From the NCBI RefSeq assembly GCF_012395255.1, contig NZ_JAAZQD010000002.1:453929-517928 (forward strand): a stretch of 64,000 bases of DNA, read 5' to 3'. A program made the position numbers and the translations under genes. Under the pieces are notes generated by a model. That model made no database searches. It was not told the origin of the DNA and was given only the letters and a program-made list of their open reading frames with translations. The DNA comes from Oleiagrimonas citrea (GTDB lineage: Bacteria > Pseudomonadota > Gammaproteobacteria > Xanthomonadales > Rhodanobacteraceae). Positions 1 through 64,000 of this stretch are shown here, piece by piece. Numbering within the stretch: the first letter of the stretch is position 1; each line of letters opens with the position of its first letter.

Positions 1-891
1 CTCGAACTTTCCCTGACCCTGCCCGCTGACCGCCAGCCCGAGTGCGAAGACGCGCTGGAAGAGCTCGGCGCGCTGTCGGTCACGCTGCAGGATGCCGACG
101 CCGAGACACCGGACGAGCGAGCCATCTTCGAACCCGGCGTGGACCAGACGCCGCTGTGGAGCCGCGTGGTGCTGACGGCACTGTTCGAGGACGACGCCGA
201 TCGCGCATTCATCGCCACCGAACTGTGCCGCGTCCTGCCCGAACTGCAGCCGGCGCAGCTGGACTTCCGCGCGGTCGCCGACCAGGACTGGGAACGCGCC
301 TGGATGGACCAGTTCAAGCCCATGCGCTTCGGGCGCCGTCTGTGGATCGTGCCGTGGAACGACGAAACGTTCGCCGAACCCGACGCCGTGGTGGTGCGCC
401 TGGACCCCGGCCTGGCCTTCGGCACCGGCACGCACCCGACCACGGCGCTATGCCTGGAATGGCTGGACGGCCTCGACCTCGACGGCCGCAGCGTGACCGA
501 TTACGGCTGCGGCTCCGGCGTACTGGCCATCGCCGCCCTAAAGCTCGGCGCCGCCCGCGCCCTGGGCGTGGACAACGACCCGCAGGCGCTGACCGCGACC
601 CGCGACAATGCCGAGCGCAACGGCGTCGGCGATCGTCTGGACGTCCATCTTCCCGAGGACGCGCCGGACGCGCCGGCCGACGTCTTCGTCGCCAACATCC
701 TCGCCGGTCCGCTGAGTGAGCTCGCCGAACGCTTCGCCGCGCTGGTGAAGCCGGGCGCGCCGTTCGCCCTGTCCGGCATCCTCGACGGCCAGCAGCACGA
801 ACTGCTGGACTGCTACGCGCCGTGGTTCGAGGACCTGCGCACGCAGCAGCGCGAGGACTGGATCCGCATCGACGGACGCCGCCGCGCCTGA
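1..891 (+). CDS. prmA: ribosomal protein L11 methyltransferase (5' partial; N-terminus upstream of window)
   Basis: Frame open from nt 1. Product has PrmA hallmarks (GTGTHPTT and SAM-binding DYGCGSGVLAIAA). High GC3. Confidence 0.85.
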   Translation, partial: LELSLTLPADRQPECEDALEELGALSVTLQDADAETPDERAIFEPGVDQTPLWSRVVLTALFEDDADRAFIATELCRVLPELQPAQLDFRAVADQDWERAWMDQFKPMRFGRRLWIVPWNDETFAEPDAVVVRLDPGLAFGTGTHPTTALCLEWLDGLDLDGRSVTDYGCGSGVLAIAALKLGAARALGVDNDPQALTATRDNAERNGVGDRLDVHLPEDAPDAPADVFVANILAGPLSELAERFAALVKPGAPFALSGILDGQQHELLDCYAPWFEDLRTQQREDWIRIDGRRRA

Positions 892-929
892 GCCGCCTCG
901 CGCGCCGCGGCTTGGCATACAATCGAACC

Positions 930-1739
930 ATGTACGCCCAGTGCCCCGAATGCCTGACCGTCTTCTCGTTCGACGCCGAGACCGTCGCGCAGGCGCACGG
1001 CACCGTCGCGTGCGGCAAGTGCGGCGCGACCTTCGACTGCCTGCCGACACTGACCGAGCAGCTGCCCGAGGAAACCTACGAGACGCTGCCGGTGCACCCG
1101 TCCAGCCCGGCGCCGCCGGTGCTGATGATGAGCGTGGTGCGCGCCGGTCCCGAGGACGCCGTGCAGGCGCCGCTGTTCGCGCACGCACCGCCTGCCGCAG
1201 AAGACGAGGACGACGCACCCGCCGGCATGCCCTCGTTCGCACGGCTGCAGCGCCTGCCGCAACGCACGACGCACCGCGTGGGTCGCTGGGTGGCCGTCTG
1301 CGGCGCGCTGGCGCTGGTGCTCGCGGCGCAGCTGGTCTGGGCTGAACGCCGCCCGCTCACCGCCAACCCGAACACACGTCCCTGGATGCAGACCCTGTGC
1401 GGCTGGCTCGGCTGCACGCTGCCGCCGGTCGCCGACCTGAGCAAGCTGGAACTGATCTCGCGTGATGTGCGTCCGCATCCCTCGGTGCCGGGTGCGCTCA
1501 TCATCAGCGCCACGGTGCGCAACGATGCCTCGTTCACGCAGCCGTATCCGGTCGTCGCGATCACGCTCTCGGACCTGGACGGCAACCGCATCGCCATGCG
1601 CCGCTTCCGTCCCTCGGACTACCTCGACGACCCGGCGGCTCAATCCGCCGGCCTGGCCGCGGGCGCCAGTGCCTCGCTGGTATTCGAGGTAAAGGATCCC
1701 GGCAAGAAGGCCGTCGCCTTCGAGTTCAGCTTCCAGTAG
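930..1739 (+). CDS. zinc-ribbon domain protein (MJ0042-type, resembles the DUF3426 family)
   Basis: ATG at 930 follows a catacaat -10-like box. N-terminal CPEC..CGKC zinc ribbon, Pro-rich linker, one TM segment and a conserved C-terminal domain. Sits downstream of prmA. Confidence 0.65.
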   Translation: MYAQCPECLTVFSFDAETVAQAHGTVACGKCGATFDCLPTLTEQLPEETYETLPVHPSSPAPPVLMMSVVRAGPEDAVQAPLFAHAPPAAEDEDDAPAGMPSFARLQRLPQRTTHRVGRWVAVCGALALVLAAQLVWAERRPLTANPNTRPWMQTLCGWLGCTLPPVADLSKLELISRDVRPHPSVPGALIISATVRNDASFTQPYPVVAITLSDLDGNRIAMRRFRPSDYLDDPAAQSAGLAAGASASLVFEVKDPGKKAVAFEFSFQ

Positions 1740-1932
1740 ATTCGCCGAGCCCTGCGCCCGATCACGGACATCGCCCGCTGTCGCGCTACAAAATAAGACG
1801 CGCGCCGAGTAGACTGCTGTTTCTCGCGCGCATGCCTTCGGCAGGATCGCCGACCGGCGGCGCGAGCCCGCAGCACGAACGAACAAGAACCGGCGACCTC
1901 GTAGCCGCCGCATATGGAGCATCCAGGGGAAC

Positions 1933-2220
1933 ATGCACGCCAACGCCGTCCGAATGCCTCGCATGGAAGTCGACACGTCCGACTCCGGCCGCAGCGCACT
2001 CAACGAATGCGTCAGCCGTACCGTCCGCCGTTATCTTGTGGACATCGGCGACACCCCCTGCGACGACGGTCTGTTCGCCCTGGTCATGCGCGAAGTCGAA
2101 GCCCCGCTGCTGCGCGAAGTGATGGACTTCCACGACAACAACCAGAGCCGCGCGGCCGTCGCGCTCGGCATCAACCGCGCCACCCTGCGCAAGAAGCTGG
2201 CCGCGCACGGCCTGCTGTAA
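1933..2220 (+). CDS. fis: DNA-binding protein Fis
   Basis: 95-aa product ends with the Fis HTH (..[21 protein letters not shown]). Conserved prmA...fis neighbourhood. Exact start uncertain (1933, 1954 or 1963). Confidence 0.8.
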
Positions 2221-2393
2221 CGCGTCGATTCCGGCGCGACTCGTCGTCGCGCCCCGGTCGAGACCCGATCCGCGCACCGCGCTGTCCTGCCCGCGCGTCT
2301 GCATTCCGCCGCCTTGCGGCGATCGGTCATAAGCGGTTCGGAACCCTGCCGGCAGCGGCTATACTTGCCGTTTTCCCGCATCAAGGCCCGACC

Positions 2394-3977
2394 ATGTTCG
2401 ACGCAACCCTGACCCCGGTCCGACGCGCGCTGCTCAGCGTCTCGAACAAGAACGGCCTGGCTGAACTGGCCAGCGGCCTGGACAAGCTGGGCGTCGAACT
2501 GATCTCCACCGGCGGCAGCGCGCGCGCGCTGCGCGATGCGCACCTGCCCGTGCGCGGCGTCAGCGAGATCACCGATTTCCCGGAGATCATGGACGGTCGC
2601 GTGAAGACGCTGCACCCGAAGATCCATGGCGGCCTGCTGGGTCGGCGTCACACCGACGACGCGGTGATGAGCGAGCACGGCATCGAGCCGATCGACCTGC
2701 TGGTGGTCAACCTGTACCCGTTCGCGCAGACCGTCGCGCGACCGGACTGCACCCTGGACGACGCCATCGAGAATATCGACATCGGCGGCCCGGCGATGCT
2801 GCGCGCGGCGGCGAAGAACCACGACCGCGTGCTGGTGGTAGTCGACCCGGCCGACTACGCCGAAGTCATCCAGACCCTGCACGAACACGGCGGCACCAGC
2901 ATCGCCCTGCGCCGCCGGCTCGCGGCCAAGGCCTTCGCCCACGCTGCGCAGTACGACGGCATGATCGCCGACTGGCTCGGCGCGCACACCGGCGAGGACG
3001 AGGAAGGCCCGTTCGCGCCGACCCTGCACATGGCGCTCGACCGCAAGGCCACGCTGCGCTACGGCGAGAACCCTCACCAGGGTGGCGCGCTGTACGTCGA
3101 GCGCGACGCACCCGCACAGGGCATCGTCGCCACCGCGAAGATCCTGGCCGGCAAGGAACTGTCCTACAACAACATCGCCGACGCCGACGCCGCGCTGGAA
3201 TGCGTGAAGGCGTTCCAGAACGTGCCGGCCTGCGTCATCGTCAAGCACGCCAACCCGTGCGGCGTGGCGCTGGGCGCGAACATCGCCGAAGCCTACGACC
3301 GCGCACACGCCTGCGATGCCACGTCGGCCTTCGGCGGCATCATCGCCTTCAATCAGCCGCTGGACGCCGACACCGCGCGCATGATCGTCGAGCGCCAGTT
3401 CGTCGAGGTGGTGCTGGCGCCGAGCATCCCGGCCGACACCCTGGCCGTGTTCGCCGACAAGCCCAATGTGCGCGTGCTGGACACCGGCGCGTGGCCGGAA
3501 CAGCCGGCCGCCACGCTGGACTACAAGCGCGTCGCCGGCGGCCTGCTGGTGCAGGACAGCGATCGCGACACCCTGCTGGCCGACGACCTGAAGGTGGTCA
3601 GCAAGCGCGTGCCCGACGCCGACGAACTGCGCGACCTGCTGTTTGCCTGGCACGTGGCGATGTACGTGAAATCCAACGCCATCGTCTACGCCAACAAGGG
3701 GCAGACCGTGGGCATCGGCGCCGGCCAGATGAGCCGCGTGATCTCCGCGCGCATCGCCGCGATCAAGGCCGCCGACGCCGGTCTGGATGTGCCCGGCAGC
3801 GTGATGGCCTCCGACGCCTTCTTCCCGTTCCGCGACGGCATCGACGCCGCCGCCGAAGCCGGCATCCGCGCCGTGATCCAGCCGGGCGGCTCGCGCCGCG
3901 ACGAGGAAGTCATCGCCGCCGCCGACGAGCACGGCATGGCGATGGTGTTCACCGGCATGCGCCACTTCCGCCACTGA
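2394..3977 (+). CDS. purH: bifunctional AICAR transformylase / IMP cyclohydrolase
   Basis: 528 aa from ATG 2394. N-terminal MGS-like/IMPCH domain and C-terminal AICARFT domain are collinear with PurH. High GC3. Confidence 0.92.
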
Positions 3978-4065
3978 TACGCAAGGCGCCCGGACAAGCC
4001 GGGCACCGATGCACTACACATTCTGTCCCGCCCCGGCTGCGCGCATGCGCTCCGGGGCGATGTCG

Positions 4066-4548
4066 TTACTGGCCGTCGCCAGCCTTCTTCTTGGCCGGAC
4101 CGCCCCACTGGTAGATCGTGTAGTAGACCGGCTTCACCGGCGGCTGGCCGGCCTGACGCTGCAACACGCCCTCGCTGTTGGCCATGTAGGTCTGCGGAAC
4201 GCCGTGGGCCGGAATCACGTGGATCATGTACAGCTTGCCGTTGATCCGGTACTCCTCGACCTTGTCCTTGCCCACAGTGCGCACGTCCACGGTCGGCGGC
4301 GGGTCACCGCGCAGGTCGCGCTGCGCGCCGCCACTGCCGACGGCCGGCAACTCGGGCAGACCGCGTAGGCCGCCCTTCTGCGCGCTCGACGCCGGCGCAG
4401 AGGCAGCCGGCGCGGCCTGCACGCCGGGATCGCTCATGCCCGGCGGCGGCGGCACCGGCGCGCGCTGATCCGCGTTCTGAGCCTGGACGGAGGCGCAGGC
4501 CAGCAGGGCCGTGGCACCGAGAACGAATAGCGTGGAATGACGTGACAT
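4066..4548 (-). CDS. secreted protein of unknown function (resembles DUF2782)
   Basis: Start [19 protein letters not shown] is a signal peptide. Pro-rich region, then a conserved ..[15 protein letters not shown].. core. Confidence 0.55.
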
Positions 4549-4628
4549 GGGCGCACCTCCTGAATGCAGGCACAGGATAGCAGCGACCCGGGTGCGCGAA
4601 CGTGAACGGGCCATGCGAGAATTCCCGC

Positions 4629-7388
4629 ATGGCTTCCATGATTCTGATCGACGGGTCCTCGTACCTGTATCGCGCGTTCCACGCGCTTCCGCCGCTGACC
4701 AACGCCGAGGGTGAACCCACCGGCGCCCTGTTCGGCGTGGTCAACATGCTGCGCGCCACGCTGAAGGCCGGCGCCGACTACGTCGCCTTCGTGCAGGACG
4801 CATCCGGCCCGACCTTCCGCGACGAGATGTACGACCAGTACAAGGCCAATCGTCCGCCGATGCCCGACGACCTGCGCGGCCAGATCCAGCCGATGCTGGA
4901 CATCGTCGAGGCGCAGGGTTTCCCGATCCTGCGCGTGCCCGGGGTCGAGGCCGACGACGTCATCGGCACCCTGGCGCGGCAGGCTGCGGACCAGGGCATC
5001 GAGGTAGTCATCTCCACCGGCGACAAGGATTTCGCGCAGCTGGTCGACCAGCACGTGACGCTGGTCAACACCATGACCAACACGCGCACCGACGAGGCTG
5101 GCGTGAAGGAGAAGTTCGGCGTCGCGCCCGAGCGCATCGTCGATTTCCTGGCGCTGACCGGCGACAAGGTCGACAACGTGCCCGGCGTGGACAAGTGCGG
5201 ACCCAAGACCGCCGCCAAGTGGCTGGACAAGTACGGCTCGCTGGAAAACCTGATGCAGCAGGCCGACGACGTCGGCGGCAAGATCGGCGAAAACCTGCGC
5301 GCGGCGCTGGACCATCTGCCGCTGTCGCGCGACCTGGTCACCATCAAGACCGACGTCGAGCTCGATGTCGGCCCGACCGATCTGGCGCTGCGCGAAGCCG
5401 ACGTCGAACGCCTGCGCGAGCTGTACACGCGCTATGACTTCCGCGCCGCACTGAAGGATCTGGACAACGGCGAGACCAAGGTCGAACCCTCGTCCGCTGC
5501 CGAGCAGGCCCCGGCCACGCAGACGCTGCGCGACGCCACCGAAGCACCTTCGGACGATGCGGCCCGCCCCGGCGAATACGAACTGGTCACGACCGAGGAA
5601 CAGCTGAAGGCCTGGGTCGAGCGCCTCGAACACGCCGACCTGATCGCCTTCGACACCGAGACCACCTCGCTCGACGCGCTGCGCGCCGAGATCGTCGGCG
5701 TGTCGCTGGCGGTGGAGCCGGGCAAGGCCGCCTATATCCCGGTCGCGCACGACTATCCTGGCGTACCAAAGCAGCTGGACCGCGCCACCGTGCTCGCGGC
5801 GCTGAAGCCGGCGCTGGAGGATCCGGAACGGCCGAAGGTCGCCCAGCACGGCAAGTACGACATCAACGTGCTGGCCAGCCATCTGCTCGGCGAGCACAAG
5901 GTCGAGGTGCGCGGACTGGCCCACGACACCATGCTCGAATCCTACGTGTGGAACGCCACCGCCACGCGCCACGACATGGATTCGCTGGCGTCGCGCTATC
6001 TCGGCTACACCACCACCAAGTACAGCGAGGTCGCCGGCAAGGGCGCCAAGCAGATCGGCTTCGCCGAGGTCGACCTGGACACCGCCGGCCACTACGCCGC
6101 CGAGGACGCCGACATCACCCTGCGCCTGCACCACGCGCTATGGCCGAAGCTCGAATCCGAGGCCGGTCTGAAGGCCGTCTACACCGATATCGAGATGCCG
6201 CTGGTGCCGGTGCTGGCGCGCATGGAAAAGCGCGGCGTGCTGATTGACGTCGACAACCTCAAGCACCAGAGCCAGGCGCTGGGCAAGCGCATGCTGGAGA
6301 TCCAGAAGCAGGCCTACGAGCACGCCGGCCGCGAATTCAATCTGGCCTCGACCAAGCAGCTGCAGGCCATCCTGTTCGACGAACTCGGCCTGCCGGTGAA
6401 GGTGAAGACCTCCAAGGGCGCGCCGTCGACCAACGAGGAAGCGCTCGACGCCATCGTCGACGAACACCCGCTGCCGCGCCTGATTCTGGACTACCGCGGT
6501 CTGGCCAAGCTGCGCTCGACCTACACCGACAAACTGGCGGAGATGGTCAACCCGGACACCGGCCGCGTGCACACCAGCTATCACCAGGCCGTGGCCGCGA
6601 CCGGCCGGCTGTCCTCGTCCGACCCCAACCTGCAGAACATTCCGGTGCGCACCGAGGAAGGTCGGCGCATCCGCCAAGCCTTCGTCGCGCCGAAGGGCTG
6701 GGTGGTGATGGCCGCCGACTATTCGCAGATCGAGCTGCGCATCATGGCGCACCTGTCCGGCGACGAAGGCCTGCTGAAAGCCTTCCGCGAAGGCGCCGAC
6801 ATCCACCGAGCCACCGCCGCCGAGGTCTTCGGCGTGCAGCCCGAGGAGGTCGACAGCAACCAGCGCCGCGCCGCCAAGGCCATCAACTTCGGCCTGATGT
6901 ACGGCATGAGCGCGTTCGGCCTGGCGCGCAACCTCGGCATCGACCGCGGCGAGGCGGCCGACTACATCGCCCGCTACTTCGCGCGCTACCCCGGCGTGCG
7001 CGAATTCATGGATCGCACCCGCGAGAAGGCGCACGAGACCGGCTTCGTGGAGACGCTGTTCGGCCGCCGCCTGTATCTGGACAATCTCAAGGCCCGCAAC
7101 CAGGCACTGCGCGCCGGCGCGGAGCGCGCCGCCATCAACGCGCCGATGCAGGGCACCGCCGCCGACATCATCAAGCGCGCCATGCTCACCGTCGACGCCT
7201 GGCTGATCGGCCGCGACGACGCCAGCATGCTGATGCAGGTGCACGATGAACTGGTGTTCGAGGTACGCGAAGATGCCGTCGAGGCGATCCGCGAAGGCGT
7301 GACCGAACGCATGCAGGGCGCGGCCGACCTGGCCGTACCGCTGATCGTCGAGGTCGGCGTCGGTGCGAACTGGGACGAGGCGCATTGA
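4629..7388 (+). CDS. polA: DNA polymerase I
   Basis: ~920 aa. 5'-3' exonuclease N-terminus (ILIDGSSYLYRAFHA), 3'-5' exonuclease and polymerase domains with the typical C-terminus (..QVHDELVFEV.., ..VGANWDEAH). The ORF-track start at 4602 is GTG. ATG 4629 is preferred. Confidence 0.93.
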   Translation: MASMILIDGSSYLYRAFHALPPLTNAEGEPTGALFGVVNMLRATLKAGADYVAFVQDASGPTFRDEMYDQYKANRPPMPDDLRGQIQPMLDIVEAQGFPILRVPGVEADDVIGTLARQAADQGIEVVISTGDKDFAQLVDQHVTLVNTMTNTRTDEAGVKEKFGVAPERIVDFLALTGDKVDNVPGVDKCGPKTAAKWLDKYGSLENLMQQADDVGGKIGENLRAALDHLPLSRDLVTIKTDVELDVGPTDLALREADVERLRELYTRYDFRAALKDLDNGETKVEPSSAAEQAPATQTLRDATEAPSDDAARPGEYELVTTEEQLKAWVERLEHADLIAFDTETTSLDALRAEIVGVSLAVEPGKAAYIPVAHDYPGVPKQLDRATVLAALKPALEDPERPKVAQHGKYDINVLASHLLGEHKVEVRGLAHDTMLESYVWNATATRHDMDSLASRYLGYTTTKYSEVAGKGAKQIGFAEVDLDTAGHYAAEDADITLRLHHALWPKLESEAGLKAVYTDIEMPLVPVLARMEKRGVLIDVDNLKHQSQALGKRMLEIQKQAYEHAGREFNLASTKQLQAILFDELGLPVKVKTSKGAPSTNEEALDAIVDEHPLPRLILDYRGLAKLRSTYTDKLAEMVNPDTGRVHTSYHQAVAATGRLSSSDPNLQNIPVRTEEGRRIRQAFVAPKGWVVMAADYSQIELRIMAHLSGDEGLLKAFREGADIHRATAAEVFGVQPEEVDSNQRRAAKAINFGLMYGMSAFGLARNLGIDRGEAADYIARYFARYPGVREFMDRTREKAHETGFVETLFGRRLYLDNLKARNQALRAGAERAAINAPMQGTAADIIKRAMLTVDAWLIGRDDASMLMQVHDELVFEVREDAVEAIREGVTERMQGAADLAVPLIVEVGVGANWDEAH

Positions 7389-7755
7389 TCCGCCGCGCCA
7401 CCGAAAATCCTCGGCCATGCCGAAAGTCATGGTCGAAAACGATCGCAAATCATTGATTTTAATATCAATGAATCGATCCTGAATTTTTTTCCGAAAACGT
7501 GCAACTTTCCCACACCAGCTGCATCTAATCCCATGAACGCACGCAATGGCGTTCACCTCACTCACCTCCCTGAGTGAACCCCCCGAGATAACGGGTCCTC
7601 CCCATGACCCTTATCCCAGCCCCGGGCGTCCCCCCCTGACTCCCGGGGCATTTTTATGTCCGGCGCGGAAACCTGAACAAACGGCGCAGCCCGAGGCACG
7701 GCTCCTGCCTGCGCGTTGCTATGATCGAGCCTTCGACAATCAAGGAGAACCAAGC

Positions 7756-7974
7756 ATGCGTATCGCGCTGATGGTGATCGGCATCATTCTTCTCATCGCA
7801 GGCATCTGGGTACTGGCCGGACACGGGAGCTACAGCACCACCGAAACCGTCGTCAGCGTCGGTTCGCACGCACTCAAGGCGACCCACGACAAGGCCATTC
7901 CGCAGTGGGCCGGCATTGCCGGCGTGGCCGTCGGCGGTGTGCTGACCCTGGCCGGCCTGCTGCGCAAGCGCTGA
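7756..7974 (+). CDS. small two-TM membrane protein (DUF3185-like)
   Basis: 72 aa with two hydrophobic helices. AAGGAGA RBS 6 nt upstream of the ATG. Followed by an intrinsic terminator. Confidence 0.55.
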   Translation: MRIALMVIGIILLIAGIWVLAGHGSYSTTETVVSVGSHALKATHDKAIPQWAGIAGVAVGGVLTLAGLLRKR

Positions 7975-7998
7975 TCGGCGCCTCGCATCGCGCTCCGA

Positions 7999-8036
7999 AA
8001 AAGCCCGTCGCCACCGTGCGGCGGGCTTTTTGTTTG
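7999..8036 (+). terminator. rho-independent terminator
   Basis: GC hairpin (agcccgtcgcc..gcggcgggct) followed by tttttgttt, immediately after the small membrane protein. Confidence 0.5.
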
Positions 8037-8081
8037 CGCCACAGGAACGGCGTACCCGGTCTCTGACGCTACAATGAGCGG

Positions 8082-10271
8082 ATGGATGTATCGCACCTGC
8101 TCGATTCGCTCAACGCGGCCCAGCGCGAGGCCGTCAGCGCGCCGCCCGGCCACTATCTGGTGCTGGCCGGCGCCGGCTCCGGCAAGACCCGTGTCCTGAC
8201 TCACCGCATCGCCTGGCTGGCCGAGGTCGAGCGCGCCTCGCCGTGGTCGATTCTCGCCGTGACCTTTACCAACAAGGCCGCCGGCGAGATGCGCGCGCGT
8301 CTGGACACACTGATGCCGCACGGCACGCGCGGCCTGACCGTGGGCACCTTCCACGGCATCGCCCATCGCTTGCTGCGTCGCCACTGGCAGGATGCCGGCC
8401 TGCCGGAAGGCTTCCAGATTCTCGACGCCGACGACCAGCAGCGGCTGGTCAAGCGCGTGGTCGCCGGCCTCGGCCTGGACGAATCGCGCTTCCCGCCGCG
8501 CCAGGCCGCGTGGCAGATCGCGCATTGGAAGGACGACGGCAAGCGTCCCGACAACATCGAGCACCGCGACCATCCCGCCACGCGCACGCTGGTGGAGATC
8601 TACACCGCCTATGAGGACGCCTGCCGCCGCGCCGGCCTGGTCGACTTCGGCGAACTGCTGCTGCGCGCGCACGAATTGTGGCTGAACAAGCCCGAGGTGC
8701 TCGAGCACTACCGCGAACGCTGGCGCTATCTGCTGGTGGACGAATTCCAGGACACCAACGCGCTGCAATACGCATGGATCCGCGTGCTGGCCGGCCAGAC
8801 CGGCCAGGTATTCGCGGTCGGCGACGACGACCAGTCGATCTACGGCTGGCGCGGCGCGCGCGTGGAGAACATGCAACAGTTCCTCAAGGACTTCCCGGGC
8901 GCAAAGACCATCCGCCTGGAGCAGAACTACCGCTCGTCGGCCAACATCCTCAAGGCCGCCAACGCCATCATCGCGCGCAACGGCGACCGCCTGGGCAAGA
9001 ACCTGTGGACCGAGGACGGCGACGGCGAGCGCATCGCGCTGTACGCGGCCTACAACGAGCAGGACGAAGCGCGCTTCGTCATCGAGCGCATCGCCGAGCA
9101 CATCGACCAGGGCGGCAGCGCGGTCGACTGCGCGATCCTGTACCGCTCCAACGCACAGTCGCGCAATTTCGAGGAACAACTGATCCAGCGCGACCTGCCC
9201 TACCGCGTGTACGGCGGCCAGCGCTTCTTCGAGCGCGCCGAGATCAAGAACGCCCTGGCCTACCTGCGCCTGACCGCCAACCGTCACGACGACGCCTCCT
9301 TCGAGCGCGCGGTGAACACGCCGCCACGCGGCATCGGTCAGCGCACGCTGGACATCCTGCGCCGCCGCGCCCGCGCCGAGCGCAGCTCGATGTGGGACGC
9401 CTCGCTGGCCGAACTCACTGGCGGCGAACTGGCCGCACGTGCCAAGAACGCGGTCAAGGGCTTTCTCGAACTGATCGACGGCATGGCGCGCAGCTTCGCC
9501 GGCGACGGCGAGAACGGCGGCCTGACGTTGTCCGAACAGGTCGAGCACGCCATCGTGCACAGCGGCCTGCGCGAGTATCACGAGCGCGACGACGGCCGCG
9601 GCAGCGCCGAATCGCGCATCGAGAACCTGGACGAACTGGTCAATGTCGCCAGCCGCTACCAGCCCACGCCGGAAGACGAGGAATCGGGCCTGTCCGAACT
9701 GGCTTCGTTCCTCGCCCACGCCACGCTGGAAGCCGGCGAGGGCCAGGGCGGAAGCGGCGACGACTGCGTGCAGCTGATGACGCTGCACTCGGCCAAGGGT
9801 CTGGAATTCCCGGTGGTGTTTCTGGTCGGCATGGAAGACGGCCTGTTCCCCAGCCAGCGCTCGGTCGAACAGGAGGATCGCCTGGAAGAGGAACGCCGCC
9901 TGGCCTACGTCGGCATCACCCGCGCCCGCGAGAAGCTGATGCTTTGCTATGCCGAATCGCGCCGCATGCACGGCACCGAGATGCTGGCACGACCCTCGCG
10001 CTTCCTCGCCGAGCTGCCCAGCGAATTGCTCGACGAAGTGCGCCCGCGCGTGCAGGTCAGCCGTGGCGTGTCACGCAACCGCTTCACCACCGCGCCGGTC
10101 GACGACGACCTGCCGATCAAACTGGGCCAGGCCGTTCGCCACCCCAGCTTCGGCGACGGCGTGGTGGTCAGCGCAGAAGGCGGCGGCGCGCACATGCGCG
10201 TGCAAGTGAACTTCGACGACGCCGGCAGCAAGTGGCTGGTGTTGGCTTACGCCAATCTCACGCCGATCTAA
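8082..10271 (+). CDS. uvrD: DNA helicase II
   Basis: 729 aa. Walker A (AGAGSGKT), UvrD/Rep helicase motifs throughout and a characteristic C-terminal extension. Confidence 0.9.
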   Translation: MDVSHLLDSLNAAQREAVSAPPGHYLVLAGAGSGKTRVLTHRIAWLAEVERASPWSILAVTFTNKAAGEMRARLDTLMPHGTRGLTVGTFHGIAHRLLRRHWQDAGLPEGFQILDADDQQRLVKRVVAGLGLDESRFPPRQAAWQIAHWKDDGKRPDNIEHRDHPATRTLVEIYTAYEDACRRAGLVDFGELLLRAHELWLNKPEVLEHYRERWRYLLVDEFQDTNALQYAWIRVLAGQTGQVFAVGDDDQSIYGWRGARVENMQQFLKDFPGAKTIRLEQNYRSSANILKAANAIIARNGDRLGKNLWTEDGDGERIALYAAYNEQDEARFVIERIAEHIDQGGSAVDCAILYRSNAQSRNFEEQLIQRDLPYRVYGGQRFFERAEIKNALAYLRLTANRHDDASFERAVNTPPRGIGQRTLDILRRRARAERSSMWDASLAELTGGELAARAKNAVKGFLELIDGMARSFAGDGENGGLTLSEQVEHAIVHSGLREYHERDDGRGSAESRIENLDELVNVASRYQPTPEDEESGLSELASFLAHATLEAGEGQGGSGDDCVQLMTLHSAKGLEFPVVFLVGMEDGLFPSQRSVEQEDRLEEERRLAYVGITRAREKLMLCYAESRRMHGTEMLARPSRFLAELPSELLDEVRPRVQVSRGVSRNRFTTAPVDDDLPIKLGQAVRHPSFGDGVVVSAEGGGAHMRVQVNFDDAGSKWLVLAYANLTPI

Positions 10272-10309
10272 ATCCACGAGACGAAATCACCCCGTTTCCC
10301 GTCAACCAC

Positions 10310-10903
10310 TTAAGCATCGGAAGCAAGATGTGTGGCACAAATGCCTTGCTGGATGCCGGCCACTTGAAGATAGCGCTCTAAAGCAAAATTTTTGTGGCTA
10401 TTGAACCCCTCGGGAGCGAGTCCTTGACCGGAGGAGTACATGAGTCCCGCATATGGATCTGCATCGGCAGGGATATGAGGAACTGGGGCATGGCTGCTTT
10501 TACTCCCTTGAATGTACATAGCAACCCCACTGATAAGCCTTACCAACGCGATCCCATGCGCTCTGGCGAATTCAATTGCCCCATCTTGAAAAGGGGATGT
10601 GCTGACAAAAATTGCCTTACTTGCGCCCAGAGACTCTTGCTTTTGATGCAAGACTTGGACTAGCTCTCTTTTAATAGGGTTTTTGTGCTTTTTGCACTCA
10701 ACAAGCGTCTTAAACGAAATACCACCAAGTGCCTTGAAGCGAACCACAACATCTATCTCGTATTCACCGTCCGCACCACTAAGCTTTTCACGATGAACGG
10801 CTGAAAACGCTTCAAGTTCGTGTCCGACAGACTCAAGCCATGCTTTCACCTGAAGCTCGTACTCTTCAGGAGTGACGTCTGATGCGTTCTTAAATTTTTT
10901 CAT
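10310..10903 (-). CDS. Mrr-cat (type IV restriction endonuclease-like) domain protein
   Basis: 197 aa. The core ..EYEIDVVVRF..LVECKKHKNPI..AIFVSTSPF.. matches the Mrr catalytic domain (D-x-EVD...ECK). ~45% GC against ~68% background. Confidence 0.7.
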   Translation of the reverse strand: MKKFKNASDVTPEEYELQVKAWLESVGHELEAFSAVHREKLSGADGEYEIDVVVRFKALGGISFKTLVECKKHKNPIKRELVQVLHQKQESLGASKAIFVSTSPFQDGAIEFARAHGIALVRLISGVAMYIQGSKSSHAPVPHIPADADPYAGLMYSSGQGLAPEGFNSHKNFALERYLQVAGIQQGICATHLASDA

Positions 10904-10920
10904 TGCCTAGCGCGCGTAAC

Positions 10921-12186
10921 TCAAGCGTCACGCTCACCCGGCAACTGCGGCACGCCATGCGCATTGCGCAGTTCGGGATCGACCGTGAGCGCCACTTCAC
11001 GCACGGCGTGCGCGCCGGGCAGCGCTTCGGTGGCTTCACCGCGGGTCATGCGCAGGGCGTTGCGGTAGCACTGTTGGGCCAGCAGCGGGTTGCCCTGGCC
11101 GGCGTAGGTCTCGCCGAGGGTTTCCCAGGCTTCGGCCGACGGCTCCAGCGACAGCGCCTGCGACAGGTACTGGCGCGCCTTGCCCCACAGTTGGATGCGT
11201 ACGCACATGCGGCCCACTGCGGTCAGCAGGGTGGCGTCACCGGGATGCGCGTCGAGCCAGCCTTCGGCGCGGCGCAGGCGGCCCTCGATATCCTGTCCCT
11301 GCAGCTGTCCGTAGGCCGCCACCAGCGCCGGCGACCAGTTCCGGCGCAGCGCCGACTCGATTTCGTCCATGGCCGGAAGCGGCCGACCGAAGCGCGAGAC
11401 CTGCTCGGCGTAGGCCGCGATCAGTTCCGGCTGACGCCGCTGCGCGCGGGACAGGTCGGCCCACAGGGCGTGCAGCGCATCGACGCTCGGCGCGCGCTGC
11501 AGCGCGGCACGCACCACGCGAAGCTGCAGTGCGGCATAGGCTTCGGCATCCAGCGCGCCGCTCTTGCGAAGGGGGTCCAGCGCGCCGCGCGCGCGGTCGA
11601 CATCGCCGCGCTGCAGGGCGGATTCGGCCAGTTCCAGCCAGCCACCCGGCGGCAGGCGTCCCGCGTCCGCTTCCGGCGCCAGCAGCGCCAGCGCTTCCTC
11701 GGCGCGACCGTCCTCGCGCAGGATGCGCGCGCGCACCACGCGCGCGGCCTGCGGCGCGCTCTGTGTGGCCTGATCCAGCGCCTCCATCGCGCGCTTGATG
11801 TCACCGCGAGCATGCGCGGCCCGTGCCGCGGCCAACAGTGCCGGCGCGCGTTGCGGCGCATGACGCGCCGCGCGACCCAGGTCGCGTTCGGCTTCGCCAT
11901 GACGCCCCTCGGCGAGCGCCAGCAGACCATCGTGAAAACGCTTGCGGCTGACCGCGCGCTGCCGACGCGTGACGGCGCCGAACGGCCAGCGCAGCAGACG
12001 CCAGCCCAGCGAGATCACGCCCCAGAACACCAGCAGCAGCACGATCGCCGTGACCAGCGTCGACTGCACCCGCCAGCCACGGATGCGGATCAGCACCTGG
12101 CCCGGGTCCTCGGCGACCCAGTGCCAGCCGAAGGCCGTGATCGTGACCACGATCGCCAGCAGCAGCACCCAGCGCCAAACCTTCAT
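10921..12186 (-). CDS. hemY: heme biosynthesis-associated TPR protein HemY
   Basis: Two N-terminal TM helices then TPR-like repeats. Overlaps the hemX stop by 4 nt. hemD-hemX-hemY order is conserved. Confidence 0.8.
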   Translation of the reverse strand: MKVWRWVLLLAIVVTITAFGWHWVAEDPGQVLIRIRGWRVQSTLVTAIVLLLVFWGVISLGWRLLRWPFGAVTRRQRAVSRKRFHDGLLALAEGRHGEAERDLGRAARHAPQRAPALLAAARAAHARGDIKRAMEALDQATQSAPQAARVVRARILREDGRAEEALALLAPEADAGRLPPGGWLELAESALQRGDVDRARGALDPLRKSGALDAEAYAALQLRVVRAALQRAPSVDALHALWADLSRAQRRQPELIAAYAEQVSRFGRPLPAMDEIESALRRNWSPALVAAYGQLQGQDIEGRLRRAEGWLDAHPGDATLLTAVGRMCVRIQLWGKARQYLSQALSLEPSAEAWETLGETYAGQGNPLLAQQCYRNALRMTRGEATEALPGAHAVREVALTVDPELRNAHGVPQLPGERDA

Positions 12187-13295
12187 CGCTGCACTCCCTT
12201 GTCCGAAGTCGTCGCGGGGGCGGGCATCGCCGCGCCGTGCACGGCGCGCAGGTTGTTCAGCTCACTCAGCGCCGCGCCCAGTTCCGGCGCAGGGCTCGCG
12301 GTGCGACCGCGCAGTTCGGCGAGTTGCGCGCGCAAGGTGCGCACCGCCACAGCGTGACCGTCGAAGTCACGCTGCAGGCGCTGATCGGCCTGCGTCAGCG
12401 CACTCCGGTAACCGTCCGGGTCCCACGCCAGCAGCGCGGCCTGCGCCTGCGCCAGGTCCAGCGCGGTCAGGGTCTGTGCCAGACGGCGCTGGGCTGGCGT
12501 CACACCGTCGTCGCGCTGCACCTGCACCAGTCCCGCGAACGCGTGCTTGACGCGCGCCCAGAAGCCGTTGCCGGTTTGTTCGACCGGCGCATCCAGCGGC
12601 TTCAGCGGCAGCGTGTCGACCTGGCCGCGCAGACGCGCCAGGGTGTCGAGATCGCTCTGGCGCTGCCCGGGATGCGTCGCGGCCAGAGCCTGACGTTCGC
12701 GGTCGATGCTCTGGCGCACGGCCGCGTAGGCGGGGTCCTCGACCTCGGCCATCACGCGATTGGCCATGGCGTAGGCGTGCATCGCGCCGTCGGCGTCGTG
12801 GAACAGGGTGAATCGCTCGTCCGCCATGCGCAATAGCATCGCCGCTTCGTCCAGCCGCACCGCATCGTGGCCGGATTGCGCCCGCGCGGTCAGGCCGGCG
12901 ACGGCGTTCTCCAGGCTGCGGCTGCGCTCGTTCAGGCTCTGCACCTGCCCACTCAGCGACTGCCCTTGCTGCTGCGCCGCCTGGGTCTGCTGCTGAAGCT
13001 GGCGGCCGCTCTGGTCCAGCGCATTCAGCTTGTCGCCCAGCGACTTCAATTGCGTCTGCACCGTCGACAGCGCGCGCGTGTCCTCGGCGCCGCCCTGCTG
13101 CAGGCGCCACACCCGCCAGCCGCCGTAGGCCGCGGCCAGCAGGGCAATCAGGGCCAGCACCAGGGCCAGGCCGGCCAGCCCCTGCCCGCGACGTGGTTTG
13201 CGCTCGCGCTTCTTCGAAGCGTCGGGAGCGGGAGCCGACGCCGGAGCCGCAGGCGTCGGAGCGGAAGTTTCGTGGTCGGAGTCGGATGCGCTCAT
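12183..13295 (-). CDS. hemX: HemX-like protein (uroporphyrinogen-III C-methyltransferase-annotated family)
   Basis: Pro/Ala-rich N-terminus, single TM segment, Q-rich coiled coil. Position between hemD and hemY. Confidence 0.75.
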   Translation of the reverse strand: MSASDSDHETSAPTPAAPASAPAPDASKKRERKPRRGQGLAGLALVLALIALLAAAYGGWRVWRLQQGGAEDTRALSTVQTQLKSLGDKLNALDQSGRQLQQQTQAAQQQGQSLSGQVQSLNERSRSLENAVAGLTARAQSGHDAVRLDEAAMLLRMADERFTLFHDADGAMHAYAMANRVMAEVEDPAYAAVRQSIDRERQALAATHPGQRQSDLDTLARLRGQVDTLPLKPLDAPVEQTGNGFWARVKHAFAGLVQVQRDDGVTPAQRRLAQTLTALDLAQAQAALLAWDPDGYRSALTQADQRLQRDFDGHAVAVRTLRAQLAELRGRTASPAPELGAALSELNNLRAVHGAAMPAPATTSDKGVQR

Positions 13296-13339
13296 ACGCT
13301 CATGCTAGCCCGAGCGCGGCGCAACGGCCATATGGCGGT

Positions 13340-14110
13340 TCAGCGCGGGTGCCGGTGCGCGGCGACCGCGTCGAGCAGATCCCCGGCGGACGCCGAAGCC
13401 GCGCGCACCGGCTCGCCGAAACCGGCTTCTCGCGCATGCTGCTGCAACCGCGCGCTGCTGACCACGATCCGGCACGCCTGCAGATGCCGCACGGCGGCCT
13501 CAGGCAGGACCTGCATCAGGTTGTCCAGCGCCTGCGCACTGGTCACCAGCAGCCAGGCCGACGCGTCCAGCGCCTGCACCATCTGTACATGCCGGCGACC
13601 GAGCCGTGGCCGGACGCGCTCGTAGACATGCGTGATGCGGACCTGTGCGCCACGCTCGATCAACGCGGTCGCAAGCAGGTCTCGCCCGCCCGGCGCGGTG
13701 ATCAGATTCACACGCAAACCACGCACGCTTTGCAGCCACGGATGTTCCAGCAGCCCCTCGCTGTGCTGGCTGCGCCGCGGCGGGGATTCCGCCTGCATAC
13801 AACCGGCGCGCTGCAGGGCGCGCCGCGTGCCGCTGCCCACGGCCAGCACGCGCGCCTGCGTGTTGAGCGGCGCCAGACGCTGGGCGAAACGCACGGCAGC
13901 CGGACTGGTGAAGATCAGCAGATCGTCCCGCTGCGCCTGCCGCCAAGCCTTGCCCGCCTCGGCCTCGGGCATGGCGCGCAGGGACAGCCCCGGCAACAGG
14001 TGCGGTTCGCCGCCGCGCGCACGCACATGGCGCGCGAGCGCACGCGCGGTGCCGGACGGCCGCGTGATGACAATGTCGACGCCCGCCAGCGTCTGTGCGC
14101 AGGAATCCAT
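13340..14110 (-). CDS. hemD: uroporphyrinogen-III synthase
   Basis: HemD-like ~256 aa product from internal Met (MDSCAQTLAGVDIVITRP). The longer ORF-track N-terminus is low-complexity. Confidence 0.75.
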   Translation of the reverse strand: MDSCAQTLAGVDIVITRPSGTARALARHVRARGGEPHLLPGLSLRAMPEAEAGKAWRQAQRDDLLIFTSPAAVRFAQRLAPLNTQARVLAVGSGTRRALQRAGCMQAESPPRRSQHSEGLLEHPWLQSVRGLRVNLITAPGGRDLLATALIERGAQVRITHVYERVRPRLGRRHVQMVQALDASAWLLVTSAQALDNLMQVLPEAAVRHLQACRIVVSSARLQQHAREAGFGEPVRAASASAGDLLDAVAAHRHPR

Positions 14111-14196
14111 GCCGTCGATGCTACCTGCATCGCGCATGCGCACGAAGCCGATTCTGCTTGCTGACTGTCGAGCGGCTCGGCACACTGACGCGCCTG

Positions 14197-14685
14197 ATGA
14201 ATACCACCACCGTCTCCGATCGCGCGCGCTCGCTGGAGCGCTTCCTTCTCGACAGCATCCCGCCGGCGCGGGCCATGCAACTGCAACTGCTCGAACACGA
14301 TGCCGGCCGCCTGCTCATGGGCGCGCCGCTGGCCGCCAATGTCAACGACAAGGGCTGCGCCTTCGGCGGCAGCCTGACCAGCCTGATGACGCTGGCCGGC
14401 TGGTCATTGGTGGAACTGCTGCTGCGCGAGCACGGCCACGACTGCGATGTGTTCGTGGCCGACTCCCAGGTGCGCTACCTCAAACCGGTGTGGGAAGACC
14501 TGCGCGCCGAGGCGCAGTTCGCCGCGGAGGCCGACCCCGATGCTTTCCTCGACACGCTGGCATCGCGCGGCAAGTCGCGCATTCAGGTCGTGTGCCGCAC
14601 CCTGACCAGCGAGGGCGAAGCCGCCACCCTGGAAGCACGTTTCGTTGCCCGTCTGCGCAACCATGAAGCGCATGCGGCACAATGA
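14197..14685 (+). CDS. hotdog-fold thioesterase (YiiD C-terminal-like)
   Basis: 163 aa from MNTTTV. The conserved ..CAFGGSLTSLMTLAGW..VRYLKPV.. pattern is thioesterase-like. Confidence 0.55.
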   Translation: MNTTTVSDRARSLERFLLDSIPPARAMQLQLLEHDAGRLLMGAPLAANVNDKGCAFGGSLTSLMTLAGWSLVELLLREHGHDCDVFVADSQVRYLKPVWEDLRAEAQFAAEADPDAFLDTLASRGKSRIQVVCRTLTSEGEAATLEARFVARLRNHEAHAAQ

Positions 14686-14710
14686 CCCCTTGCTCGGGGA
14701 GGTGCGAACG

Positions 14711-15139
14711 ATGAACAAGCGTTGGATGACAGGTGCGGTGCTGACGATTCTGCTGGCGCTGCTCGCACTCGGCGGATGCGCCACGGATCGCCGCAGCAGC
14801 AAGCTGCGCGATACGCTGACCGCCTACGGCGCAGCCGTGCGCTGGGGCAGCTTCGATCAGGCGCGCGCGTTCTTGGACCCCAAATACCTGGAAAAACACC
14901 CGCTCACGCACTTGGAAATGGAGCGTTACCACCAGGTCCGCGTCAGCGAATACGATGATGGAAGCGGCCCGATTCCCGTCGACGACACAACCGTGCGCCA
15001 GATCGTCCGCATCGGCCTGATCAACGTCAACACGCAGGCGCAGCGCACCATCATCGACCGCCAGACGTGGACCTACGACCCGGTCAAGAACCACTGGTGG
15101 CTGGAAAGCGGCCTGCCCGACATCACGCCCGGCCACTGA
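14711..15139 (+). CDS. lipoprotein of unknown function
   Basis: GGGGAGG RBS. Signal peptide with lipobox (LALLALGGC). Confidence 0.55.
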   Translation: MNKRWMTGAVLTILLALLALGGCATDRRSSKLRDTLTAYGAAVRWGSFDQARAFLDPKYLEKHPLTHLEMERYHQVRVSEYDDGSGPIPVDDTTVRQIVRIGLINVNTQAQRTIIDRQTWTYDPVKNHWWLESGLPDITPGH

Positions 15140-15264
15140 ACCTCGACCGGCTCCTCCCCGGTCCGGACACCGTTCGACGCCCCGGTCGCCTTTGCGCCGC
15201 ACCGCCGGCTCTCGGATAATGTCCGGCTCGACTCAACGCGCACTTCGCGCCCACGGACTTCCCC

Positions 15265-15708
15265 ATGAGTGATTTCCTGCACACGTTGCCCGAATTCATC
15301 GGCAACCATCCCTGGCTCAGCCTGCTGTTCGTGATCCTGCTGGTCGCGATCATCGTCGGCGAGATCATGCGCCTGACGCGCAAGTACAAGGAACTCAATC
15401 CCTCCGAGGTGACCCTGCTGGTCAACCGCGAGGACGCGCTGGTCGTGGACATCTCGCCGTATGCGGATTTCGAGAAGGGCCACGTGCCCGGTTCGCGCCA
15501 CGTGGCGATGAGCCAGTTCGACCCGGAGAACAAGGATCTGGCCAAGGCCAAGGACCTGCCGGTCGTGGTGGTCTGCAAATCCGGTCAGACCGCCCGCGGC
15601 GCCGCGCAGCGTCTGGTCAAGGCCGGCTTCACCCGCGTGCACACCCTGCGCGGCGGCATGTATGCCTGGCGTCAGGCCAACATGCCGATGGCGACCGGCA
15701 AGCGCTGA
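15265..15708 (+). CDS. rhodanese-like domain protein with N-terminal TM anchor
   Basis: TM helix then a rhodanese fold with catalytic Cys loop (VVVCKSGQTARG). Confidence 0.75.
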   Translation: MSDFLHTLPEFIGNHPWLSLLFVILLVAIIVGEIMRLTRKYKELNPSEVTLLVNREDALVVDISPYADFEKGHVPGSRHVAMSQFDPENKDLAKAKDLPVVVVCKSGQTARGAAQRLVKAGFTRVHTLRGGMYAWRQANMPMATGKR

Positions 15709-15736
15709 AGCGCACGCCGGTCCACGCGACACGCCG

Positions 15737-16279
15737 TCAGCGGTCGACGGCGCAGCGGCCAGACTGATACAGGCCGCCCTGGGTGAAATACAGCGTGCAG
15801 GTCCACGGCCGCGAACCCTTGCCGCTTTTCTCGATGGCCCGGTCAGCCGACGCGCGCGCCTGCGAACCGGCCTGATCGGCCGTGCTCCGCGCGGCATCGT
15901 TGGCGATGTCCTGCGCTGTGCCGTGCGAGGACATCGAACCGAACAGACGACTCAGCCCGTGCCGGATCGAACTGGACACGGCGCTGCGCGCCGCCGTGTG
16001 TCCCAGCGAACGCGCCGTGTCGTGCTCCGTGGCCGCCGGCGTGACGCCGCGCCAGCGCACGACCTGCCGCTGCGCGCCCTGCGCCTGTTCGGTGCCCATG
16101 CTGACCGGCTGTCCGAGCAGGGCGATCGCCTGCTGAAGACTGGTCGAGCCCTGGCGGAATGCCTGCAGGCTCGGCATGGCCCGAACCGGCAGGGATGCAC
16201 TCCCCGCGACGGCCGCGGCCGGGATGAGCATGGCCAGGACGAACCCGCCCCGCCGAAACATGAGTGAATGCGCGCGCAT
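15737..16279 (-). CDS. hypothetical secreted protein
   Basis: Signal peptide (MFRRGGFVLAMLIPAAAVAGSA). Ser/Ala-rich. No recognisable domain. High GC3 on this strand. Confidence 0.45.
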   Translation of the reverse strand: MRAHSLMFRRGGFVLAMLIPAAAVAGSASLPVRAMPSLQAFRQGSTSLQQAIALLGQPVSMGTEQAQGAQRQVVRWRGVTPAATEHDTARSLGHTAARSAVSSSIRHGLSRLFGSMSSHGTAQDIANDAARSTADQAGSQARASADRAIEKSGKGSRPWTCTLYFTQGGLYQSGRCAVDR

Positions 16280-16421
16280 GACCGATTGGCCTCCTTGTCG
16301 TGATCCGATGTTGCACCTGCGCCGCCCCCTGCCGGACGCGTTCTCCTAGATGTAATGCAGACGCGCGAAAAGGTCCGCGCGCTGCATCACAACGGACGAT
16401 GCCGAACGACGCGCGCGAGCG

Positions 16422-17480
16422 TCACATTCCGTGGATGCCGGCGCGGGCATCGAGGATGCGCGCCAGCACCTCGGGCGCGTAGTCGAAGGAGTCGTAGTAC
16501 AGCCGCGATTCCGGCAGACCGGCCTCGACGAAGGCGCGCCGGCCAGCGTCGATCAGCGCCGGCGGCCCGCACATGTAGACATCGTAGGCAGACAGATCTG
16601 GATGGTCCTCGAGCACGGCCTCGTGCACCAGTCCGCCGCGCACCCGCGCCTGCGCCGCCTGCTGCGGATCGGACACCACCGGATGGAAATCCAGCGTCGG
16701 CACCTGCTCGGCCCAGCGCGTGGGCAGGTCACGCAGGTACAGGTCCGCACCGCTGCGCGCGCCCCAGTACAGATGCATCGGGCGGCGCGTGCCCAGGTGC
16801 AGGAAGTGCTCGACCATCGCCTTGACCGGCGCGAACCCGGTGCCGCCGGCCATCAGGATCATCGGCCGCTCGGAATCTTCGCGTGGCACGAAGGTGCCGA
16901 ATGGCCCCTCCACGCGCAGCACGTCGCCGACATCGAGCGTGTCGAACACCCAGGACGTGAAACCGCCGCCGGAGACGTGACGCACATGCACTTCCAGCTC
17001 GTCGCCCTCGTGCGGCGCTCGCGCCAGCGAGAATGCGCGACGCTTGCCGTCGTCCAGCAGTACCTCGATGTACTGGCCGGGCAGCCAGCGCATACGCCGA
17101 TCGCCCTGCGGCATCAGGCGCAGACGCACCACGTCGGGCGCCAGACGATCCTTGGCGCTGACGCGCACGTCCACTTCGCGCCGCGGAATATCCTCGACCG
17201 AAGCCACCTCGCGTACTTCCAGGGTCAGGTCCGACAGCGGCACCGCCTGGCACAGCAGCGCAGCATGCCGCGCCTGCTCGGCGGCATTCAGTGCCGAGGG
17301 CGGATGGCGCGGATAATGGCAGCGGCCTTCGAGAACGATGGCCTTGCAACTACCGCACAAACCGGCGCGGCACGAATACGGAAGCGCCAGACCAGCGCGC
17401 TGCGCGGCCTCGAGCACGGTTTCGCCGTCGTCGACGGGAAACTGGCGGCCGCTGGCTTTCAGAGTGACGGTGAACGACAC
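16422..17480 (-). CDS. 2Fe-2S ferredoxin / FAD-NAD(P)-binding oxidoreductase (CDP-6-deoxy-3,4-glucoseen reductase-like)
   Basis: Plant-type ferredoxin Cys motif (CRAGLCGSCK), FAD motif RAFSLA, NAD motif GGTGFAP. Probable GTG start (VSFTVTLK...). The longer ORF-track N-terminus is non-homologous. Confidence 0.8.
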   Translation of the reverse strand: MSFTVTLKASGRQFPVDDGETVLEAAQRAGLALPYSCRAGLCGSCKAIVLEGRCHYPRHPPSALNAAEQARHAALLCQAVPLSDLTLEVREVASVEDIPRREVDVRVSAKDRLAPDVVRLRLMPQGDRRMRWLPGQYIEVLLDDGKRRAFSLARAPHEGDELEVHVRHVSGGGFTSWVFDTLDVGDVLRVEGPFGTFVPREDSERPMILMAGGTGFAPVKAMVEHFLHLGTRRPMHLYWGARSGADLYLRDLPTRWAEQVPTLDFHPVVSDPQQAAQARVRGGLVHEAVLEDHPDLSAYDVYMCGPPALIDAGRRAFVEAGLPESRLYYDSFDYAPEVLARILDARAGIHGM

Positions 17481-17567
17481 GGTCGATCCAGGTTCGATGA
17501 ACGTACATTGTCGCCAATACGGCCCGCGCGCGACAATGCACCTCTTATTCCGCCCGCGGACACACAC

Positions 17568-18008
17568 ATGGCCTTGTGGAAACACGAACCCGACCTGGAC
17601 CGGCTCAACGGCTGGAGCGACAACACCCTGATGCAGGTGCTCGGCATCCGCCTGACCGAAATCGGCGACGACTTCCTGCGCGGCACCATGCCCGTGGATG
17701 CCCGCACCCACCAGCCCTACGGCATCCTGCACGGTGGCGCTTCCGTGGCGCTGGCCGAGACCCTGGGCAGCAGCGCGGCCATGCTGTGCGTGGACCCGGA
17801 AACGGAAGTCACCGTCGGCCTGGACATCAACGCCAACCACATCCGCGCCGTGCGCAGCGGCACCGTCACCGGCACTGCGCGCGCCCTGCACATAGGCCGC
17901 ACCACGCAGGTGTGGGAAATCCGCATCGAGGACGAAGCCGGGCACCTGGTGTGCATGTCGCGCCTGACCATGGCCGTGGTGCCCAAGCGTGCGATCCGCG
18001 GCGCGTGA
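17568..18008 (+). CDS. PaaI/YbdB-family hotdog thioesterase
   Basis: 146 aa. ..ILHGGASVALAETLGS.. core. Divergent from the reductase with an 87-bp spacer. Confidence 0.75.
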   Translation: MALWKHEPDLDRLNGWSDNTLMQVLGIRLTEIGDDFLRGTMPVDARTHQPYGILHGGASVALAETLGSSAAMLCVDPETEVTVGLDINANHIRAVRSGTVTGTARALHIGRTTQVWEIRIEDEAGHLVCMSRLTMAVVPKRAIRGA

Positions 18009-18015
18009 GTCGACC

Positions 18016-18966
18016 ATGACCGCCAACGAAGCGCCCTACGCCGGGCTGTCGCCGGACCTCGTACTGGATGCCGTCGACGCCACCGGCCTGCTCGCCGACG
18101 GACGCCTGCTGGCGCTCAACAGCTACGAAAACCGCGTCTATCAGATCGGTCTGGAAGACGGGCGCTTCCTGGTCGCCAAGTTCTACCGTCCGGGACGCTG
18201 GAGCGACGAAGCGATCCAGGAAGAGCACGACTTCAGCGCCGAACTGGCCGCCGCCGAACTTCCGGTAGTCGCGCCGCTGACCTTCGAAGACACCACGCTG
18301 CTGCGCCATGAAGGCTTCCGCTACGCGCTGTATCCGCGCCGCGGCGGTCGCGCGCCGTCACTGGAATCGGCCGACCAGCTGCAGTGGATGGGCCGCCTGC
18401 TGGCACGCATGCACGGCATCGGCGCACGCGCGCCGTTCCATCATCGTCAGCGCTTCGACCGCGAGCACCTGATCGGCCTGCCGTCGCGGGCCGCGCTGGC
18501 GTCGGGCCTGCTGCCCGCGCACCTTGAGACGTCCTACCGCGACGCCATCGCGCAACTGGACACCGCCGTCGCCGCGCGCTTCGAAGCCGTCGCGCCCCTG
18601 CGCACGCTGCGCCTGCACGGCGACTGCCACCCCGGCAACATCCTCTGGACCGACGCCGGCCCGCACTTCGTCGACCTCGACGACGCCCGCACCGGCCCAG
18701 CCATCCAGGACCTGTGGATGCTCGCCGATGACGAACGCGGCCTGCGCGAACTGCTGGAAGGCTATGCGCAGTTCGCCGATCTCGACCCGTCCGAACCGCA
18801 CCTGATTCCGGCCCTGCGCGCCATGCGTCAGGCGCATCACGCCGGCTGGATCGCGCAACGCTGGCACGATCCGGCGTTCCCGGCTGCCTTCCCGTACGCC
18901 GCCGAGGCGCGCTGGTGGCAGGAACACATCGACGATCTGCGCGAAGCCACCGACGCGCTGGCCTGA
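18016..18966 (+). CDS. srkA: stress-response Ser/Thr kinase SrkA (YihE/RdoA family)
   Basis: Catalytic loop HGDCHPGNILW and ..VDLDDAR.. (DFG-like) are typical of YihE kinases. Confidence 0.8.
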   Translation: MTANEAPYAGLSPDLVLDAVDATGLLADGRLLALNSYENRVYQIGLEDGRFLVAKFYRPGRWSDEAIQEEHDFSAELAAAELPVVAPLTFEDTTLLRHEGFRYALYPRRGGRAPSLESADQLQWMGRLLARMHGIGARAPFHHRQRFDREHLIGLPSRAALASGLLPAHLETSYRDAIAQLDTAVAARFEAVAPLRTLRLHGDCHPGNILWTDAGPHFVDLDDARTGPAIQDLWMLADDERGLRELLEGYAQFADLDPSEPHLIPALRAMRQAHHAGWIAQRWHDPAFPAAFPYAAEARWWQEHIDDLREATDALA

Positions 18967-19007
18967 ACCGGCTATCCTGCGCGTTTGCTCCCGACGAGTC
19001 CGTTTTC

Positions 19008-19451
19008 ATGCATCGAACCCTGCTGCGCCTGATCGGCATCCTGCAAATCGCCGGCGGCCTGTTCGGCCTGGTCGCCGAAGTCGAACGCCTGTTCCCCTGG
19101 GGCGGCATGCTCGACATGATCGTCGCGCTGATCGGCGCGCTGCTGTTCGGCCTGATGCTGGTGGCCGGCGTACTGCTGCTGGAGCATCACGCGGCCGGCA
19201 CGCGGATGTCGCGCTGGCTGCAGCTGGCGCAGCTGCCGGTGATCGGCACGCCGTTCCTCAGCTACGCGCTGCACGCCGGCGCGCACCTGAATCTCGCCGT
19301 CATCATCCACCGCCCACTGGGACTGGCGTTCGGCGGCCACCTCGGCTCCTGGCACTGGCTGCTGGCGCCGGCCGGTCCGCACGACTGGCACCTGGGCGTC
19401 AACCTGGTCGCGCTGGCCGCGTGGTTGATCCTGCGCTGGAAGCGCGCCTGA
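19008..19451 (+). CDS. membrane protein of unknown function (4-5 TM)
   Basis: Highly hydrophobic 147-aa product. High GC3. Confidence 0.5.
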   Translation: MHRTLLRLIGILQIAGGLFGLVAEVERLFPWGGMLDMIVALIGALLFGLMLVAGVLLLEHHAAGTRMSRWLQLAQLPVIGTPFLSYALHAGAHLNLAVIIHRPLGLAFGGHLGSWHWLLAPAGPHDWHLGVNLVALAAWLILRWKRA

Positions 19452-19542
19452 CGCGCGCTTCTTCGCCCCCTGATCGCGCGACCGGGCCACGTCCGCGAAA
19501 CGGCGAAGTCCGCGGCGGCCGCGGCACGACTACAATACCCGG

Positions 19543-20712
19543 ATGACGCACATCGACACGCCCACCATCACCCTCAAGACCGAACGCCTGCCGGGCCATC
19601 CATGGATCTGGTCGGCACAGGTGCGCAAACCCGAACAGCATCTGCCGCCGGGCACGGTGGTGCGCATCGTCGATGCGCGCGGACGCTTCGTCGGACACGG
19701 CTTCTGGAACGGCCATGCACGCGTGGCGCTGCGCGTGCTGACCACCGACGAAGCCGTGCACATCGACGCCGACTTCATCGCCGCGCGCATCGCCCGCGCC
19801 GTGGCGCTGCGCCGCGATGTGCTGAAGCTCGACGAGATCGGTAACGCCTGGCGCGTGGTCAACAGCGAGGGCGACGGCCTGTCCGGCCTGGTCGTGGACC
19901 GCTATGCCGACACCCTGGTACTGGAATACTTTGCCGCCGGCATGTGGCGGCTGCGCGAAGTGATCGAGGCCGCGCTGCGCGAGCACTTCCCCGGCGCGAC
20001 GTTGTACGCCTTCGCCGAGCAGCACGTGCAGAAGCAGGAATCGTTTGACTGCCACAGCGGCGAGGCGCCCGCGCCCGTGCGCGTGACCGAACACGGCCTG
20101 ACCTTCCACGCCGCGCCCGGCGCCGGCCACAAGACCGGCTTCTTCGCCGACCAGCGCGACAACCGCCGCCGCTTCGCCGAACTGGCGCGCGGTCGCCGCG
20201 TGCTGGACCTGTGCTGCAACAGCGGCGGCTTCGCCATCCACGCCATGGCCGCCGGCGCGCGCGAGGCCATCGCCGTGGATGCCGACACCGGCATTCTCGA
20301 CATCGCCCGTGCCAACGCCGAGGCCAACAACGTTGATGTGCGCTTCGAGGCCGCCGATCTGTTCGACTGGCTACGCGCCGCCATCGACCGCGGCGAACGC
20401 TTCGACGCCATCGTGCTGGACCCGCCCAAGTTGACCCGCGACCGCCGCCGCGTGACCCAGGCGCTGAAGAAGTACTTCGCCATGAACCGCACCGCGCTGG
20501 ACGCGCTGACGTCAGACGGACTGTTGCTGACGTGCTCGTGCACCGGCCTGGTCGGCGCCGACGACTTCCTCGACACACTGCGCCGCGTCGGCCTCTCGGC
20601 TGCACGCGACGTGCAGGTGCTGGACCTGCGCGGCGCGGGCGCGGACCATCCGGTCGCCGCCAACGTGCCCGAAGGCCGCTATCTGAAGGCCGCGTTCTGC
20701 CGGGTGAGCTAA
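19543..20712 (+). CDS. rlmI: 23S rRNA m5C1962 methyltransferase (RlmI/RlmK class)
   Basis: PUA-like N-terminus then class I SAM-MTase (..VLDLCCNSGGFA.., ..VLDPPK..). Confidence 0.85.
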   Translation: MTHIDTPTITLKTERLPGHPWIWSAQVRKPEQHLPPGTVVRIVDARGRFVGHGFWNGHARVALRVLTTDEAVHIDADFIAARIARAVALRRDVLKLDEIGNAWRVVNSEGDGLSGLVVDRYADTLVLEYFAAGMWRLREVIEAALREHFPGATLYAFAEQHVQKQESFDCHSGEAPAPVRVTEHGLTFHAAPGAGHKTGFFADQRDNRRRFAELARGRRVLDLCCNSGGFAIHAMAAGAREAIAVDADTGILDIARANAEANNVDVRFEAADLFDWLRAAIDRGERFDAIVLDPPKLTRDRRRVTQALKKYFAMNRTALDALTSDGLLLTCSCTGLVGADDFLDTLRRVGLSAARDVQVLDLRGAGADHPVAANVPEGRYLKAAFCRVS

Positions 20713-20756
20713 GCTCGCACTGCGCGTCGCCATCGCGGCGCACGGGGAAGCGCGCG

Positions 20757-20924
20757 GTGAACGTCCGCATCGTCAACATCATGCTGGCCACGGTCGCCGG
20801 ACTCGGCATCGTCGCACTGCTGTGCGTGCAGCGTGGCCGGCAAGTCCTTATGCAGCACATCGTCTGTGCGCCGCACGCGCGCTACGCTATCGTGCCTGTC
20901 CGTTCCGTCCGGATCCCAGCATGA
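20757..20924 (+). CDS. small hydrophobic protein/leader peptide (55 aa), putative
   Basis: GTG start after a GGGGAAG RBS. One TM-like helix (IVNIMLATVAGLGIVALLCV). High GC3. Its stop TGA overlaps the MFS ATG (ATGA). Confidence 0.3.
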   Translation: MNVRIVNIMLATVAGLGIVALLCVQRGRQVLMQHIVCAPHARYAIVPVRSVRIPA

Positions 20925-22177
20925 ACGCGCTTTCTCCGCACCGACGCCGCGCCGCGTTCGCCTTCATCTTCATCACCGTGCTGATCGACATCCTGTCGTT
21001 CGGCATCGTTATCCCCGTGCTGCCGCACCTGCTGGAGGAACTGACCGGCAGCATCGCGCACGCCGCAATCTGGGCCGGCGTGATCAGCACCATGTTCGCA
21101 GCCATCCAGTTCTTCTCCTCGCCGATCCAGGGCGCGCTGTCGGACCGCTTCGGGCGGCGTCCGGTGATTCTGCTGTCCAACCTCGGTCTCGGCATCGACT
21201 TCGCGCTGATGGCACTGGCGCCCTCGCTGTGGCTGCTGTTCATCGGCCGTGCGATGTCGGGCCTGACCGCCGCCAGCTTCAGCACCGCCAACGCCTACAT
21301 CGCCGACGTCACCCCCGCGGAAAAGCGCGCGGGCGTCTTCGGCATGCTGGGCGCGGCCTTCGGCATCGGCTTCGTGATCGGCCCGGCGCTGGGCGGCGTG
21401 CTCGGCGACATCGACATCCGCCTGCCGTTCTGGGTCGCCGCCGGGCTGGCCGTACTCAACTTCTGTTACGGCTACTTCGTGCTGCCCGAATCCCTGCCGC
21501 CGGAGAAACGCAGCCCGCGCTTCGACTTCAAGACCGCGCACCCGATCGGCACACTGAAGTTCCTCGGCCGCCATCCGCTGGTGCTGGGCCTGGCGATGCT
21601 GGTGTTCCTCAGCCAGCTGGCGCACTACGTACTGCAGAGCACCTTCGTGCTGTACACCGATTTCCGTTATGCGTGGGGGCCGCGCGAAGTGGGCTACGTG
21701 CTGGCGCTGGTCGGCATCTGCAGTGCCATCGTGCAGGCCTGGTTGACCGGAAAGCTGGCGCCGCGCCTGGGCGAACGACGCCTGCTGCTGTATGGCCTCG
21801 GCTTCGGCGCGCTCTCGCTGCTGATGATGGGGCTGGCCGCCTCGCCCTGGCTGCTGGTGGCGTCGATTCCGGTAATGGCACTGTGGGGTCTGGCCGAACC
21901 GGCCACGCAGTCGATGATGACGCAGCAGATCTCGCCGGAGGAGCAGGGCCGCCTGCAGGGTGCGCTGAGCAGTCTGATGGCGTTCGCCGGCATCTTCGGC
22001 CCGACGCTGTTCACGCAGATCTTCGCCTGGTCCATCCGCACCCCGCAGTACAAGCTGCCCGGCGCGGCCTTCCTGGTCGGCGCACTGATCCTCGCCGGCT
22101 GCGTGCTGTTCGCCTGGCGGCTGACCCGCCGCATCGCGGTCTCGCCCGCGCAGACCGCCGGGGAAAGCGCGGACTGA
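20921..22177 (+). CDS. MFS transporter (TCR/TetA-like drug:H+ antiporter family)
   Basis: 12 TM. MFS motif A (..[12 protein letters not shown]..). Start chosen at [15 protein letters not shown]. Confidence 0.85.
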
Positions 22178-22329
22178 TTCGCAGAATCCGCCCGCGTTTC
22201 GCCTCATGCAGGCCGTTTCCGCGCCCGTTCAGCCTCGCATCGTAAGCATCGTGACCGGGCGGACCGGATTTGTCCCCGCCGCGCAGGATGCGCACCGGTC
22301 CGCTTCGTTCTCCACAGCGAGGTATCGGC

Positions 22330-22650
22330 ATGCAGAAGATTCGCATCGAGTGCATCATGGTCGGCGGCCCGGAACATGGCCGTACGCTGATCGTGCGTCA
22401 GGACGCGGCGCGTCCGCAGCGCCCGGCCATCGTGGCCATGGACGGCGAGCTGTGCCGTTGCGCGGCGCTGCGACGCACGCACAACGGCGTCACGCGCTGC
22501 CTGCTGGTGCATCCCCATGCCAGCGGCCGGCAGATGCGCGACATGCTGACGGCCTACCGCACCACCCCCACCCTGGCGCGATCACGGAACCAAGCCCGCT
22601 CGCGCCAGTCCAAATCGCTAACCACCCCCCACATGGGAATGTCCTCGTGA
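22330..22650 (+). CDS. hypothetical protein (106 aa)
   Basis: GAGGT RBS. High GC3. Stop overlaps the downstream GTG start (GTGA). Confidence 0.4.
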   Translation: MQKIRIECIMVGGPEHGRTLIVRQDAARPQRPAIVAMDGELCRCAALRRTHNGVTRCLLVHPHASGRQMRDMLTAYRTTPTLARSRNQARSRQSKSLTTPHMGMSS

Positions 22651-23492
22651 GCACTTCCAATCCGGCCAAATGGATCACCATGGGTCTGCTGGTCGTCGTC
22701 GTGGTCGCCGGCGGCGGCTACTACCTCGTGACGCATCGCGGCCACAAACCCGCACCCGAAAATCTTCCCGCACCGGCGGCCTCCACCGCACCCGCACCGG
22801 TCTCGACCGCGCCGCAGCACCCAATCAGCCAGGCGGTGGCGCCGGCCTCGGCAAGCACCGCACCGCTGCCTTCGCTGGACGACAGCGACAGCCTGGTGCA
22901 CGAGGCGGCGACCCGTTTCGGCGGCGACAAGGCCGCCGACCTGCTGACCGGCAAGGCGCTGATCCCGCACATCGTCGCCACCATCAACGCCCTGCCCGGG
23001 AGGCGTCTGCCGGCCAGCGTGCTGCCTGTGCACGCGCCGCGCGGCCACTTCACCGTGACCCAGGCCGATGGCAGCAGCGCCGTGATGGCCCCGACCAACG
23101 CGGCACGCTACGCGCCGTATGTCGACGCGCTGGAGAAGGCCGACACCGACCAGCTGGTGGCTTGGTATGTGCGCAACTACCCGCTGTTCGAGGAAGCCTG
23201 GCGTCAGCTCGGCTACCCGCAGAAGCACTTCAACGACCGTCTGGTGCAGGTGCTCGACCTGCTGCTGGCCACGCCTGATCCGGCGCAGCCGCCGTACCTG
23301 GAAGGCGCGGCCGGGGTGTACCGCTTCCAGAATCCGCAGCTGGAGAACCTCGCCGTCGGCCAGAAGATGCTGCTGCGCCTCGGTCCCGCGCGCGAAGCCA
23401 AGGTAAAGGCCAAGCTGCGCGCCATTCGCGCCGCCGTCACCGGGCAGCAGATGCCGGCCACCGAACCAGCTCCGTCCGCCAGCGCCGGCTGA
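22647..23492 (+). CDS. DUF3014-like membrane-anchored protein
   Basis: N-terminal TM helix, Pro/Ala-rich linker, conserved C-terminal domain. Start could be GTG 22647 or ATG 22680. Confidence 0.55.
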   Translation: MSTSNPAKWITMGLLVVVVVAGGGYYLVTHRGHKPAPENLPAPAASTAPAPVSTAPQHPISQAVAPASASTAPLPSLDDSDSLVHEAATRFGGDKAADLLTGKALIPHIVATINALPGRRLPASVLPVHAPRGHFTVTQADGSSAVMAPTNAARYAPYVDALEKADTDQLVAWYVRNYPLFEEAWRQLGYPQKHFNDRLVQVLDLLLATPDPAQPPYLEGAAGVYRFQNPQLENLAVGQKMLLRLGPAREAKVKAKLRAIRAAVTGQQMPATEPAPSASAG

Positions 23493-23559
23493 TCACTCCG
23501 CACGAATCGGACACGCGCCCCGCCCGTCGGGGCGCGCTCATGGGACAATAGCCGGCATC

Positions 23560-25677
23560 ATGCTCGACGATGCCACCAAGGACGCCATCCGCGCCGCCTA
23601 CGCGACACTGAAGACGGGTCTTCCCGGCTTCCGTACGCGGCGTTCGCAGGGCCGCATGGTGGCCGAAGTCGCCAAGGCGCTGGCCGAACCCGGCGGCGCG
23701 GCGGCCATCGAGGCGCCGACCGGCACCGGCAAATCCATGGCCTATCTGATCGCCGGCCACGCCGTCGCCCGCGCGCAGAAGCGCAAGCTGCTGATCGCCA
23801 GCGCCACCGTCGCGCTGCAGGAACAGCTGGTGCGCCGCGACATCCCGCAGTACCTCGCCGTGTGCGAGACCGAAGCGCGCGTGGCCCTGGCCAAGGGCCG
23901 CCAGCGCTACGTCTGCCCGCGCGATCTGCGCATGGCCACCAGCACCTCGGCCGACGATGCACAGGGTTCGCTCGGCCTCGGCGACGATCTCGCCGTATGG
24001 TCGCGCCCGCCCAAGGCCGAGGAAACCCGCGCGCTGGAAACCCTCGGCGCGACCTTCTCGGACGGCAGCTGGGACGGCGACATGGACGCCGCACCGGTGG
24101 AGATCCCGGACATGGTGCGGCGCATGGTCACCACCAGCGCCGGCGGCTGCACCGGCCGCCGCTGCGCGCACTTCCACCACTGCCCGTTCTTCGCCGCGCG
24201 CCGCGACGTGGCCGACGCCGACATCATCGTCGCCAACCAGGATCTGGTGCTGTCGGACCTGACCATGCCGCGCGAGGACGACGCCTGGGGCGGCGTGATC
24301 CTGCCGCGCCCGGACGAAACCCTGTACGTATTCGATGAAGCGCATCACATGCCGTCCAAGGCCGTCGAGCGCGGCGCGGCGTTCACCCATCTGACGCAGG
24401 CGGCCAACCAGCTGGTACGTCTGGACCGGCACGTGCGCGGCGCGTATTCGCACACCGAGAAGGAACGCCTCGGCGGCATGCACTACGAGCGCGGAAGCGA
24501 GCTGCTGGCCACGCTCGGCGACGCGCTGACAGCGATGGAGCGCGAGGTGAAGCTGCACTGGACGCCGGCCGCGCACGAGACCGAACCACAGTGGCGCGCC
24601 TCGCTGGGCGAACTGCCCGCGGCATGGATCGCGCAGGCGCAGTCGCTGATGCTGCAGACCGCCGAGATCCAGCGCTGGGTGCGCGCCGTGCGCGGCGCAG
24701 TCACCGAGATGGAGCACGCCGGTCCCGCCGGCGAACTGCTGGCGCGCGAGCTGGGCATCGCCCTGGAACGTCTCGGCCGTCAGCTATCGACCTGGACCGC
24801 GTGGTCGAACGACGATCCGTCCGACCAGCCGCCGCTGGCGCGCTGGGTCACGCTCGACCACGAACAGCAGGTCGTCTGCCACGCTTCGGCCGTGTCCGCC
24901 GCGCACTTGCTGCGCGAAGTGCTGTGGGAAAACGCCGCCGCCGCGGTGATGACCTCGGCCACGCTCAGCGCCGGCGGCCACTTCCGCGGCTTCGCCGACG
25001 CCGTCGGCCTGCCCGACGACGCGTTGACGCTAAGCCTGCCCTCGCCGTTCGACCTGGAACGCCAGGCCACGCTCGAAGTACCGCTGCTCGACATTCTTCC
25101 CGACAACCGCGAGGCGCACGCCGAGGCCGTCGCCGCCTGGCTGGAAACCGGCCTCGACTGGGACACCGGCAACCTGGTGCTGTTCACCTCGCGCATGAAG
25201 ATGCAGCGCGTGCTGCAGCTGCTGCCCATCGACAAGGTGCGCAAGATTCGCGCGCAGGGCAGCAAGGCCAAGTCGCAGCTGGTCGCCGATCACGCCGAGG
25301 CCATCGAAGCCGGTCAGGGCAGCACGCTGTTCGGACTGGCCTCGTTCGGCGAGGGCCTGGACCTGCCGGGCAAGCTGTGCGAAACCGTGGTCGTCACACA
25401 GCTGCCGTTCGCCGTGCCCACCGACCCGGTCGGCGCCACCTACGCCGAGTGGCTGGAAGCGCAGGGCCGCAACCCGTTCCTGGAAGTCAGCGTGCCCGAC
25501 GCCACGCGCCTGCTGACGCAGTACTGCGGCCGCCTGATCCGCACCGAAACCGACCACGGACGCATCGTGCTGCTGGACCGCCGCGTCATCGTGCGCCGCT
25601 ACGGCCAACGCATGCTCGCCGCGCTACCGCCGTTCGCGCGCATCATTGAGCATACGCGGCCCCAGACGACCGTCTGA
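23560..25677 (+). CDS. dinG: ATP-dependent DNA helicase, DinG/YoaA (Rad3-like) family
   Basis: Walker A (APTGTGKS), DEAH box (VFDEAHHM), four-Cys Fe-S cluster segment (C..C..C..HCPF), C-terminal helicase-C2 domain. Confidence 0.8.
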   Translation: MLDDATKDAIRAAYATLKTGLPGFRTRRSQGRMVAEVAKALAEPGGAAAIEAPTGTGKSMAYLIAGHAVARAQKRKLLIASATVALQEQLVRRDIPQYLAVCETEARVALAKGRQRYVCPRDLRMATSTSADDAQGSLGLGDDLAVWSRPPKAEETRALETLGATFSDGSWDGDMDAAPVEIPDMVRRMVTTSAGGCTGRRCAHFHHCPFFAARRDVADADIIVANQDLVLSDLTMPREDDAWGGVILPRPDETLYVFDEAHHMPSKAVERGAAFTHLTQAANQLVRLDRHVRGAYSHTEKERLGGMHYERGSELLATLGDALTAMEREVKLHWTPAAHETEPQWRASLGELPAAWIAQAQSLMLQTAEIQRWVRAVRGAVTEMEHAGPAGELLARELGIALERLGRQLSTWTAWSNDDPSDQPPLARWVTLDHEQQVVCHASAVSAAHLLREVLWENAAAAVMTSATLSAGGHFRGFADAVGLPDDALTLSLPSPFDLERQATLEVPLLDILPDNREAHAEAVAAWLETGLDWDTGNLVLFTSRMKMQRVLQLLPIDKVRKIRAQGSKAKSQLVADHAEAIEAGQGSTLFGLASFGEGLDLPGKLCETVVVTQLPFAVPTDPVGATYAEWLEAQGRNPFLEVSVPDATRLLTQYCGRLIRTETDHGRIVLLDRRVIVRRYGQRMLAALPPFARIIEHTRPQTTV

Positions 25678-25759
25678 AACCACAGCGCACGCCCGACCGC
25701 CCACGCCCGACCGCATCACCTAACCGCACGGCCATCCCAGCAGGACCGTCATCTCCGCA

Positions 25760-26060
25760 GAGCCGTCATCCCGGCGAACGCCGGGACCCAGCGCCTGCAC
25801 GCACCTCCACGAAAACGCTCGGTTCCGGCACGTGCCGGCATGAAGACCTTGGAGAACCAGCGCCACGAACCGCTGCGTCATACCGAACACACACGACAGC
25901 CGTCGACCACCTGACGCGCGCACGATCTTCCGCAGCCGCACAGCAAAAACCGGCATCCGGGCGCACACCGGAACCTGGCGCCTGCACGCGTCTTCACAAA
26001 AAGGCACTGGATTCCGGCGTGCGCCGGAATGACGACTGCGAAAACCCATGCGTCACGAAC
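25760..26060. repeat. REP-like palindromic elements (at least 2 units)
   Basis: Two related units containing ccggcacgtgccggcatga / ccggcgtgcgccggaatgac stem-loops in the dinG-nnrU intergenic region. Confidence 0.4.
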
Positions 26061-26144
26061 CGCGCATCATGTGGACGATGCCACACTGCCCATCTGCGCG
26101 TATCTCCTTATACTCGGAGATATAAACGCCAACGGATACCTGCG

Positions 26145-26723
26145 ATGACCCTGCTGATCCTCGGACTGATCCTGTTCCTCGGCATGCACAGCGTGCGCAT
26201 CTTTGCCGACGGCTGGCGCACGCGCATGATCGAACGTCTCGGCCCGATGCCGTGGAAGGCCATCTACGCGTTGATCTCGCTGCTCGGTTTCGTGCTGATT
26301 GTCTGGGGCTTCGGCCAGGCGCGGCTGCATCCCACGCTGCTGTACGCACCGCCGGCGATGCTGCGCCACCTCAACAGCCTGTTCACGCTGATCGCCTTCA
26401 TCCTCTTCGCCGCCGCGTACGTGCCTTCGAACCACTTCAAGGCCCGGCTCGGCCACCCGATGCTGCTGGGCGCGAAGGTCTGGGCCTTCGGCCACCTGCT
26501 CGCCATCGGCTTCCTGCGCGACGTGGTGCTGTTCGGCGCATTCCTGGCGTGGGCCATCGTCGCCTACATGGCCGCAAAGCGACGGGACCGCAAAGCCGGC
26601 GTCACCTATCCGGCCGGCACCGCGAAGGGCGACGTCATCACCGTGATCGCCGGCGTGATCGGCTGGGCGGTGTTCGCGTTCTGGCTGCACATGGCGTTGT
26701 TCGGCGTGAATCCGATGGGGTGA
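26145..26723 (+). CDS. NnrU family membrane protein
   Basis: 5-TM protein collinear with NnrU-family proteins. A palindrome lies just upstream. Confidence 0.75.
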   Translation: MTLLILGLILFLGMHSVRIFADGWRTRMIERLGPMPWKAIYALISLLGFVLIVWGFGQARLHPTLLYAPPAMLRHLNSLFTLIAFILFAAAYVPSNHFKARLGHPMLLGAKVWAFGHLLAIGFLRDVVLFGAFLAWAIVAYMAAKRRDRKAGVTYPAGTAKGDVITVIAGVIGWAVFAFWLHMALFGVNPMG

Positions 26724-26736
26724 TGTGTTCGCACGC

Positions 26737-27448
26737 TTACCGGGCAGGCAGGAACAATCGAACCACCGACGCCACCTGCTCGGGCTTGTCGTACGGAACG
26801 CCATGCCCCGCATTCGGAATCTGCGCAACGCGAATGCATGCATGCATCCGCTGCAGCGCATCGGCCATCTCGCTCGTCACGATGCCGGACTCGGCGGTGA
26901 TCAGCAGCGTCGGAATGTCGATGGCGCGGATCAGCTGGCGGTAGTCGGGATTCGGCGGGCGAAGCACTTCGAACGCTTCGATGCGTGTCCGCAATCGCGC
27001 ATCCGCAAGGTGGTCGATGATTTCCTGCGAAATCGCTGTCGAACACTTCGACCTGACGCTGCGCGCTCAGAAAGGTCGGGTCCACCAGAACCACACCGCG
27101 CAGCAGGGCGGAGGCGCGACTCGCCACGAGCGCTGCCGTCATGCCGCCCATGGAGTGTCCCACCAGGACCGGCGATGCCAGCTCGAGCGCCTGGATGAAT
27201 CCCATGACATCGCGGGCATGATCCTCGTATCCGTACCCGTGATCCGGCGCGCTCGAACCGCCGTGACCGCGGGCATCGGGCATCACCACGTCGTACGCAC
27301 TCTCCAGCGCACGCGCCACGGGCGTCCAACACGCTCCGCTACCGATCAACCCATGCAGCAGTACCAACGGCGGCTTGTCTCCACCGGTTCGCAGGTATTG
27401 GATATCGATGCCGTTTGCCTCGCAGACATCACGCATCCAATGCGGCAT
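26737..27448 (-). pseudogene. alpha/beta hydrolase, frameshifted
   Basis: N-terminal 2/3 (HGL.GS..W, GHSMGG nucleophile elbow) is in one frame to ~27040. The C-terminal third (..NAGHGVPYDKPE..) continues in another frame (26994-26737). Confidence 0.6.
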
Positions 27449-27519
27449 GAAGAGTCACCTGGCTGGATCGGATGGACTGGCGCGAAGCACTCTTTTCCAT
27501 GCAGGCGAAACGCTACGCA

Positions 27520-28044
27520 TCAGCGCGTCTTGCCATGCGTCTTCGGCTGGATGGGTTCGTGTCCGTAACTGAGAATGCGCGTCGCGCCCCACTTGTCCGA
27601 CGTTTGATGCCACACGATCAGGAACTGTGCTTCGCCGAAACACTTGTCGCTCTTGATCTCGCAGAACTTGTGCCGGCCCTGCTCGATCGCACCGTAGTTC
27701 TTGATCGGGAAGACTTCGAGAGTGCCGGGAATCAGTACGCGACGATAATGACCGCATACGTTCTTCTCCGTGTTGGCCATGTAGGCCTGGCGCGTCTAGG
27801 TCACGCCTCCCTTGTCGTGATAGAACTCCAGGTTCGGCGCCAGATAGCTCGCGTGCTTCTTCAGCTGCGCGGGCGAGCTGCAGTGGTTGAAGGAATCGAA
27901 CAAGCCGGCATCGAGTTTCGACACCGTGGCGTACAGGGACTGCTTCGCAGCGGCGGCACGGGCCTGCTGCGGTAAAGCAGCCATGACCGCGCTCGACAAG
28001 GCAAGCGTCAGAACGAAACACGTCACCGGTGTGCGTCTGTTCAC
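27520..28044 (-). pseudogene. NTF2-like (DUF4440/SnoaL-like) secreted protein interrupted by in-frame TAG
   Basis: GTG start after AAGGAG. Signal peptide. A single fold is split by an amber codon at 27797-27799 (..FYHDKGGVT*TRQAYMANTEK..). Confidence 0.55.
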
Positions 28045-28235
28045 GTCATTCTCCTTGGCATGAACCACCATCTTAACGTCTGCGCAGAACGACATGACGC
28101 CCGAACAGCGAGGACTTCCAACATGGATGTCCATACGGTTATTCAATCGCTCGCTGACACACCATGAGCACAAGCATGTGAACCCGCACCACGACCTTTG
28201 TACGGACGTGCACGCCTGGGTCCACCCGCCAGAAA

Positions 28236-29435
28236 TCAGTCCACGCGACCACCCAGCTCGACGAGCTTCCGACGATAGTTCTCGACTTCGCCATAGCCGG
28301 TCTCGACGGCAAGACGATAGGCACGCCGGTATTCGGCGAGCGCTTCGGATTTGCGTCCGGCCTTCTCGTAGGCGCTGGCCAGCCAGGCGTTGTTCCGCGG
28401 ATAGCGGTTGTCGGCATAGGCCTTGGCATTGCGCCGAAGCACGGCAATCGCCGCTTCGTAGCGGCCCTGCTGCATCAGCTGCAGTCCCAACGGTACATAG
28501 ATTTCCTGCGCCTGCCGCGCTGCCGCGCCGTACTTGTCCTGGATCATGTGTTCATGGGCCAGAAAGGCGTCGGTCGAGAAATGGTCGATGATTCCCTGCG
28601 GCAACCGCAGGTCGGCGAAGATGAACTTCACGCCGCGGTAGAAGATTCTGAGCGGCGCGGACATGTGACCTTCGCCATCGAATTCCCGGTACCCCACACG
28701 CACATTCGACGGACGCGCCGCCTTCACCGCATCGACAAAGCGCTTCAGCTCCTGGCGCATGCCCTGGCCATCCTCGGCACCGATACCGAAATACAGCGAG
28801 GTCTTCAGCTTCGGATGCGTCTCGAGAAAGGGACCGACCTCCTTCGTCATTTCCTCGTGGTTCCACCACAGCGCCGGCGACATGACGATCTCGGCACCGA
28901 ACAGCTTCGGCGCCTTCATCCATGCATAGACGCAGAACAGTCCACCGAGAGAATGTCCGGCGAGCACCCGGTAACCATTCGTGCGGTAGTGCTTTTCGAC
29001 GAAAGGAATCACCTCGTCCCGGAGATGCGCCAGCAGCTTCGCGGCATCGCCGCTCTGCGGATTTCCCGCCATACGCGACGGCGTCATGTCCAGCGTGCGG
29101 TCGACACTCTTGAGACCGACCAGGATCACCGGCGGCATGTCCCCGGAACGCACCAGCACATCGCGGGTACCAGCCGCGTGGCGGATGTTCTGCATGCCGT
29201 CCAGTAGATAGATCACCGGGTAACGCGCCTTGGATGTGTCGTAGCCGTCGGGCACCGAAACCAGAATCGTGCGCTCGTCGCCCAGCGCCGCCGAGGCGAG
29301 GTGAAATTCCTTCGCCAGCGTCAGCCGGCCCGCTGCCTTTACCGGGACCACTGGAGCCGCTCGCGCTGTCGCCCACAGACCGGCAAGAACAAGTACGACG
29401 AGAAAATGGAACGAAACGAAGTAACGCTTTCCCAT
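28236..29435 (-). CDS. esterase (enterochelin/putative-esterase fold) with C-terminal TPR-like region
   Basis: Signal peptide. GHSLGG serine-hydrolase motif. GGGAG RBS. Confidence 0.75.
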   Translation of the reverse strand: MGKRYFVSFHFLVVLVLAGLWATARAAPVVPVKAAGRLTLAKEFHLASAALGDERTILVSVPDGYDTSKARYPVIYLLDGMQNIRHAAGTRDVLVRSGDMPPVILVGLKSVDRTLDMTPSRMAGNPQSGDAAKLLAHLRDEVIPFVEKHYRTNGYRVLAGHSLGGLFCVYAWMKAPKLFGAEIVMSPALWWNHEEMTKEVGPFLETHPKLKTSLYFGIGAEDGQGMRQELKRFVDAVKAARPSNVRVGYREFDGEGHMSAPLRIFYRGVKFIFADLRLPQGIIDHFSTDAFLAHEHMIQDKYGAAARQAQEIYVPLGLQLMQQGRYEAAIAVLRRNAKAYADNRYPRNNAWLASAYEKAGRKSEALAEYRRAYRLAVETGYGEVENYRRKLVELGGRVD

Positions 29436-29674
29436 GGAAACTCCCTGACCTGCTGCGGACAGGTCCGACATCCCGATGCAACCAGGCCGCGCACACTCGC
29501 TTGCAGCACGACTCCGTCCGCATTCGGGGAAACCCGTCAAAAAAACCGTTCGCCCGAAGGGCCAACGGTCGTATAGATGCCATCAAGCAGGAAAAGGTTT
29601 GCACCCGCCACACGCGACCGCATTGCGATACGCGTCGCCGTCCAGGTCATTCTCTTATTTCCCAAGAAAACTCC

Positions 29675-29810
29675 CCCGGGGAGGCGTCGACAGCACCTCC
29701 TGTGCTGACAACGAACTGGCGCACATCCCTGTGCCCCCTGGAGGCCTGATCCCCCGCCCCCCGACGCTACCGAATGGGATGGAGTTGCAGACCCGGACCT
29801 CACGGCACGA
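29675..29810 (+). repeat. partial copy (A) of the island-associated structured repeat
   Basis: ~80% identical to the 3' half of copies B/C, including the cagcacctcctgtgctg hairpin and the ggcgcacatccctgtgc hairpin. Confidence 0.5.
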
Positions 29811-30041
29811 ATTAATTGCCTCCGCTCCCTCTTCCTTTTGCCACTTTTTCCAATCGGACAAGACTCATTCGAGCTAAAGCAGGCCTGCTGAAACGGACGT
29901 TTCCGAATGCTTCCATCCGCCCATGTCGGGGCTCGAATGTCTCGACATGGGCTTCGCGTATCATGTCAATCCGACACGGCTTGTCGTGCACCTCGCACCA
30001 TCAAGCACATGGACCTCACTCATCAACCAGAAAGGAATCGT

Positions 30042-31316
30042 ATGAAGCACCCTCACTTTGCGGGCCTGCTCGCCGCGGGTTTGCTCATGACCTTATCTTC
30101 CGTGTCCGCATCGGCCACCGACATCTCCATCCAGCAGGATGTGAACGGACAAGCGCTACGCATCGTTGCATCGAAGGACCAGTACGCAGGCGCTATATAT
30201 TCAGTCACCTATCGAGGCACTGAATACATCGATCACTACGATCATGGTCGAGAGCTGCAATCGGCTTCGTCTTTCGATGGCCTGGGCGAATGCTTCAATC
30301 CCACGGAAGCGGGATCCAGCAAAGACGGCACCGGTTCCTCAAGTACGTCGATACTGATAAGCGCCTACGCTTCAGGCAACACACTTCAGACCACCAACAA
30401 CATGGCGTTCTGGATCTACCCAGGATCGAACTATGTCAATAGCTGTGGGCAAATGTGGTATGTAAGCCCTTTGTCTGGGCACATCTTCAGCAAAACCGTA
30501 ACGATCGGGTACCAGGGCATACCTAACCTCATACGCTACAGCGCCTCGTTCACTCCTGCTGAAAACCACAACAGCGCCACCTTCGAGGCGGCGACAGGCT
30601 ACATGCCCCCCAGCTTTTCCCAATTTCTCGCCTATAACCCCAAGACACGACATCTCAGTGTCTTGTCTGACGGCCCGGGCGAGCAAGCCACGCCCGTGAT
30701 CTTGGCCACCACGAATGGCCTTAACGCCATGGGAGTCATATCACCCGGGCTACCTCAAGCCTCATATCCGAACCTAGGCTATGGGCGATTCCGTTTCCCC
30801 AGTACCACGAAATGGAACTGCGTCTATCGAGCAACGAATATCCTCGCAGGCGATACCTACACCTACAACTGCTTCATTGCCATCGGCACCGTCGACGAGG
30901 TCATGGCTGCCGAAAACCGGCTGGTACAAAGTACAAGCCAACCCTCTCCGTTGTTCCGCTTCTATAACGGAAAAGATCATTTACTGACCGCGATCTATAC
31001 GGAAGGCGCCAGTGCGGGCTACCAATTCGAGGGCACGACAATGCATGTCTATCCGAATGCCATCGATAGCGGCATGGAACCCATATACCGTTGCCGCGAG
31101 GGCAACCACGATCACTTCCTGTCGACGCGTCAAGACTGCGAGGGACAACGCTACGAAGGTCAGTATGGATTCATTTCCAGCCATTCGCGCCCCGGCTACA
31201 GTGCCTTGTACCGACTTTACAACTCATCCGTGGGCGACCATATGTCGACCACCAATCCCGATGAAGGCACTAACCACGGCTATCGGGTGGAAGGCATCCT
31301 CGGCTACGTCAATTAG
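30042..31316 (+). CDS. secreted protein of unknown function with three C-terminal YR-YN..DH..TT..GY..EG repeats
   Basis: AAGGAA RBS and signal peptide. ~52% GC. Three ~35-aa repeats of the type LFRFYNGKDHLLTAIYTEGASAGYQFEG. Confidence 0.65.
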   Translation: MKHPHFAGLLAAGLLMTLSSVSASATDISIQQDVNGQALRIVASKDQYAGAIYSVTYRGTEYIDHYDHGRELQSASSFDGLGECFNPTEAGSSKDGTGSSSTSILISAYASGNTLQTTNNMAFWIYPGSNYVNSCGQMWYVSPLSGHIFSKTVTIGYQGIPNLIRYSASFTPAENHNSATFEAATGYMPPSFSQFLAYNPKTRHLSVLSDGPGEQATPVILATTNGLNAMGVISPGLPQASYPNLGYGRFRFPSTTKWNCVYRATNILAGDTYTYNCFIAIGTVDEVMAAENRLVQSTSQPSPLFRFYNGKDHLLTAIYTEGASAGYQFEGTTMHVYPNAIDSGMEPIYRCREGNHDHFLSTRQDCEGQRYEGQYGFISSHSRPGYSALYRLYNSSVGDHMSTTNPDEGTNHGYRVEGILGYVN

Positions 31317-31365
31317 CGTATCGGCGAGACCGGATACAACAAGGATCGCGGCACGTTCATGAGAT

Positions 31366-31396
31366 AAAAAAAGCCGCCCGGAAACCGGGCGGCTCA
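31366..31396. terminator. bidirectional intrinsic terminator
   Basis: Hairpin gccgcccgg-aaa-ccgggcggc flanked by an A-run on the plus strand, T7 on the minus strand. Sits between convergent genes. Confidence 0.6.
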
Positions 31397-31442
31397 AGGC
31401 GCGTCCTGCGCCGGAGACGGGTGTCGGCATCGACGCCGCATC

Positions 31443-32558
31443 TCAGCGATCCTTCAGGCTGACGACCTGGCCCAGCACGCCGTCCAGGCCACCGAACACG
31501 GTCAGCTTGTCGATCTTCTCGGTGACCTTCTCCAGGGTCTCCAGTTCCTTCAGACGCATCAGCGTCGGGTTGTCCGCGATCAGGCGCGCAGTGTTCAGCG
31601 CGGAACGCGTCGCGTTGGCCTCCTCGCGGCGGCGGATGGTATTGGCCTGCGCCGACTTCTCCGCCTGCACCACCTCGTTGAGGATGGTCTTCATCTCGCC
31701 CGGCAGGATGACGTCCTTGACGCCCACGCCGAGCACCTCGATGCCAAGGTCGGTCACACGACCGCGCACGTAACCGAAGATGTCGCCGTCCAGCGACGCC
31801 TTGTCGCCGAGCAGCTCGTCCAGCGTCTTCGACGCCACGGCCTTGCGCAGACCGAACTGCAGCTCGCGGTACAGGTAGTCGCCATACTTGGCCACGCGGG
31901 TACGCGCGGCGACCGGGTCGGTCACGCGCACGCTCGCGGCCAGGTTCACGCGCAGGCTCACCTTGTCGCGGGTCAACAGTTCCTGACCCGACACCTCGAT
32001 CGCCTGCACGCGCAGCTCGACCACTTCCACGGACACGTTCTTCTGGAAGTTCCAGAACGCGTACGCGCCCGGCGTCAGCGTGCGCCGCAGAGTGCCGTCG
32101 ACGAACAGCATGCCGGTCGACTCCTGCGGCACCTCGCTCACCACCGCGTGACGCGACAGCACGCCGATCTGACGCAGACGACGCATCACGGCCTTGGGCA
32201 CTTGCAGCTCGTCGCCGATGGCGATCCGCTCGATGCCTACGCGGACCGGACCCTTCCAGTACAGGAAGCGCGCACCCGGCTCCAGCACGCCGCGCAGACG
32301 GCCGTCGCAGGACACCAGACCGACCTCGTCGACACCGATGTCGGCCAGCAGGAAGTGCGTGTCCAGCTCGTCGCCAAGACGCTCGATCAGCACCTCGGCG
32401 TCCTTGCCGGTATAGACCGGCTGGGTGATGTCGTGAATACGCACCTCGCAGCGAGTGCTCACCCAAGTGACACCCGGCAGCAGGATGCGCTCCAGGCGAC
32501 GGTTGCGGTACAGCAAACCGCGCTCGCCGTCGCCGATGACGATGCGCTTGATGAACAT
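31443..32558 (-). CDS. slipin / SPFH (band-7, stomatin-like) family protein
   Basis: AAGGAGA RBS. SPFH domain. C-terminal coiled coil rich in E/K/R. Confidence 0.8.
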   Translation of the reverse strand: MFIKRIVIGDGERGLLYRNRRLERILLPGVTWVSTRCEVRIHDITQPVYTGKDAEVLIERLGDELDTHFLLADIGVDEVGLVSCDGRLRGVLEPGARFLYWKGPVRVGIERIAIGDELQVPKAVMRRLRQIGVLSRHAVVSEVPQESTGMLFVDGTLRRTLTPGAYAFWNFQKNVSVEVVELRVQAIEVSGQELLTRDKVSLRVNLAASVRVTDPVAARTRVAKYGDYLYRELQFGLRKAVASKTLDELLGDKASLDGDIFGYVRGRVTDLGIEVLGVGVKDVILPGEMKTILNEVVQAEKSAQANTIRRREEANATRSALNTARLIADNPTLMRLKELETLEKVTEKIDKLTVFGGLDGVLGQVVSLKDR

Positions 32559-32907
32559 GACGTTTCTCCTTGTCATCATGCAGTCCGTTTTTCATCGTCC
32601 CGCGCGCCGGACTGCTCCGCGCTCGTGACGCCTGCCTCCCCTGCGGAGACGAAGAAGGTGGGAACGCCCCCGACACCGCCGCGGCGGAGGTCGGGCGGTC
32701 GTCCGCGATCCGCGTCGCGCGTCGTCCGCGCATCGACGTCGCTTCCCTGCGCGCGTCGACATGCGGCTCCGGCGCAACGTTCGTCGCGTCCGACGGCTCC
32801 GCCCCGGCCGAGGCCAGTGCTGGACGCGTCCACCGGCAGCCGCCGAAGCAACCGCGCGACAGGCGCGCCCAAGGAGCGTTCCCGTGTGTGGGACTTGCGT
32901 CCCGGGT

Positions 32908-32980
32908 GCCAAAGAGCGGGACTCGAACCCGCAACCTACGGTTTATGAGACCGTTGCTCTACCCATTGAGCTATCGATAC
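32908..32980 (-). tRNA. tRNA-like element, anticodon loop CUCAUAA (CAU, Met/Ile2-type); acceptor stem does not pair, probable pseudo-tRNA
   Basis: Canonical D arm (TAGCTCAATGGGTAGAGC), anticodon stem-loop ACGGT-CTCATAA-ACCGT and T arm (GCGGG-TTCGAGT-CCCGC). The 5' acceptor strand (GTATCGA) cannot pair with the 3' strand (TCTTTGG). Confidence 0.4.
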
Positions 32981-33051
32981 AAAGGGCAGGAGTCGAACCT
33001 GCGACATCAGCAATCTGAATGCTGCGCTCTCCCAGACTGAGCTACCTTCAG
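32978..33051 (-). tRNA. tRNA-like element, anticodon CAG in a 7-nt loop, class-I length; acceptor stem weak (4 WC + 2 GU + 1 mismatch)
   Basis: Canonical D arm (TAGCTCAGTCTGGGAGAGC), anticodon stem-loop CAGCA-TTCAGAT-TGCTG and T arm (GCAGG-TTCGACT-CCTGC). Its 3' end overlaps the 5' end of the neighbouring element by 3 nt. Confidence 0.4.
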
Positions 33052-33662
33052 CGTGTGACCGGCGCCACCGACCCTCGGCATACGCCACGGCAGCGCCGCG
33101 CGCACCGGCCGGGATGTACAACCCGGACCGCTGCGAACCGATGCCAACCGGTCACAGATGACTGTCTCTTGCCGAAACAGCCATTCGTTTGACGCGCATC
33201 CACGCGCCGAATTCTTTGCGAGAAAAATCCCTTGTCGCGCGAACGCCGGTAGAAACGAAAACGCCCCGGGGGCAGAGCCTTCCCGGGGCGTTCGCGGATA
33301 CCGGGGAGATCGTGAATCGACCTCCTCGCGATGTGCGATCAGGTCAATGAATGCATCGGGCCACGTGCAAGCACGAACGGCACACGCCCGTCATCGCGCA
33401 GACGCATGACGGGCGTCTGTTCGATGCGAATCGCGTTGTGGTGCCAGCTGCACATGATGAATATCCTGATGAATCGCGCGCCGCAGATCAGCGCGAGGGC
33501 GGGCATCCTATTCGCGGTTGTTTTGAATTGCAAGCAACGCGTATCGAAAATATTTACCCGCAGAAGGGAAGCAAACCCGGAATCCGGCTTGTTCCACGGA
33601 CCCAGCAATCCGCGCGAATGCAGGTACAGTCATCGATTCCATCGAACGAGTCCTCGGCCGCC

Positions 33663-34852
33663 ATGAAGCCCCTTCCGCACATCGTCCTGGCCACGTTCGG
33701 TACGCACGGCGACCTGCATCCGTTCATGGCGCTGGCGCTCGCGCTGCAGCGACACGGCGCGCGCGTAACGCTGGCGGCGGCGAGCGAATATCGGGAGAAG
33801 GTCGAAGCCGAAGGCCTGACGTTCGCGCGGATGCGACCGGACATGCAGGCGGTCATCGACCGCCTCGGCTTGGACGAACACGAACTGACCTTGCGTATCG
33901 CCCGCCAACCGCAGTTCCTGCTGACCCACATCGTCATGCCAGCGCTGCGCGACGCCTACGAGGACATCATGGCGATCAGCGCCGATGCCGACGCGCTGGT
34001 CACGCACTCGGTGGCCTACGGCGCCAAGCTCGCCGCCGAGAAGCGTGGGCTGCCGGACTTCAGCATCGCGCTGCAGCCGATGGTGTTCTGGTCGGCCTAC
34101 GATCCGCCGATCATCGCCAACGCCGAGAGGCTGTCGCGCTGGGTGTATCGCCGTGGCCCGACGCTGACGCGCGCTTTCATCGACCTCGGCAAGCGCGTGA
34201 GCCGACGCTGGGCGCGGCCCATCGACGCCCTGCGACACGTGCTCGATCTGCCGCCCGCCGACGCGCACCCACTGTTCGAAGGCGCGTTCTCGGATGATGG
34301 CGTGCTGGCGCTGTACTCCTCGCTTTTCGGTGCGCCGCAGCCGGATCATACAGCGCATACGGACATCGTCGGCTTCGCTTTTCATGACGGCGAGCGCGGC
34401 GTTCCCGCGACGCTGGATGCGGACACACAGCGGTTCCTCGACGCCGGTCCACCGCCGCTAGTGTTCACCCAGGGCACCTCCGCCGTGCATGACGCGGAAA
34501 TCTTCGTGCGCGAAAGTCTGGCCGCGGTACGCACGCTGGGCACACGCACGGTGTTCGTGCTGGATGACGAACGCGTCGCGCGCTGGGCGGCGGGCGACCG
34601 CAACTGGTGGTACCGCATCTGGTCGACCAGCCCGACAACGCGGCGCGCGTGGAACGCCTGGGCGTCGGCCGTGCATGGCCGCGACACAGGTACCGCGCCG
34701 ATCAGGCCGCCGTCACGCTCGGCGCCATGCTCGAGGATGACGCCCTGAACCACCGCGCCGCCGAAGTGGGCGCCATCGTGGCGCGGAAGGACGGCGCCGA
34801 GACTGGAGCGCAACGCATCCTTCAACGACTGGATGAGCACCCTCGCCGCTGA
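33663..34852 (+). pseudogene. MGT/UDP-glycosyltransferase family (GT1) gene with internal deletion/frameshift
   Basis: N-terminal GT-B domain is intact to ~34585. The segment carrying the HHGG.GT motif is missing. The C-terminal ..QLVVPHLVDQPDNAARVERLGVG.. continues in another frame (34607-34852). Confidence 0.6.
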
Positions 34853-34878
34853 AGCCGGTTACCCCCTCCGGAAGCGAC

Positions 34879-35199
34879 TCAGCTGGCGGCAGTCTTCGCC
34901 ACCGCAAGCGCACTTGCCGCCGGCCCAAGCAGCGGTAGCCATTCGCGGATCTCATGCGTGGCGACCACACCCTCGATCATGAACGGATCCCGCTCGGCGA
35001 TGGTCTGCACGGCGGCTAGATCGTCGGCGTGCATGATCAGCAGACCGCCGCGGACCTCCCCGGACCCCCAGGGTCCCGACGCCACGAGCGTGCCTGCGTC
35101 GACGAGACGGCGCAGGTGCGCGAGATGGGCCGGGCGTACGGCGTCCTGCCGTGCCACGTCGTCGGTGTATCGATAAAGAAGGATGAAGGTTGCGGGCAT
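34879..35199 (-). CDS. YciI-like (YCII-related) protein
   Basis: 106 aa from MPATFILLYRY. Dimeric alpha+beta barrel family pattern. Confidence 0.7.
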   Translation of the reverse strand: MPATFILLYRYTDDVARQDAVRPAHLAHLRRLVDAGTLVASGPWGSGEVRGGLLIMHADDLAAVQTIAERDPFMIEGVVATHEIREWLPLLGPAASALAVAKTAAS

Positions 35200-35429
35200 G
35201 ACGCATGCTCCTGGAGCTTGGATGATCGAATCGGAAGGACGTGCTTCGGCCGGTGCGCTGCGCAATCGACTTCAACGCGTCTTCCGCACGGCCGCTGGGC
35301 ACGGACTTGGCGCGGCGACCTGCGTCGGTCGGATTCGGCGGCACGCGCGACCGCCGTCCGCAACGGAAAACGGACGGCCCGGGGTCGGTGCATCACGCAG
35401 CACCGCGCACCCGGGCCGTCGGTCAGGAC

Positions 35430-36194
35430 CTACAGGAACATCCCGCCGGAGGCCTCGATGCGCTGCCCGTTGATCCAGCGGCCGCCGGGGCCGAGCAGTG
35501 CGGCGACGGCATCGCCGATGTCGTCGACGTGTCCGGCGCGACCCAGCGCGGTATTGGCCGCGACGAAGGCGTTGAGCTCGGGATTGTCGCGCACCGCACC
35601 GCCGCCGAAGTCGGTCTCGATGGCGCCCGGCGCCAGCACGTTGACAGTGATGCCGCGTTCGCCCAGCTCGCGGGCCTGGTAGCGGGTCAGCACCTCGATC
35701 GCGCCCTTCATGGCCGCGTAGGCAGCAAAACCGGGCAGGGAAAAACGTGCCAGGCCGCTGGAGACGTTGAGAATGCTGCCGCCGTCGGCGAGGGTGGGCA
35801 GCAGTTTTTGGGTCAGAAAGAACGGGCCCTTCAGGTGCACGTTCATGAGCGCGTCGAACTGCGCCTCCTCGGTGTCGGCAAACAATGCATGGGCGCCGAT
35901 GCCGGCATTGTTGACCAGGAAGTCGAGGCGCTCGCGTTGCCAGTGCGTACGCAGCGCCTCGGCGACCGTCTCGACAAAGGTGTCGAAACCGGCGCTGTCG
36001 CCAACGTCCAGCGGCAGCGCCACGGCGCGACGGCCGATGGCTTCGATGGCGGCGACTACGGCCGCGGCCTCGTCGTGGCGGCTGCGGTAGGTCAGGATCA
36101 CGTCGGTGCCCTGTGCAGCCAGCTTCAGGGCCATGTCGCGTCCGAGGCCGCGGCTGCCGCCGGTGATGAGGGCGATGGGTGTGGAGGTATGCAT
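35430..36194 (-). CDS. SDR family NAD(P)-dependent oxidoreductase
   Basis: TGGSRGLG cofactor motif. NNAG. Catalytic YAAMK. Confidence 0.85.
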   Translation of the reverse strand: MHTSTPIALITGGSRGLGRDMALKLAAQGTDVILTYRSRHDEAAAVVAAIEAIGRRAVALPLDVGDSAGFDTFVETVAEALRTHWQRERLDFLVNNAGIGAHALFADTEEAQFDALMNVHLKGPFFLTQKLLPTLADGGSILNVSSGLARFSLPGFAAYAAMKGAIEVLTRYQARELGERGITVNVLAPGAIETDFGGGAVRDNPELNAFVAANTALGRAGHVDDIGDAVAALLGPGGRWINGQRIEASGGMFL

Positions 36195-36278
36195 GGCGAT
36201 CTCCTGTCGGGGAATTGGACAGGCGTCAATCTATTGATCTTTAAAGAGACAATAAATCCATAAAATATGATTTGAATG

Positions 36279-36293
36279 TTCATATATTTTGAA
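36279..36293. promoter_or_regulatory. LysR-type T-N11-A box candidate
   Basis: ttcatatattttgaa dyad in the AT-rich divergent SDR/LysR intergenic region. Confidence 0.3.
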
Positions 36294-36306
36294 CAATTAT
36301 GCCGCC

Positions 36307-37221
36307 ATGAACCGACTCGACATCATGCAGGTCTTCGTGCGGGTGGCTGAACTGTCCAGTTTCACGCGCGCAGCCGACAGTCTGGGCCTGCCAAAAGCCA
36401 GCGCCTCGACCGCCGTGCGCAAGCTGGAAACGCTGCTGAACACGCAGCTGCTGCACCGGACTACGCGCCGCGTGCGCCTGACCGCCGACGGCGAGGCCTT
36501 CTACGAGCGCTGCAAGGAAGTCCTCGATGACGTCGACGATTTGCAGTCGATGTTCCAGCAGGGGTCGCAAGCGTTGCGTGGGCGTCTGCGCGTAGACATG
36601 TCCAGCGGCTTGGCGCGCAACTTCGTGTTGCCGCACCTGCCCGAATTTCTCGATGCCCACCCACAGCTGGAGATCGAACTCAGCGGCACCGACCGCTATG
36701 TCGACGTGATCCGCGAGGGCTTCGACTGCGTGCTTCGTGTAGGCCCGGTCGCGGACAGCGCGCTGGTGGCGCGCCAACTCGGGGTCTTGCCAGTCATCAC
36801 CTGCGCCAGTCCGGCCTATCTGGAACGTCACGGCATGCCGCACACGCTGGACGACCTGGATGCACACAAACTTGTGCACTACGTATCCACGCTCGGGGCG
36901 CGTTCGCCCGGATTCGAATACGCCGAGGGCGGCAGCTATCGCAGCCTGCCGATGGCCGGCGCGTTGACGGTGAACAGTTCCGAGGCCTATGTCGCCGCCT
37001 GCCTGGCCGGCATCGGCCTGGTCCAGGTTCCGCGCCCCGGCGTGGCCGCGCTGCTGGAAAGCGGCAGCCTGGTGGAAGTGCTACCGCAGCTGCACGCCGA
37101 ACCCATGCCGGTCACGCTGCTGTATGCGCAACGGCGCAACCTTCCGAACCGGGTGCGCGCATTCATGGACTGGGTCGCTGCGCTGCTGGCGCCGTCGCTG
37201 GACCGACCGGCACGACCGTGA
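36307..37221 (+). CDS. LysR family transcriptional regulator
   Basis: N-terminal wHTH (..FTRAADSLGLPKASASTAVRKLE..). C-terminal LysR substrate-binding domain. Divergent from the SDR gene. Confidence 0.85.
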   Translation: MNRLDIMQVFVRVAELSSFTRAADSLGLPKASASTAVRKLETLLNTQLLHRTTRRVRLTADGEAFYERCKEVLDDVDDLQSMFQQGSQALRGRLRVDMSSGLARNFVLPHLPEFLDAHPQLEIELSGTDRYVDVIREGFDCVLRVGPVADSALVARQLGVLPVITCASPAYLERHGMPHTLDDLDAHKLVHYVSTLGARSPGFEYAEGGSYRSLPMAGALTVNSSEAYVAACLAGIGLVQVPRPGVAALLESGSLVEVLPQLHAEPMPVTLLYAQRRNLPNRVRAFMDWVAALLAPSLDRPARP

Positions 37222-37376
37222 CCGCGCCGCACCCCTTGCCCGAACTAGATCGCGCCATGGCATCCGGATCGGTGCCTGCGTGCGCGCATGGCGCGTCGAC
37301 ATGACGCATATGATCGCATTCCTTGCTGCCGCCCATGGGTACATCCCTGTACCCCGTCCGATCCCTGGTACCGCGA

Positions 37377-38450
37377 TTACTGCAGGAACACCGGCTGGAA
37401 CGAGAACACGTTCTTGCTGTCCGGGTCGACCGTCATCTCCACCCAGCTGTTGTCGGCGTTGCCGAACACTTCCACACGGGTGAAGTTCGGCTGGGTCTGG
37501 CCGTTGTCCTTCACCATCGCCTTGTCGACGCGGAAGTAGTGCGAATCGCCATGCACCAGTACCACCTGGCCGTCGAAGTTTTGGGTCTCGTCGATCATGG
37601 CGTGGAAGAAATCGGCGAAGCCGTTGTAGCTCGGGTCCAGCGTTGGCAGGAAGGTATCCTTGTAGTTGCCGTCGGCGACATCGATGCCGCCATACATATC
37701 CGCCTGAATAGCGATCACGACACCGGCCAGGTGCCGCTTCCTGGCCACGGCGAAGGCGTCCGCCAGCCACTGCAAGTTCGCGGCATTGCGCGCGCGGTAT
37801 TCGGCGGTGGCGGCGGCGCAATCGGCCGCGGTACGCATGGACTTCTTCGTGCACTCCTTGTCCGTAGCCACGAAGTTGTTGTTGCTGCCGATCACGTTGA
37901 GTGAAACAAACATCACGCGATCACGGATGAAGCGGCTGTTCTCGCTGTAGGCCTTCCCCGGTGCGCCCTGGCGATCGACCCGCATCGGATGCAGCCCCTG
38001 GCTGACGTTCTTGCTGAAGAACGTCTTGCGCAGGTAGGCGAGCCGTTCCAGCGGGTCGTAGCCGCCGTTGCTGGTGCGATGGCAGTCGGTCCATTCGTTG
38101 TCGCCCAGGCTGTAGATCGTCGGCGCATACACGCGGTCGAAGCGGTTGACCACATCCTGGCCAATGGCCTGATTGGTGCAGAGGCTGTGGCCGTTCTTGG
38201 TATCGCCGACGAAGATGGTGAAGTCCAGATCGTGGTCGTTCAGCGAGTCGATGGTCTGGTTTTCCTGCGCAGCCTGCACGGCCGGATCGTCGGCGTAGAA
38301 CTGATCGCCCCACAGCGCGACATGGATCTTGCCGTGATCGTGGTCATGGCCGTGTCCATGGCCGTGACCGTGGGCATGCGCGAACAGGGGCAGGGCCAGT
38401 GCGGCCGCCAGCATCACGACATTCAGCTTGCTTCGAGAAAGCATGGTCAT
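37377..38450 (-). CDS. secreted calcineurin-like metallophosphoesterase
   Basis: Signal peptide, (HG)n/(HD)n His-rich tract, phosphoesterase motifs GDTKNG and LGDNEW. Confidence 0.8.
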   Translation of the reverse strand: MTMLSRSKLNVVMLAAALALPLFAHAHGHGHGHGHDHDHGKIHVALWGDQFYADDPAVQAAQENQTIDSLNDHDLDFTIFVGDTKNGHSLCTNQAIGQDVVNRFDRVYAPTIYSLGDNEWTDCHRTSNGGYDPLERLAYLRKTFFSKNVSQGLHPMRVDRQGAPGKAYSENSRFIRDRVMFVSLNVIGSNNNFVATDKECTKKSMRTAADCAAATAEYRARNAANLQWLADAFAVARKRHLAGVVIAIQADMYGGIDVADGNYKDTFLPTLDPSYNGFADFFHAMIDETQNFDGQVVLVHGDSHYFRVDKAMVKDNGQTQPNFTRVEVFGNADNSWVEMTVDPDSKNVFSFQPVFLQ

Positions 38451-38574
38451 TCCCTTCCGTATGGGGTGGTTGAGTGATGAAGCGCGAGGTGCACTCGGAA
38501 CCTATCGACGCTGCGTGACAGGTCGATGAACTTGGCTCGCGGCTGCGGCCGGGCGTGAGGGAATTCACACACTC

Positions 38575-38945
38575 CGGCAGCGGGCGGCTCGTAGGGCGGA
38601 CACTGTCCGCCGCATTCCGCTGCGCTCCGTTTTCGAAGAGCGGTTCCGTCCGGCTGGCGCCGGTCGGGTCACTTCTATTGCTTGTCCAATAGAAGTAACC
38701 AAGACAAGGACACCCCAGCGTTCGCGCCCTACGCGCCTGCGGCGCTACGGGTCCGCTCCGGGCTCCGGGGGTTCGCCGACAGTACATCCTGTGCTGGCGA
38801 CGAACTGGCGCACGTCCCTGTGCGCCACCCTGCGGGCCTGATCCTCCACCCTCCGCCGCTACCGAAGGGGATAGGGTTGCACGCCGGAAGCTACGGCAGC
38901 ATTCACTTCAAACGGTTGTAAGTGAACCTGGAACCGTTATCACCT
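38575..38945 (+). repeat. island-associated structured repeat, copy B
   Basis: ~95% identical to copy C over ~370 bp. Contains perfect hairpins gtcacttctattgcttgtccaatagaagtaac and cagtacatcctgtgctg. Ends ..ggaaccgttatcacctgg. Confidence 0.7.
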
Positions 38946-39016
38946 GGGCGGCTTTCGCACAACGACGCTAAACGCAGTGTGTTTACATCACCCGATGCAC
39001 AGCATGCAGGTGGCCG

Positions 39017-40408
39017 CTATTCCACGGCAAAGGGACCAAATTCCTTGTAGTAACCGGTCTCTGGAATGTTTGCGCTCAGGGTGAGTTTTTTCTCTGCATC
39101 GACCTTGATCTTGATACGCACCATCAGTTTCCCAGCCGGACGCGGGGGAAGATTAGTCAGCACGGCATCAAAAAACTTTTTCGCTTCGCCCTCTCCCTTT
39201 TGTGCCAGCTGAATTTCCAATTCCTTCTGATTGGTCTCGGCGTTGGCAAAGGTGTCGGCGAACGTGACGGGAAGGCGGTGTGTCGCCGGAATCAGCGGAA
39301 AGAACTTGCCGCCCTGCGTCACGATACCGATCGTTTTCTTCAGGACCGGCGCGCGTGCCGCGGGCGCGGGTCTTGAAGAAGCTGCATCGCTTCGTGGTGG
39401 CCTGGACGCGGCGCGGACGTTTTCTTTCGGCTTCGTCCTGACTTTTGGACGGTCCAGGTGAACCGGCCCGATATCCTTTTCGGCGAGGGTGTTGACGTTG
39501 TAATTGGTGTACTTGTCCTTGGCCGTATCCACCAGGTATAGGCTGCCGGTGAGGATATTGTTTTTGTCCACCTTCAGCTTGACGCGCACTTCCAGCTCTC
39601 TTCCCGGTCGAAGACCAGGCCGACCATCAAACGTGGTCTCGTACAAGGTCCTCGATCCACCCTTGCCCCTTTCCGTGATTTGGACTTCGAGGGGCTTTTG
39701 GTCGTATTCGACACCCAATTTCCTTTCCCATTCCAGGGGAAGCCGCCGATCTGCCAAAATGGAACCCCGTCTCGTGCCGCCATACCCGGCCTGATGCACG
39801 GTAATGTCGATCGGCGACTTCAATACGGGACCAAATAATGCATTGGCCTCCAAGCAACTGCGGACGGGTATGGTCGGCCGATTCGGATCCGTCGCACAGC
39901 CCTGGTAGTAGTAATGGATGGCGTGTACGCATTTTTCCCGCTGTGCCATGAAACGTTGCCCTTGCGCGGAACAAGAGAACGTGGCATCCGCGTACTGCCC
40001 AGCCTCACCCACGAGCTGTCCCAGGGCCCCGCTCTTGGCCGGCTGTCCCGGCAACTTCGTGTTGAACCCCGGACAGGTGATCGCGACCCGCTCGGTGGTG
40101 GCATTGTTGGGCTTGCAGGCGCCGCCGGCCGGGGATTCGCGCCACACGTAGCGACAGACGTTATTGAAAATCGGCGGCGTGTTTCGCCGCGTGCAGGCGC
40201 CGAAGGCCTGGCAACCCTGCTTGGTGCCGACGCCCTGCGGACATTTCTCCCGGATATGACGGCACACCCCGACATCCATGCACAGACCCCCCAGGACCTT
40301 GCACTGCTTGACGGCGACCTCATATCGCCTCTGGCATGACATGTTGCCAGCCTGCGCGGTGACCGAGAGCAAGATCCCGGCCAGCAAGAATAGTTTCCTG
40401 AGCATCAT
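39017..40408 (-). CDS. secreted Cys-rich protein with two tandem Hsp70 (DnaK) substrate-binding-domain-beta-like repeats
   Basis: GGAGA RBS. Signal peptide MMLRKLFLLAGILLSVTAQA. ~20 Cys in the N-terminal ~200 aa. The C-terminal repeats align to the DnaK SBD-beta sandwich. ~58% GC. Confidence 0.65.
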   Translation of the reverse strand: MMLRKLFLLAGILLSVTAQAGNMSCQRRYEVAVKQCKVLGGLCMDVGVCRHIREKCPQGVGTKQGCQAFGACTRRNTPPIFNNVCRYVWRESPAGGACKPNNATTERVAITCPGFNTKLPGQPAKSGALGQLVGEAGQYADATFSCSAQGQRFMAQREKCVHAIHYYYQGCATDPNRPTIPVRSCLEANALFGPVLKSPIDITVHQAGYGGTRRGSILADRRLPLEWERKLGVEYDQKPLEVQITERGKGGSRTLYETTFDGRPGLRPGRELEVRVKLKVDKNNILTGSLYLVDTAKDKYTNYNVNTLAEKDIGPVHLDRPKVRTKPKENVRAASRPPRSDAASSRPAPAARAPVLKKTIGIVTQGGKFFPLIPATHRLPVTFADTFANAETNQKELEIQLAQKGEGEAKKFFDAVLTNLPPRPAGKLMVRIKIKVDAEKKLTLSANIPETGYYKEFGPFAVE

Positions 40409-40944
40409 GGTCTCCAGGCACATCATCGATCGAATGCTGCCGCCCCCGTGTCCTGTCGACGACCTCGCGCCCGCCCCACCGCAAAGGGGGCAAGAACGCT
40501 GCATTGGAAGCCACGCCGTCATGGCAAGGCCAGCGAAGAAGGGATCGTCGCCATGCTCCCCCGAGATGGCATACGCGAAGGTTCGTACGAACCCGTCCCC
40601 CTCCCCGAAGCGGTTGCCGGCGCATCGCGTGACCTGAAGACTGTGCGAGACACGCAACCCGGCCTGAAGCGAACCGTTCGGGCTTGAAGACCATCTTCCG
40701 GAAATCATTTTCCATATGCAAGACAGTCACTTGCATACTCAGCCTGAGGAGACGACCGCAGCATGGCCGATACATCCAACGCCGCTCCGTACCCATCCAG
40801 CGGCCCAAGAACAGTGCCGGGTACAGTCCCATACTCCATTCAATCGGGCGTAAGAGAACCTGGCCCCGTTCTTTGACGATGCCGCCTCATGATGCCTGCT
40901 GGACAGAGTGAGAGAATCGAAAGCATTTAATGCCCCCGACTCCT

Positions 40945-41345
40945 GTTGAAGGACGGCTCGTAAGGCGGGCACTGCGCGCTGTTTTCCGTTGCGTTTCATC
41001 TCTTAAGAGCGGTTCCGACCGGCTGGCGCCGGCCGGGTCACTTCTATTGCTTGTCCAATAGAAGTCACCAAGACAAGGACACCCCAGCGTCCGCGCCCTA
41101 CGCGCCTGCGGCGCTCCGGGTCCGCTCCGGGTTCCGGGGGTTCGTTGACAGCACCTCCTGTGCTGACGACGAACTGGCGCACATCCCTGTGCGCCACCCT
41201 ACGGGCCTGATCCTCCACCCTCCGCCGCTGCCGAAGGGGATAGGGTTGCACGCCGGAAGCCACTGCAGCATTCACTTCAAACGGTTGTAAGTGAACCTGG
41301 AACCGTTATCAACCGGAACCGTTATCAACCGAACCGTTATCCAGG
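40945..41345 (+). repeat. island-associated structured repeat, copy C (ends in 3x tandem ggaaccgttatca)
   Basis: Collinear with copy B. Hairpins are conserved with substitutions. The 3' end carries three tandem 13-bp units where B has one. Confidence 0.7.
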
Positions 41346-41455
41346 ACCATTGGGACTGCCCGCTCGGGAGATCCAGTTGCGTTAGGATTTGGCGAAGGGA
41401 ACGGGGTTAAAAGGTAATGCCGGCTCCCGTCCATGGTCGGACTAAGGGAATAACC

Positions 41456-42334
41456 ATGCCTGATACCGCAAGAATCCACATCCACGCCTTTCGAGTTTCG
41501 AAAACCGCCAACAGTGCTCACCTCGAAAATTTAATCGATAGGATCGGTCGCCACCGCCTAGAGGACCGAGTTAGGACAATCGTAACCTCCAGCGTCCGCA
41601 TTGAAAGGGTAACCACGAGGCACAACGATGCGCCTCGGGAGACCTACAAGCTAATGGACTTCGTGAGGTTTCGTGATACGCATGGTCCGGGGAAAGCGTC
41701 TCGCGATCACGCAGTTAGTGACTTCGATTTGGGTCCGGACGAATATTTCGGTGAGGAAACAGCGGCGCTCTACGTACCTGAATCGAGATGGCTGCTTGTC
41801 CAGTACAACCATTTTGGCGTTCGTCCGAATGCCATGGCGTCATATTTCAGTTACTTCGACCAACAGCAAACCAACTCTTATGAATTAAGCATCAAACTCG
41901 ACCCTGATGCTGAGCGGCGCTTCATGGAAACGAATGACGTCCGTCGCGTTGAGCTCGACCTAGATCTAACCCAGATGCGCGCGGCAGACAGGGATCGGGG
42001 GTTGGGACTTGGCACTGTTGCGCAATACGGCGCTAACCTCAACGGAGCCAAGCTGAAGCTTACCCTTTCCGTGGGCATGGACAGGAAACGTCGACTGGGC
42101 GGACAAGTTAAGGATGCCGTAACTGACATGATCCAGAACTCAGAAATGGTCACTGGGGCTCAAATCGCAGGGCGTGAGACCCCGGAAGGGCAAGTTGAGG
42201 TCATTGACCTGTTGGAAGAAAAGCTAACTGCGGAGGCCAGCATCACCATTGGCCCGGGTCGACGCTTAGACCAAGAGGAAAGATTCCGTGCCCTGATCTG
42301 GGCGCGTAACCACTGGAGAGACATCCTCAGATGA
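41456..42334 (+). CDS. hypothetical protein (292 aa), cassette gene 1 of the two-gene module
   Basis: AAGGGA RBS. ~52% GC. Soluble, no TM helices. No family I can name. Has an R-x4-H stretch (RFRDTH) and an acidic DFDLGPDE patch. Stop overlaps gene 2 (ATGA). Confidence 0.6.
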   Translation: MPDTARIHIHAFRVSKTANSAHLENLIDRIGRHRLEDRVRTIVTSSVRIERVTTRHNDAPRETYKLMDFVRFRDTHGPGKASRDHAVSDFDLGPDEYFGEETAALYVPESRWLLVQYNHFGVRPNAMASYFSYFDQQQTNSYELSIKLDPDAERRFMETNDVRRVELDLDLTQMRAADRDRGLGLGTVAQYGANLNGAKLKLTLSVGMDRKRRLGGQVKDAVTDMIQNSEMVTGAQIAGRETPEGQVEVIDLLEEKLTAEASITIGPGRRLDQEERFRALIWARNHWRDILR

Positions 42335-42756
42335 CCGAATTGCAGCGCGAACGCTTGTTCCCTTGGCTGTGGGGCGTATGCTCCGCAGCGGCGCTGCTCG
42401 TGGGTCACTATGTCTGGGGGCTCCAGATGCCTACCGGCGATTCGTACAAGTCTGCGCTCTTGACCTTGGGTGGAATATTCGCGGGCTTTATGGCGACCTT
42501 GACCGCGTTGTTGTATTCGATGCGAGACGAGACATTCGAACGACTGCGAGATTCCAAGTACCTCAAAGATCTTCTGGATTACCTCCATGAGGCTCTATGG
42601 TCCAGCTTGCTGCTGTGCTTTGTTACGTGGGTATCGTTCTGGGTGCCCGATTCGTGCTGGTTCCTTCAAGTGGTCTTGGGGGGCCTCGCAGTCTTTACCA
42701 TGGCTGCCATATTCAGGATTGCGAAGATCGCTAGTTCGTTGCTGGCTGACAGATAG
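42331..42756 (+). CDS. small 4-TM membrane protein (141 aa), cassette gene 2
   Basis: Four hydrophobic helices (LFPWLWGVCSAAALLVGHYVWGL, ALLTLGGIFAGFMATLTALLY, LLLCFVTWVSFWV, FLQVVLGGLAVFTMAAIF). Translationally coupled to gene 1. Followed by an aaaggccgcccc-gag-gggtggccttt hairpin. Confidence 0.6.
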   Translation: MTELQRERLFPWLWGVCSAAALLVGHYVWGLQMPTGDSYKSALLTLGGIFAGFMATLTALLYSMRDETFERLRDSKYLKDLLDYLHEALWSSLLLCFVTWVSFWVPDSCWFLQVVLGGLAVFTMAAIFRIAKIASSLLADR

Positions 42757-42849
42757 CTTTCTGACACAAAGTTGATCCGGACTTTCCGTACAGATGTCCG
42801 TACAACGACAAAGGCCGCCCCGAGGGGTGGCCTTTGTCATAGCGTTCAT

Positions 42850-42899
42850 TGGTGGGCGGTACAAGGATCGAACTTGTGACACCTGCCGTGTGAAGGAAG
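42850..42899 (-). other. tRNA 3'-end fragment with encoded CCA (att-site-like integration scar)
   Basis: Reverse complement reads ..CTTCACACGGCAGGTGTC-ACAAG-TTCGATC-CTTGT-ACCGCCC-A-CCA. That is a perfect T arm, 7-nt acceptor 3' strand, discriminator and CCA. No matching 5' half or D arm upstream. Confidence 0.6.
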
Positions 42900-42914
42900 G
42901 GCGCGCCAAAGATG

Positions 42915-43200
42915 ACGGGGTAGTTAGCTCGTGCCGTAACGTGCCGGTTTACGCCTCCCCTTCGATAGCGGCGGAGGGTGGAGGATCAGGCCCGCAGGGT
43001 GGCGCACAGGGATGTGCGCCAGTTCGTCGTCAGGTCAGGATGACCTGTCGACGAACCCCCGGAACCCGGAGCGGACCTGGAGGCCCGAAGGGCCGGAAGG
43101 CGCGGACGTTGGGGCGCCCTTCTTTGGTTCCTTTCTTGGGCGAACAAGAAAGGAACCCAGCCGGCGCCAGCCGGTCGGAACCGCTCTTCATCGAAGTCAT
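42915..43200 (-). repeat. island-associated structured repeat, copy D (inverted orientation, more diverged)
   Basis: Reverse complement is collinear with B/C. Hairpin 1 is replaced by a different perfect hairpin ggttcctttcttgttcgcccaagaaaggaacc, hairpin 2 by caggtcatcctgacctg. Confidence 0.65.
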
Positions 43201-43226
43201 GAACCGTCGAGAACGGTGCAGGAAGT

Positions 43227-49102
<5,876 letters not shown>

Positions 49103-49388
49103 GCGATACCTCGAAAACAGGCGGACCACCGCTAGCGTCCGGCCACAAAGGCAAGTCGCTCCTGAGCACGTACGTCGCGGTGCGTGAGGGGAACCATCAC
49201 TAAAGCACAGGGACCGCGATACGTCAAAATGACGAATGGACGTATAGACGGCTCTGGTTTCAATAACCTGCGTGCGCATCGATCCCGATTCCGGCCTTCA
49301 CGGACATCCTCTCGACCCGTACGTCTGGCACAGGCCGGCACTCCGGACGGTGTGCTAGCGTCAATCGGTCATGTCCCCGGGAATCCCC

Positions 49389-51473
49389 ATGAAGACCCAC
49401 ACTCTGCTTTCCTGCCTGCTCGCGGCCGCGTTCGTGCCGGCCGCCGCTCACGCCGACCAGCCCGCCCCCAAGGCTTCGGACGCCACCAGCGCGAAGATCT
49501 CCGCGATCCTGAAGACGCTGGGCAAGACCACGCGCTTCGGCGGCGTGGCCGTCTCGCCGAATGGCAAGACGCTGGCCTGGACCTTCCACGACAAGGACGG
49601 CGAGCACCTGCAACTGGCCGACGCCAGGGGCCGTCACGTGCGCAACGTCGGCGTCACCGGCACCGACAAGGCCTGCCGCGACATCGCGCGCCCGCACTGG
49701 TCGCCGGACGGTACCCGCATCGCCTTTCTCGGCAACTGCGGCAACGACAAGCACCCGAGCCAGGCGGACATCTTCGTCGCCGACGCCGCCGCGTCGAAGC
49801 CCGTCGCCCATGCGGTGACCAAGCTCGATGGCTACGCACACGACCTGACCTGGGCGCCGAACGGCAAGCAGTTCGGCCTGCTGTACGTGGCCGGCGATCG
49901 CCACCGCGTCGGCGCCACCGCCGCCACCAAGGCGCGCGTGGGCGTGATCGGCGTCAGCAACATCTCGCATCAGCAGTTCAACGTCGTCGGCATGGACGGC
50001 GTGCCGCACGCGGTCACGCCGAAGTCGCTGTTCGTCTATGAATACAGCTGGTCGCCGAAGTCCGACGCCGTGGCCTTCGTCGCCGCGCCGCCGCCGGGCG
50101 AGAACAACTGGTGGGTGGCCAAGCTGTACGCCCAGGACACCGCCCACGGCAGCGCGCCGCGCGTGGTGGTCGATCCGGGCACCGTGAAGGGTTCGCTGCA
50201 CGGCCTGCAGATCGCGCTGCCGCGCTGGTCGCCGGACGCCTCGCGCATCGCCTTCATCGGCGGCCTGATGAGCGATCAGGGCGCAACCGGCGGCGATATC
50301 TACGTGGTGCCGTCCCACGGCGGCGCGCCGGTCGACGTGACGCCGGGCATCCACACCTCGCCGTCGTGGCTGACCTGGACCGGCAACGACCATCTGCTGG
50401 TGGCCGCCATGGCCTCGGGCAAGACACGCATCTCGCGCTTCACCCTCGACGGCGACAAGCCCGCGCACGAGCAGCCGCTGCTGACCGACCCGTCCGGTCT
50501 CGGCGACGGCAGCGTGGCTTCGGCCGTCGCCGTGGCCGCCAACCACATGCGCTTCGCCTTCATCCGCAGCACCTTCGATCATGCGCCGGAGATCTACAGC
50601 GGTCGCTTCGCCACCGATCGTGACAACCAGCCGACGCGCATCGCCCAAGCCCCGCGCGCGGTCACGCACAAGAACAACGACCTCAAGCCGCTGTGGGGCA
50701 AGGCCGTGTCGGTGGAGTGGACCAACGAGGGTTACCACGTGCAAGGCTGGCTGCTGCTGCCGGCGAACTACGATCCGCACAAGACCTACCCGATGATCGT
50801 CAATGTGCACGGCGGCCCGGTGTGGAACGTGCGCTCGGGCTGGGGCGGCAACGGCCTGTACTCGGCGCTGGGCTACTTCGTGCTGATGCCGAACCCGCGC
50901 GGCAGCCTCGGCGAGGGCGCGGCCTACACCCAGGCCGTGCGCAAGGACATGGGCTACGGCGATCTGCGCGACATCCTCGCCGGCGTCGACAAGGTCGAGA
51001 AGCTGTACCCGGTCGACGACAAGCGCCTGGGCATCAGCGGCTGGAGCTACGGCGGCTTCATGAGCATGTTCGCGCCGACGCAGACGCATCGCTTCCGCGC
51101 CGCGGTGGCCGGCGCCGGCCTGTCCAACTGGCAGAGCTACTACGGCCAGAACATGATCGACCAGTGGATGCTGCCGTTCTTCGGCAAATCGGTCTACGAC
51201 GATCCGGCGGTGTACGCCAAGAGCTCGGCGATCAACTTCATCAAGCAGAACAAGACGCCGACGCTGGTTGTGGTCGGCGAACGTGACGCCGAATGCCCGG
51301 CGCCGCAGTCGTTCGAGTTCTGGCATGCGCTGCGCGCCATGGGCGTGCCGACGCAGCTGGTGGTCTACGCCGGCGAAGGCCACGGCTTCCACAAGATGAA
51401 GGATCGCATCGACGTGATGAAGCGTTCCGCCCACTGGTTCGCCAAGTACCTCGGTACTGGCGCCGACAAGTAA
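49389..51473 (+). CDS. S9 family serine peptidase (prolyl oligopeptidase/dipeptidyl aminopeptidase-like), secreted
   Basis: Signal peptide. Beta-propeller N-domain. C-terminal alpha/beta hydrolase with GWSYGG nucleophile elbow and Asp/His downstream. Confidence 0.85.
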   Translation: MKTHTLLSCLLAAAFVPAAAHADQPAPKASDATSAKISAILKTLGKTTRFGGVAVSPNGKTLAWTFHDKDGEHLQLADARGRHVRNVGVTGTDKACRDIARPHWSPDGTRIAFLGNCGNDKHPSQADIFVADAAASKPVAHAVTKLDGYAHDLTWAPNGKQFGLLYVAGDRHRVGATAATKARVGVIGVSNISHQQFNVVGMDGVPHAVTPKSLFVYEYSWSPKSDAVAFVAAPPPGENNWWVAKLYAQDTAHGSAPRVVVDPGTVKGSLHGLQIALPRWSPDASRIAFIGGLMSDQGATGGDIYVVPSHGGAPVDVTPGIHTSPSWLTWTGNDHLLVAAMASGKTRISRFTLDGDKPAHEQPLLTDPSGLGDGSVASAVAVAANHMRFAFIRSTFDHAPEIYSGRFATDRDNQPTRIAQAPRAVTHKNNDLKPLWGKAVSVEWTNEGYHVQGWLLLPANYDPHKTYPMIVNVHGGPVWNVRSGWGGNGLYSALGYFVLMPNPRGSLGEGAAYTQAVRKDMGYGDLRDILAGVDKVEKLYPVDDKRLGISGWSYGGFMSMFAPTQTHRFRAAVAGAGLSNWQSYYGQNMIDQWMLPFFGKSVYDDPAVYAKSSAINFIKQNKTPTLVVVGERDAECPAPQSFEFWHALRAMGVPTQLVVYAGEGHGFHKMKDRIDVMKRSAHWFAKYLGTGADK

Positions 51474-51488
51474 GTTCCGGTCGCGAGT

Positions 51489-51522
51489 CCTGCGCCGCCC
51501 GGCGCAGGACTCGCCCGCCCGC
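51489..51522 (+). terminator. perfect 12-bp-stem hairpin downstream of the peptidase gene (possible terminator/attenuator)
   Basis: gagtcctgcgcc-gcccg-gcgcaggactc. No T-run follows, so terminator efficiency is uncertain. Confidence 0.35.
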
Positions 51523-51545
51523 GGCAAACGCGGCATGATGCGCGC

Positions 51546-51968
51546 ATGGCTCGCGCCCACACTCTCAAAGCCGTCGACACCTCTACGCCCTGCCCCTGTG
51601 GCAACCTGCTCGGCTATGCACAATGCTGTCAGCCGTTGCACCGGGGCGAACCCGCACCCACCGCCGAAGCGCTGATGCGTTCGCGCTACAGCGCCTATGT
51701 GCTGCGCGACGAGGACTATCTTCTGGCCAGCTGGCACCCGTCGACCCGCCCGACCTCCTTACGTCTGGGCGTGCAGCAACCCACGCCGACATGGCTGGGG
51801 CTGAGCGTGAAGGCGCACGAAAACCAGGACGACGACCATGCCATGGTCGAATTCGTCGCCCGCTTCCGCGTCGGCGGCGGCCGCGCGCAGCGCCTGCATG
51901 AACGCAGCCGATTCCTGCGCGAGGACGGTCGCTGGTACTACCTCGACGGCGACATCCTGGGCGGCTGA
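51546..51968 (+). CDS. YchJ family protein (SEC-C motif, UPF0225)
   Basis: N-terminal CPCG..CC metal-binding SEC-C motif. Conserved ..RSRYSAYV.. and C-terminal ..WYYLDG... 140 aa. Confidence 0.7.
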   Translation: MARAHTLKAVDTSTPCPCGNLLGYAQCCQPLHRGEPAPTAEALMRSRYSAYVLRDEDYLLASWHPSTRPTSLRLGVQQPTPTWLGLSVKAHENQDDDHAMVEFVARFRVGGGRAQRLHERSRFLREDGRWYYLDGDILGG

Positions 51969-52081
51969 AGCGCAGGACGGACTGCTTCCGCCATCCGCAC
52001 GAACGTCGCGCGCTTCGGCATCTCGCGTGCACGGCGGACAACGCCCGCCCCTACGCTTTCACGCACAAGGGCAGCCTGCGC

Positions 52082-52966
52082 TCAAAATGCCTCGCGTTTG
52101 GTTACCGCCTCGATCCAGCGCTGCGCCACGACCGGCGTGGTCATGCACATGGCCTCATCGGTGACGGTGGTCACCGCGCGTTCCAGCAGGCGGATGTCGG
52201 CCTCGTGCTGGCGCGCGACGTGCGGGTCCTCGAAGAAGATCACGCGCTGGCAGCGCTGATCGAGGATGCGGTCGGCGATCTGTGCGTCGCCGCCCAGCGG
52301 ACCGCTGTTGTAGCGCACCACCCACTCCTTGTCCTTCGGCCAGCCGCGCGACCAGGCCAACTCGTTGAGGCCTTGGCCGGTGGTGCCGGTGGCCACGCGG
52401 GTGGCGAAGCGCGACAGCAGATCGAAATGCGCGCCGGCGAAGTCGAACATTTCCTGCTTCAGCGCATCGTGGGCGATCAGCGCCACGGTCTGGCGCTCGA
52501 AGGCGAACAGGCGGTCGGCGGCCGGCAGCGGCTCCAGACCCGCGTGCATGCGCTGGCACTCGATGAAGTCGATGGCGCCGGCCACCGTCGACACGAACGG
52601 CTTGTGGTGGATCACGCACTGGCGCTTGAGCGCCGCGGCCTCGGGATAGTCCGACGACGGATCGACCGGATCGATCAGGTAGATCGCGCCGTCCAGCGTG
52701 CGCGTCTCGCCCAGGCCGACCACCTCGGCCACCAGCTTCATCAGGCCACCGTGGCGGCCGTACGGATAGCGCTTGAGCGGCGGATAGCCCTGCAGCATGC
52801 CCTCGCCGAGCATCGCGTCGTAGGTGCGGCCGACCACGTGCAGTTCCATCTGCAGCGCGCGGATGCTGTCCTCGCACACGCGCAGCCAGCGATACAACGC
52901 GGCGTCGCGGTTGGCGTGATGGAGCTGGTTGACGGCGAGACCGATGCGCATGGGATAGACGTCCAT
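52082..52966 (-). CDS. protein with two tandem methylglyoxal-synthase-like (MGS-like) domains
   Basis: The C-terminal half matches MgsA (..VALIAHDALKQ.., ATGTTG, ..SGPLGGDAQIA.., ..VIFFEDP..). The N-terminal half is a more diverged copy of the same fold. Confidence 0.6.
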   Translation of the reverse strand: MDVYPMRIGLAVNQLHHANRDAALYRWLRVCEDSIRALQMELHVVGRTYDAMLGEGMLQGYPPLKRYPYGRHGGLMKLVAEVVGLGETRTLDGAIYLIDPVDPSSDYPEAAALKRQCVIHHKPFVSTVAGAIDFIECQRMHAGLEPLPAADRLFAFERQTVALIAHDALKQEMFDFAGAHFDLLSRFATRVATGTTGQGLNELAWSRGWPKDKEWVVRYNSGPLGGDAQIADRILDQRCQRVIFFEDPHVARQHEADIRLLERAVTTVTDEAMCMTTPVVAQRWIEAVTKREAF

Positions 52967-53036
52967 TCAGGCGAGCAAAGAGAAAGACTCCCCAACATGG
53001 TAGCCGCAATGCGTTGCGTGCAGGTGTCCGAAGCGG

Positions 53037-54266
53037 CTAGCCGAAGAACCAGTAGCACACGCCGATCGAGGCCAGCACGCCGGCCAGGTCGGCGATCAGC
53101 GCGCAGCCCACGGCGTGGCGCGCGCGCTGGATGCCGACCGCGCCGAAGTACACGGCCAGCACGTAGAAGGTGGTCTCGGTGCTGCCCTGCATGGTCGCCG
53201 CCAGCAGCGCCGGGAAGCTGTCGACGCCCGAGTGCTGCATGGTCTCGATCATCATCGCGCGCGCCGCGCTGCCCGACAGCGGTTTGACCAGCGCCGTCGG
53301 CAGCGCGTCGACGAAACGCGTGTCCAGATGCGCGGCATGCGCCAGCCAACGGATGCCGTCCAACGCGAAATCCAGCGCACCCGACGCGCGCAGCACGCCG
53401 ACCGCGCACAGCATCGCCACCAGGTACGGCAACAGACTCTTGGCGACGTCGAAGCCGTCCTTCGCGCCCTCGATGAAGGTCTCGTAGAGTGGCACCTTGC
53501 GCCACGCGCCGGCGATCAGGAAAGCCATGATGATGGCGAACAGCGTCAGATTGCCCAGCAGCGAGGACAACGACGCCAGCGCCGTCGCGGACAGCGTCGC
53601 CAGCAGCGCCATGAACCCGCCCAACAGCAAGGCACCGCCGCCCAGCCAGGCCAGCACGACCGGATCCCACAAGCGGATACGCTGCATCACCGACACCGAC
53701 AGCAACCCGACCAGCGACGAGGCGCTGGTCGCCAGCAGGATCGGCAGGAACACCAGGGTCGGATCGTGCGCGCCCTGCTGCATGCGATAGACGAAAATCG
53801 TCACCGGCAGCAAGGTCAGCGATGAAGCGTTCATCACCAGGAACAGGATCTGCGCGTTGCTGGCGGTATCGTTACTGGGGTTGAGCGTCTGCAACTCGCG
53901 CATCGCGCGCAGGCCGATCGGCGTGGCGGCGTTGTCCAGACCCAGCACATTGGCGGCGAAGTTCAGGCAGATCAGACCGACCGCCGGATGACCCGCCGGC
54001 ACCTCCGGCATCAGCCGCCGGAACAGCGGCCCCAGCCACCGCGCCAGCGCATCGACCAGGCCGGCGCGCTCGGCGATCTTCAGGAACCCCAGCCACAGCG
54101 CCAGCGTGCCGAACAACAGCACCATCACCTGCACCGACAGTTTGGCCATCTGGAACAGGCTTTCGACCATCGCCGCCCAGACGTCGGCATGACCGCCGAC
54201 CAGCCAGCTGGCCAGGCCGGCCATCGCCGCCGCCAGGAAGAAACCGAACCAGAGACGATTCAGCAT
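53037..54266 (-). CDS. nucleoside-recognition (Gate) domain membrane protein (fused SpmA/SpmB-like)
   Basis: ~10-TM, 409 aa. Two Gate/nucleoside-recognition-like halves. Confidence 0.65.
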   Translation of the reverse strand: MLNRLWFGFFLAAAMAGLASWLVGGHADVWAAMVESLFQMAKLSVQVMVLLFGTLALWLGFLKIAERAGLVDALARWLGPLFRRLMPEVPAGHPAVGLICLNFAANVLGLDNAATPIGLRAMRELQTLNPSNDTASNAQILFLVMNASSLTLLPVTIFVYRMQQGAHDPTLVFLPILLATSASSLVGLLSVSVMQRIRLWDPVVLAWLGGGALLLGGFMALLATLSATALASLSSLLGNLTLFAIIMAFLIAGAWRKVPLYETFIEGAKDGFDVAKSLLPYLVAMLCAVGVLRASGALDFALDGIRWLAHAAHLDTRFVDALPTALVKPLSGSAARAMMIETMQHSGVDSFPALLAATMQGSTETTFYVLAVYFGAVGIQRARHAVGCALIADLAGVLASIGVCYWFFG

Positions 54267-54305
54267 GATGCCGTCCGCAGGGAGGTCACCGACACCCGCA
54301 TGCGC

Positions 54306-54953
54306 TCAGCCGGCCAGCCGGATCGCACCGTGCACACCGGCGATGACCATCTGCGTGCCGATGACTGCCAGGATCAGGCCCATCATCCGCGTGATGACGC
54401 CGAGCGCGCTGGCGCCGATCAGGCGCACGAAGCGCTCGCCGAAGACGAACAGCAGATAGGTGATCGCGCACAACACGGCGAAGGCGACGATAGTCACCAG
54501 CATCGAAGTGACGCCATCGTCGGCCGCGAAGTTCATCGCCGTGGCGATGGTGCCGGGTCCGGCCAGAATCGGCATCGCCAACGGCGAAACCGCCACGCCG
54601 AGCTGCGCCTCGCGCGCGCCCTTGGCCTCATCGCTGCTGGGCTGATGCACCTTCGACCCGTTTCCCTGCAGCATGTGGAAACCGATCAGGAACACCAGCA
54701 GGCCGCCGGTGATGCGCAGCGCCGGCATGGTCATGCCGAACAGGTCGAAGATCAGTTTGCCGGCGACCGCGAACACCGCCACGATGACGAATGCCAACGC
54801 CAACGAACGGGCCGCGACCTTGCGCCGAGTCGCGGCATCGTCGCCATCGGTGAGTCCGAGAAAGATCGGCACGTTGGCGATCGGGTTCATGATCGCGAAC
54901 AGCCCCATGAACACCGTGACCGCATAGGCCAGTTCGTGATGCATCCCCGTCAT
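54306..54953 (-). CDS. MarC family integral membrane protein
   Basis: 6-TM, 216 aa. MarC-family N-terminal pattern (..FMGLFAIMNPIANVPIFL..). Confidence 0.8.
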   Translation of the reverse strand: MTGMHHELAYAVTVFMGLFAIMNPIANVPIFLGLTDGDDAATRRKVAARSLALAFVIVAVFAVAGKLIFDLFGMTMPALRITGGLLVFLIGFHMLQGNGSKVHQPSSDEAKGAREAQLGVAVSPLAMPILAGPGTIATAMNFAADDGVTSMLVTIVAFAVLCAITYLLFVFGERFVRLIGASALGVITRMMGLILAVIGTQMVIAGVHGAIRLAG

Positions 54954-55020
54954 TGCGCGCTCCCCAGAGCAATCTCCATCCGCGCGCATCATAGCGTGCG
55001 AGCGCGGCGAAACCTCGCAG

Positions 55021-55404
55021 CTAGAAGCGGCCGGCCGCCTGCAACGCCGCGACCTCGTCATCGGTGAACAGGCGCGAGCGGATGTGGAAGCGCGTCCCGG
55101 TGCCGTTGTCCAGCGAGAACATGCCACCCTGCCCGGGCACCACATCGAGAGTGAGCTGGGTGTGCTTCCAGTATTCGTACTGCGAGGGACTCATGTAGAA
55201 CGGCGCGCCGGCCACCTCGCCCAGCAGCACGTCGCGATCGCCGACGATGAAATCGTCCTGCGGGTAGCACATCGGCGACGACCCGTCGCAACAGCCGCCG
55301 GACTGGTGGAACAGCAACGGCCCGTGCTGCGCGCGCAGCTCCTCGATCAGGGCCGTGGCGGCCCCGGTGACCCGAACCCGCTCGGGCGGAAGCGATGCGG
55401 ACAT
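55021..55404 (-). CDS. DUF779 domain protein
   Basis: 127 aa with the conserved GGCCDGS..MCYP motif. Downstream of and co-oriented with the aldehyde dehydrogenase gene. Confidence 0.75.
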   Translation of the reverse strand: MSASLPPERVRVTGAATALIEELRAQHGPLLFHQSGGCCDGSSPMCYPQDDFIVGDRDVLLGEVAGAPFYMSPSQYEYWKHTQLTLDVVPGQGGMFSLDNGTGTRFHIRSRLFTDDEVAALQAAGRF

Positions 55405-55467
55405 GCGGATACCCTTTTCGAAAGGTCGCCGACCGGCAGCGAAAACCCGGCCGGCGACCGCTTCCGA

Positions 55468-56988
55468 TCAGAAGAAACCGAGTTTCTTCGGCGAATAGCT
55501 GACCAGCATGTTCTTGGTCTGCTGGTAGTGCTCCAGCATCATGCTGTGGTTCTCGCGACCGATGCCGGACTGCTTGTAGCCGCCGAACGCGGCGTGCGCC
55601 GGATAGGCGTGATAGCAGTTGGTCCACACGCGACCGGCCTGGATGCCGCGACCGAAGCGGTAGCAGCGATTGATATCGCGACTCCACACACCGGCGCCCA
55701 ACCCGTACAGCGTGTCGTTGGCGATCGCCATGGCTTCGTCCTCGTCCTTGAACGTGGTCACCGAGACCACCGGCCCGAAGATCTCTTCCTGGAAGATGCG
55801 CATCTTGTTGTGACCGCGGAACACGGTCGGCTGGACGTAGTAGCCGTCCTTGAGTTCGCCGCCCAACTCGGCGCGCCCGCCGCCCGCCAGCACCTCGGCG
55901 CCTTCCTGCCGGCCGATGTCGAGGTAGGACAGGATCTTCTCCATCTGCTCGTTGGAAGCCTGCGCACCGATCATGGTCTCGGGATCGAGCGGGTTGCCCT
56001 GCTTGATCGCGTTCACGCGCTCGATCGCGCGTTCCATGAATTTCTCGTAGATCGATTCGTGCACCAGCGCACGCGACGGGCAGGTGCAGACCTCGCCCTG
56101 GTTGAGCGCGAACAGCACGAAGCCCTCGATGGCCTTGTCGAAGAAATCATCGTCTTCGCGGGCGACATCGTCGAAGAAGATGTTCGGCGACTTGCCGCCC
56201 AGTTCCAGCGTCACCGGAATCAGGTTCTGGCTGGCGTACTGGCTGATCAGGCGGCCGGTGGTGGTCTCGCCGGTGAAGGCGATCTTGGCGATGCGGTCGC
56301 TGGACGCCAGCGGTTTGCCCGCCTCCAGACCGAAGCCGTTGACGATGTTGAGCACGCCCGGCGGCAGCAGATCGGCGATCAGCTCGGCCCAGACCAGAAT
56401 GCCGGCCGGAGTCTGCTCGGCGGGCTTGAGCACCACGCAGTTGCCGGCGGCCAGCGCTGGCGCCAGCTTCCAGGTCGCCATCAGCAGCGGGAAATTCCAC
56501 GGGATGATCTGACCGACCACGCCCAGCGGTTCATGGAAGTGGTAGGCCACCGTGTCGTGGTCGATCTCGCTGATGCCGCCTTCCTGGGCGCGGATCGCGC
56601 CGGCGAAGTAGCGGAAGTGATCCACCGCGAGCGGCAGATCGGCGTTCATCGTCTCGCGGATCGGCTTGCCGTTGTCCCAGGTCTCGGCATGCGCCAGCAG
56701 TTCGAGGTTTTCCTCCATGCGGTCGGCAATGCGGTTTAGGATCAGTGCGCGCTCGGCCACGGACATCCGCCCCCAGGCATCTTTGGCCTTGTGTGCGGCA
56801 TCCAGCGCGGCTTCCACATCGTCCTTGTCCGAGCGTGCGATCTCGCAGAACGGCTTGCCGGTGATCGGCGTGATGTTCTCGAAGTAGCGGCCCGCCTTCG
56901 GCGCGACCCACTGGCCGCCGATGAAGTTGTCGTAGCGCTGCTTGAAGGGCACCTGTACCGGCAGGTGGTGTTGTTCCAGCTTGGTCAT
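55468..56988 (-). CDS. NAD(P)+-dependent aldehyde dehydrogenase (acetaldehyde dehydrogenase ExaC/AcoD-like)
   Basis: 506 aa from MTKLEQ. ALDH motifs (catalytic Cys in ..GEVCTCPSR.., ELGGKSP, GTG). A sigma-54 -24/-12 element lies ~40 bp upstream. Confidence 0.9.
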
Positions 56989-57026
56989 GTCCTCGGCTCC
57001 CGTTGTGTGCAAGGTGTACAGGACAA

Positions 57027-57042
57027 CGCACAGGTCGTGCCA
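57027..57042 (-). promoter_or_regulatory. sigma-54 (-24/-12) promoter candidate for the aldH-DUF779 operon
   Basis: Minus strand reads TGGCAC-gacct-GTGCG (consensus TGGCAC-N5-TTGCW). It sits 39-54 bp upstream of the aldH ATG. A sigma-54 activator is encoded divergently. Confidence 0.5.
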
Positions 57043-57206
57043 ACCACGCGCAGGAACGATTCGCACTTCGGAAGCGTGGCGAGCAATGCCTTCTATTACA
57101 TGAAGTTATGAGCGCATACCGTTTCAAGCCGAGACAATCCGTCGCGCACTGCACTTGCGCCGGGCACGGATTGTGTGCTCTGTAGGGAGACAGTCGCCTG
57201 AGACAC

Positions 57207-57223
57207 TGTCGCAGAATGCGACA
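57207..57223. promoter_or_regulatory. palindromic candidate UAS / activator binding site
   Basis: Perfect dyad TGTCGCA-gaa-TGCGACA overlapping a second dyad gacagt..actgtc. Lies between the sigma-54 promoter and the acoR-like start. Confidence 0.4.
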
Positions 57224-57237
57224 GTCGGGAGTTCGCC

Positions 57238-59136
57238 ATGCGCCGTACCCTCTCCACCGACAGCATCCGTTCCGCGCGCCGCCGCTTCTTCGAAGCCGGT
57301 CTGCCGCCGCGGGGACTGGTCTCCGACACCATCGCGCAATCCTGGAACCGCTGCCGCGCACTGGGTTTGGCCAGCGACGCACGGCTGGACGCCGGCCCGC
57401 TGGAACAGGCCGCCGTGCGCGCGCTGCGCGAGCGCTACGAAGAACTGTGCCGCCTGTGTCGACCGGAGATGGAAGCGCTGTACACCGACGCCCAGGCCAC
57501 CGGCAGCGTGGTCATGCTGACGGCCCCGGACGGACTCATTCTCGACGCCATGGGCAGCGCGGACTTTCTCGACAAGGCCGCGCGGGTGTCCCTGCGACCG
57601 GGCGTGACCTGGAGCGAGGACCACACCGGCACCAACGCCATCGGCACCGCACTGCACGACAAGCGCGCGGTCGAGGTGCGCGGCGCGGAGCACTACTTCG
57701 GCGCGCACCGCGTGCTCAGCTGCTCGGCCTCGCCGATCCTCGACGGACGCGGTCGCATCGTCGGCCTGCTTGACCTGTCCGGCGAGGCCAGCGTGCATCA
57801 CGTGCACGCGCTGGGCATGGTGCGCTTCGCCGTCGACCAGATCGAGCGCCGCCTGCTGGAACGCGAGCTGGCCGGACGCGAGGTCATCCGCCTGCATGCC
57901 GACGCCGCCCTGCTCGGCACGCACCGCGAGGGCGTGCTGGTGTTCGAGGACCACCACCTGGTCGCCGCCAACCGCTACGCGCTGGACATGCTGGGCGTGG
58001 ACTGGGACGAGGTCGGCCGCTGCCGCTACAGCAGCCTGTTCGAATCGGCGCAGCCGCGAGGCCGGGGCGTGCAGGAACTGCGCGGTCCGGGCGGGATCGC
58101 GTTCCAGGCGCAGCGCGACGTGATCCCGGCGCGGCTGCCACGCACCGCGCGGCGCAGCGCCGCCCCGTCGACGCCGACCAAGCGGATCGCGCCGCTCTTC
58201 GACGACGCCATGCGCGACGCCCTGCAGCGCCACGCGCGCCTGCTCGATGCCGACATTCCCGTGCTGCTGCAGGGCGAGACCGGCAGCGGCAAGGAAGTCG
58301 CCGCGCGCGAACTTCATCGCCGCAGCCGGCGCGCCGACGCGCCCTTCGTGGCGATCAACTGCGCTGCGTTGCCGGAAAACCTGATCGAATCGGAACTGTT
58401 CGGCTATCGGCCCGGCGCCTTCACCGGCGCGCGCCGCGAAGGCGCCACCGGGCTGCTGCGCGACGCCGACGGCGGCGTGCTGTTCCTGGACGAGATCGGC
58501 GACATGCCGGCCGCCCTGCAGACGCGTCTGCTGCGCGTGCTGCAGGAACGCGAAATCACGCCACTCGGCGGCGGTCGCGCCACGCCGGTGGATTTCGCGG
58601 TGATCGCCGCCAGCCATCGCGACGTCGCCGCCGACGTCGAAAGCGGCCGCTTCCGCGCCGACCTGTACTACCGCATCGCACAGACCACGCTGTGCCTGCC
58701 GCCACTACGCGAACAGGCGGATCTGGCCGACCGCATCACGCAGCTGTGGCGCGCGCTCGGCGGCGACGACCAGAACATGCCGCTGGCGCCGCAAACCCTG
58801 CAGCACCTCGCCGCGCTGTCCTGGCCGGGCAACATGCGCCAGCTGATCGGCGCGCTGCGCACGCTGCTGGCGCTGGGCACGCCCGGACAGACCATCACTC
58901 CCGAGGACCTTCCCGCCAACCTGCAGCCGGCTCGGGAAACCGGCCGCGCCATGCCGACACGACTGGCCGACGGCGACGTTCCCGCCATGGAGCAACTGCA
59001 GCGCGAGGCGATGCGCGCCGCACTCGACGCCTGCCACGGCAACGTGTCCGCCGCCGCGCGCCGTCTCGGCATCAGCCGCAGCACGCTCTATCGCAAGCTC
59101 GGCGCCGACGCCACGCGCACGTCAGCCGGTTCCTGA
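57238..59136 (+). CDS. sigma-54-dependent Fis-family transcriptional activator (AcoR-like: GAF sensor, AAA+, HTH)
   Basis: GAF-like N-terminus. AAA+ sigma-54 interaction domain ([14 protein letters not shown], ..ESELFGY..). C-terminal Fis-type HTH (..STLYRKL). Confidence 0.85.
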
Positions 59137-59892
59137 GCACAGTTCCAGCGCCCGCTCGCCCTCGAAGACGCCCAGCGGCCCGAAGCGGCGCTCGCTCATC
59201 CACACCCGCCCGTCGTGCCCGACAGCGACCAGGGTACTGGCGCGCGTGCCGTAGTCGCGACCGCGGATGAAGGCCGCCGAGAGCATGCGCTCGCGCTCGA
59301 TGCCGACACCGGTATCCGGCAGCATCGCGTCGGGCCATTCGCCGGAATCGGCCAGCGCCGCCCACAGCGGCGCGAACGCGTCGGTCTCCTGCTCGATCCA
59401 CGCCGTCAATCGCTGCATCAACGCCTGCGTCTTCGGCCACGGCGTATCGAAATCGGCGTTGGACAAACCGTGCACGCCCGGTTCCACCCGACGCTGCTTG
59501 GCCTGCGGATGGTTGCCCAGGTAGCAGGCCTCCTCGGCGTCGAAGCACAGCAGGTTGAACGGACGGTAGGTCACATCACGGGCATGCAGGGCTTCGCCCC
59601 ATGCGCGGCAAGGCTGCGTACTGCGCAGGTAGTCGCTGACCAGCAGTCCGCGCGACGCGCCGTCGCCACCGTGACCCGGATCACGCACATTGGTCACCGT
59701 GGCCACGCGGCCGTCCGCGCAGGCGCCCAGCCAAGTGCCGCCGGCGCGCAGATCGCGGCCCGCCGCCATGCCCGGCCTGCCATCCCAGGTCGCCAGCGGC
59801 GCGGTCGGGCGGGCATGGAATTCATCGCGATTGGCCAGCAGCAGCAACCGCCAGCGGGGGTGCGCCTGCCAGGCGAAAGCGATCAGACACAT
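59122..59892 (-). CDS. NRDE family protein (DUF833, TANGO2-like)
   Basis: 257 aa from MCLIAFAW with an NRDE motif (LLLANRDEF). The longer ORF-track N-terminus is low-complexity. 3' end overlaps the acoR-like gene convergently by 15 bp. Confidence 0.7.
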
Positions 59893-59997
59893 GCGCGAAG
59901 ACTCCGTGAACCGAACTGTATTGTCGATGACCGCGCCGCCTTCCCGCCAGTCGCGACGCATCGCTTCCGGCCCGGTCGGCAGGCATAATCGAACGGC

Positions 59998-61155
59998 ATG
60001 TCGTTCACCCGTCGCTTCCTCCGCCCCGGCGTCCTGCCGATCCTGATGCTGCTGGTTCTGCTGGCTGGCGCGCTGCCGCGCGTGGCGCACGCCGACGCGA
60101 ACAGCCGGGAACAGGCGCAGGCCAAGGCCAAACTGGAAGCGGTGAAGAAGCAGATCGCGCAGCTGACCCGTGCGCAGCGCGACACCGCGACCCGCCGCGA
60201 CAAGATCAGCGCCGAACTGGGCCAACAGGCCGACCGGCTCAATGCCGCCGCGCGCGCCGTGCGCGAGAGCGATGCCGCGATCGCCGCCAAGCGCAAGCAG
60301 CTGGATGCGCTCGACGCCCAGCGCAAGCCGCTGGACGCCAAGCTGCGTGCCCAGCGCGCCGCCCTGGGCGATCTGCTGCGCGCCGCCTACGCGCTCGGCC
60401 ACGGTTCGGATCTGCGCCTGTTGCTGGGCGACGACGACATCGCCCGCATCGGTCGCGCGCTGGCGTATTCGCGCTACTTCCAGCGCGACCGCATCCAGCG
60501 CATCCACAGCCTGATGCAGGATCTCGCCAAGCTGCAGGACCTGCAGCAACGCATCGCCCAGGAGCAGCAGGCCCTGGAGCAGGAGCGCACACAGCGTCAG
60601 GCACACGTGCAGGCCCTGAGCGAAGCCCGCGACCGGCAGCGCGCGTTGCTCGCCAAGGCACAGGACCAGCTCAAGCAACAGGGCAAGCAACTGGATCAGC
60701 TCCAGCGCAACCAGAAGCAGCTCAACGACCTCATCGCGCGCCTGCGCAACGTGTTCGCCGACATCCCGCGCAAGCTGCCGGACGACACGCCATTCGCCAA
60801 GCGCCGCGGGCACCTGCCCTGGCCGGTGCGCGGCAAGCTCACGCGCAGCGGCGACGGCGTCACCATCGACGCCCGCCGCGGCAGCACCGTGCGCGCCGTC
60901 GCCCACGGGCGCGTCGCCTTCGCCAACTGGCTGCGCGGCTACGGCATGCTCATCATCGTCGATCACGGCAACGGCTGGATGAGCCTGTACGGCGACAACG
61001 AGTCGCTGTTGCGCGACGTTGGCGACTGGGTCGACGCCGGCGAGAAGCTCGGCACCGTGGGCGTCGAAACCGGCGGCCACGAAGGCGTATATTTCGGACT
61101 GCGGCACAAAGGCAAGGCCGTCAACCCACTTCCCTGGCTGACGCGACACCGATGA
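59998..61155 (+). CDS. murein hydrolase activator EnvC-like (coiled coil + LytM/M23 domain)
   Basis: Signal peptide. Long Q/A/R-rich coiled coil. C-terminal M23 domain. Confidence 0.8.
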   Translation: MSFTRRFLRPGVLPILMLLVLLAGALPRVAHADANSREQAQAKAKLEAVKKQIAQLTRAQRDTATRRDKISAELGQQADRLNAAARAVRESDAAIAAKRKQLDALDAQRKPLDAKLRAQRAALGDLLRAAYALGHGSDLRLLLGDDDIARIGRALAYSRYFQRDRIQRIHSLMQDLAKLQDLQQRIAQEQQALEQERTQRQAHVQALSEARDRQRALLAKAQDQLKQQGKQLDQLQRNQKQLNDLIARLRNVFADIPRKLPDDTPFAKRRGHLPWPVRGKLTRSGDGVTIDARRGSTVRAVAHGRVAFANWLRGYGMLIIVDHGNGWMSLYGDNESLLRDVGDWVDAGEKLGTVGVETGGHEGVYFGLRHKGKAVNPLPWLTRHR

Positions 61156-61181
61156 TGGCAACGCACTGACCGGAGACCTTC

Positions 61182-62525
61182 ATGCGCCCGACTGCGATGC
61201 GACTGCTCACACTGTTCACGGCGCTCTGTCTACCCGGCGTCGTGCACGCCTCCGACCCGCCATCCACGACCGCTCCCGCCTCCGCCGCCAGCACGATGGC
61301 ACAGGACGACACCGTCGATCTGCGCGACATCCGCAACTTCACCCGCGCCTACGCCATCATCCGCCAGGCCTACGTGGAGAAAATCAGCAACCGCGAGCTG
61401 ATGGACAAGGCCATCGCCGGAATGCTGTCCGGCCTTGATCCGCACAGCGCCTATCTGGGCCGCAAGGGACTGGACAACCTCGCCGAGGACACCAGCGGCC
61501 GCTACAGCGGGCTGGGCGTGGAAGTGGCGCAGGTCAACGGCGAGCTGATGGTGGTCGCGCCGCTCGACGGCTCGCCCGCCGCGCGCGCCGGCATCCGCCC
61601 CGGCGACGTCATCCTCAAGGTCGATCAGGCCCCGGTCGATCCCGCCGACATCAACGCCTCCATCGCCAAGCTGCGCGGCGCACCCGGCACGCCCATCACG
61701 CTCACCGTGCTGCACGACAAATCCGGCCTGCCGGTCGACGTGGCGATGACGCGCGAACGCATCGCCCTGACCAGCGTGACCCTGCGCGAGCTGGAGCCGG
61801 GCTACGCCTACCTGCGCGTCAGCCAGTTCCAGGAAGACACCAGCGACGACCTGCAGCGAAAGTTCGCCGCGCTGGTCAAGGCGAACGGTCCCCAGCGAGG
61901 CGCGGTGCTGGATCTGCGCAGCAATCCGGGCGGCCTGCTTACGGCGGCAGTCGGTGTCAGCGACGCCTTTCTCGACCGCGGCCGCATCGTCCGCACCCGC
62001 GGCCGCCTGCCCGATGCCAACATGGCATTCGATGCGCACGCGGGAGATCTGCTGCACGGCGCGCCGCTGATCGTGCTGGTCGACCACGGCACCGCCTCGG
62101 CCGCCGAGATCGTCGCCGGCGCGCTGCAGGACAATCATCGCGCACTGATCATGGGTCGACGCACCTTCGGCAAGGGCGTGGTGCAGACCGTCATCCCGAT
62201 CGACGAAAACCATGCCATCAAACTGACCACCGCGCGCTACTACACGCCGGACGGCCGCTCGATCCAGGCCGAAGGCATTGCCCCGGACATCCGCATCGCC
62301 GACCTCGTCGCGCGGCAGGGCGACCACGGCCCGTCACTGATCGGCTCGGAAGCCGATCTGCCCAACCACCTCGCCAACGAGCAGCCGGACGTCTCCCGCC
62401 CGACGCCGATCAAGCCCGACGAGGACGGGGCGCTGGCGCGCAGCGACTACGCGCTGGCGCAAGCATTGAACGTGCTGAAGGGACTGGCGCTGAGCCGGCG
62501 ACAGACGTCCACCACCACGCACTAG
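61182..62525 (+). CDS. ctpA: carboxy-terminal processing protease (S41)
   Basis: Signal peptide. PDZ domain (..GIRPGDVILKVD..). S41 catalytic domain (..DLRSNPGG.., ..GRRTFGKG.. with catalytic Ser/Lys). Confidence 0.85.
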   Translation: MRPTAMRLLTLFTALCLPGVVHASDPPSTTAPASAASTMAQDDTVDLRDIRNFTRAYAIIRQAYVEKISNRELMDKAIAGMLSGLDPHSAYLGRKGLDNLAEDTSGRYSGLGVEVAQVNGELMVVAPLDGSPAARAGIRPGDVILKVDQAPVDPADINASIAKLRGAPGTPITLTVLHDKSGLPVDVAMTRERIALTSVTLRELEPGYAYLRVSQFQEDTSDDLQRKFAALVKANGPQRGAVLDLRSNPGGLLTAAVGVSDAFLDRGRIVRTRGRLPDANMAFDAHAGDLLHGAPLIVLVDHGTASAAEIVAGALQDNHRALIMGRRTFGKGVVQTVIPIDENHAIKLTTARYYTPDGRSIQAEGIAPDIRIADLVARQGDHGPSLIGSEADLPNHLANEQPDVSRPTPIKPDEDGALARSDYALAQALNVLKGLALSRRQTSTTTH

Positions 62526-62544
62526 CGCGGCAAGAGCGTCACTC

Positions 62545-63300
62545 TTACGCGTCGGACGCGTCGTCGCCCGGACGCACCAGCAGCTTCGCGGCCAGAATCC
62601 CGGCCTCGAACAGCAGGTACATCGGCACCGCCAGCAGCACCTGGGACATGACGTCCGGCGGCGTCAGCACCGCTGCGGCGGCGAAGCACACCACCACCAC
62701 GTAGGGCCGCGACTTGCGCAGCTTGTCCACTGAAAGCAGTCCGATCGCGACCAGGATCACCACCGCCACCGGCACCTCGAAGCACAGTCCGAAGGCGAAA
62801 AACAGCGTCAGCACAAAGCTGAGGTAGTGGTTGATGTCGGTCATCATCTCCACGCCCTGCGGCGTCACCGCCGTCAGGAAGCGGAAAGCCGCGGGCATGA
62901 CCAGGAAATACGCAAACGCACACCCGGTGTAGAACAGCAGCACCGCCGACACCAGCAGCGGACGCGCCAGTCGCTTCTCGTGCCGGTACAGACCGGGGCT
63001 GACGAAGGCCCAGAACTGGTAGATCACCACCGGCATCGCCAGCACCAGGGCCAGCACGGCGGTCAGCTTGATGGGGGTGAAGAACGGGCTGGAGACCTCG
63101 GTCGCGATCAGGTGCCCGCCGTGCGGAAGGTGTCGCACCAGCGGCTCGGCCAGCTCGGTGTACAGCCATTCGCGGAACGGGAACAGCGCCACGAACAGCA
63201 CCGCCACGGCGAGCACGCTGCGGATGATGCGCGAGCGCAGCTCGATCAGGTGGGAGATCAGGCTTTCCTCGACCTGCGGCTGCTCGGTCTCAGCGCTCAT
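62545..63300 (-). CDS. tatC: twin-arginine translocase subunit TatC
   Basis: 6-TM, 251 aa from MSAETEQ. Conserved TatC N-terminal (..LISHLIELRSR..) and downstream motifs. tatA-tatB-tatC order. Confidence 0.9.
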   Translation of the reverse strand: MSAETEQPQVEESLISHLIELRSRIIRSVLAVAVLFVALFPFREWLYTELAEPLVRHLPHGGHLIATEVSSPFFTPIKLTAVLALVLAMPVVIYQFWAFVSPGLYRHEKRLARPLLVSAVLLFYTGCAFAYFLVMPAAFRFLTAVTPQGVEMMTDINHYLSFVLTLFFAFGLCFEVPVAVVILVAIGLLSVDKLRKSRPYVVVVCFAAAAVLTPPDVMSQVLLAVPMYLLFEAGILAAKLLVRPGDDASDA

Positions 63301-63706
63301 CGCGGCGCTCCTCGCCGGAGGCGGCGCGTGCCGTATCGTCCGGCTTCGGGGATGCATCCGCAGCGGCGGACTGCTCCGCGGGGCGCTCGGGATCGTCGTC
63401 CTCGCGCAGCGGCTGGCCCTTCATCGCGTCGGCGGCCTCGCGCACGCGATCGGCGCCTTCGCGCACCGTGTCCTTGGCCTGCTCGCTGGTCCGGCGGATG
63501 TGTTCTTGCGCTTCCTTCAGGTTGCGCTTCATCTCCTCGGCCTCGATCTCGCGCTCGACTTCCGCGCGCACGCTCTCCCAGCCGTTGCGCAGGCGGCGCA
63601 GCAGCGTGCCGACCGTGCGCGCGGCACCCGGCAGACGCTCGGGACCGAGCACCACCAGGGCCACCACCGCGATCAGCAGCAGTTCGCCGAAACCGATATC
63701 GAACAT
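63290..63706 (-). CDS. tatB: twin-arginine translocase subunit TatB
   Basis: MFDIGFGELLLIAVVALVVLGPERLP N-terminus is the TatA/B family signature. Longer charged C-tail is typical of TatB. Overlaps the tatC start. Confidence 0.8.
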   Translation of the reverse strand: MFDIGFGELLLIAVVALVVLGPERLPGAARTVGTLLRRLRNGWESVRAEVEREIEAEEMKRNLKEAQEHIRRTSEQAKDTVREGADRVREAADAMKGQPLREDDDPERPAEQSAAADASPKPDDTARAASGEERRDER

Positions 63707-63724
63707 GAGGCGGGACGGAGCCGG

Positions 63725-63973
63725 TCAGTGACCGGACGTATCCTGCGAGGACTTTTCGCTCTCGCTCTCGCGCTTGGCGTCCGCCGCCGGGGCCGGGGCA
63801 TCCGCCTTCAGCTTCTCGGAGGCGTCGTCTTCCTTGTCGTCGTCGCTCATGCCTTTCTTGAAGCCACGAATCGCCTTGCCCAGGTCGGAACCGATATTGC
63901 CGAGTTTCTTGGTGCCGAACAGCAGCACGATGATCAGCACGATCAGCAGCAGTTGGAAGGGACCTACGCTCAC
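63725..63973 (-). CDS. tatA: twin-arginine translocase subunit TatA
   Basis: 82 aa. ..[33 protein letters not shown].. TatA/E signature. Acidic tail. Confidence 0.85.
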
Positions 63974-64000
63974 GGGGTTTCCTCAATCAAAACAGCACAG

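Follow-up and report, generated by a model that had tools for sequence, protein, structure and literature searches.

What are the structured repeats that bracket small gene cassettes in the 64-kb stretch of Oleiagrimonas citrea DNA analysed here (the window), and what role do they play in the turnover of those cassettes? A sequence-only reading of this stretch had offered a MITE-like mobile element, a cassette recombination site, or a small RNA gene carried with each cassette.

Copies of the repeat and the genes between them

The window contains three full copies (B, C, and D) and one partial copy (A) of a unit of ~245 nt, with core boundaries set by a profile of 13 copies (nhmmer). Core B was placed at 38635–38878 on the plus strand from the profile (E = 2e-81), the sequence and the consensus structure, core C at 41003–41247 on the plus strand (E = 5e-81), and the inverted core D at 42950–43190 on the minus strand (E = 2e-72); C has an a-type and D a b-type hairpin 1. 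Copy A (29676–29828, plus strand) consists of the 3′ half of the core (profile positions 134–247), matched at 29676–29786 (E = 2e-23), and a type I motif, ATTAATTGCCTCCGCTCC, at 29811–29828. Motif scan and sequence also revealed a core-less remnant of a 3′ extension at 40845–40942 (plus strand), with a type II-like motif at 40850–40870 and a type I-like motif at ~40918–40942.

The repeats, including the inverted D and the partial A, lay where the sequence-only reading had put them, and their similarity was far beyond chance. Its figure of ~95% identity for B and C was too high, as we measured about 91%: BLAST gave 90.7% over 366 nt, and a repeat search gave a 300-nt direct repeat (38582–38881 versus 40951–41250) with 90% ungapped identity. 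The arms of D (42956–43136) are 84–85% complementary to B and C. B and C had been given wider coordinates because they have extra flanks in common, namely a REP-like hairpin upstream and the 3′ extension. REP-like GTAG hairpins immediately precede B, C, L6a, and L7a; those at 38591–38611 and 40960–40979 adjoin the core and, as read from the sequence, are separate from it. The 3′ extension of B (38879–38945, plus strand; motif scan and alignment) comprises a variable hairpin followed by a type II motif, GTAAGTGAACCTGGAACCGTT, at 38918–38938, and that of C (41248–41343, plus strand; sequence and motif scan) comprises a type II motif at 41287–41307 and three tandem copies of GGAACCGTTATCA.

Cassette 1 encodes a 469-aa protein (39017–40426, minus strand) with a signal-peptide-like N-terminus by eye and a weak HSP70 substrate-domain match, and its gene is common to the window strain and Oleiagrimonas sp. 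MCCC 1A03011. Cassette 2 encodes a DUF6731 protein (41456–42334, plus strand), with a weak match to PDC-M67A, a candidate defence family of PADLOC, and a second protein of 141 aa (42331–42756, plus strand) that is hydrophobic by eye and has no family match. Cargo genes occupy both strands. Copy D is anchored by the conserved gene gltD, encoding the glutamate synthase small subunit (43227–44651, minus strand), and starts ~36 nt past the gltD stop codon in the same direction. Copy B is anchored by a 357-aa gene without a Pfam hit (37377–38450, minus strand), whose orthologue in O. soli sits between two copies, L5a and L2b. A terminator-like hairpin between cassette 2 and D (42812–42838) was read from the sequence and is outside the listing of the terminator scan. 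The main ORFs tested over ~23.5–51.5 kb of the window matched no recombinase, transposase, or integrase family, which bears out the earlier remark that no integrase was recognisable, and across the loci examined the cassette ORFs and flanking genes tested yielded no recombinase or transposase domain.

Architecture and distribution of the family

The unit has a GC-rich hairpin (P1) at its outer end, followed by four more hairpins; its inner 75–110 nt are nearly invariant, and a 3′ extension of 40–100 nt varies from copy to copy. Units measure 245–310 nt with five or more hairpins, and their ends read AAGAGCGGTTCCG and CCGAAGGGGA. Mean identity between copies was 96% over the inner 75 nt versus 82% over the outer half, and a distant metagenome copy still showed 96% conservation of the inner part. 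Exact runs of 26–140 nt are common to non-orthologous copies, truncated copies retain the inner end, and the members of a pair resemble each other no more closely than unrelated copies do. It is always the invariant end that is turned to the cargo, giving arrays of the form → cargo → cargo ←. Five of the eight adjacent pairs of full copies were convergent, three were tandem, and none was divergent; tandem arrays and solo copies both occur.

Beyond the window, at least 15 further copies were found, only in O. soli, Oleiagrimonas sp. MCCC 1A03011, two MAGs, and one metagenome contig that carries a convergent pair. A genome scan with a 21-mer of the core returned only O. soli (four loci) and the two MAGs, plus one chance match. 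Copy number is about eight or more per genome, as seen in O. soli. Orthologues of D lie 3′ of gltD in O. soli (L002), MCCC 1A03011 (L010), and a MAG (L007), and orthologous core positions are kept in four genomes. The core was not found within 10 kb of gltD in relatives with 76–85% GltD identity. In a core-less relative (L011), the same gltD site is occupied by REP/BIME-like units arrayed in tandem, and this array and the outer part of the core have the short motifs GAGCGG and TTGCTTGTCC in common. The unit had no match in Rfam, plasmids, phages, or IMG/VR. At gathering threshold, Rfam release 15 gave only two tRNA matches over the whole window; over 38400–43400 no family reached that threshold, and the best match at E up to 10 was EcpR1 (23.4 bits against a gathering score of 60). 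As far as sequence comparison tells, the repeat family is restricted to the Oleiagrimonas lineage and matches no described RNA or mobile-element family.

The nearest likeness is to the BIMEs, REP, and ERIC (IRU) sequences of Gammaproteobacteria, which are likewise non-coding, intergenic, confined to one lineage, and built as mosaics of palindromic modules with hairpins held by compensatory change. They too often lie between convergent genes, as possible terminators or stabilisers, and carry internal insertions in some copies; the GTAG hairpins adjoining several of our copies are a further BIME/REP feature. The present unit differs from REP in length (245–310 nt versus 20–40 nt) and from ERIC in being more than a single palindrome, and from all of them in its few copies, its strict orientation to accessory cassettes, its sequence-invariant inner block, and the lack of sequence similarity. 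Identity with REP/BIME was rejected, as the core is not a GTAG-headed imperfect palindrome of 20–40 nt in hundreds of copies.

Compensatory change in the hairpins

In an alignment of 14 copies, 98.6% of the cells were paired. Seventeen pairs had changed on both sides, compared with 1–4 in structures slid by 1–3 columns, and none of 500 shuffles reached the observed values, confirming the compensatory substitutions claimed by the sequence-only reading. The three hairpin sequences that it quoted were all found as written, but hairpin 3, which it called constant, is not strictly so: B has ACGTCC in the loop, and A has a broken stem. Its list did not include P1 or an additional covarying middle hairpin with the variants GCGCC-TGC-GGCGC, GGCCC-TTC-GGGCC, and GGAGC-TAC-GCTCC. 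In copy B, P1 lies at 38648–38669, hairpin 1 at 38667–38700, the middle hairpin at 38733–38745, hairpin 2 at 38771–38805, and hairpin 3 at 38807–38826.

Pairing is kept across at least six variants of hairpin 1, at least five of hairpin 2, and three of the middle hairpin, and the pairing-preserving variants include a paired one-base-pair deletion and a conserved A·A mismatch. Hairpin 1 has arms of 13–14 bp around a spacer of 6–7 nt, where two copies have insertions, one of them also being an a/c chimera. The GGA/TCC in the loops of hairpins 2 and 3 is invariant amid varying neighbouring bases, and folding z-scores were about −5.5 on both strands. Since the substitutions preserve structure, selection would act on a folded single strand, as had been proposed. 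Transfer of whole modules as blocks could propagate complementary arms with no need for new selection at every step; such transfer leaves the origin of the distinct hairpin variants unexplained.

These data bear on the idea that the family consists of intergenic mosaic repeats, selfish or neutral, allied to the local REP/BIME sequences, functionless and retaining complementarity through module copying. The GTAG hairpins directly upstream of B, C, L6a, and L7a, the motifs in the L011 array at the gltD site, and the module shuffling demonstrated among copies (see below) are all in keeping with it. We nevertheless consider it quite unlikely, because the many hairpin variants all keep pairing and would need repeated compensatory fixation, and because both the loop GGA/TCC and the inner part, up to the distant metagenome copy, are conserved.

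Cassette replacement between strains

The window (L009) and the corresponding region of MCCC 1A03011 (L010) are collinear at 98% nucleotide identity except at L010 11696–12979 versus L009 11696–13402, where a DUF4236 gene replaces the DUF6731 and membrane-protein genes. The break points are exactly the inner ends of cores C and D: on the D side, ...CGAAGGGG is the last homologous sequence, and homology restarts at the same point of C. O. soli has a different cargo of 3.5 kb between the orthologues of D and B, with the same break points relative to the window. In these comparisons, one between very close strains and one between species at the same locus, the differences span the whole interval from the inner end of one core to that of the other; the part that changes is the cassette with the 3′ extension in it, and the cores keep their position. 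The cassette picture drawn by the sequence-only reading thus gained support from the different cargo of a 98%-identical strain.

The cores themselves are not uniform. The two orthologues of core C, almost identical elsewhere, differ in their hairpin-1 module, which is a-type in the window and c-type in L010, and L5a is an a/c chimera. Orthologous cores are patchworks of hairpin modules taken over from other copies.

We favour the reading, to which we give a probability of about 0.5, that the family is a lineage-specific bookend repeat whose near-invariant inner 75–110 nt would serve as substrate when cassettes are exchanged, homologous recombination being the probable means. Cassettes would be exchanged through recombination inside the near-identical inner part of the core, most likely by gene conversion or homologous recombination of the RecA type, DNA arriving from a related strain being one possible partner; a dedicated transposase or integrase would be a less likely route. 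A site-specific recombinase acting at the core end would equally be expected to leave its break points where a conserved block ends.

Movement in trans of a non-autonomous element, with the copies as the ends of a MITE or of a composite transposon with long terminal inverted repeats, would account for cargo flanked by convergent pairs at five loci, for the 9–13-bp imperfect terminal match of type II copies (AGCGGTTCC and GGAACCGTT at opposite ends), for the short motifs multiplied near the inner end (three times each in C and L008), and for the inner end kept in truncated copies. No target-site duplication was found beyond chance in the outer flanks of the five copy pairings tested (0/5), the terminal inverted match is absent in type I copies, and no locus had a transposase in the ORFs tested. 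In four genomes the cores keep their orthologous positions as the interior between them changes, tandem arrays and solo copies occur, and pair members are no closer than unrelated copies, so that we regard this explanation, and with it the MITE option of the sequence-only reading, as rather unlikely. MITEs and Correia-type elements resemble the family in being short, non-coding, structured, and repeated, in the ability of pairs to flank genes and in the short terminal match of some copies; the family is set apart from them by stable orthologous positions, a low copy number, no target-site duplications in the pairings tested, and, in most copies, no clear terminal inverted repeats.

The cores could also be folded single-stranded DNA or cruciform sites, attC- or pdif-like, of an unlinked site-specific recombinase, with insertion and excision at the core end. 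Pdif modules of Acinetobacter plasmids and integron arrays, including integrase-less attC clusters, are similarly small gene modules bounded by repeated structured sites, with contents swapped between close relatives and no recombinase inside the module. In favour of such sites, structure is kept while sequence varies, as in attC; the two break points of a cassette coincide with one and the same position in the core; the modules, like those of pdif, are enclosed by inverted sites; and hairpin 1 consists of arms around a spacer that has insertions in two copies. This explanation is unlikely in our view, as no integrase or recombinase was found among the ORFs tested in the window or at any locus, the unit of 245–310 nt and at least five hairpins far exceeds attC (57–141 bp) or dif (28 bp), and no GTTRRRY/RYYYAAC core sites or dif-like 28-mer (XerC/D-type) were seen by eye. 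The most conserved part, moreover, is conserved in sequence and not in structure alone, the break point and hairpin 1 are at opposite ends of the unit, and cargo genes are in both orientations. Nor were intI, attI, or Pc found at these loci; the arrays are only partly co-oriented, and the elements are chromosomal and restricted to one genus.

Two identities were rejected by reading the sequence. An integron attC is excluded by the unit length without RYYYAAC ... GTTRRRY core sites, together with no integrase domain in the ORFs tested over ~23.5–51.5 kb; for a pdif module, the inverted-pair architecture is present, but the GC-rich core contains no A/T-rich dif-like 28-mer.

Folded strand and predicted RNA

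Which strand folds had not been considered before, and our data point more to the complement of the strand then written. From the same alignment, the consensus energy was −116.5 kcal/mol for the complement versus −97.8 kcal/mol for the sense strand, the complement folded better in 14/14 copies, and it had 18 G·U cells in covarying helices versus four; these tests are biased, as the G/U-richer strand always gains G·U pairs and stability and the reference structure was predicted on the complement. The complement is the more likely folded strand. It would probably be an RNA, transcribed from the minus strand for A, B, and C and from the plus strand for D. This predicted RNA would run outward from the cassette and end at P1, which would double as the terminator of the convergent neighbouring gene. 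D may not be transcribed from its cassette, because the terminator-like hairpin at 42812–42838 lies between them. The complement tail after P1, AACCGCUCUU, is a poor U-tract.

We judge it very unlikely that each copy is instead a small regulatory RNA from the strand written earlier, with AUCCU/AUCCCU loops and GAUCCUCCACCCUCC pairing with ribosome-binding sites of targets. At its very start such an RNA would have a terminator-like hairpin and, after it, a run rich in U; the copies have unrelated 5′ flanks and no conserved promoter upstream; one lower-stem pair of hairpin 2 is a C·A mismatch in 9/14 copies (U·G on the complement); and the consensus energy is the weaker one. These points outweigh the C/U-rich conserved loops and single-stranded stretch, the weak likeness to EcpR1/Atu_C6 (23 bits, E = 3.3; gathering score 60), and the good folding of the sense strand as well (z = −5.5). 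The proposal of a small RNA gene carried with each cassette likewise did not hold, as cores stay fixed while the cassette changes and a scan of the copies found no conserved promoter on either strand.

The predicted RNA would display GGA in its conserved loops: on the complement, two conserved hairpin loops have the sequences CAGGAUG and ACAGGGAUGU, and GGA is always exposed in the loops of hairpins 2 and 3. GGA occurs 10–14 times per copy on the complement versus 1–4 on the sense strand (z ~3 against dinucleotide shuffles), and 2–5 per copy have an unpaired probability >0.5. This enrichment also favours the complement as the folded strand, and it is a hint of a predicted CsrA/RsmA-binding RNA. 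In length (~250 nt), number of GGA, terminal GC hairpin, and several paralogues per genome, the complement is like CsrB, CsrC, and RsmX-Y-Z; we take its GGA density to be close to that of CsrC, CAGGAUG to be the CsrB repeat, and ACAGGGAUGU to fit the SELEX consensus RUACARGGAUGU. Unlike those RNAs, it matched no Csr/Rsm family in Rfam at E up to 10, no full GacA/UvrY box was found (TGTAAG is present in the type II motif), and the clearly unpaired GGA are few. We know of no precedent among Csr RNAs for a link to cassette borders.

It is doubtful, although conceivable from the sequence features, that the complement of each core encodes a new family of CsrA/RsmA-binding RNAs with about eight or more paralogues per genome, tied to the borders of accessory or defence-like cassettes and acting as a protein sponge or as a cis-acting 3′UTR or leader module. 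Such a family would occur in an order, the Xanthomonadales, from which canonical CsrB/RsmXYZ RNAs are, to our knowledge, not known; a leader or 3′UTR module would bring newly gained genes under the control of RsmA. CsrA clusters occur commonly in the order (Luteimonas, Lysobacter, and Dokdonella), with none assigned to Oleiagrimonas. In Xanthomonas, RsmU is a non-canonical, 3′UTR-derived RsmA sponge outside the known families of RsmA-antagonist sRNAs (PMC7694677).

Copies of the repeat and anatomy of the unit

Repeats had been claimed from the sequence alone at four sites of the window (A to D), and all were borne out by repeat finding and by a profile search of the window. In repeat finding, B and C came out as a direct repeat of 300 nt with 90% ungapped identity and D as an inverted copy, its arms of 181 nt being 84–85% complementary; a 62-nt block recurs at 29676–29737, in the region of copy A. 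Core boundaries were set by a profile built from 13 copies, which placed the cores of B at 38635–38878 (+), C at 41003–41247 (+) and D at 42950–43190 (−) and the partial copy A at 29676–29786 (+), and found no further copies in the 64-kb window. The hairpin sequences quoted in the sequence-only reading are present in the window as written, but its identity of ~95% between B and C was too high, BLAST giving 90.7% over 366 nt.

In the sense in which it was originally written, the unit starts with AAGAGCGGTTCCG, followed by a GC-rich hairpin, P1 (CCGACCGGC-TGGC-GCCGGCCGG), and a U-rich run, the two being detected together by a terminator scan. Past P1 come hairpin 1, a short middle hairpin that had been missed at first, hairpin 2 with a conserved A.A mismatch, hairpin 3, and an invariant tail that closes the unit (...CCTGATCCTCCACCCTCCGCCGCTACCGAAGGGGA). 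Beyond the core lies an extension of 40–100 nt, the hairpin of which is unlike in each copy. Each extension holds one motif, type I (ATTAATTGCCTCCGTCCC) or type II (GTAAGTGAACCTGGAACCGTT), and tandem multiplication is possible for either. Of these inner-edge motifs, GGAACCGTTATCA is present three times in C (41295–41343) and ATTAATTGCCTCCGTCCC three times in a copy on a metagenome contig (L008, 382–444). A rule of one type I and one type II end per cassette was rejected, since locus L004 has type II at both ends.

Insertions of 50 nt and 69 nt in the hairpin-1 loop region were found in two copies, located at L005 (about 753–1046) and at the MAG locus L006 (5954–6264). The 50-nt insertion is itself a palindrome, and in the L005 copy hairpin 1 combines a 5′ arm of c-type with a 3′ arm of a-type. 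The unit cannot be read as protein-coding on either strand, given these insertions and the single-base indels that separate copies otherwise conserved.

Compensatory change in the hairpins

Compensatory hairpin change, originally claimed from few copies, was supported in a set of 14 copies with a consensus structure predicted on the complement strand: 17 pairs were changed on both sides, compared with 1–4 when the 3′ partners were slid by 1–3 columns. Standard pairing was present in 98.6% of cells and the observed covariation values were reached in none of 500 shuffles, the cells not being independent events because hairpin modules transfer between copies as blocks. The double-sided changes were distributed over hairpin 1 (seven pairs), hairpin 2 (four), the middle hairpin with its extension (four) and P1 (two), and the distinct paired variants include ACTTCTATTG/CAATAGAAGT, CCTTTCTTG/CAAGAAAGG and CATTTTCTTG/CAAGAAAACG. 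One variant is shorter by one base pair, deleted on both sides, and another has U-A in place of G-C at the top of the stem. For hairpin 2 the variants number at least five, and each retains the A.A mismatch and has TCC in its loop. At orthologous core C the hairpin-1 module is a-type in the window and c-type in Oleiagrimonas sp. MCCC 1A03011, in surrounding sequence that is nearly identical, and the copy L5a is a chimera. The number of distinct paired variants still needs repeated compensatory fixation. The family is an unusually clean example, from a single genus, of compensatory evolution that has recurred across five helices, and therefore a good candidate for addition to Rfam as a family of its own.

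Cassette arrays and exchange of cargo

The invariant-tail end of a copy is always turned to the cargo, and adjacent pairs of full copies were convergent in five cases, tandem in three and divergent in none; the arrays therefore take the form → cargo → cargo ←. Where an array ends, the outermost copy usually adjoins the 3′ end of a conserved gene and has the direction of that gene, as with gltD in four genomes (43227–44651, −, in the window) and with a penicillin-amidase gene. The MAG locus L006 has a solo copy in the same orientation just past a gene identified by eye as ribD.

The window strain is close to MCCC 1A03011 (GltD 99% identical), and the two are collinear at this locus with 98% identity. 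Homology is lost at ...CGAAGGGG, where D has its inner end, and returns at that same position in C. The stretch between holds the DUF6731 and membrane-protein genes and a tRNA fragment in the window, and an oppositely oriented DUF4236 gene in MCCC 1A03011. The extensions switched along with the cassette and the cores were unchanged. Such a difference in cargo between cores D and C of closely similar strains upholds the cassette-array picture drawn from the sequence alone. The comparison with O. soli follows the same rule, with homology reaching as far as the inner end of each orthologue (of D and of B) and a differing 3.5-kb cargo between them.

The cargo is varied accessory material, comprising a PDC-M67A-like candidate defence protein, a protein that combines an IrrE/M78 peptidase domain with a match to capP, a defence-associated PADLOC profile, a trypsin-like peptidase, and several proteins without any family match. 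At 41456–42756 (+) of the window, the DUF6731 protein has a weak match (E = 1e-7) to PDC-M67A, a candidate defence family of PADLOC, and is followed by a 141-aa protein that has no family match and is hydrophobic by eye; the stretch may be a two-gene defence cassette. Inside the same cassette, a tRNA 3′ half (42851–42895, −) extends from the anticodon arm to ACCGCCCACCA, with CCA encoded, and sits between a terminator-like hairpin (42812–42838) and copy D. It is absent at the orthologous copies of O. soli, MCCC 1A03011 and the MAG locus L007, and it resembles the att-site remnant that a tRNA-targeting integrative element would leave on bringing in the cassette. A tmRNA or tRNA-like RNA, considered on account of this fragment, was rejected, as ARAGORN and Rfam were negative there and the orthologous copies L2a and L7a are without it. 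The fragment is part of the cassette.

Mean pairwise identity was 96% in the inner 75 nt of the core versus 82% in its outer half, and non-orthologous copies had exact runs of 26–140 nt in common. Exact runs of this length at such identity are sufficient for RecA-type recombination. Homologous recombination between dispersed repeats would produce both a cassette replacement ending at the edge of the conserved block and patchy conversion inside the cores, one route being a double crossover with incoming DNA of a related strain; we infer that this is the most likely mechanism of cassette exchange. A site-specific enzyme with its cut at the end of the core would leave break points no different from these, which were compared at high resolution at one locus. 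No recombinase or transposase domain was found in the cassette ORFs tested, nor in the main window ORFs tested (about 23.5–51.5 kb), in agreement with the earlier remark that no integrase was recognisable. A Chi-like, orientation-dependent recombination hotspot was also considered, for which GCTGGCGC in P1, GGTGGAGG on the complement, would be the candidate motif. Membership among MITEs, one of the identities first proposed, fails on target-site duplications, none of which were found around the copy pairings tested, and on the stability of position. The original observation was confirmed, and the interpretation first placed on it is supported in part.

If the copies do act as bookends of cassettes exchanged by homologous recombination, they would be a compact means, free of any integrase, of swapping small cassettes of accessory and defence-like genes at set positions in the chromosome, with the conserved structured repeats serving as portable homology arms. 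They would be a chromosomal counterpart of integron cassettes and plasmid pdif modules.

Folded strand and possible RNA function

Both strands fold far better than shuffled sequence (z = −5.7 and −5.5). On the same alignment, consensus energy was −116.5 kcal/mol on the complement versus −97.8 on the other strand, all 14 copies were more stable on the complement, and G.U cells in covarying helices numbered 18 versus 4; these energy and G.U tests are biased towards the G-rich strand and not decisive, fold z being about −5.5 on both. One pair of the lower stem of hairpin 2 is U.G on the complement in 9 of the 14 copies and C.A on the other strand, and four copies have, on the complement, a G.U pair in their c-type hairpin 1. 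P1 on the complement would fall at the RNA 3′ end, the position of a terminator, where it could serve both the RNA and the convergent neighbouring gene. These observations make the complement (minus strand for copies A to C, plus strand for D) the likelier folded strand, though not decisively.

A sigma-70 scan at the tool's threshold found no conserved promoter on either strand of the copies, and TTGATA-17-TACAAC, found by hand in the extension of C, is not conserved in other copies. The RNA, if real, may come from read-through out of cargo genes. Every cassette has at least one flanking copy directly downstream of a cargo gene in complement orientation.

The hairpin 2 loop reads CAGGAUG on the complement, which we take to be the CsrB repeat motif, and hairpin 3 reads ACAGGGAUGU, which fits what is presumably the SELEX consensus, RUACARGGAUGU. 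The loop GGA is invariant across variants and the neighbouring bases change. The complement has 10–14 GGA per ~248 nt versus 1–4 on the other strand, about twice the dinucleotide-shuffle expectation (z about 3), and only 2–5 per copy are clearly unpaired. No Csr/Rsm family in Rfam was matched, and a GacA-type box is absent from the copies. CsrA is common in Xanthomonadales, the search returning only members other than Oleiagrimonas. RsmU of Xanthomonas, a 3′UTR-derived RsmA-binding RNA with four GGA motifs, stands outside all sRNA families known to antagonise RsmA (PMC7694677). The motifs are a lead towards a CsrA/RsmA-binding RNA on the complement strand of the cores, a reading that we rate as unlikely. 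Such binding, if real, would help explain antagonism of that regulator in Xanthomonadales and would tie post-transcriptional control directly to horizontally acquired genes.

Distribution and comparison with known repeats

A genome scan with a 21-mer from the core, covering one genome per species, gave matches only in O. soli 3.5X (four loci) and two gammaproteobacterial MAGs, apart from a seventh locus in a Caulobacterales MAG (L003) that was judged a chance match and rejected as a true copy. A single metagenome scan yielded one contig with two copies on it. No match was obtained in a pattern scan of IMG/VR, or with one copy against 72,556 plasmids (PLSDB) and 50,697 phages (GenBank) by BLAST in distant mode. 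Copies were absent within 10 kb of gltD in relatives with 76–85% GltD identity. At a second locus, no core copies were found around dbpA on two Oleiagrimonas-like contigs, and with the relatives L015 and L016 the locus has dbpA alone in common. The Rfam search suggested earlier (Rfam 15) matched no RNA family, either at gathering thresholds over the whole window or at E up to 10 over 5 kb. From the distribution scans and the absence from Rfam, plasmids, phages and IMG/VR, the repeat family is therefore young, limited to part of one genus, and undescribed.

The closest kind of known repeat is BIME/REP and ERIC, which have mosaic modules, compensatory hairpins and sites between convergent genes in common with the new family, but it differs from them in size, low copy number, an invariant inner block and strict cassette orientation. 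Integron arrays and pdif modules are alike in cassette architecture, but the sites and enzymes that define each of them are absent here. Among structured repeats the family is a new, genus-restricted one, and its role as bookends of exchanged cassettes is unusual.

Several copies have a REP-like hairpin with a GTAG head beside them; for B and C this hairpin (GTAGGGCGGACACTGTCCGCC) is directly upstream, at 38591–38611 and 40960–40979. A relative without the core (L011, a MAG with 85% GltD identity) has about four tandem REP/BIME-like units of ~125 nt at the same site downstream of gltD (11425–12000), and this array and the outer part of the core have short motifs in common. An unrelated second short repeat, with the palindrome TCCCGGCGAACGCCGGGA, is present in two copies 187 nt apart (25763–25818 and 25950–26005) and also in O. 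soli (L002, 1827–1909). At 32914–33051 (−), only 2 nt separate tRNA-Leu(CAG) from a following tRNA-like sequence, which matches model positions 6–65 only, with anticodon CAU by eye and no ARAGORN call. The adjoining 28–32 kb stretch has lower GC (58–60%) and carries esterase, DUF5648 and SPFH genes, and for most of it no match was found in the syntenic O. soli locus. The interval from gltD to the NnrU and helicase genes spans about 16.5 kb in the window (about 26.7–43.2 kb), and in L011 (11425–14759) it holds two genes; as a whole, it is a variable hotspot.

Follow-up and report, generated by a model that had tools for sequence, protein, structure and literature searches.

The question raised by this locus is what a low-GC pair of overlapping genes, standing alone as an islet beside gltD and outside any immunity region, does there, and whether it represents a new kind of defence module. 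The pair corresponds to two + strand ORFs of the ORF list, at positions 41456-42334 and 42331-42756 of the window, by which we mean the whole 64-kb stretch of DNA that was analysed. Our results suggest that the cassette is probably a foreign, RexAB-type two-component module for abortive infection (Abi) or phage exclusion, left behind by a small prophage or integrative islet, and that the gene pair is in all likelihood a highly diverged relative of lambda RexA/RexB that goes unrecognised by current annotation. RexAB is the oldest known Abi system and the founding example of abortive infection. The original prediction had seen here an undescribed defence or Abi module, and a horizontally acquired pair of the Abi/defence type is also what we find: the idea survives because the fold of gene 1 matches RexA, the gene 2 family is remotely similar to RexB and relatives of the pair occur in mobile and defence-island contexts. 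The module is not of an undescribed kind, however, since its architecture is that of RexAB and gene 1 falls into DUF6731, a family that has been catalogued before.

The two genes were directly confirmed as they had been described, a soluble 292-aa protein (gene 1, 41456-42334, + strand; RexA-like, the predicted sensor or activator) followed by a 141-aa inner-membrane protein with four transmembrane (TM) helices (gene 2, 42331-42756, + strand; RexB-like, the predicted effector), coupled by an ATGA junction in which the ATG of gene 2 overlaps the TGA of gene 1. The longest ORF of gene 1 runs from 41417 to 42334; we favour the ATG at 41456, from which the protein has 292 residues, because the sequence reads as a Shine-Dalgarno-like AAGGGA 6 nt upstream (41444-41449, + strand) and because the homologues start there. 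Both ORFs are real genes, since many homologues keep the full-length protein sequence while their DNA differs. The GC content, 0.543 for the pair compared to 0.666 for the 64-kb window, is roughly as first estimated (52% versus 68%, now computed as 54% versus 67%), and GC3 is 0.59 in gene 1 and 0.70 in gene 2, compared to 0.89 in gltB. Because of this low GC and low GC3, the cassette is foreign to the genome; its closest homologues are located in unrelated chromosomal contexts. Within the window no phage, repressor or integrase genes were found near the pair, and a promoter scan upstream of gene 1 revealed no sigma-70 consensus.

No domain had been assignable to gene 1 at first. The protein, however, matches Pfam DUF6731 (PF20505) with 103.6 bits and an E-value of 1.9e-29, over profile positions 28-278 of 295, exceeding the gathering threshold of 27 bits; a literature search on DUF6731 returned no functional data for any member. 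The predicted fold of gene 1 is a structural match to lambda RexA, with a split globular domain, an inserted dimerisation domain and an RdgC-like character. Two predicted beta-rich segments (4-146 and 248-286) enclose an insert of about 90 residues (150-240), for which three strands and four helices are predicted, while the dimerisation domain of RexA has four strands and four helices (PMC11077077). Strands and helices thus follow one another in an order that agrees with the architecture given for RexA in that paper. RdgC itself, a recombination-associated DNA-binding protein, matches gene 1 much more weakly, is a housekeeping protein and lacks a membrane partner.

The likeness to RexA is one of structure, and sequence similarity between gene 1 and lambda RexA is undetectable. 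Neither Pfam RexA (PF15969) nor DUF4747 was matched at E<=10 by any of 25 members of the gene 1 family, and the PADLOC RexA model matched neither gene 1 nor its family. A profile search of PDB sequences with the family found nothing relevant, and its hhalign comparison with lambda RexA or with a five-sequence RexA alignment reached an E-value of 0.4 only; as a positive control, lambda RexA itself matches the RexA models at 1e-96 and 1e-108. A scan of IMG/VR intended to diversify the RexA profile added nothing new. Three polar motifs that do not vary within the gene 1 family, HGPGK, FGEETA and QYNHxGVR, are lacking in lambda RexA and could signal a biochemical activity unlike that of RexA. The invariant residues of gene 1 include R48, R73, H76, E100, Q116-H119, R123 and R276. 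One stretch, RFRDTH, had been tentatively read as HEPN-like. It forms part of the family motif F-x-R-x-R-x-x-HGPGK, located where a beta-strand ends and in the loop that follows it, and the fold is alpha/beta and RexA-like, not a helical HEPN bundle. A HEPN nuclease was therefore rejected for gene 1, since its R-x4-6-H motif does not lie within an all-alpha, four-helix fold.

Gene 2 was analysed in the same way. Hydropathy and the AF2 model agree on four TM helices (3-29, 37-63, 76-102 and 110-139), and the AF2 model contains an additional short helix at 66-73. The lysines plus arginines number 2 at the N-terminus, 0 in loop 1, 5 in loop 2, 0 in loop 3 and 3 at the C-terminus, and the topology is thus predicted to be N-in/C-in with a conserved central cytoplasmic loop. 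In this, gene 2 is predicted to be like RexB and Sbash gp31, four TM helices and an N-in/C-in topology having been reported for both. Conservation in the gene 2 family is highest in that TM2-TM3 cytoplasmic loop, residues 64-84 of gene 2, around L-[RK]-x-x-G-Y, and in Sbash gp31 mutations in the TM2-TM3 cytoplasmic loop abolish defence.

The family also resembles lambda RexB in sequence, weakly but above shuffled and reversed controls. In hhalign the two align at full length over 116 collinear columns with an E-value of 1.5e-4 and a probability of only 52%, a result to be read with the caution that TM proteins readily give spurious resemblance. The PADLOC RexB model was matched by 7 of the 27 family members (best E-value 6e-5) and Pfam RexB by a single one (E 0.006). 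Moreover, a reciprocal HMM test at a threshold of at least 15 bits recovered 7/27 real gene 2 family sequences, 0/540 block-shuffled and 0/27 reversed ones. Note that the similarity belongs to the family: taken alone, the gene 2 protein of the window matched none of the RexB models. In structural searches, the Foldseek E-values for gene 2 were 0.07 or worse, and the best match in BFVD was a 165-aa Sbash protein with a TM-score of 0.69.

These results bear on whether the resemblance to RexAB is only convergent, the pair being an unrelated membrane toxin and its regulator (TA-like or holin-like). A small membrane protein of four helices has a generic structure, as the Foldseek E-values of at least 0.07 for gene 2 illustrate, and the missing sequence similarity between gene 1 and RexA points the same way. 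We regard convergence as improbable.

The pairing itself is strictly conserved. At each of the roughly 40 distinct loci that were inspected, the DUF6731 gene is followed directly by a gene 2-type TM partner (one copy being frameshifted); at those that are genome loci, the two genes overlap or are separated by up to about 11 nt. The pair spans alpha-, beta- and gamma-Proteobacteria as well as Bacillota, a range far broader than that of the enterobacterial RexAB found in our searches. As a whole, the DUF6731 clade numbers about 2,500 clusters when grouped at 50% identity, from Proteobacteria and Bacillota, distributed over prophages, integrase islets and plasmids. Gene 1 homologues are present in PHROGs and IMG/VR, and tblastn found none in the isolate phage genomes of INPHARED.

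The contexts of the relatives, which are again direct observations, are those of mobile elements and of defence. Relatives of the pair are carried by 16 IMG/VR prophage contigs. In a Mu-like prophage (L106), a CI-like repressor and a Zn-ribbon gene precede the pair, which lies two genes downstream of the repressor, an order comparable to lambda cI-rexA-rexB. Other relatives reside in integrase islets and small plasmids. Some adjoin type I restriction-modification (R-M) genes and another a SEFIR/TIR protein, while on a small B. thuringiensis plasmid a TIR protein is encoded two genes away. XRE-type HTH genes recur nearby. Many copies, the one in the window included, are solitary islets without a prophage or a repressor, and the related islets show no consistent linkage to tRNA genes.

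With these contexts in view, one might ask whether the pair serves the maintenance or life cycle of a mobile element instead of defence, either through a DNA-binding, RexA-like protein that modulates a lysis-lysogeny switch and has a membrane partner, or in superinfection exclusion at the level of DNA entry. According to PMC11077077, lambda RexA is also a DNA-binding protein and shifts the bias of the bistable switch without needing RexB, and the CI-like repressor of the Mu-like prophage, together with the recurrent XRE-type HTH genes, would suit such a role. Against this, the many solitary copies have no prophage or repressor to regulate, and relatives recur beside R-M and TIR genes (one TIR gene being two genes away). 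A life-cycle function therefore seems to us unlikely.

How does the pair compare with known two-gene systems? A RexAB-type layout, defined as two neighbouring genes in one orientation, the first for a soluble protein (about 280-370 aa) and the second for a four-TM protein (about 140-165 aa), is what the window contains. With lambda RexA/RexB the pair shares the adjacent, co-oriented soluble and four-TM genes, gene 2 having 141 aa and RexB 144 aa; in contrast, lambda RexAB sits within the immunity region and the window's pair beside gltD. In the P. putida prophage P1, RexABpp is encoded by PP_5643/PP_5644 (PMC12894663); tagged RexApp has 37.5 kDa, compared to about 33 kDa for gene 1, and its termini as deduced from primers (VHRTATFV..., ...VYNKQSRLMV) are unlike those of DUF6731. 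A scan of IMG/VR with the PP_5643 gene ends, rebuilt from the published primers, gave no match. Sbash gp30/gp31 and CarolAnn gp44/gp43 are likewise two-gene, Rex-like defence systems, with a four-TM effector that cannot do without its central cytoplasmic loop. Their hosts, however, are Actinobacteria, unlike the host of the window, and the A components of the actinophage Rex-like systems have 370-372 aa with a DUF4747 motif that was not detected in gene 1.

A further Rex-like pair of a soluble and a four-TM protein is encoded by the prophage of mycobacteriophage Butters, gp30/gp31, in which the roles are reversed (PMC12894663). If that logic applied here, toxicity or antiviral action would reside in the soluble protein, which the membrane protein would only sequester until infection releases it. 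The two-gene architecture would be the same, and the conserved polar motifs of gene 1 could form an active site instead of a sensor surface. Sequence alone does not distinguish the two logics, and we give the reversed roles a low probability.

Profile searches, which had been proposed as a check, placed gene 1 in DUF6731 and added a partial match to the PADLOC candidate PDC-M67A (about 80 of 328 profile positions, E 1.4e-7). PDC-M67A is also matched weakly (about 1e-8) by 23 of the 25 gene 1 family members, and PDC-M67B by 1 of the 27 gene 2 family members (E 0.024), the window's own gene 2 giving no match to PDC-M67B. PDC-M67 (A/B) is thus probably a sister two-gene family, and without full-length A and B matches PADLOC would not call the window's pair PDC-M67. 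The comparisons with CBASS, Pycsar and Kiwa that had been suggested for the pair did not hold: no cyclase model matches gene 1 and PycTM matches one partner at an E-value of 0.11 only, while PADLOC and Pfam gave no match to KwaA, KwaB or DUF4868 and the gene order is opposite to that of Kiwa.

If the pair is a RexAB-type module, its mechanism can be modelled on lambda RexAB, Sbash gp30/gp31, CarolAnn gp44/gp43 and P. putida RexABpp, and it is from these that we infer sensing, an interaction between the A and B proteins, channel activity and protection. The gene 1 product would be a cytoplasmic, RexA-fold protein, probably dimeric and possibly a DNA-binding clamp, which would sense a cue made by the infecting phage. 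Once activated, it may engage the gene 2 protein at its conserved cytoplasmic loop in the centre, and this four-TM inner-membrane protein would oligomerise into a channel or pore. Opening of the pore would collapse the membrane potential and ATP, growth would be arrested and the infection would abort. The ATGA overlap would set the ratio of A to B.

More tentatively, and as a possibility that we hold to be doubtful, DUF6731 and its obligate four-TM partners may form a large, unrecognised, cross-phylum clade of RexAB type, whose A proteins would have an invariant polar pocket (R..HGPGK, FGEETA, QYNHxGVR) absent from lambda RexA. Only five Rex-like systems have been counted in the literature (PMC12894663). 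If such a clade exists, Rex-like immunity would be among the commoner two-gene Abi designs and not a handful of phage curiosities, and the pocket would imply a sensing or catalytic chemistry unlike that of the characterised Rex systems, be it the binding of a ligand or nucleotide or a step of enzymatic kind. Close relatives of lambda are all that the present Pfam and PADLOC models recognise; if DUF6731 and its four-TM partner, which carries no annotation, were linked to RexAB, some 2,500 protein clusters would gain a function, and defence annotation would gain a family that the RexA and RexB models miss. Moreover, diverse A/B pairs with conserved loop and pocket residues would help to address how RexA senses infection and gates RexB.

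Finally, we analysed the flanks of the pair. A tRNA 3'-end fragment, GGCAGGTGTCACAAGTTCGATCCTTGTACCGCCCACCA (about 42850-42887, - strand), lies 94 nt past the stop codon of gene 2, close to where it had been noticed; the variable region, the T arm (stem ACAAG/CTTGT, loop TTCGATC), the 3' strand of the acceptor and the CCA can be read, and the window contains no full-length counterpart. The fragment is probably what remains of an integrative element's att site; on the RexAB-type reading, the low-GC islet beside gltBD would be explained as the defence relic that this element left. That the pair is itself decaying and non-functional in this genome, as the loss of integrase and phage genes, the lone tRNA fragment and the lack of a sigma-70-like promoter might suggest, is very unlikely, both ORFs being intact and full length, with every invariant residue of their families, the ATGA coupling and a good Shine-Dalgarno sequence preserved. 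A GC-rich hairpin (AAAGGCCGCCCC/GGGGTGGCCTTT, 42807-42838, no strand assigned) separates gene 2 from the tRNA fragment; it was found as a self inverted match and by reading the sequence, and was not called by a terminator scan. The hairpin likely terminates transcription of the tRNA remnant and may do so for the operon as well.

The two repeat copies that had been reported to flank the pair were both located. Copy C (about 41000-41305, + strand) is directly upstream of gene 1 and in the same orientation, and copy D (about 42950-43195, - strand), the same element inverted, lies on the immediate 3' side of the gltD stop codon (43227); further copies are present in the window at 38582-38931 and 29676-29789. 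An Rfam search with the repeat gave no match even at E<=1, and a first metagenome scan with its 22-mer core found nothing. The repeat is an element of about 240 nt with covarying hairpins. Three tandem 16-mers, AACCGGAACCGTTATC (41294-41341, + strand), were identified by Tandem Repeats Finder (score 80) in the stretch that separates copy C from gene 1. One unit coincides with the 3' end of the element, and these 16-mers are possibly protein-binding sites.

The pair consists of two overlapping plus-strand ORFs, gene 1 at 41417/41456-42334, encoding a soluble protein of 292 aa, and gene 2 at 42331-42756, encoding a membrane protein of 141 aa; as anticipated in the original prediction, the gene 1 stop and the gene 2 ATG share the sequence ATGA. 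Since AAGGGA lies 6 nt 5' of the 41456 ATG and the gene 1 homologues start at the equivalent residue, this ATG is the preferred gene 1 start. The predicted low GC content was also borne out, with the figures corrected to 0.543 for the pair versus 0.666 across the window. The two genes have a GC3 of 0.59 and 0.70, compared to 0.89 in the adjoining gltB, and thus the cassette is compositionally foreign. The window belongs to Oleiagrimonas citrea, as P0001 and P0077 match at 100% on the protein level. Note that the public protein record of gene 1 (P0001) has 226 aa (41654-42334, 77% coverage) and was probably mis-started, with some 66 N-terminal residues absent, including conserved DUF6731 positions such as R38 and R48.

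Gene 1 had been thought to carry no assignable domain, which proved incorrect: the protein matches Pfam DUF6731 (E 1.9e-29) and phrog_10865, and weakly the PADLOC candidate model PDC-M67A. All the homologues found in a word-indexed search (76/76) are DUF6731 proteins, and when 1.84 billion cluster representatives were searched exhaustively with a profile, 2,524 matched at E<=1e-3, 418 of them at E<=1e-30. The family alignment contains three invariant motifs, F-x-R-x-R-x-x-HGPGK, FGEETAxLY and QYNHxGVR. The RFRDTH stretch, previously suggested to be HEPN-like, belongs to the first of these. In the literature searched, neither DUF6731 nor PDC-M67 is mentioned or linked to Rex.

Adams et al. (PMC11077077) describe RexA as having a globular domain that is split by an inserted dimerisation domain (four strands, four helices), and as unexpectedly homologous to RdgC. 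In the gene 1 model, a beta-rich portion (residues 4-146 and 248-286) encloses a segment (150-240) of three strands and four helices, and this predicted order of secondary-structure elements fits the RexA architecture. By sequence, gene 1 showed no relationship to RexA with the Pfam and PADLOC RexA models, with a profile run against PDB sequences or with hhalign, and lambda RexA has no equivalent of the invariant polar motifs of DUF6731. RexApp of P. putida, which has been validated, is at 37.5 kDa (tagged) nearer in size to the PDC-M67A profile with its 328 positions, and the termini deduced from the RexApp primers are unlike those of DUF6731.

The AF2 model recovered the four TM helices proposed for gene 2 (residues 3-29, 37-63, 76-102 and 110-139) together with a short helix in a loop. 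Positive charges are concentrated at the N-terminus, in the TM2-TM3 loop and at the C-terminus, which predicts an N-in/C-in topology. The word-indexed search retrieved only five gene 2 homologues. Conservation in the family peaks in the TM2-TM3 loop, L-[RK]-x-x-G-Y-[ILM], and lambda RexB, with 144 aa and four TM helices, carries a collinear loop (...IREYGYM...). Comparison of the 27-member gene 2 family with an 18-member RexB alignment using hhalign gave an E of 1.5e-4 and a probability of 52% over 116 collinear columns. The PADLOC RexB model matches 7/27 family members (best E 6e-5) and Pfam RexB one of the 27 (E 0.006). In a reciprocal HMM test, seven of the 27 real sequences reached at least 15 bits, versus 0/540 topology-preserving block shuffles, and reversed sequences peaked at 3.4 bits. 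At the family level these comparisons are weakly positive, and suggest a remote relationship with RexB. That the resemblance to RexAB is merely convergent, as the missing RexA sequence match would allow, is in our opinion unlikely.

The best match of the gene 2 model among viral predicted structures was to a protein of 165 aa from mycobacteriophage Sbash (TM-score 0.69, Foldseek E 0.07), a phage that carries a validated Rex-like pair, gp30/gp31. Moreover, the uncultured phage ctylc9 provided the best or second-best viral structural match for both models, consistent with the presence of the pair in this phage too. The pair has the architecture and structure of RexAB-type systems, but gene 1 is recognised by no RexA sequence model; we class the pair as a highly divergent RexAB-type system, outside the lambda RexA/RexB Pfam families.

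Every DUF6731 locus examined has, directly downstream, a homologous ORF of approximately 136-172 aa with four TM helices, which in the genome loci overlaps the first gene or follows it within about 11 nt. This was the case in 19/19 GTDB genome loci, in all 16 IMG/VR contigs, in all contigs fetched by protein identity and in two Bacillota plasmids, in one of which the partner is frameshifted. In this latter case, the B. thuringiensis plasmid pHS18-8 (L108, ~3972-4700), the four-TM partner is unannotated and split over two reading frames, owing either to a frameshift or to an error in sequencing. Gene callers had also overlooked a clearly present partner in some public contigs (L067, 3593-4048; L069, 10897-11343); the four-TM family, which has no Pfam model, is therefore under-annotated.

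Relatives of the pair occur on prophage contigs. In a Mu-like prophage, a CI-like repressor gene, a Zn-ribbon gene and the pair are consecutive on one strand, divergent from ner/MuA/MuB, an order that mirrors lambda cI-rexA-rexB and the P. putida arrangement. Integrase islets of the P4 type hold other relatives, and one such islet encodes type I R-M as well; one relative adjoins a SEFIR/TIR protein and Fic, on a Niallia plasmid the pair lies beside type I R-M, and on a B. thuringiensis plasmid of 8 kb it occurs together with a TIR protein. Some are minimal two-gene islets flanked by housekeeping genes. Among 145 flanking ORFs scanned jointly with Pfam, XRE-type HTH proteins, serine recombinases and Mu/P2 phage proteins predominate. 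A role in the lifecycle of a mobile element instead of defence, for which the prophage relatives might speak, is improbable beside the relatives that neighbour R-M and TIR genes. The closest homologues, in Rhodanobacter (66% identity) and on a metagenome contig (61%), are in unrelated contexts, and thus the pair is not conserved at this locus.

By analogy, the gene 1 product would sense infection and activate the gene 2 protein through its conserved cytoplasmic loop; the activated protein would collapse the membrane potential and so abort the infection. Translational coupling would fix the stoichiometry of the two products, an important factor in the Rex systems of lambda and P. putida (PMC12894663). 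We consider this sense-activate-depolarise mechanism of abortive infection the probable one. The reverse arrangement, as in Butters, in which the soluble protein is the effector and the membrane protein sequesters it, could use the same two-gene layout, and we give it little credence. That the pair is a dead relic in this genome is very improbable.

The predicted tRNA remnant is present 94 nt past the gene 2 stop (~42850-42887, minus strand): the 3' third of a tRNA gene, with T arm, acceptor strand and CCA; a GC-rich hairpin (42807-42838) follows it. No matching full-length tRNA was found within the window. As the genes around the pair in the window are accessory ones of various kinds, none of them for an integrase or of phage type, we infer that the fragment is a relic of a decayed integrative islet.

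The flanking repeats were likewise confirmed, and are copies of a multi-hairpin structured element of about 240 nt. Copy C (~41000-41305, plus strand) lies in direct orientation immediately 5' of gene 1, and copy D (~42950-43195, minus strand) is inverted, immediately 3' of gltD; plus-strand copies also occur at 38582-38931 (copy B) and 29676-29789, with the structured element taken as 38630-38935 and 29640-29800, respectively. These four and three metagenome copies (contig L073, 115-360, plus, and 1262-1472, minus; contig L074, 80-275, plus) gave a 56-pair, seven-helix consensus, with standard pairs in 95.7% of cells. Double-sided changes affected 17 cells, versus 6.9 +/- 1.9 in shuffles (0/500 reached 17), the covariation score was 0.148 versus <=0.05 in slid controls, and one hairpin exists in five compensated versions. 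G-U pairs place the structured strand on plus for copies B and C and on minus for copy D. Rfam gave no match even at E<=1; the repeat may represent either a structured RNA of a novel type or a MITE-like element that flanks cassettes. The layout of copies C and D around the Rex-like pair recurs in L073, where a cassette of about 900 bp, containing a single small low-GC ORF, is enclosed by two copies in inverted orientation. Three tandem 16-mers (AACCGGAACCGTTATC) occupy 41294-41341, between copy C and gene 1, and one of them constitutes the usual 3' end of the element, as in copy B. The L073 element also adjoins a short tandem repeat (repeated peptide NGTEAIN in an ORF translation); both tandem arrays could be recombinase or regulator binding sites.

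A tRNA-Leu(CAG) (32978-33051, minus strand), called by ARAGORN and Rfam, and a second, adjacent and possibly truncated tRNA (32914-32975, minus strand), called by Rfam only (model positions 6-65), fall in a long region of lowered GC at ~26-43 kb. A 357-aa ORF (37377-38450, minus strand), with no Pfam match at E<=1e-3, has a signal-like segment at its N-terminus and, after it, a His-rich run (HAHGHGHGHGHDHDHG). Finally, between copies B and C, a low-GC (0.585) gene (39017-40708, minus strand) encodes a protein that appears to carry a signal peptide and has two segments with weak resemblance to the substrate-binding domain of Hsp70 (residues 459-551, Pfam HSP70, E 3.8e-5).

Follow-up and report, generated by a model that had tools for sequence, protein, structure and literature searches.

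The window (the whole 64-kb stretch of Oleiagrimonas citrea DNA analysed here) carries an orphan 3' half of a tRNA-Val(CAC) gene near gltD. We consider it likely that this orphan is an att identity block ('O') still joined to the island-side P' arm, a relic of islands whose tyrosine integrases target the tRNA-Val(CAC) anticodon loop in Rhodanobacteraceae, and that it now sits in a 1.65-kb cassette. The orphan cannot make a tRNA today and is a non-functional relic. It is a long-established principle that an island splits and restores the tRNA gene into which it integrates, and that a fragment stays behind (Islander, PMC4383910). As an att relic the orphan is routine, a new instance of a known att-scar feature in an atypical, ectopic context; the repeat-delimited cassette array in which it lies is the less expected feature. 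The features are listed in Table 1.

Table 1. Features of the window, and tandem arrays of tRNA-Val halves at comparison loci (L numbers)
Feature	Coordinates	Strand	Basis
Diverged partial fourth copy of the structured repeat, with type-2 tail	29630..29835	+	BLAST, sequence, CM 94.7 bits
Structured repeat copy A	38628..38942	+	Sequence comparison
Structured repeat copy B, other boundary of cassette 1	40998..41311 (core to 41249, type-1 tail to ~41311)	+	Inverted vs D
DUF6731 protein, cassette cargo, candidate defence gene	41456..42334	+	Pfam DUF6731, 1.9e-29
141-aa predicted membrane protein, cassette gene 2	42331..42756	+	ORF
Double direct repeat TACGGAcatctgTACGGA, putative arm-type integrase site (P' arm)	42785..42802	-	Distribution; starts 47 nt after CCA
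G+C-rich terminator-like hairpin AAAGGCCaCCCC-tcg-GGGcGGCCTTT	42810..42835	.	Sequence; readable on both strands
Orphan tRNA-Val(CAC) 3' half, att identity block 'O'	42850..42899	-	Sequence, 47/47 identity, truncated Rfam match
Repeat D type-2 tail (~42911-42956) plus ~10-15 nt abutting the tRNA piece	42900..42956	-	Tail alignment
Core of structured repeat copy D; follows the gltD stop codon directly	42957..43196	-	Sister-strain identity
gltD (glutamate synthase small subunit), conserved anchor gene	43227..44651	-	ORF, annotation
Tandem tRNA-Val half arrays	L014 6782-7068; L020 2347-2506; L037 7163-7310; L071 6297-6445		
Tandem tRNA-Val half arrays	L074 2243-2526; L081 5579-5740; L096 1446-1731		

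On the minus strand, from 42899 to 42850, the window reads CTTCC-TTCACAC-GGCAG-GTGTC-ACAAG-TTCGATC-CTTGT-ACCGCCC-A-CCA. This block, which includes TTCACACGGCAGG...CCA, corresponds to tRNA positions ~27-76 with an encoded CCA; the 5' half is absent. Its parts are, in order, the 5' strand of the anticodon stem (one mismatch), the CAC anticodon loop, the 3' stem strand, the variable loop, a perfect T arm, the acceptor 3' strand, the discriminator A73 and the CCA. No tRNA was called at this site by ARAGORN or by Rfam at the gathering score. The Rfam tRNA model applied to the isolated 50 nt gave a 5'-truncated match to positions 26-71 (17.2 bits), not a complete cloverleaf. When the orphan was aligned with the intact tRNA-Val(CAC) of O. 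citrea, the last 47 nt were identical (47/47), which bears out the Val/CAC parent proposed in the earlier note. The 28 nt 5' of the identity block lack the D arm and the acceptor 5' strand; because they match the intact tRNA at just 7 positions (7/28), the orphan is a true half, as the earlier note had read it, and not a mis-folded whole tRNA. The orphan 34-mer occurs once in the 64-kb window, against an expectation of 0, and ARAGORN found no tRNA-Val elsewhere in the window.

The single ARAGORN tRNA call in the window lies at 32978-33051. Two abutting tRNA-like sequences are found here (32914-33051, minus strand), with scores of 57.6 and 52.2 bits under the Rfam tRNA model. One of them is the ARAGORN call, a class-I-shaped 'tRNA-Leu(CAG)' of 74 nt, and the other carries CAT in its anticodon loop. 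The acceptor stems of both are poor, and the pair is located just upstream of a Band-7/SPFH gene (31443-32579) on the same strand.

The O. citrea genome used for comparison was assembly GCA_054781055.1, in which the window locus is on contig BAAGVD010000004.1; ~84 kb of O. citrea sequence was inspected in all. The intact tRNA-Val(CAC) gene (GGGCGGTTAGCTCAGCGGTAGAGCACTGCCTTCACACGGCAGGTGTCACAAGTTCGATCCTTGTACCGCCCACCA) was found on another contig, BAAGVD010000010.1 (L132, 9873-9947), which was retrieved via the gene flanking tRNA-Val in O. soli. It sits between LAB_N/metH genes and a 449-aa gene, and the order is the same in O. soli. The genome thus holds an intact parent with an identical 3' end, and the orphan is exactly identical to the 3' part of a tRNA of the same genome; the lack of such a parent, which the earlier note had named as a refutation, was not borne out. 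The earlier note had supposed that the intact tRNA was lost or lay outside the window. It does lie outside, but it was not lost: the native locus is syntenic with that of O. soli, island-free and unoccupied. An exact scan for the 34-mer, with one genome per species, returned >118 loci, almost all in Rhodanobacteraceae (Dyella, Luteibacter, Rhodanobacter, Frateuria and Oleiagrimonas). At 108 Rhodanobacteraceae sites an intact tRNA-Val(CAC) with an invariant 5' half ends in the 34-mer. The 34-mer was not found in a scan of viral contigs.

tRNA-Val(CAC) is an integration hot spot across Rhodanobacteraceae. There are 24 other tRNA-Val orphans in the family, and their similarity begins at TTCACAC or a few nt before. 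The present orphan starts in the anticodon stem-loop (..CC/TTCACAC), a boundary common to all 24, and its assignment to the tyrosine-integrase type in the earlier note stands. Williams is said to have distinguished sublocation classes of tRNA integration sites in 2002. In three pairs, an island far end has its intact tRNA near end on the same contig: R. aciditrophus (L104/L053, 26 kb apart), D. psychrodurans (L064/L108, 73 kb apart) and Rhodanobacter sp. DHB23 (L090/L051). The orphans L053, L095, L108 and L116 directly adjoin a gene homologous to the L053/L108 integrases. The L053 and L108 integrases match Pfam Phage_integrase, and each adjoins an attR orphan. A tblastn search of GenBank phages with the L053 integrase found nothing. 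We took ARAGORN calls of 'tRNA-Glu' and 'tRNA-Leu' in O. soli L121, and of 'tRNA-Gly' and 'tRNA-His' within ORFs elsewhere, to be false positives or of no relevance.

As a further arrangement of the orphans, tRNA-Val 3' halves form short tandem arrays directly after the intact tRNA, and the period of these arrays is 114-128 nt (Table 1). The unit in most of them consists of O, the terminator hairpin and a conserved segment ..GCGTGCGTGTAGCA(A/G)CG..; L037 and L071 are related variants. These arrays look like remnants of repeated integration and excision, or like a distinct tiny element.

We compared the sequence beyond the orphan CCA with the flanks of other tRNA-Val sites. Hairpins homologous to the terminator-like hairpin follow tRNA-Val in many Rhodanobacteraceae and are also present in island P' arms; in the window, the hairpin probably still terminates the convergent DUF6731/membrane-protein operon and any gltD read-through. 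The double GTACGGA repeat (TACGGA-N6-TACGGA) occurs once in 64 kb, against 0.02 expected. The form TACGGR-N3-9-TACGGR is present in both arms of tRNA-Val islands: in the attL sites L104, L064 and L063 it follows the CCA of the intact tRNA at a distance of 46-48 nt, and beside integrase genes it precedes the attR orphans L053, L095 and L108 by 117-148 nt. The TACGGR pair was absent at ~125 other tRNA-Val sites, and the GTACGGA pair was absent at the native tRNA-Val loci of O. citrea and O. soli. The orphan therefore shares both motif and offset with integrase-bearing islands, and the distribution of the pair suggests that it is an arm-type integrase binding site, a role that is putative. The P' arm of the window aligns with the arms of L104, L074 and L063. 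The 75 nt after the orphan CCA match island P' arms at 53-57/75 positions and the native O. citrea downstream region at 54/75; because this flank identity does not discriminate, the P' assignment is made from the double repeat only. Given that the repeat is found elsewhere only in island-side arms, we take the orphan to be the island-borne O-P' half of an att site. Furthermore, the flank with the arm repeat points into the cassette. Therefore, the fragment appears to be an attL-type copy that derives from attP and was carried by the island, and not, as had been proposed, a displaced end of the chromosome at the island edge.

The near-equal similarity of the 75-nt flank to the native region (54/75) and to P' arms is what would be seen if no integrase had been involved and the native tRNA-Val 3' half and its terminator had been copied into the array by illegitimate recombination or repair. 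We consider such a duplication unlikely. The 5' limit of identity is no more than 2 nt away from the boundary that 24 independent orphans of integrase type show. In addition, the native loci of O. citrea and O. soli lack the GTACGGA pair, which is present at the same offset in real attL sites; the adjoining cargo is foreign, with a GC content of 54%.

Sister strains were compared at the gltD locus, with the window reverse-complemented as comparison locus L001. In Oleiagrimonas sp. MCCC 1A03011, gltD is 99% identical, and the identity is 98% up to window position 42957 and again from 41249. Between these two positions, O. citrea has the tRNA piece, the terminator and the genes for the 141-aa membrane protein and DUF6731; MCCC 1A03011 has a different segment with a DUF4236 gene, and the tRNA piece is absent. 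Since the sister strain swaps the whole segment, the fragment is part of a strain-variable cassette. The gltD-repeat layout recurs in O. soli (gltD 95%) with other cassettes, and the tRNA piece is again absent. Across two sister genomes, the flanks are shared at 90-98% identity around a different cassette.

These comparisons bear on the proposal in the earlier note that an island integrated into a tRNA-Val gene beside gltD, the intact copy and the integrase being lost later. In its form the orphan would suit an island end, and the NnrU-gltD region (26.7-43.2 kb) is a plasticity zone when compared with relatives. Nevertheless, no relative examined, whether sister strain, O. soli or more distant genome, has a tRNA or a fragment after gltD; the earlier note had proposed a check for an empty gltD-tRNA site, and the layouts are gltD-repeat D, gltD/TANGO2 or gltD/REP arrays, all without a tRNA. 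The tRNA-Val of O. citrea is intact at a locus syntenic with O. soli. The fragment lies within the strain-variable cassette and outside the conserved flank, the junction of gltD with repeat D, which contains no tRNA 5' half, is the same in the sister strain, and the arm-type repeats are on the cassette side. An in-situ origin is highly unlikely in our judgement, and on this sequence comparison the orphan is not a scar at a tRNA gene beside gltD. Nor does the whole 38.5-43.2 kb block, which had been suggested as the element that entered, belong with the fragment: only cassette 1 accompanies it in the strain comparison. Thus, the observation in the earlier note was confirmed and its interpretation was partly supported. 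The ~330 bp given there as the distance to gltD agrees with the gltD stop at 43227, and the absence of an integrase from the window also holds. Searches by tblastn with three integrases gave chance matches only in the 64-kb window, and no recombinase or transposase was found by Pfam on the ORFs outside 33-55 kb or in the annotation of 33-55 kb. Neither a cognate tyrosine integrase nor an intact tRNA at the other element end is present in these 64 kb.

The NnrU-gltD interval (26019-43226) is ~16.5 kb here and ~3 kb in the relative L129. Given that it contains several low-GC segments, we regard it as a regional plasticity zone and not as a single island. One of its low-GC cassettes, between repeats A and B, encodes a secreted 463-aa protein (39017-40408, minus strand; signal peptide MMLRKLFLLAGILLSVTAQA), the C-terminal part of which gives a weak Pfam match (22.5 bits) to the substrate-binding region of Hsp70. 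A secreted 357-aa protein (37377-38450, minus strand) lacks a Pfam match and has a HGHGHGHGHDHDHG tract after the signal peptide; in O. soli, its homologue lies between two repeat copies. REP-like palindromes (GTAGGGCGGACACTGTCCGCC) adjoin the repeat heads at 38590-38612 and 40960-40985, and form tandem arrays right after gltD in L129 (11400-12050).

Strain comparison places cassette 1 at ~41.25-42.96 kb, with ~1.65 kb (41.25-42.90 kb) beyond the tail of repeat D. Its GC content is 54%, as compared with 69.5% for gltBD. The DUF6731 protein has a weak PADLOC match to the candidate system PDC-M67A. The pair of DUF6731 and membrane-protein genes is conserved in L125, L126 and L127; it adjoins restriction-type genes in L125, and the island that carries it in L127 begins with a tRNA-Met fragment followed by a P4-like integrase. 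These data fit mobile defence cargo, and the two genes are likely a defence pair. Exact-protein look-ups of the DUF6731 protein and the 141-aa membrane protein returned the O. citrea genome only, and a scan of viral contigs found no DUF6731. Searches of 118 tRNA-Val loci with the cassette proteins (tblastn) and the repeat (BLASTN) found nothing, and nothing was found in the literature on DUF6731. Between the type-1 tail of repeat B and the start of the DUF6731 gene there is a triple direct repeat GGAACCGTTATCA(A/C)C (~41283-41335, plus strand), of which copy A carries a single unit; it may be an operator or an iteron.

The repeats that bound the cassettes share a core of ~240 nt (GGCCTGATCCTCCACCCTCCGCCGCT) and extend over 240-300 nt per copy; cassettes follow either of two tails. 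Three independent cassettes lie between inverted copies: the DUF6731 cassette here, the DUF4236 cassette in MCCC 1A03011 and a 130-aa membrane ORF in L131. Repeat D is 98.9% identical to its sister-strain ortholog, and the identity breaks exactly at 42957/42956. In the tails from six copies, conservation stops at ...CCGTC(CCC)T, ~15-19 nt before TTCACAC; in copy D of the window, the end of the type-2 tail is ~15 nt from the tRNA piece. The 37 nt between the gltD stop and repeat D are unrelated to tRNA. In a set of the window copies, two sister genomes and one metagenome contig, compensatory double changes were seen in 16/79 predicted base pairs and were concentrated in three hairpins, and the 3' block is invariant (...GAACTGGCGCAC.TCCCTGTGCGCCACCCTGCGGGCCTGATCCTCCACCCTCCGCCGCTACCGAAGGGG). 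Copy B differs between near-identical strains mainly by a fully compensated swap of hairpin H1, which points to recombination or conversion among repeat copies. The simplest role consistent with these data would be to supply portable homology arms for cassette exchange, although the repeat may instead act in a site-specific way.

A covariance model run on the window and on 275 kb of other loci from Rhodanobacteraceae yielded no additional copy. All 4 copies in the window are within 29.6-43.2 kb, the fourth being upstream of a gene for a secreted DUF5648 protein (Pfam), and, in a comparison with MITE/REP-type elements, none was found in the 20 kb of L132. In the sequence available, the repeat occurs outside Oleiagrimonas on one JGI metagenome contig only. 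No terminal inverted repeats or target duplications are evident in the copies; the repeat has no Rfam family, and its core was not found in viral contigs. Type-2 tails contain the perfect palindrome CAATTAATTG followed by CCTCCGTCCC (29805-29828, plus strand; L131 380-450; L121 11740-11770). In L131, ATTAATTGCCTCCGTCCC is present as three tandem copies, and one tail stands alone with no core. The likeness of CCTGCCTTTCAC in O. soli to the tRNA anticodon arm was considered as evidence for a conserved pseudo-attB and set aside: it lies in the variable cassette of that strain, not in the conserved repeat tail.

Repeat D and the fragment are contiguous on the same strand, and we considered whether they form a single RNA. 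Together they would give a transcript of ~350 nt that is strongly structured (z = -5.5) and has a tmRNA-like end, with an encoded CCA before a terminator. The acceptor end of tmRNA has a G3:U70 alanine identity pair and a matching 5' acceptor strand, and the molecule has a tag reading frame. Here the 5' acceptor strand is absent, and the acceptor ACCGCCC has C70, so that a G3:U70 pair is impossible. No tmRNA, whether one- or two-piece, was found by ARAGORN, and Rfam gave no match to tmRNA even at E<=10, nor to another family. The orthologous repeat D lacks the module in two sister genomes, and the MFE fold shows the T hairpin only. A functional tRNA-like 3' module therefore has a very slim chance of being correct. 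A tRNA split in its anticodon loop by a group I intron-like RNA would likewise place a structured element, repeat D, immediately 5' of a half that starts at the anticodon loop. Such a gene needs a 5' exon, but none exists upstream of repeat D, in the stretch between it and gltD; Rfam gave no intron match, and the repeat recurs three more times without tRNA flanks. We give this reading practically no credence.

The array was also compared with known arrays of small cassettes. Integron arrays have IntI and attI beside them, attC sites of ~57-141 nt with a single imperfect hairpin, and cassettes in one orientation. The gltD array is similar in its small, strain-variable, often single-gene cassettes of unknown-function or defence type, and in repeats whose hairpins are kept by compensatory change. 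In contrast to attC, the Oleiagrimonas repeats are ~240 nt long, contain at least three hairpins and an extended invariant 3' block, and occur in both orientations. No IntI or other recombinase is in the window, and R''/R' boxes were not identified. An integron array was thus rejected, given the absence of IntI and the wrong size and orientation of the repeats. ERIC/IRU, BOX and BIME-type mosaics are structured intergenic repeats. Like them, the Oleiagrimonas repeat is extragenic, at most a few hundred nt long and multi-hairpin, is found right after stop codons and in either orientation, and lies beside REP-like palindromes; unlike them, it is confined in the available sequence to one Oleiagrimonas plasticity zone (4 copies in 64 kb). 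We also considered that the 240-nt repeats could be recombination sites of an undescribed Oleiagrimonas cassette-exchange system, and that the tRNA-Val att half could mark the capture of an island end by this system, or by an integrase at a look-alike tail site. The variable hairpins with conserved structure, the invariant 3' block ending ...CCGCTACCGAAGGGG and the cassettes between inverted copies are what would speak for an exchange site. Even so, we hold both the system and this capture to be distinctly unlikely.

Under the preferred reading of the orphan as a relic of a tRNA-Val island, we propose the following sequence of events. An island of the tRNA-Val family would have entered the array at a secondary site that is not a tRNA gene, and this would have created an attL-type junction, X-O-P'. 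A deletion would then have removed the bulk of the island, together with its integrase and the second junction. Alternatively or additionally, the remnant cassette may have passed between Oleiagrimonas strains by homologous recombination in the conserved repeat cores. The left half-site CCCTTCC keeps 5/7 positions of CACTGCC, and the core CTtCC-TTCACAC-GGCAG is so nearly intact that tRNA-Val islands could still land there. The stretch of 10-15 nt immediately upstream of O is unlike the P arms of integrase-bearing islands and matches the tRNA at 7/10 positions at most. Because the partner junction, the integrase and a second O copy are absent, we infer secondary-site insertion only from the position of the identity boundary and the P' arm. 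SGI1 integrates at a secondary chromosomal site (PMC2297512), and the att junction of the orphan is likewise away from the primary target, with the left half-site at 5/7. In contrast to SGI1, a single junction is left here, and neither an integrase nor an excised form was observed; because only this one junction survives, the event cannot be reconstructed.

The orphan agrees with the ends of tyrosine-integrase islands in its exact identity to a tRNA 3' end, its start in the anticodon stem-loop and its adjoining direct-repeat arm, and its tRNA is also used by integrase-bearing islands in related genomes. It differs from them in not being located at a tRNA gene and in lacking both an intact tRNA in cis and, within 64 kb, an integrase. 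The orphan is an O-P' half joined to unrelated array sequence, and it is polymorphic between near-identical strains within a 1.65-kb cassette.

These results have several implications. The tRNA-Val(CAC) hot spot of the family now has a recognisable arm motif. The place where an orphan tRNA half is found is not necessarily an island boundary, since such a half may travel as a passenger in small cassettes; such passenger halves can mislead island-mapping methods that pair tRNA genes with fragments. If the undescribed exchange system were real, it would be a route by which island cargo is turned into array cassettes. Finally, the orphan draws attention to a hypervariable, repeat-delimited array after gltD that carries candidate defence genes and repeats without an Rfam match.
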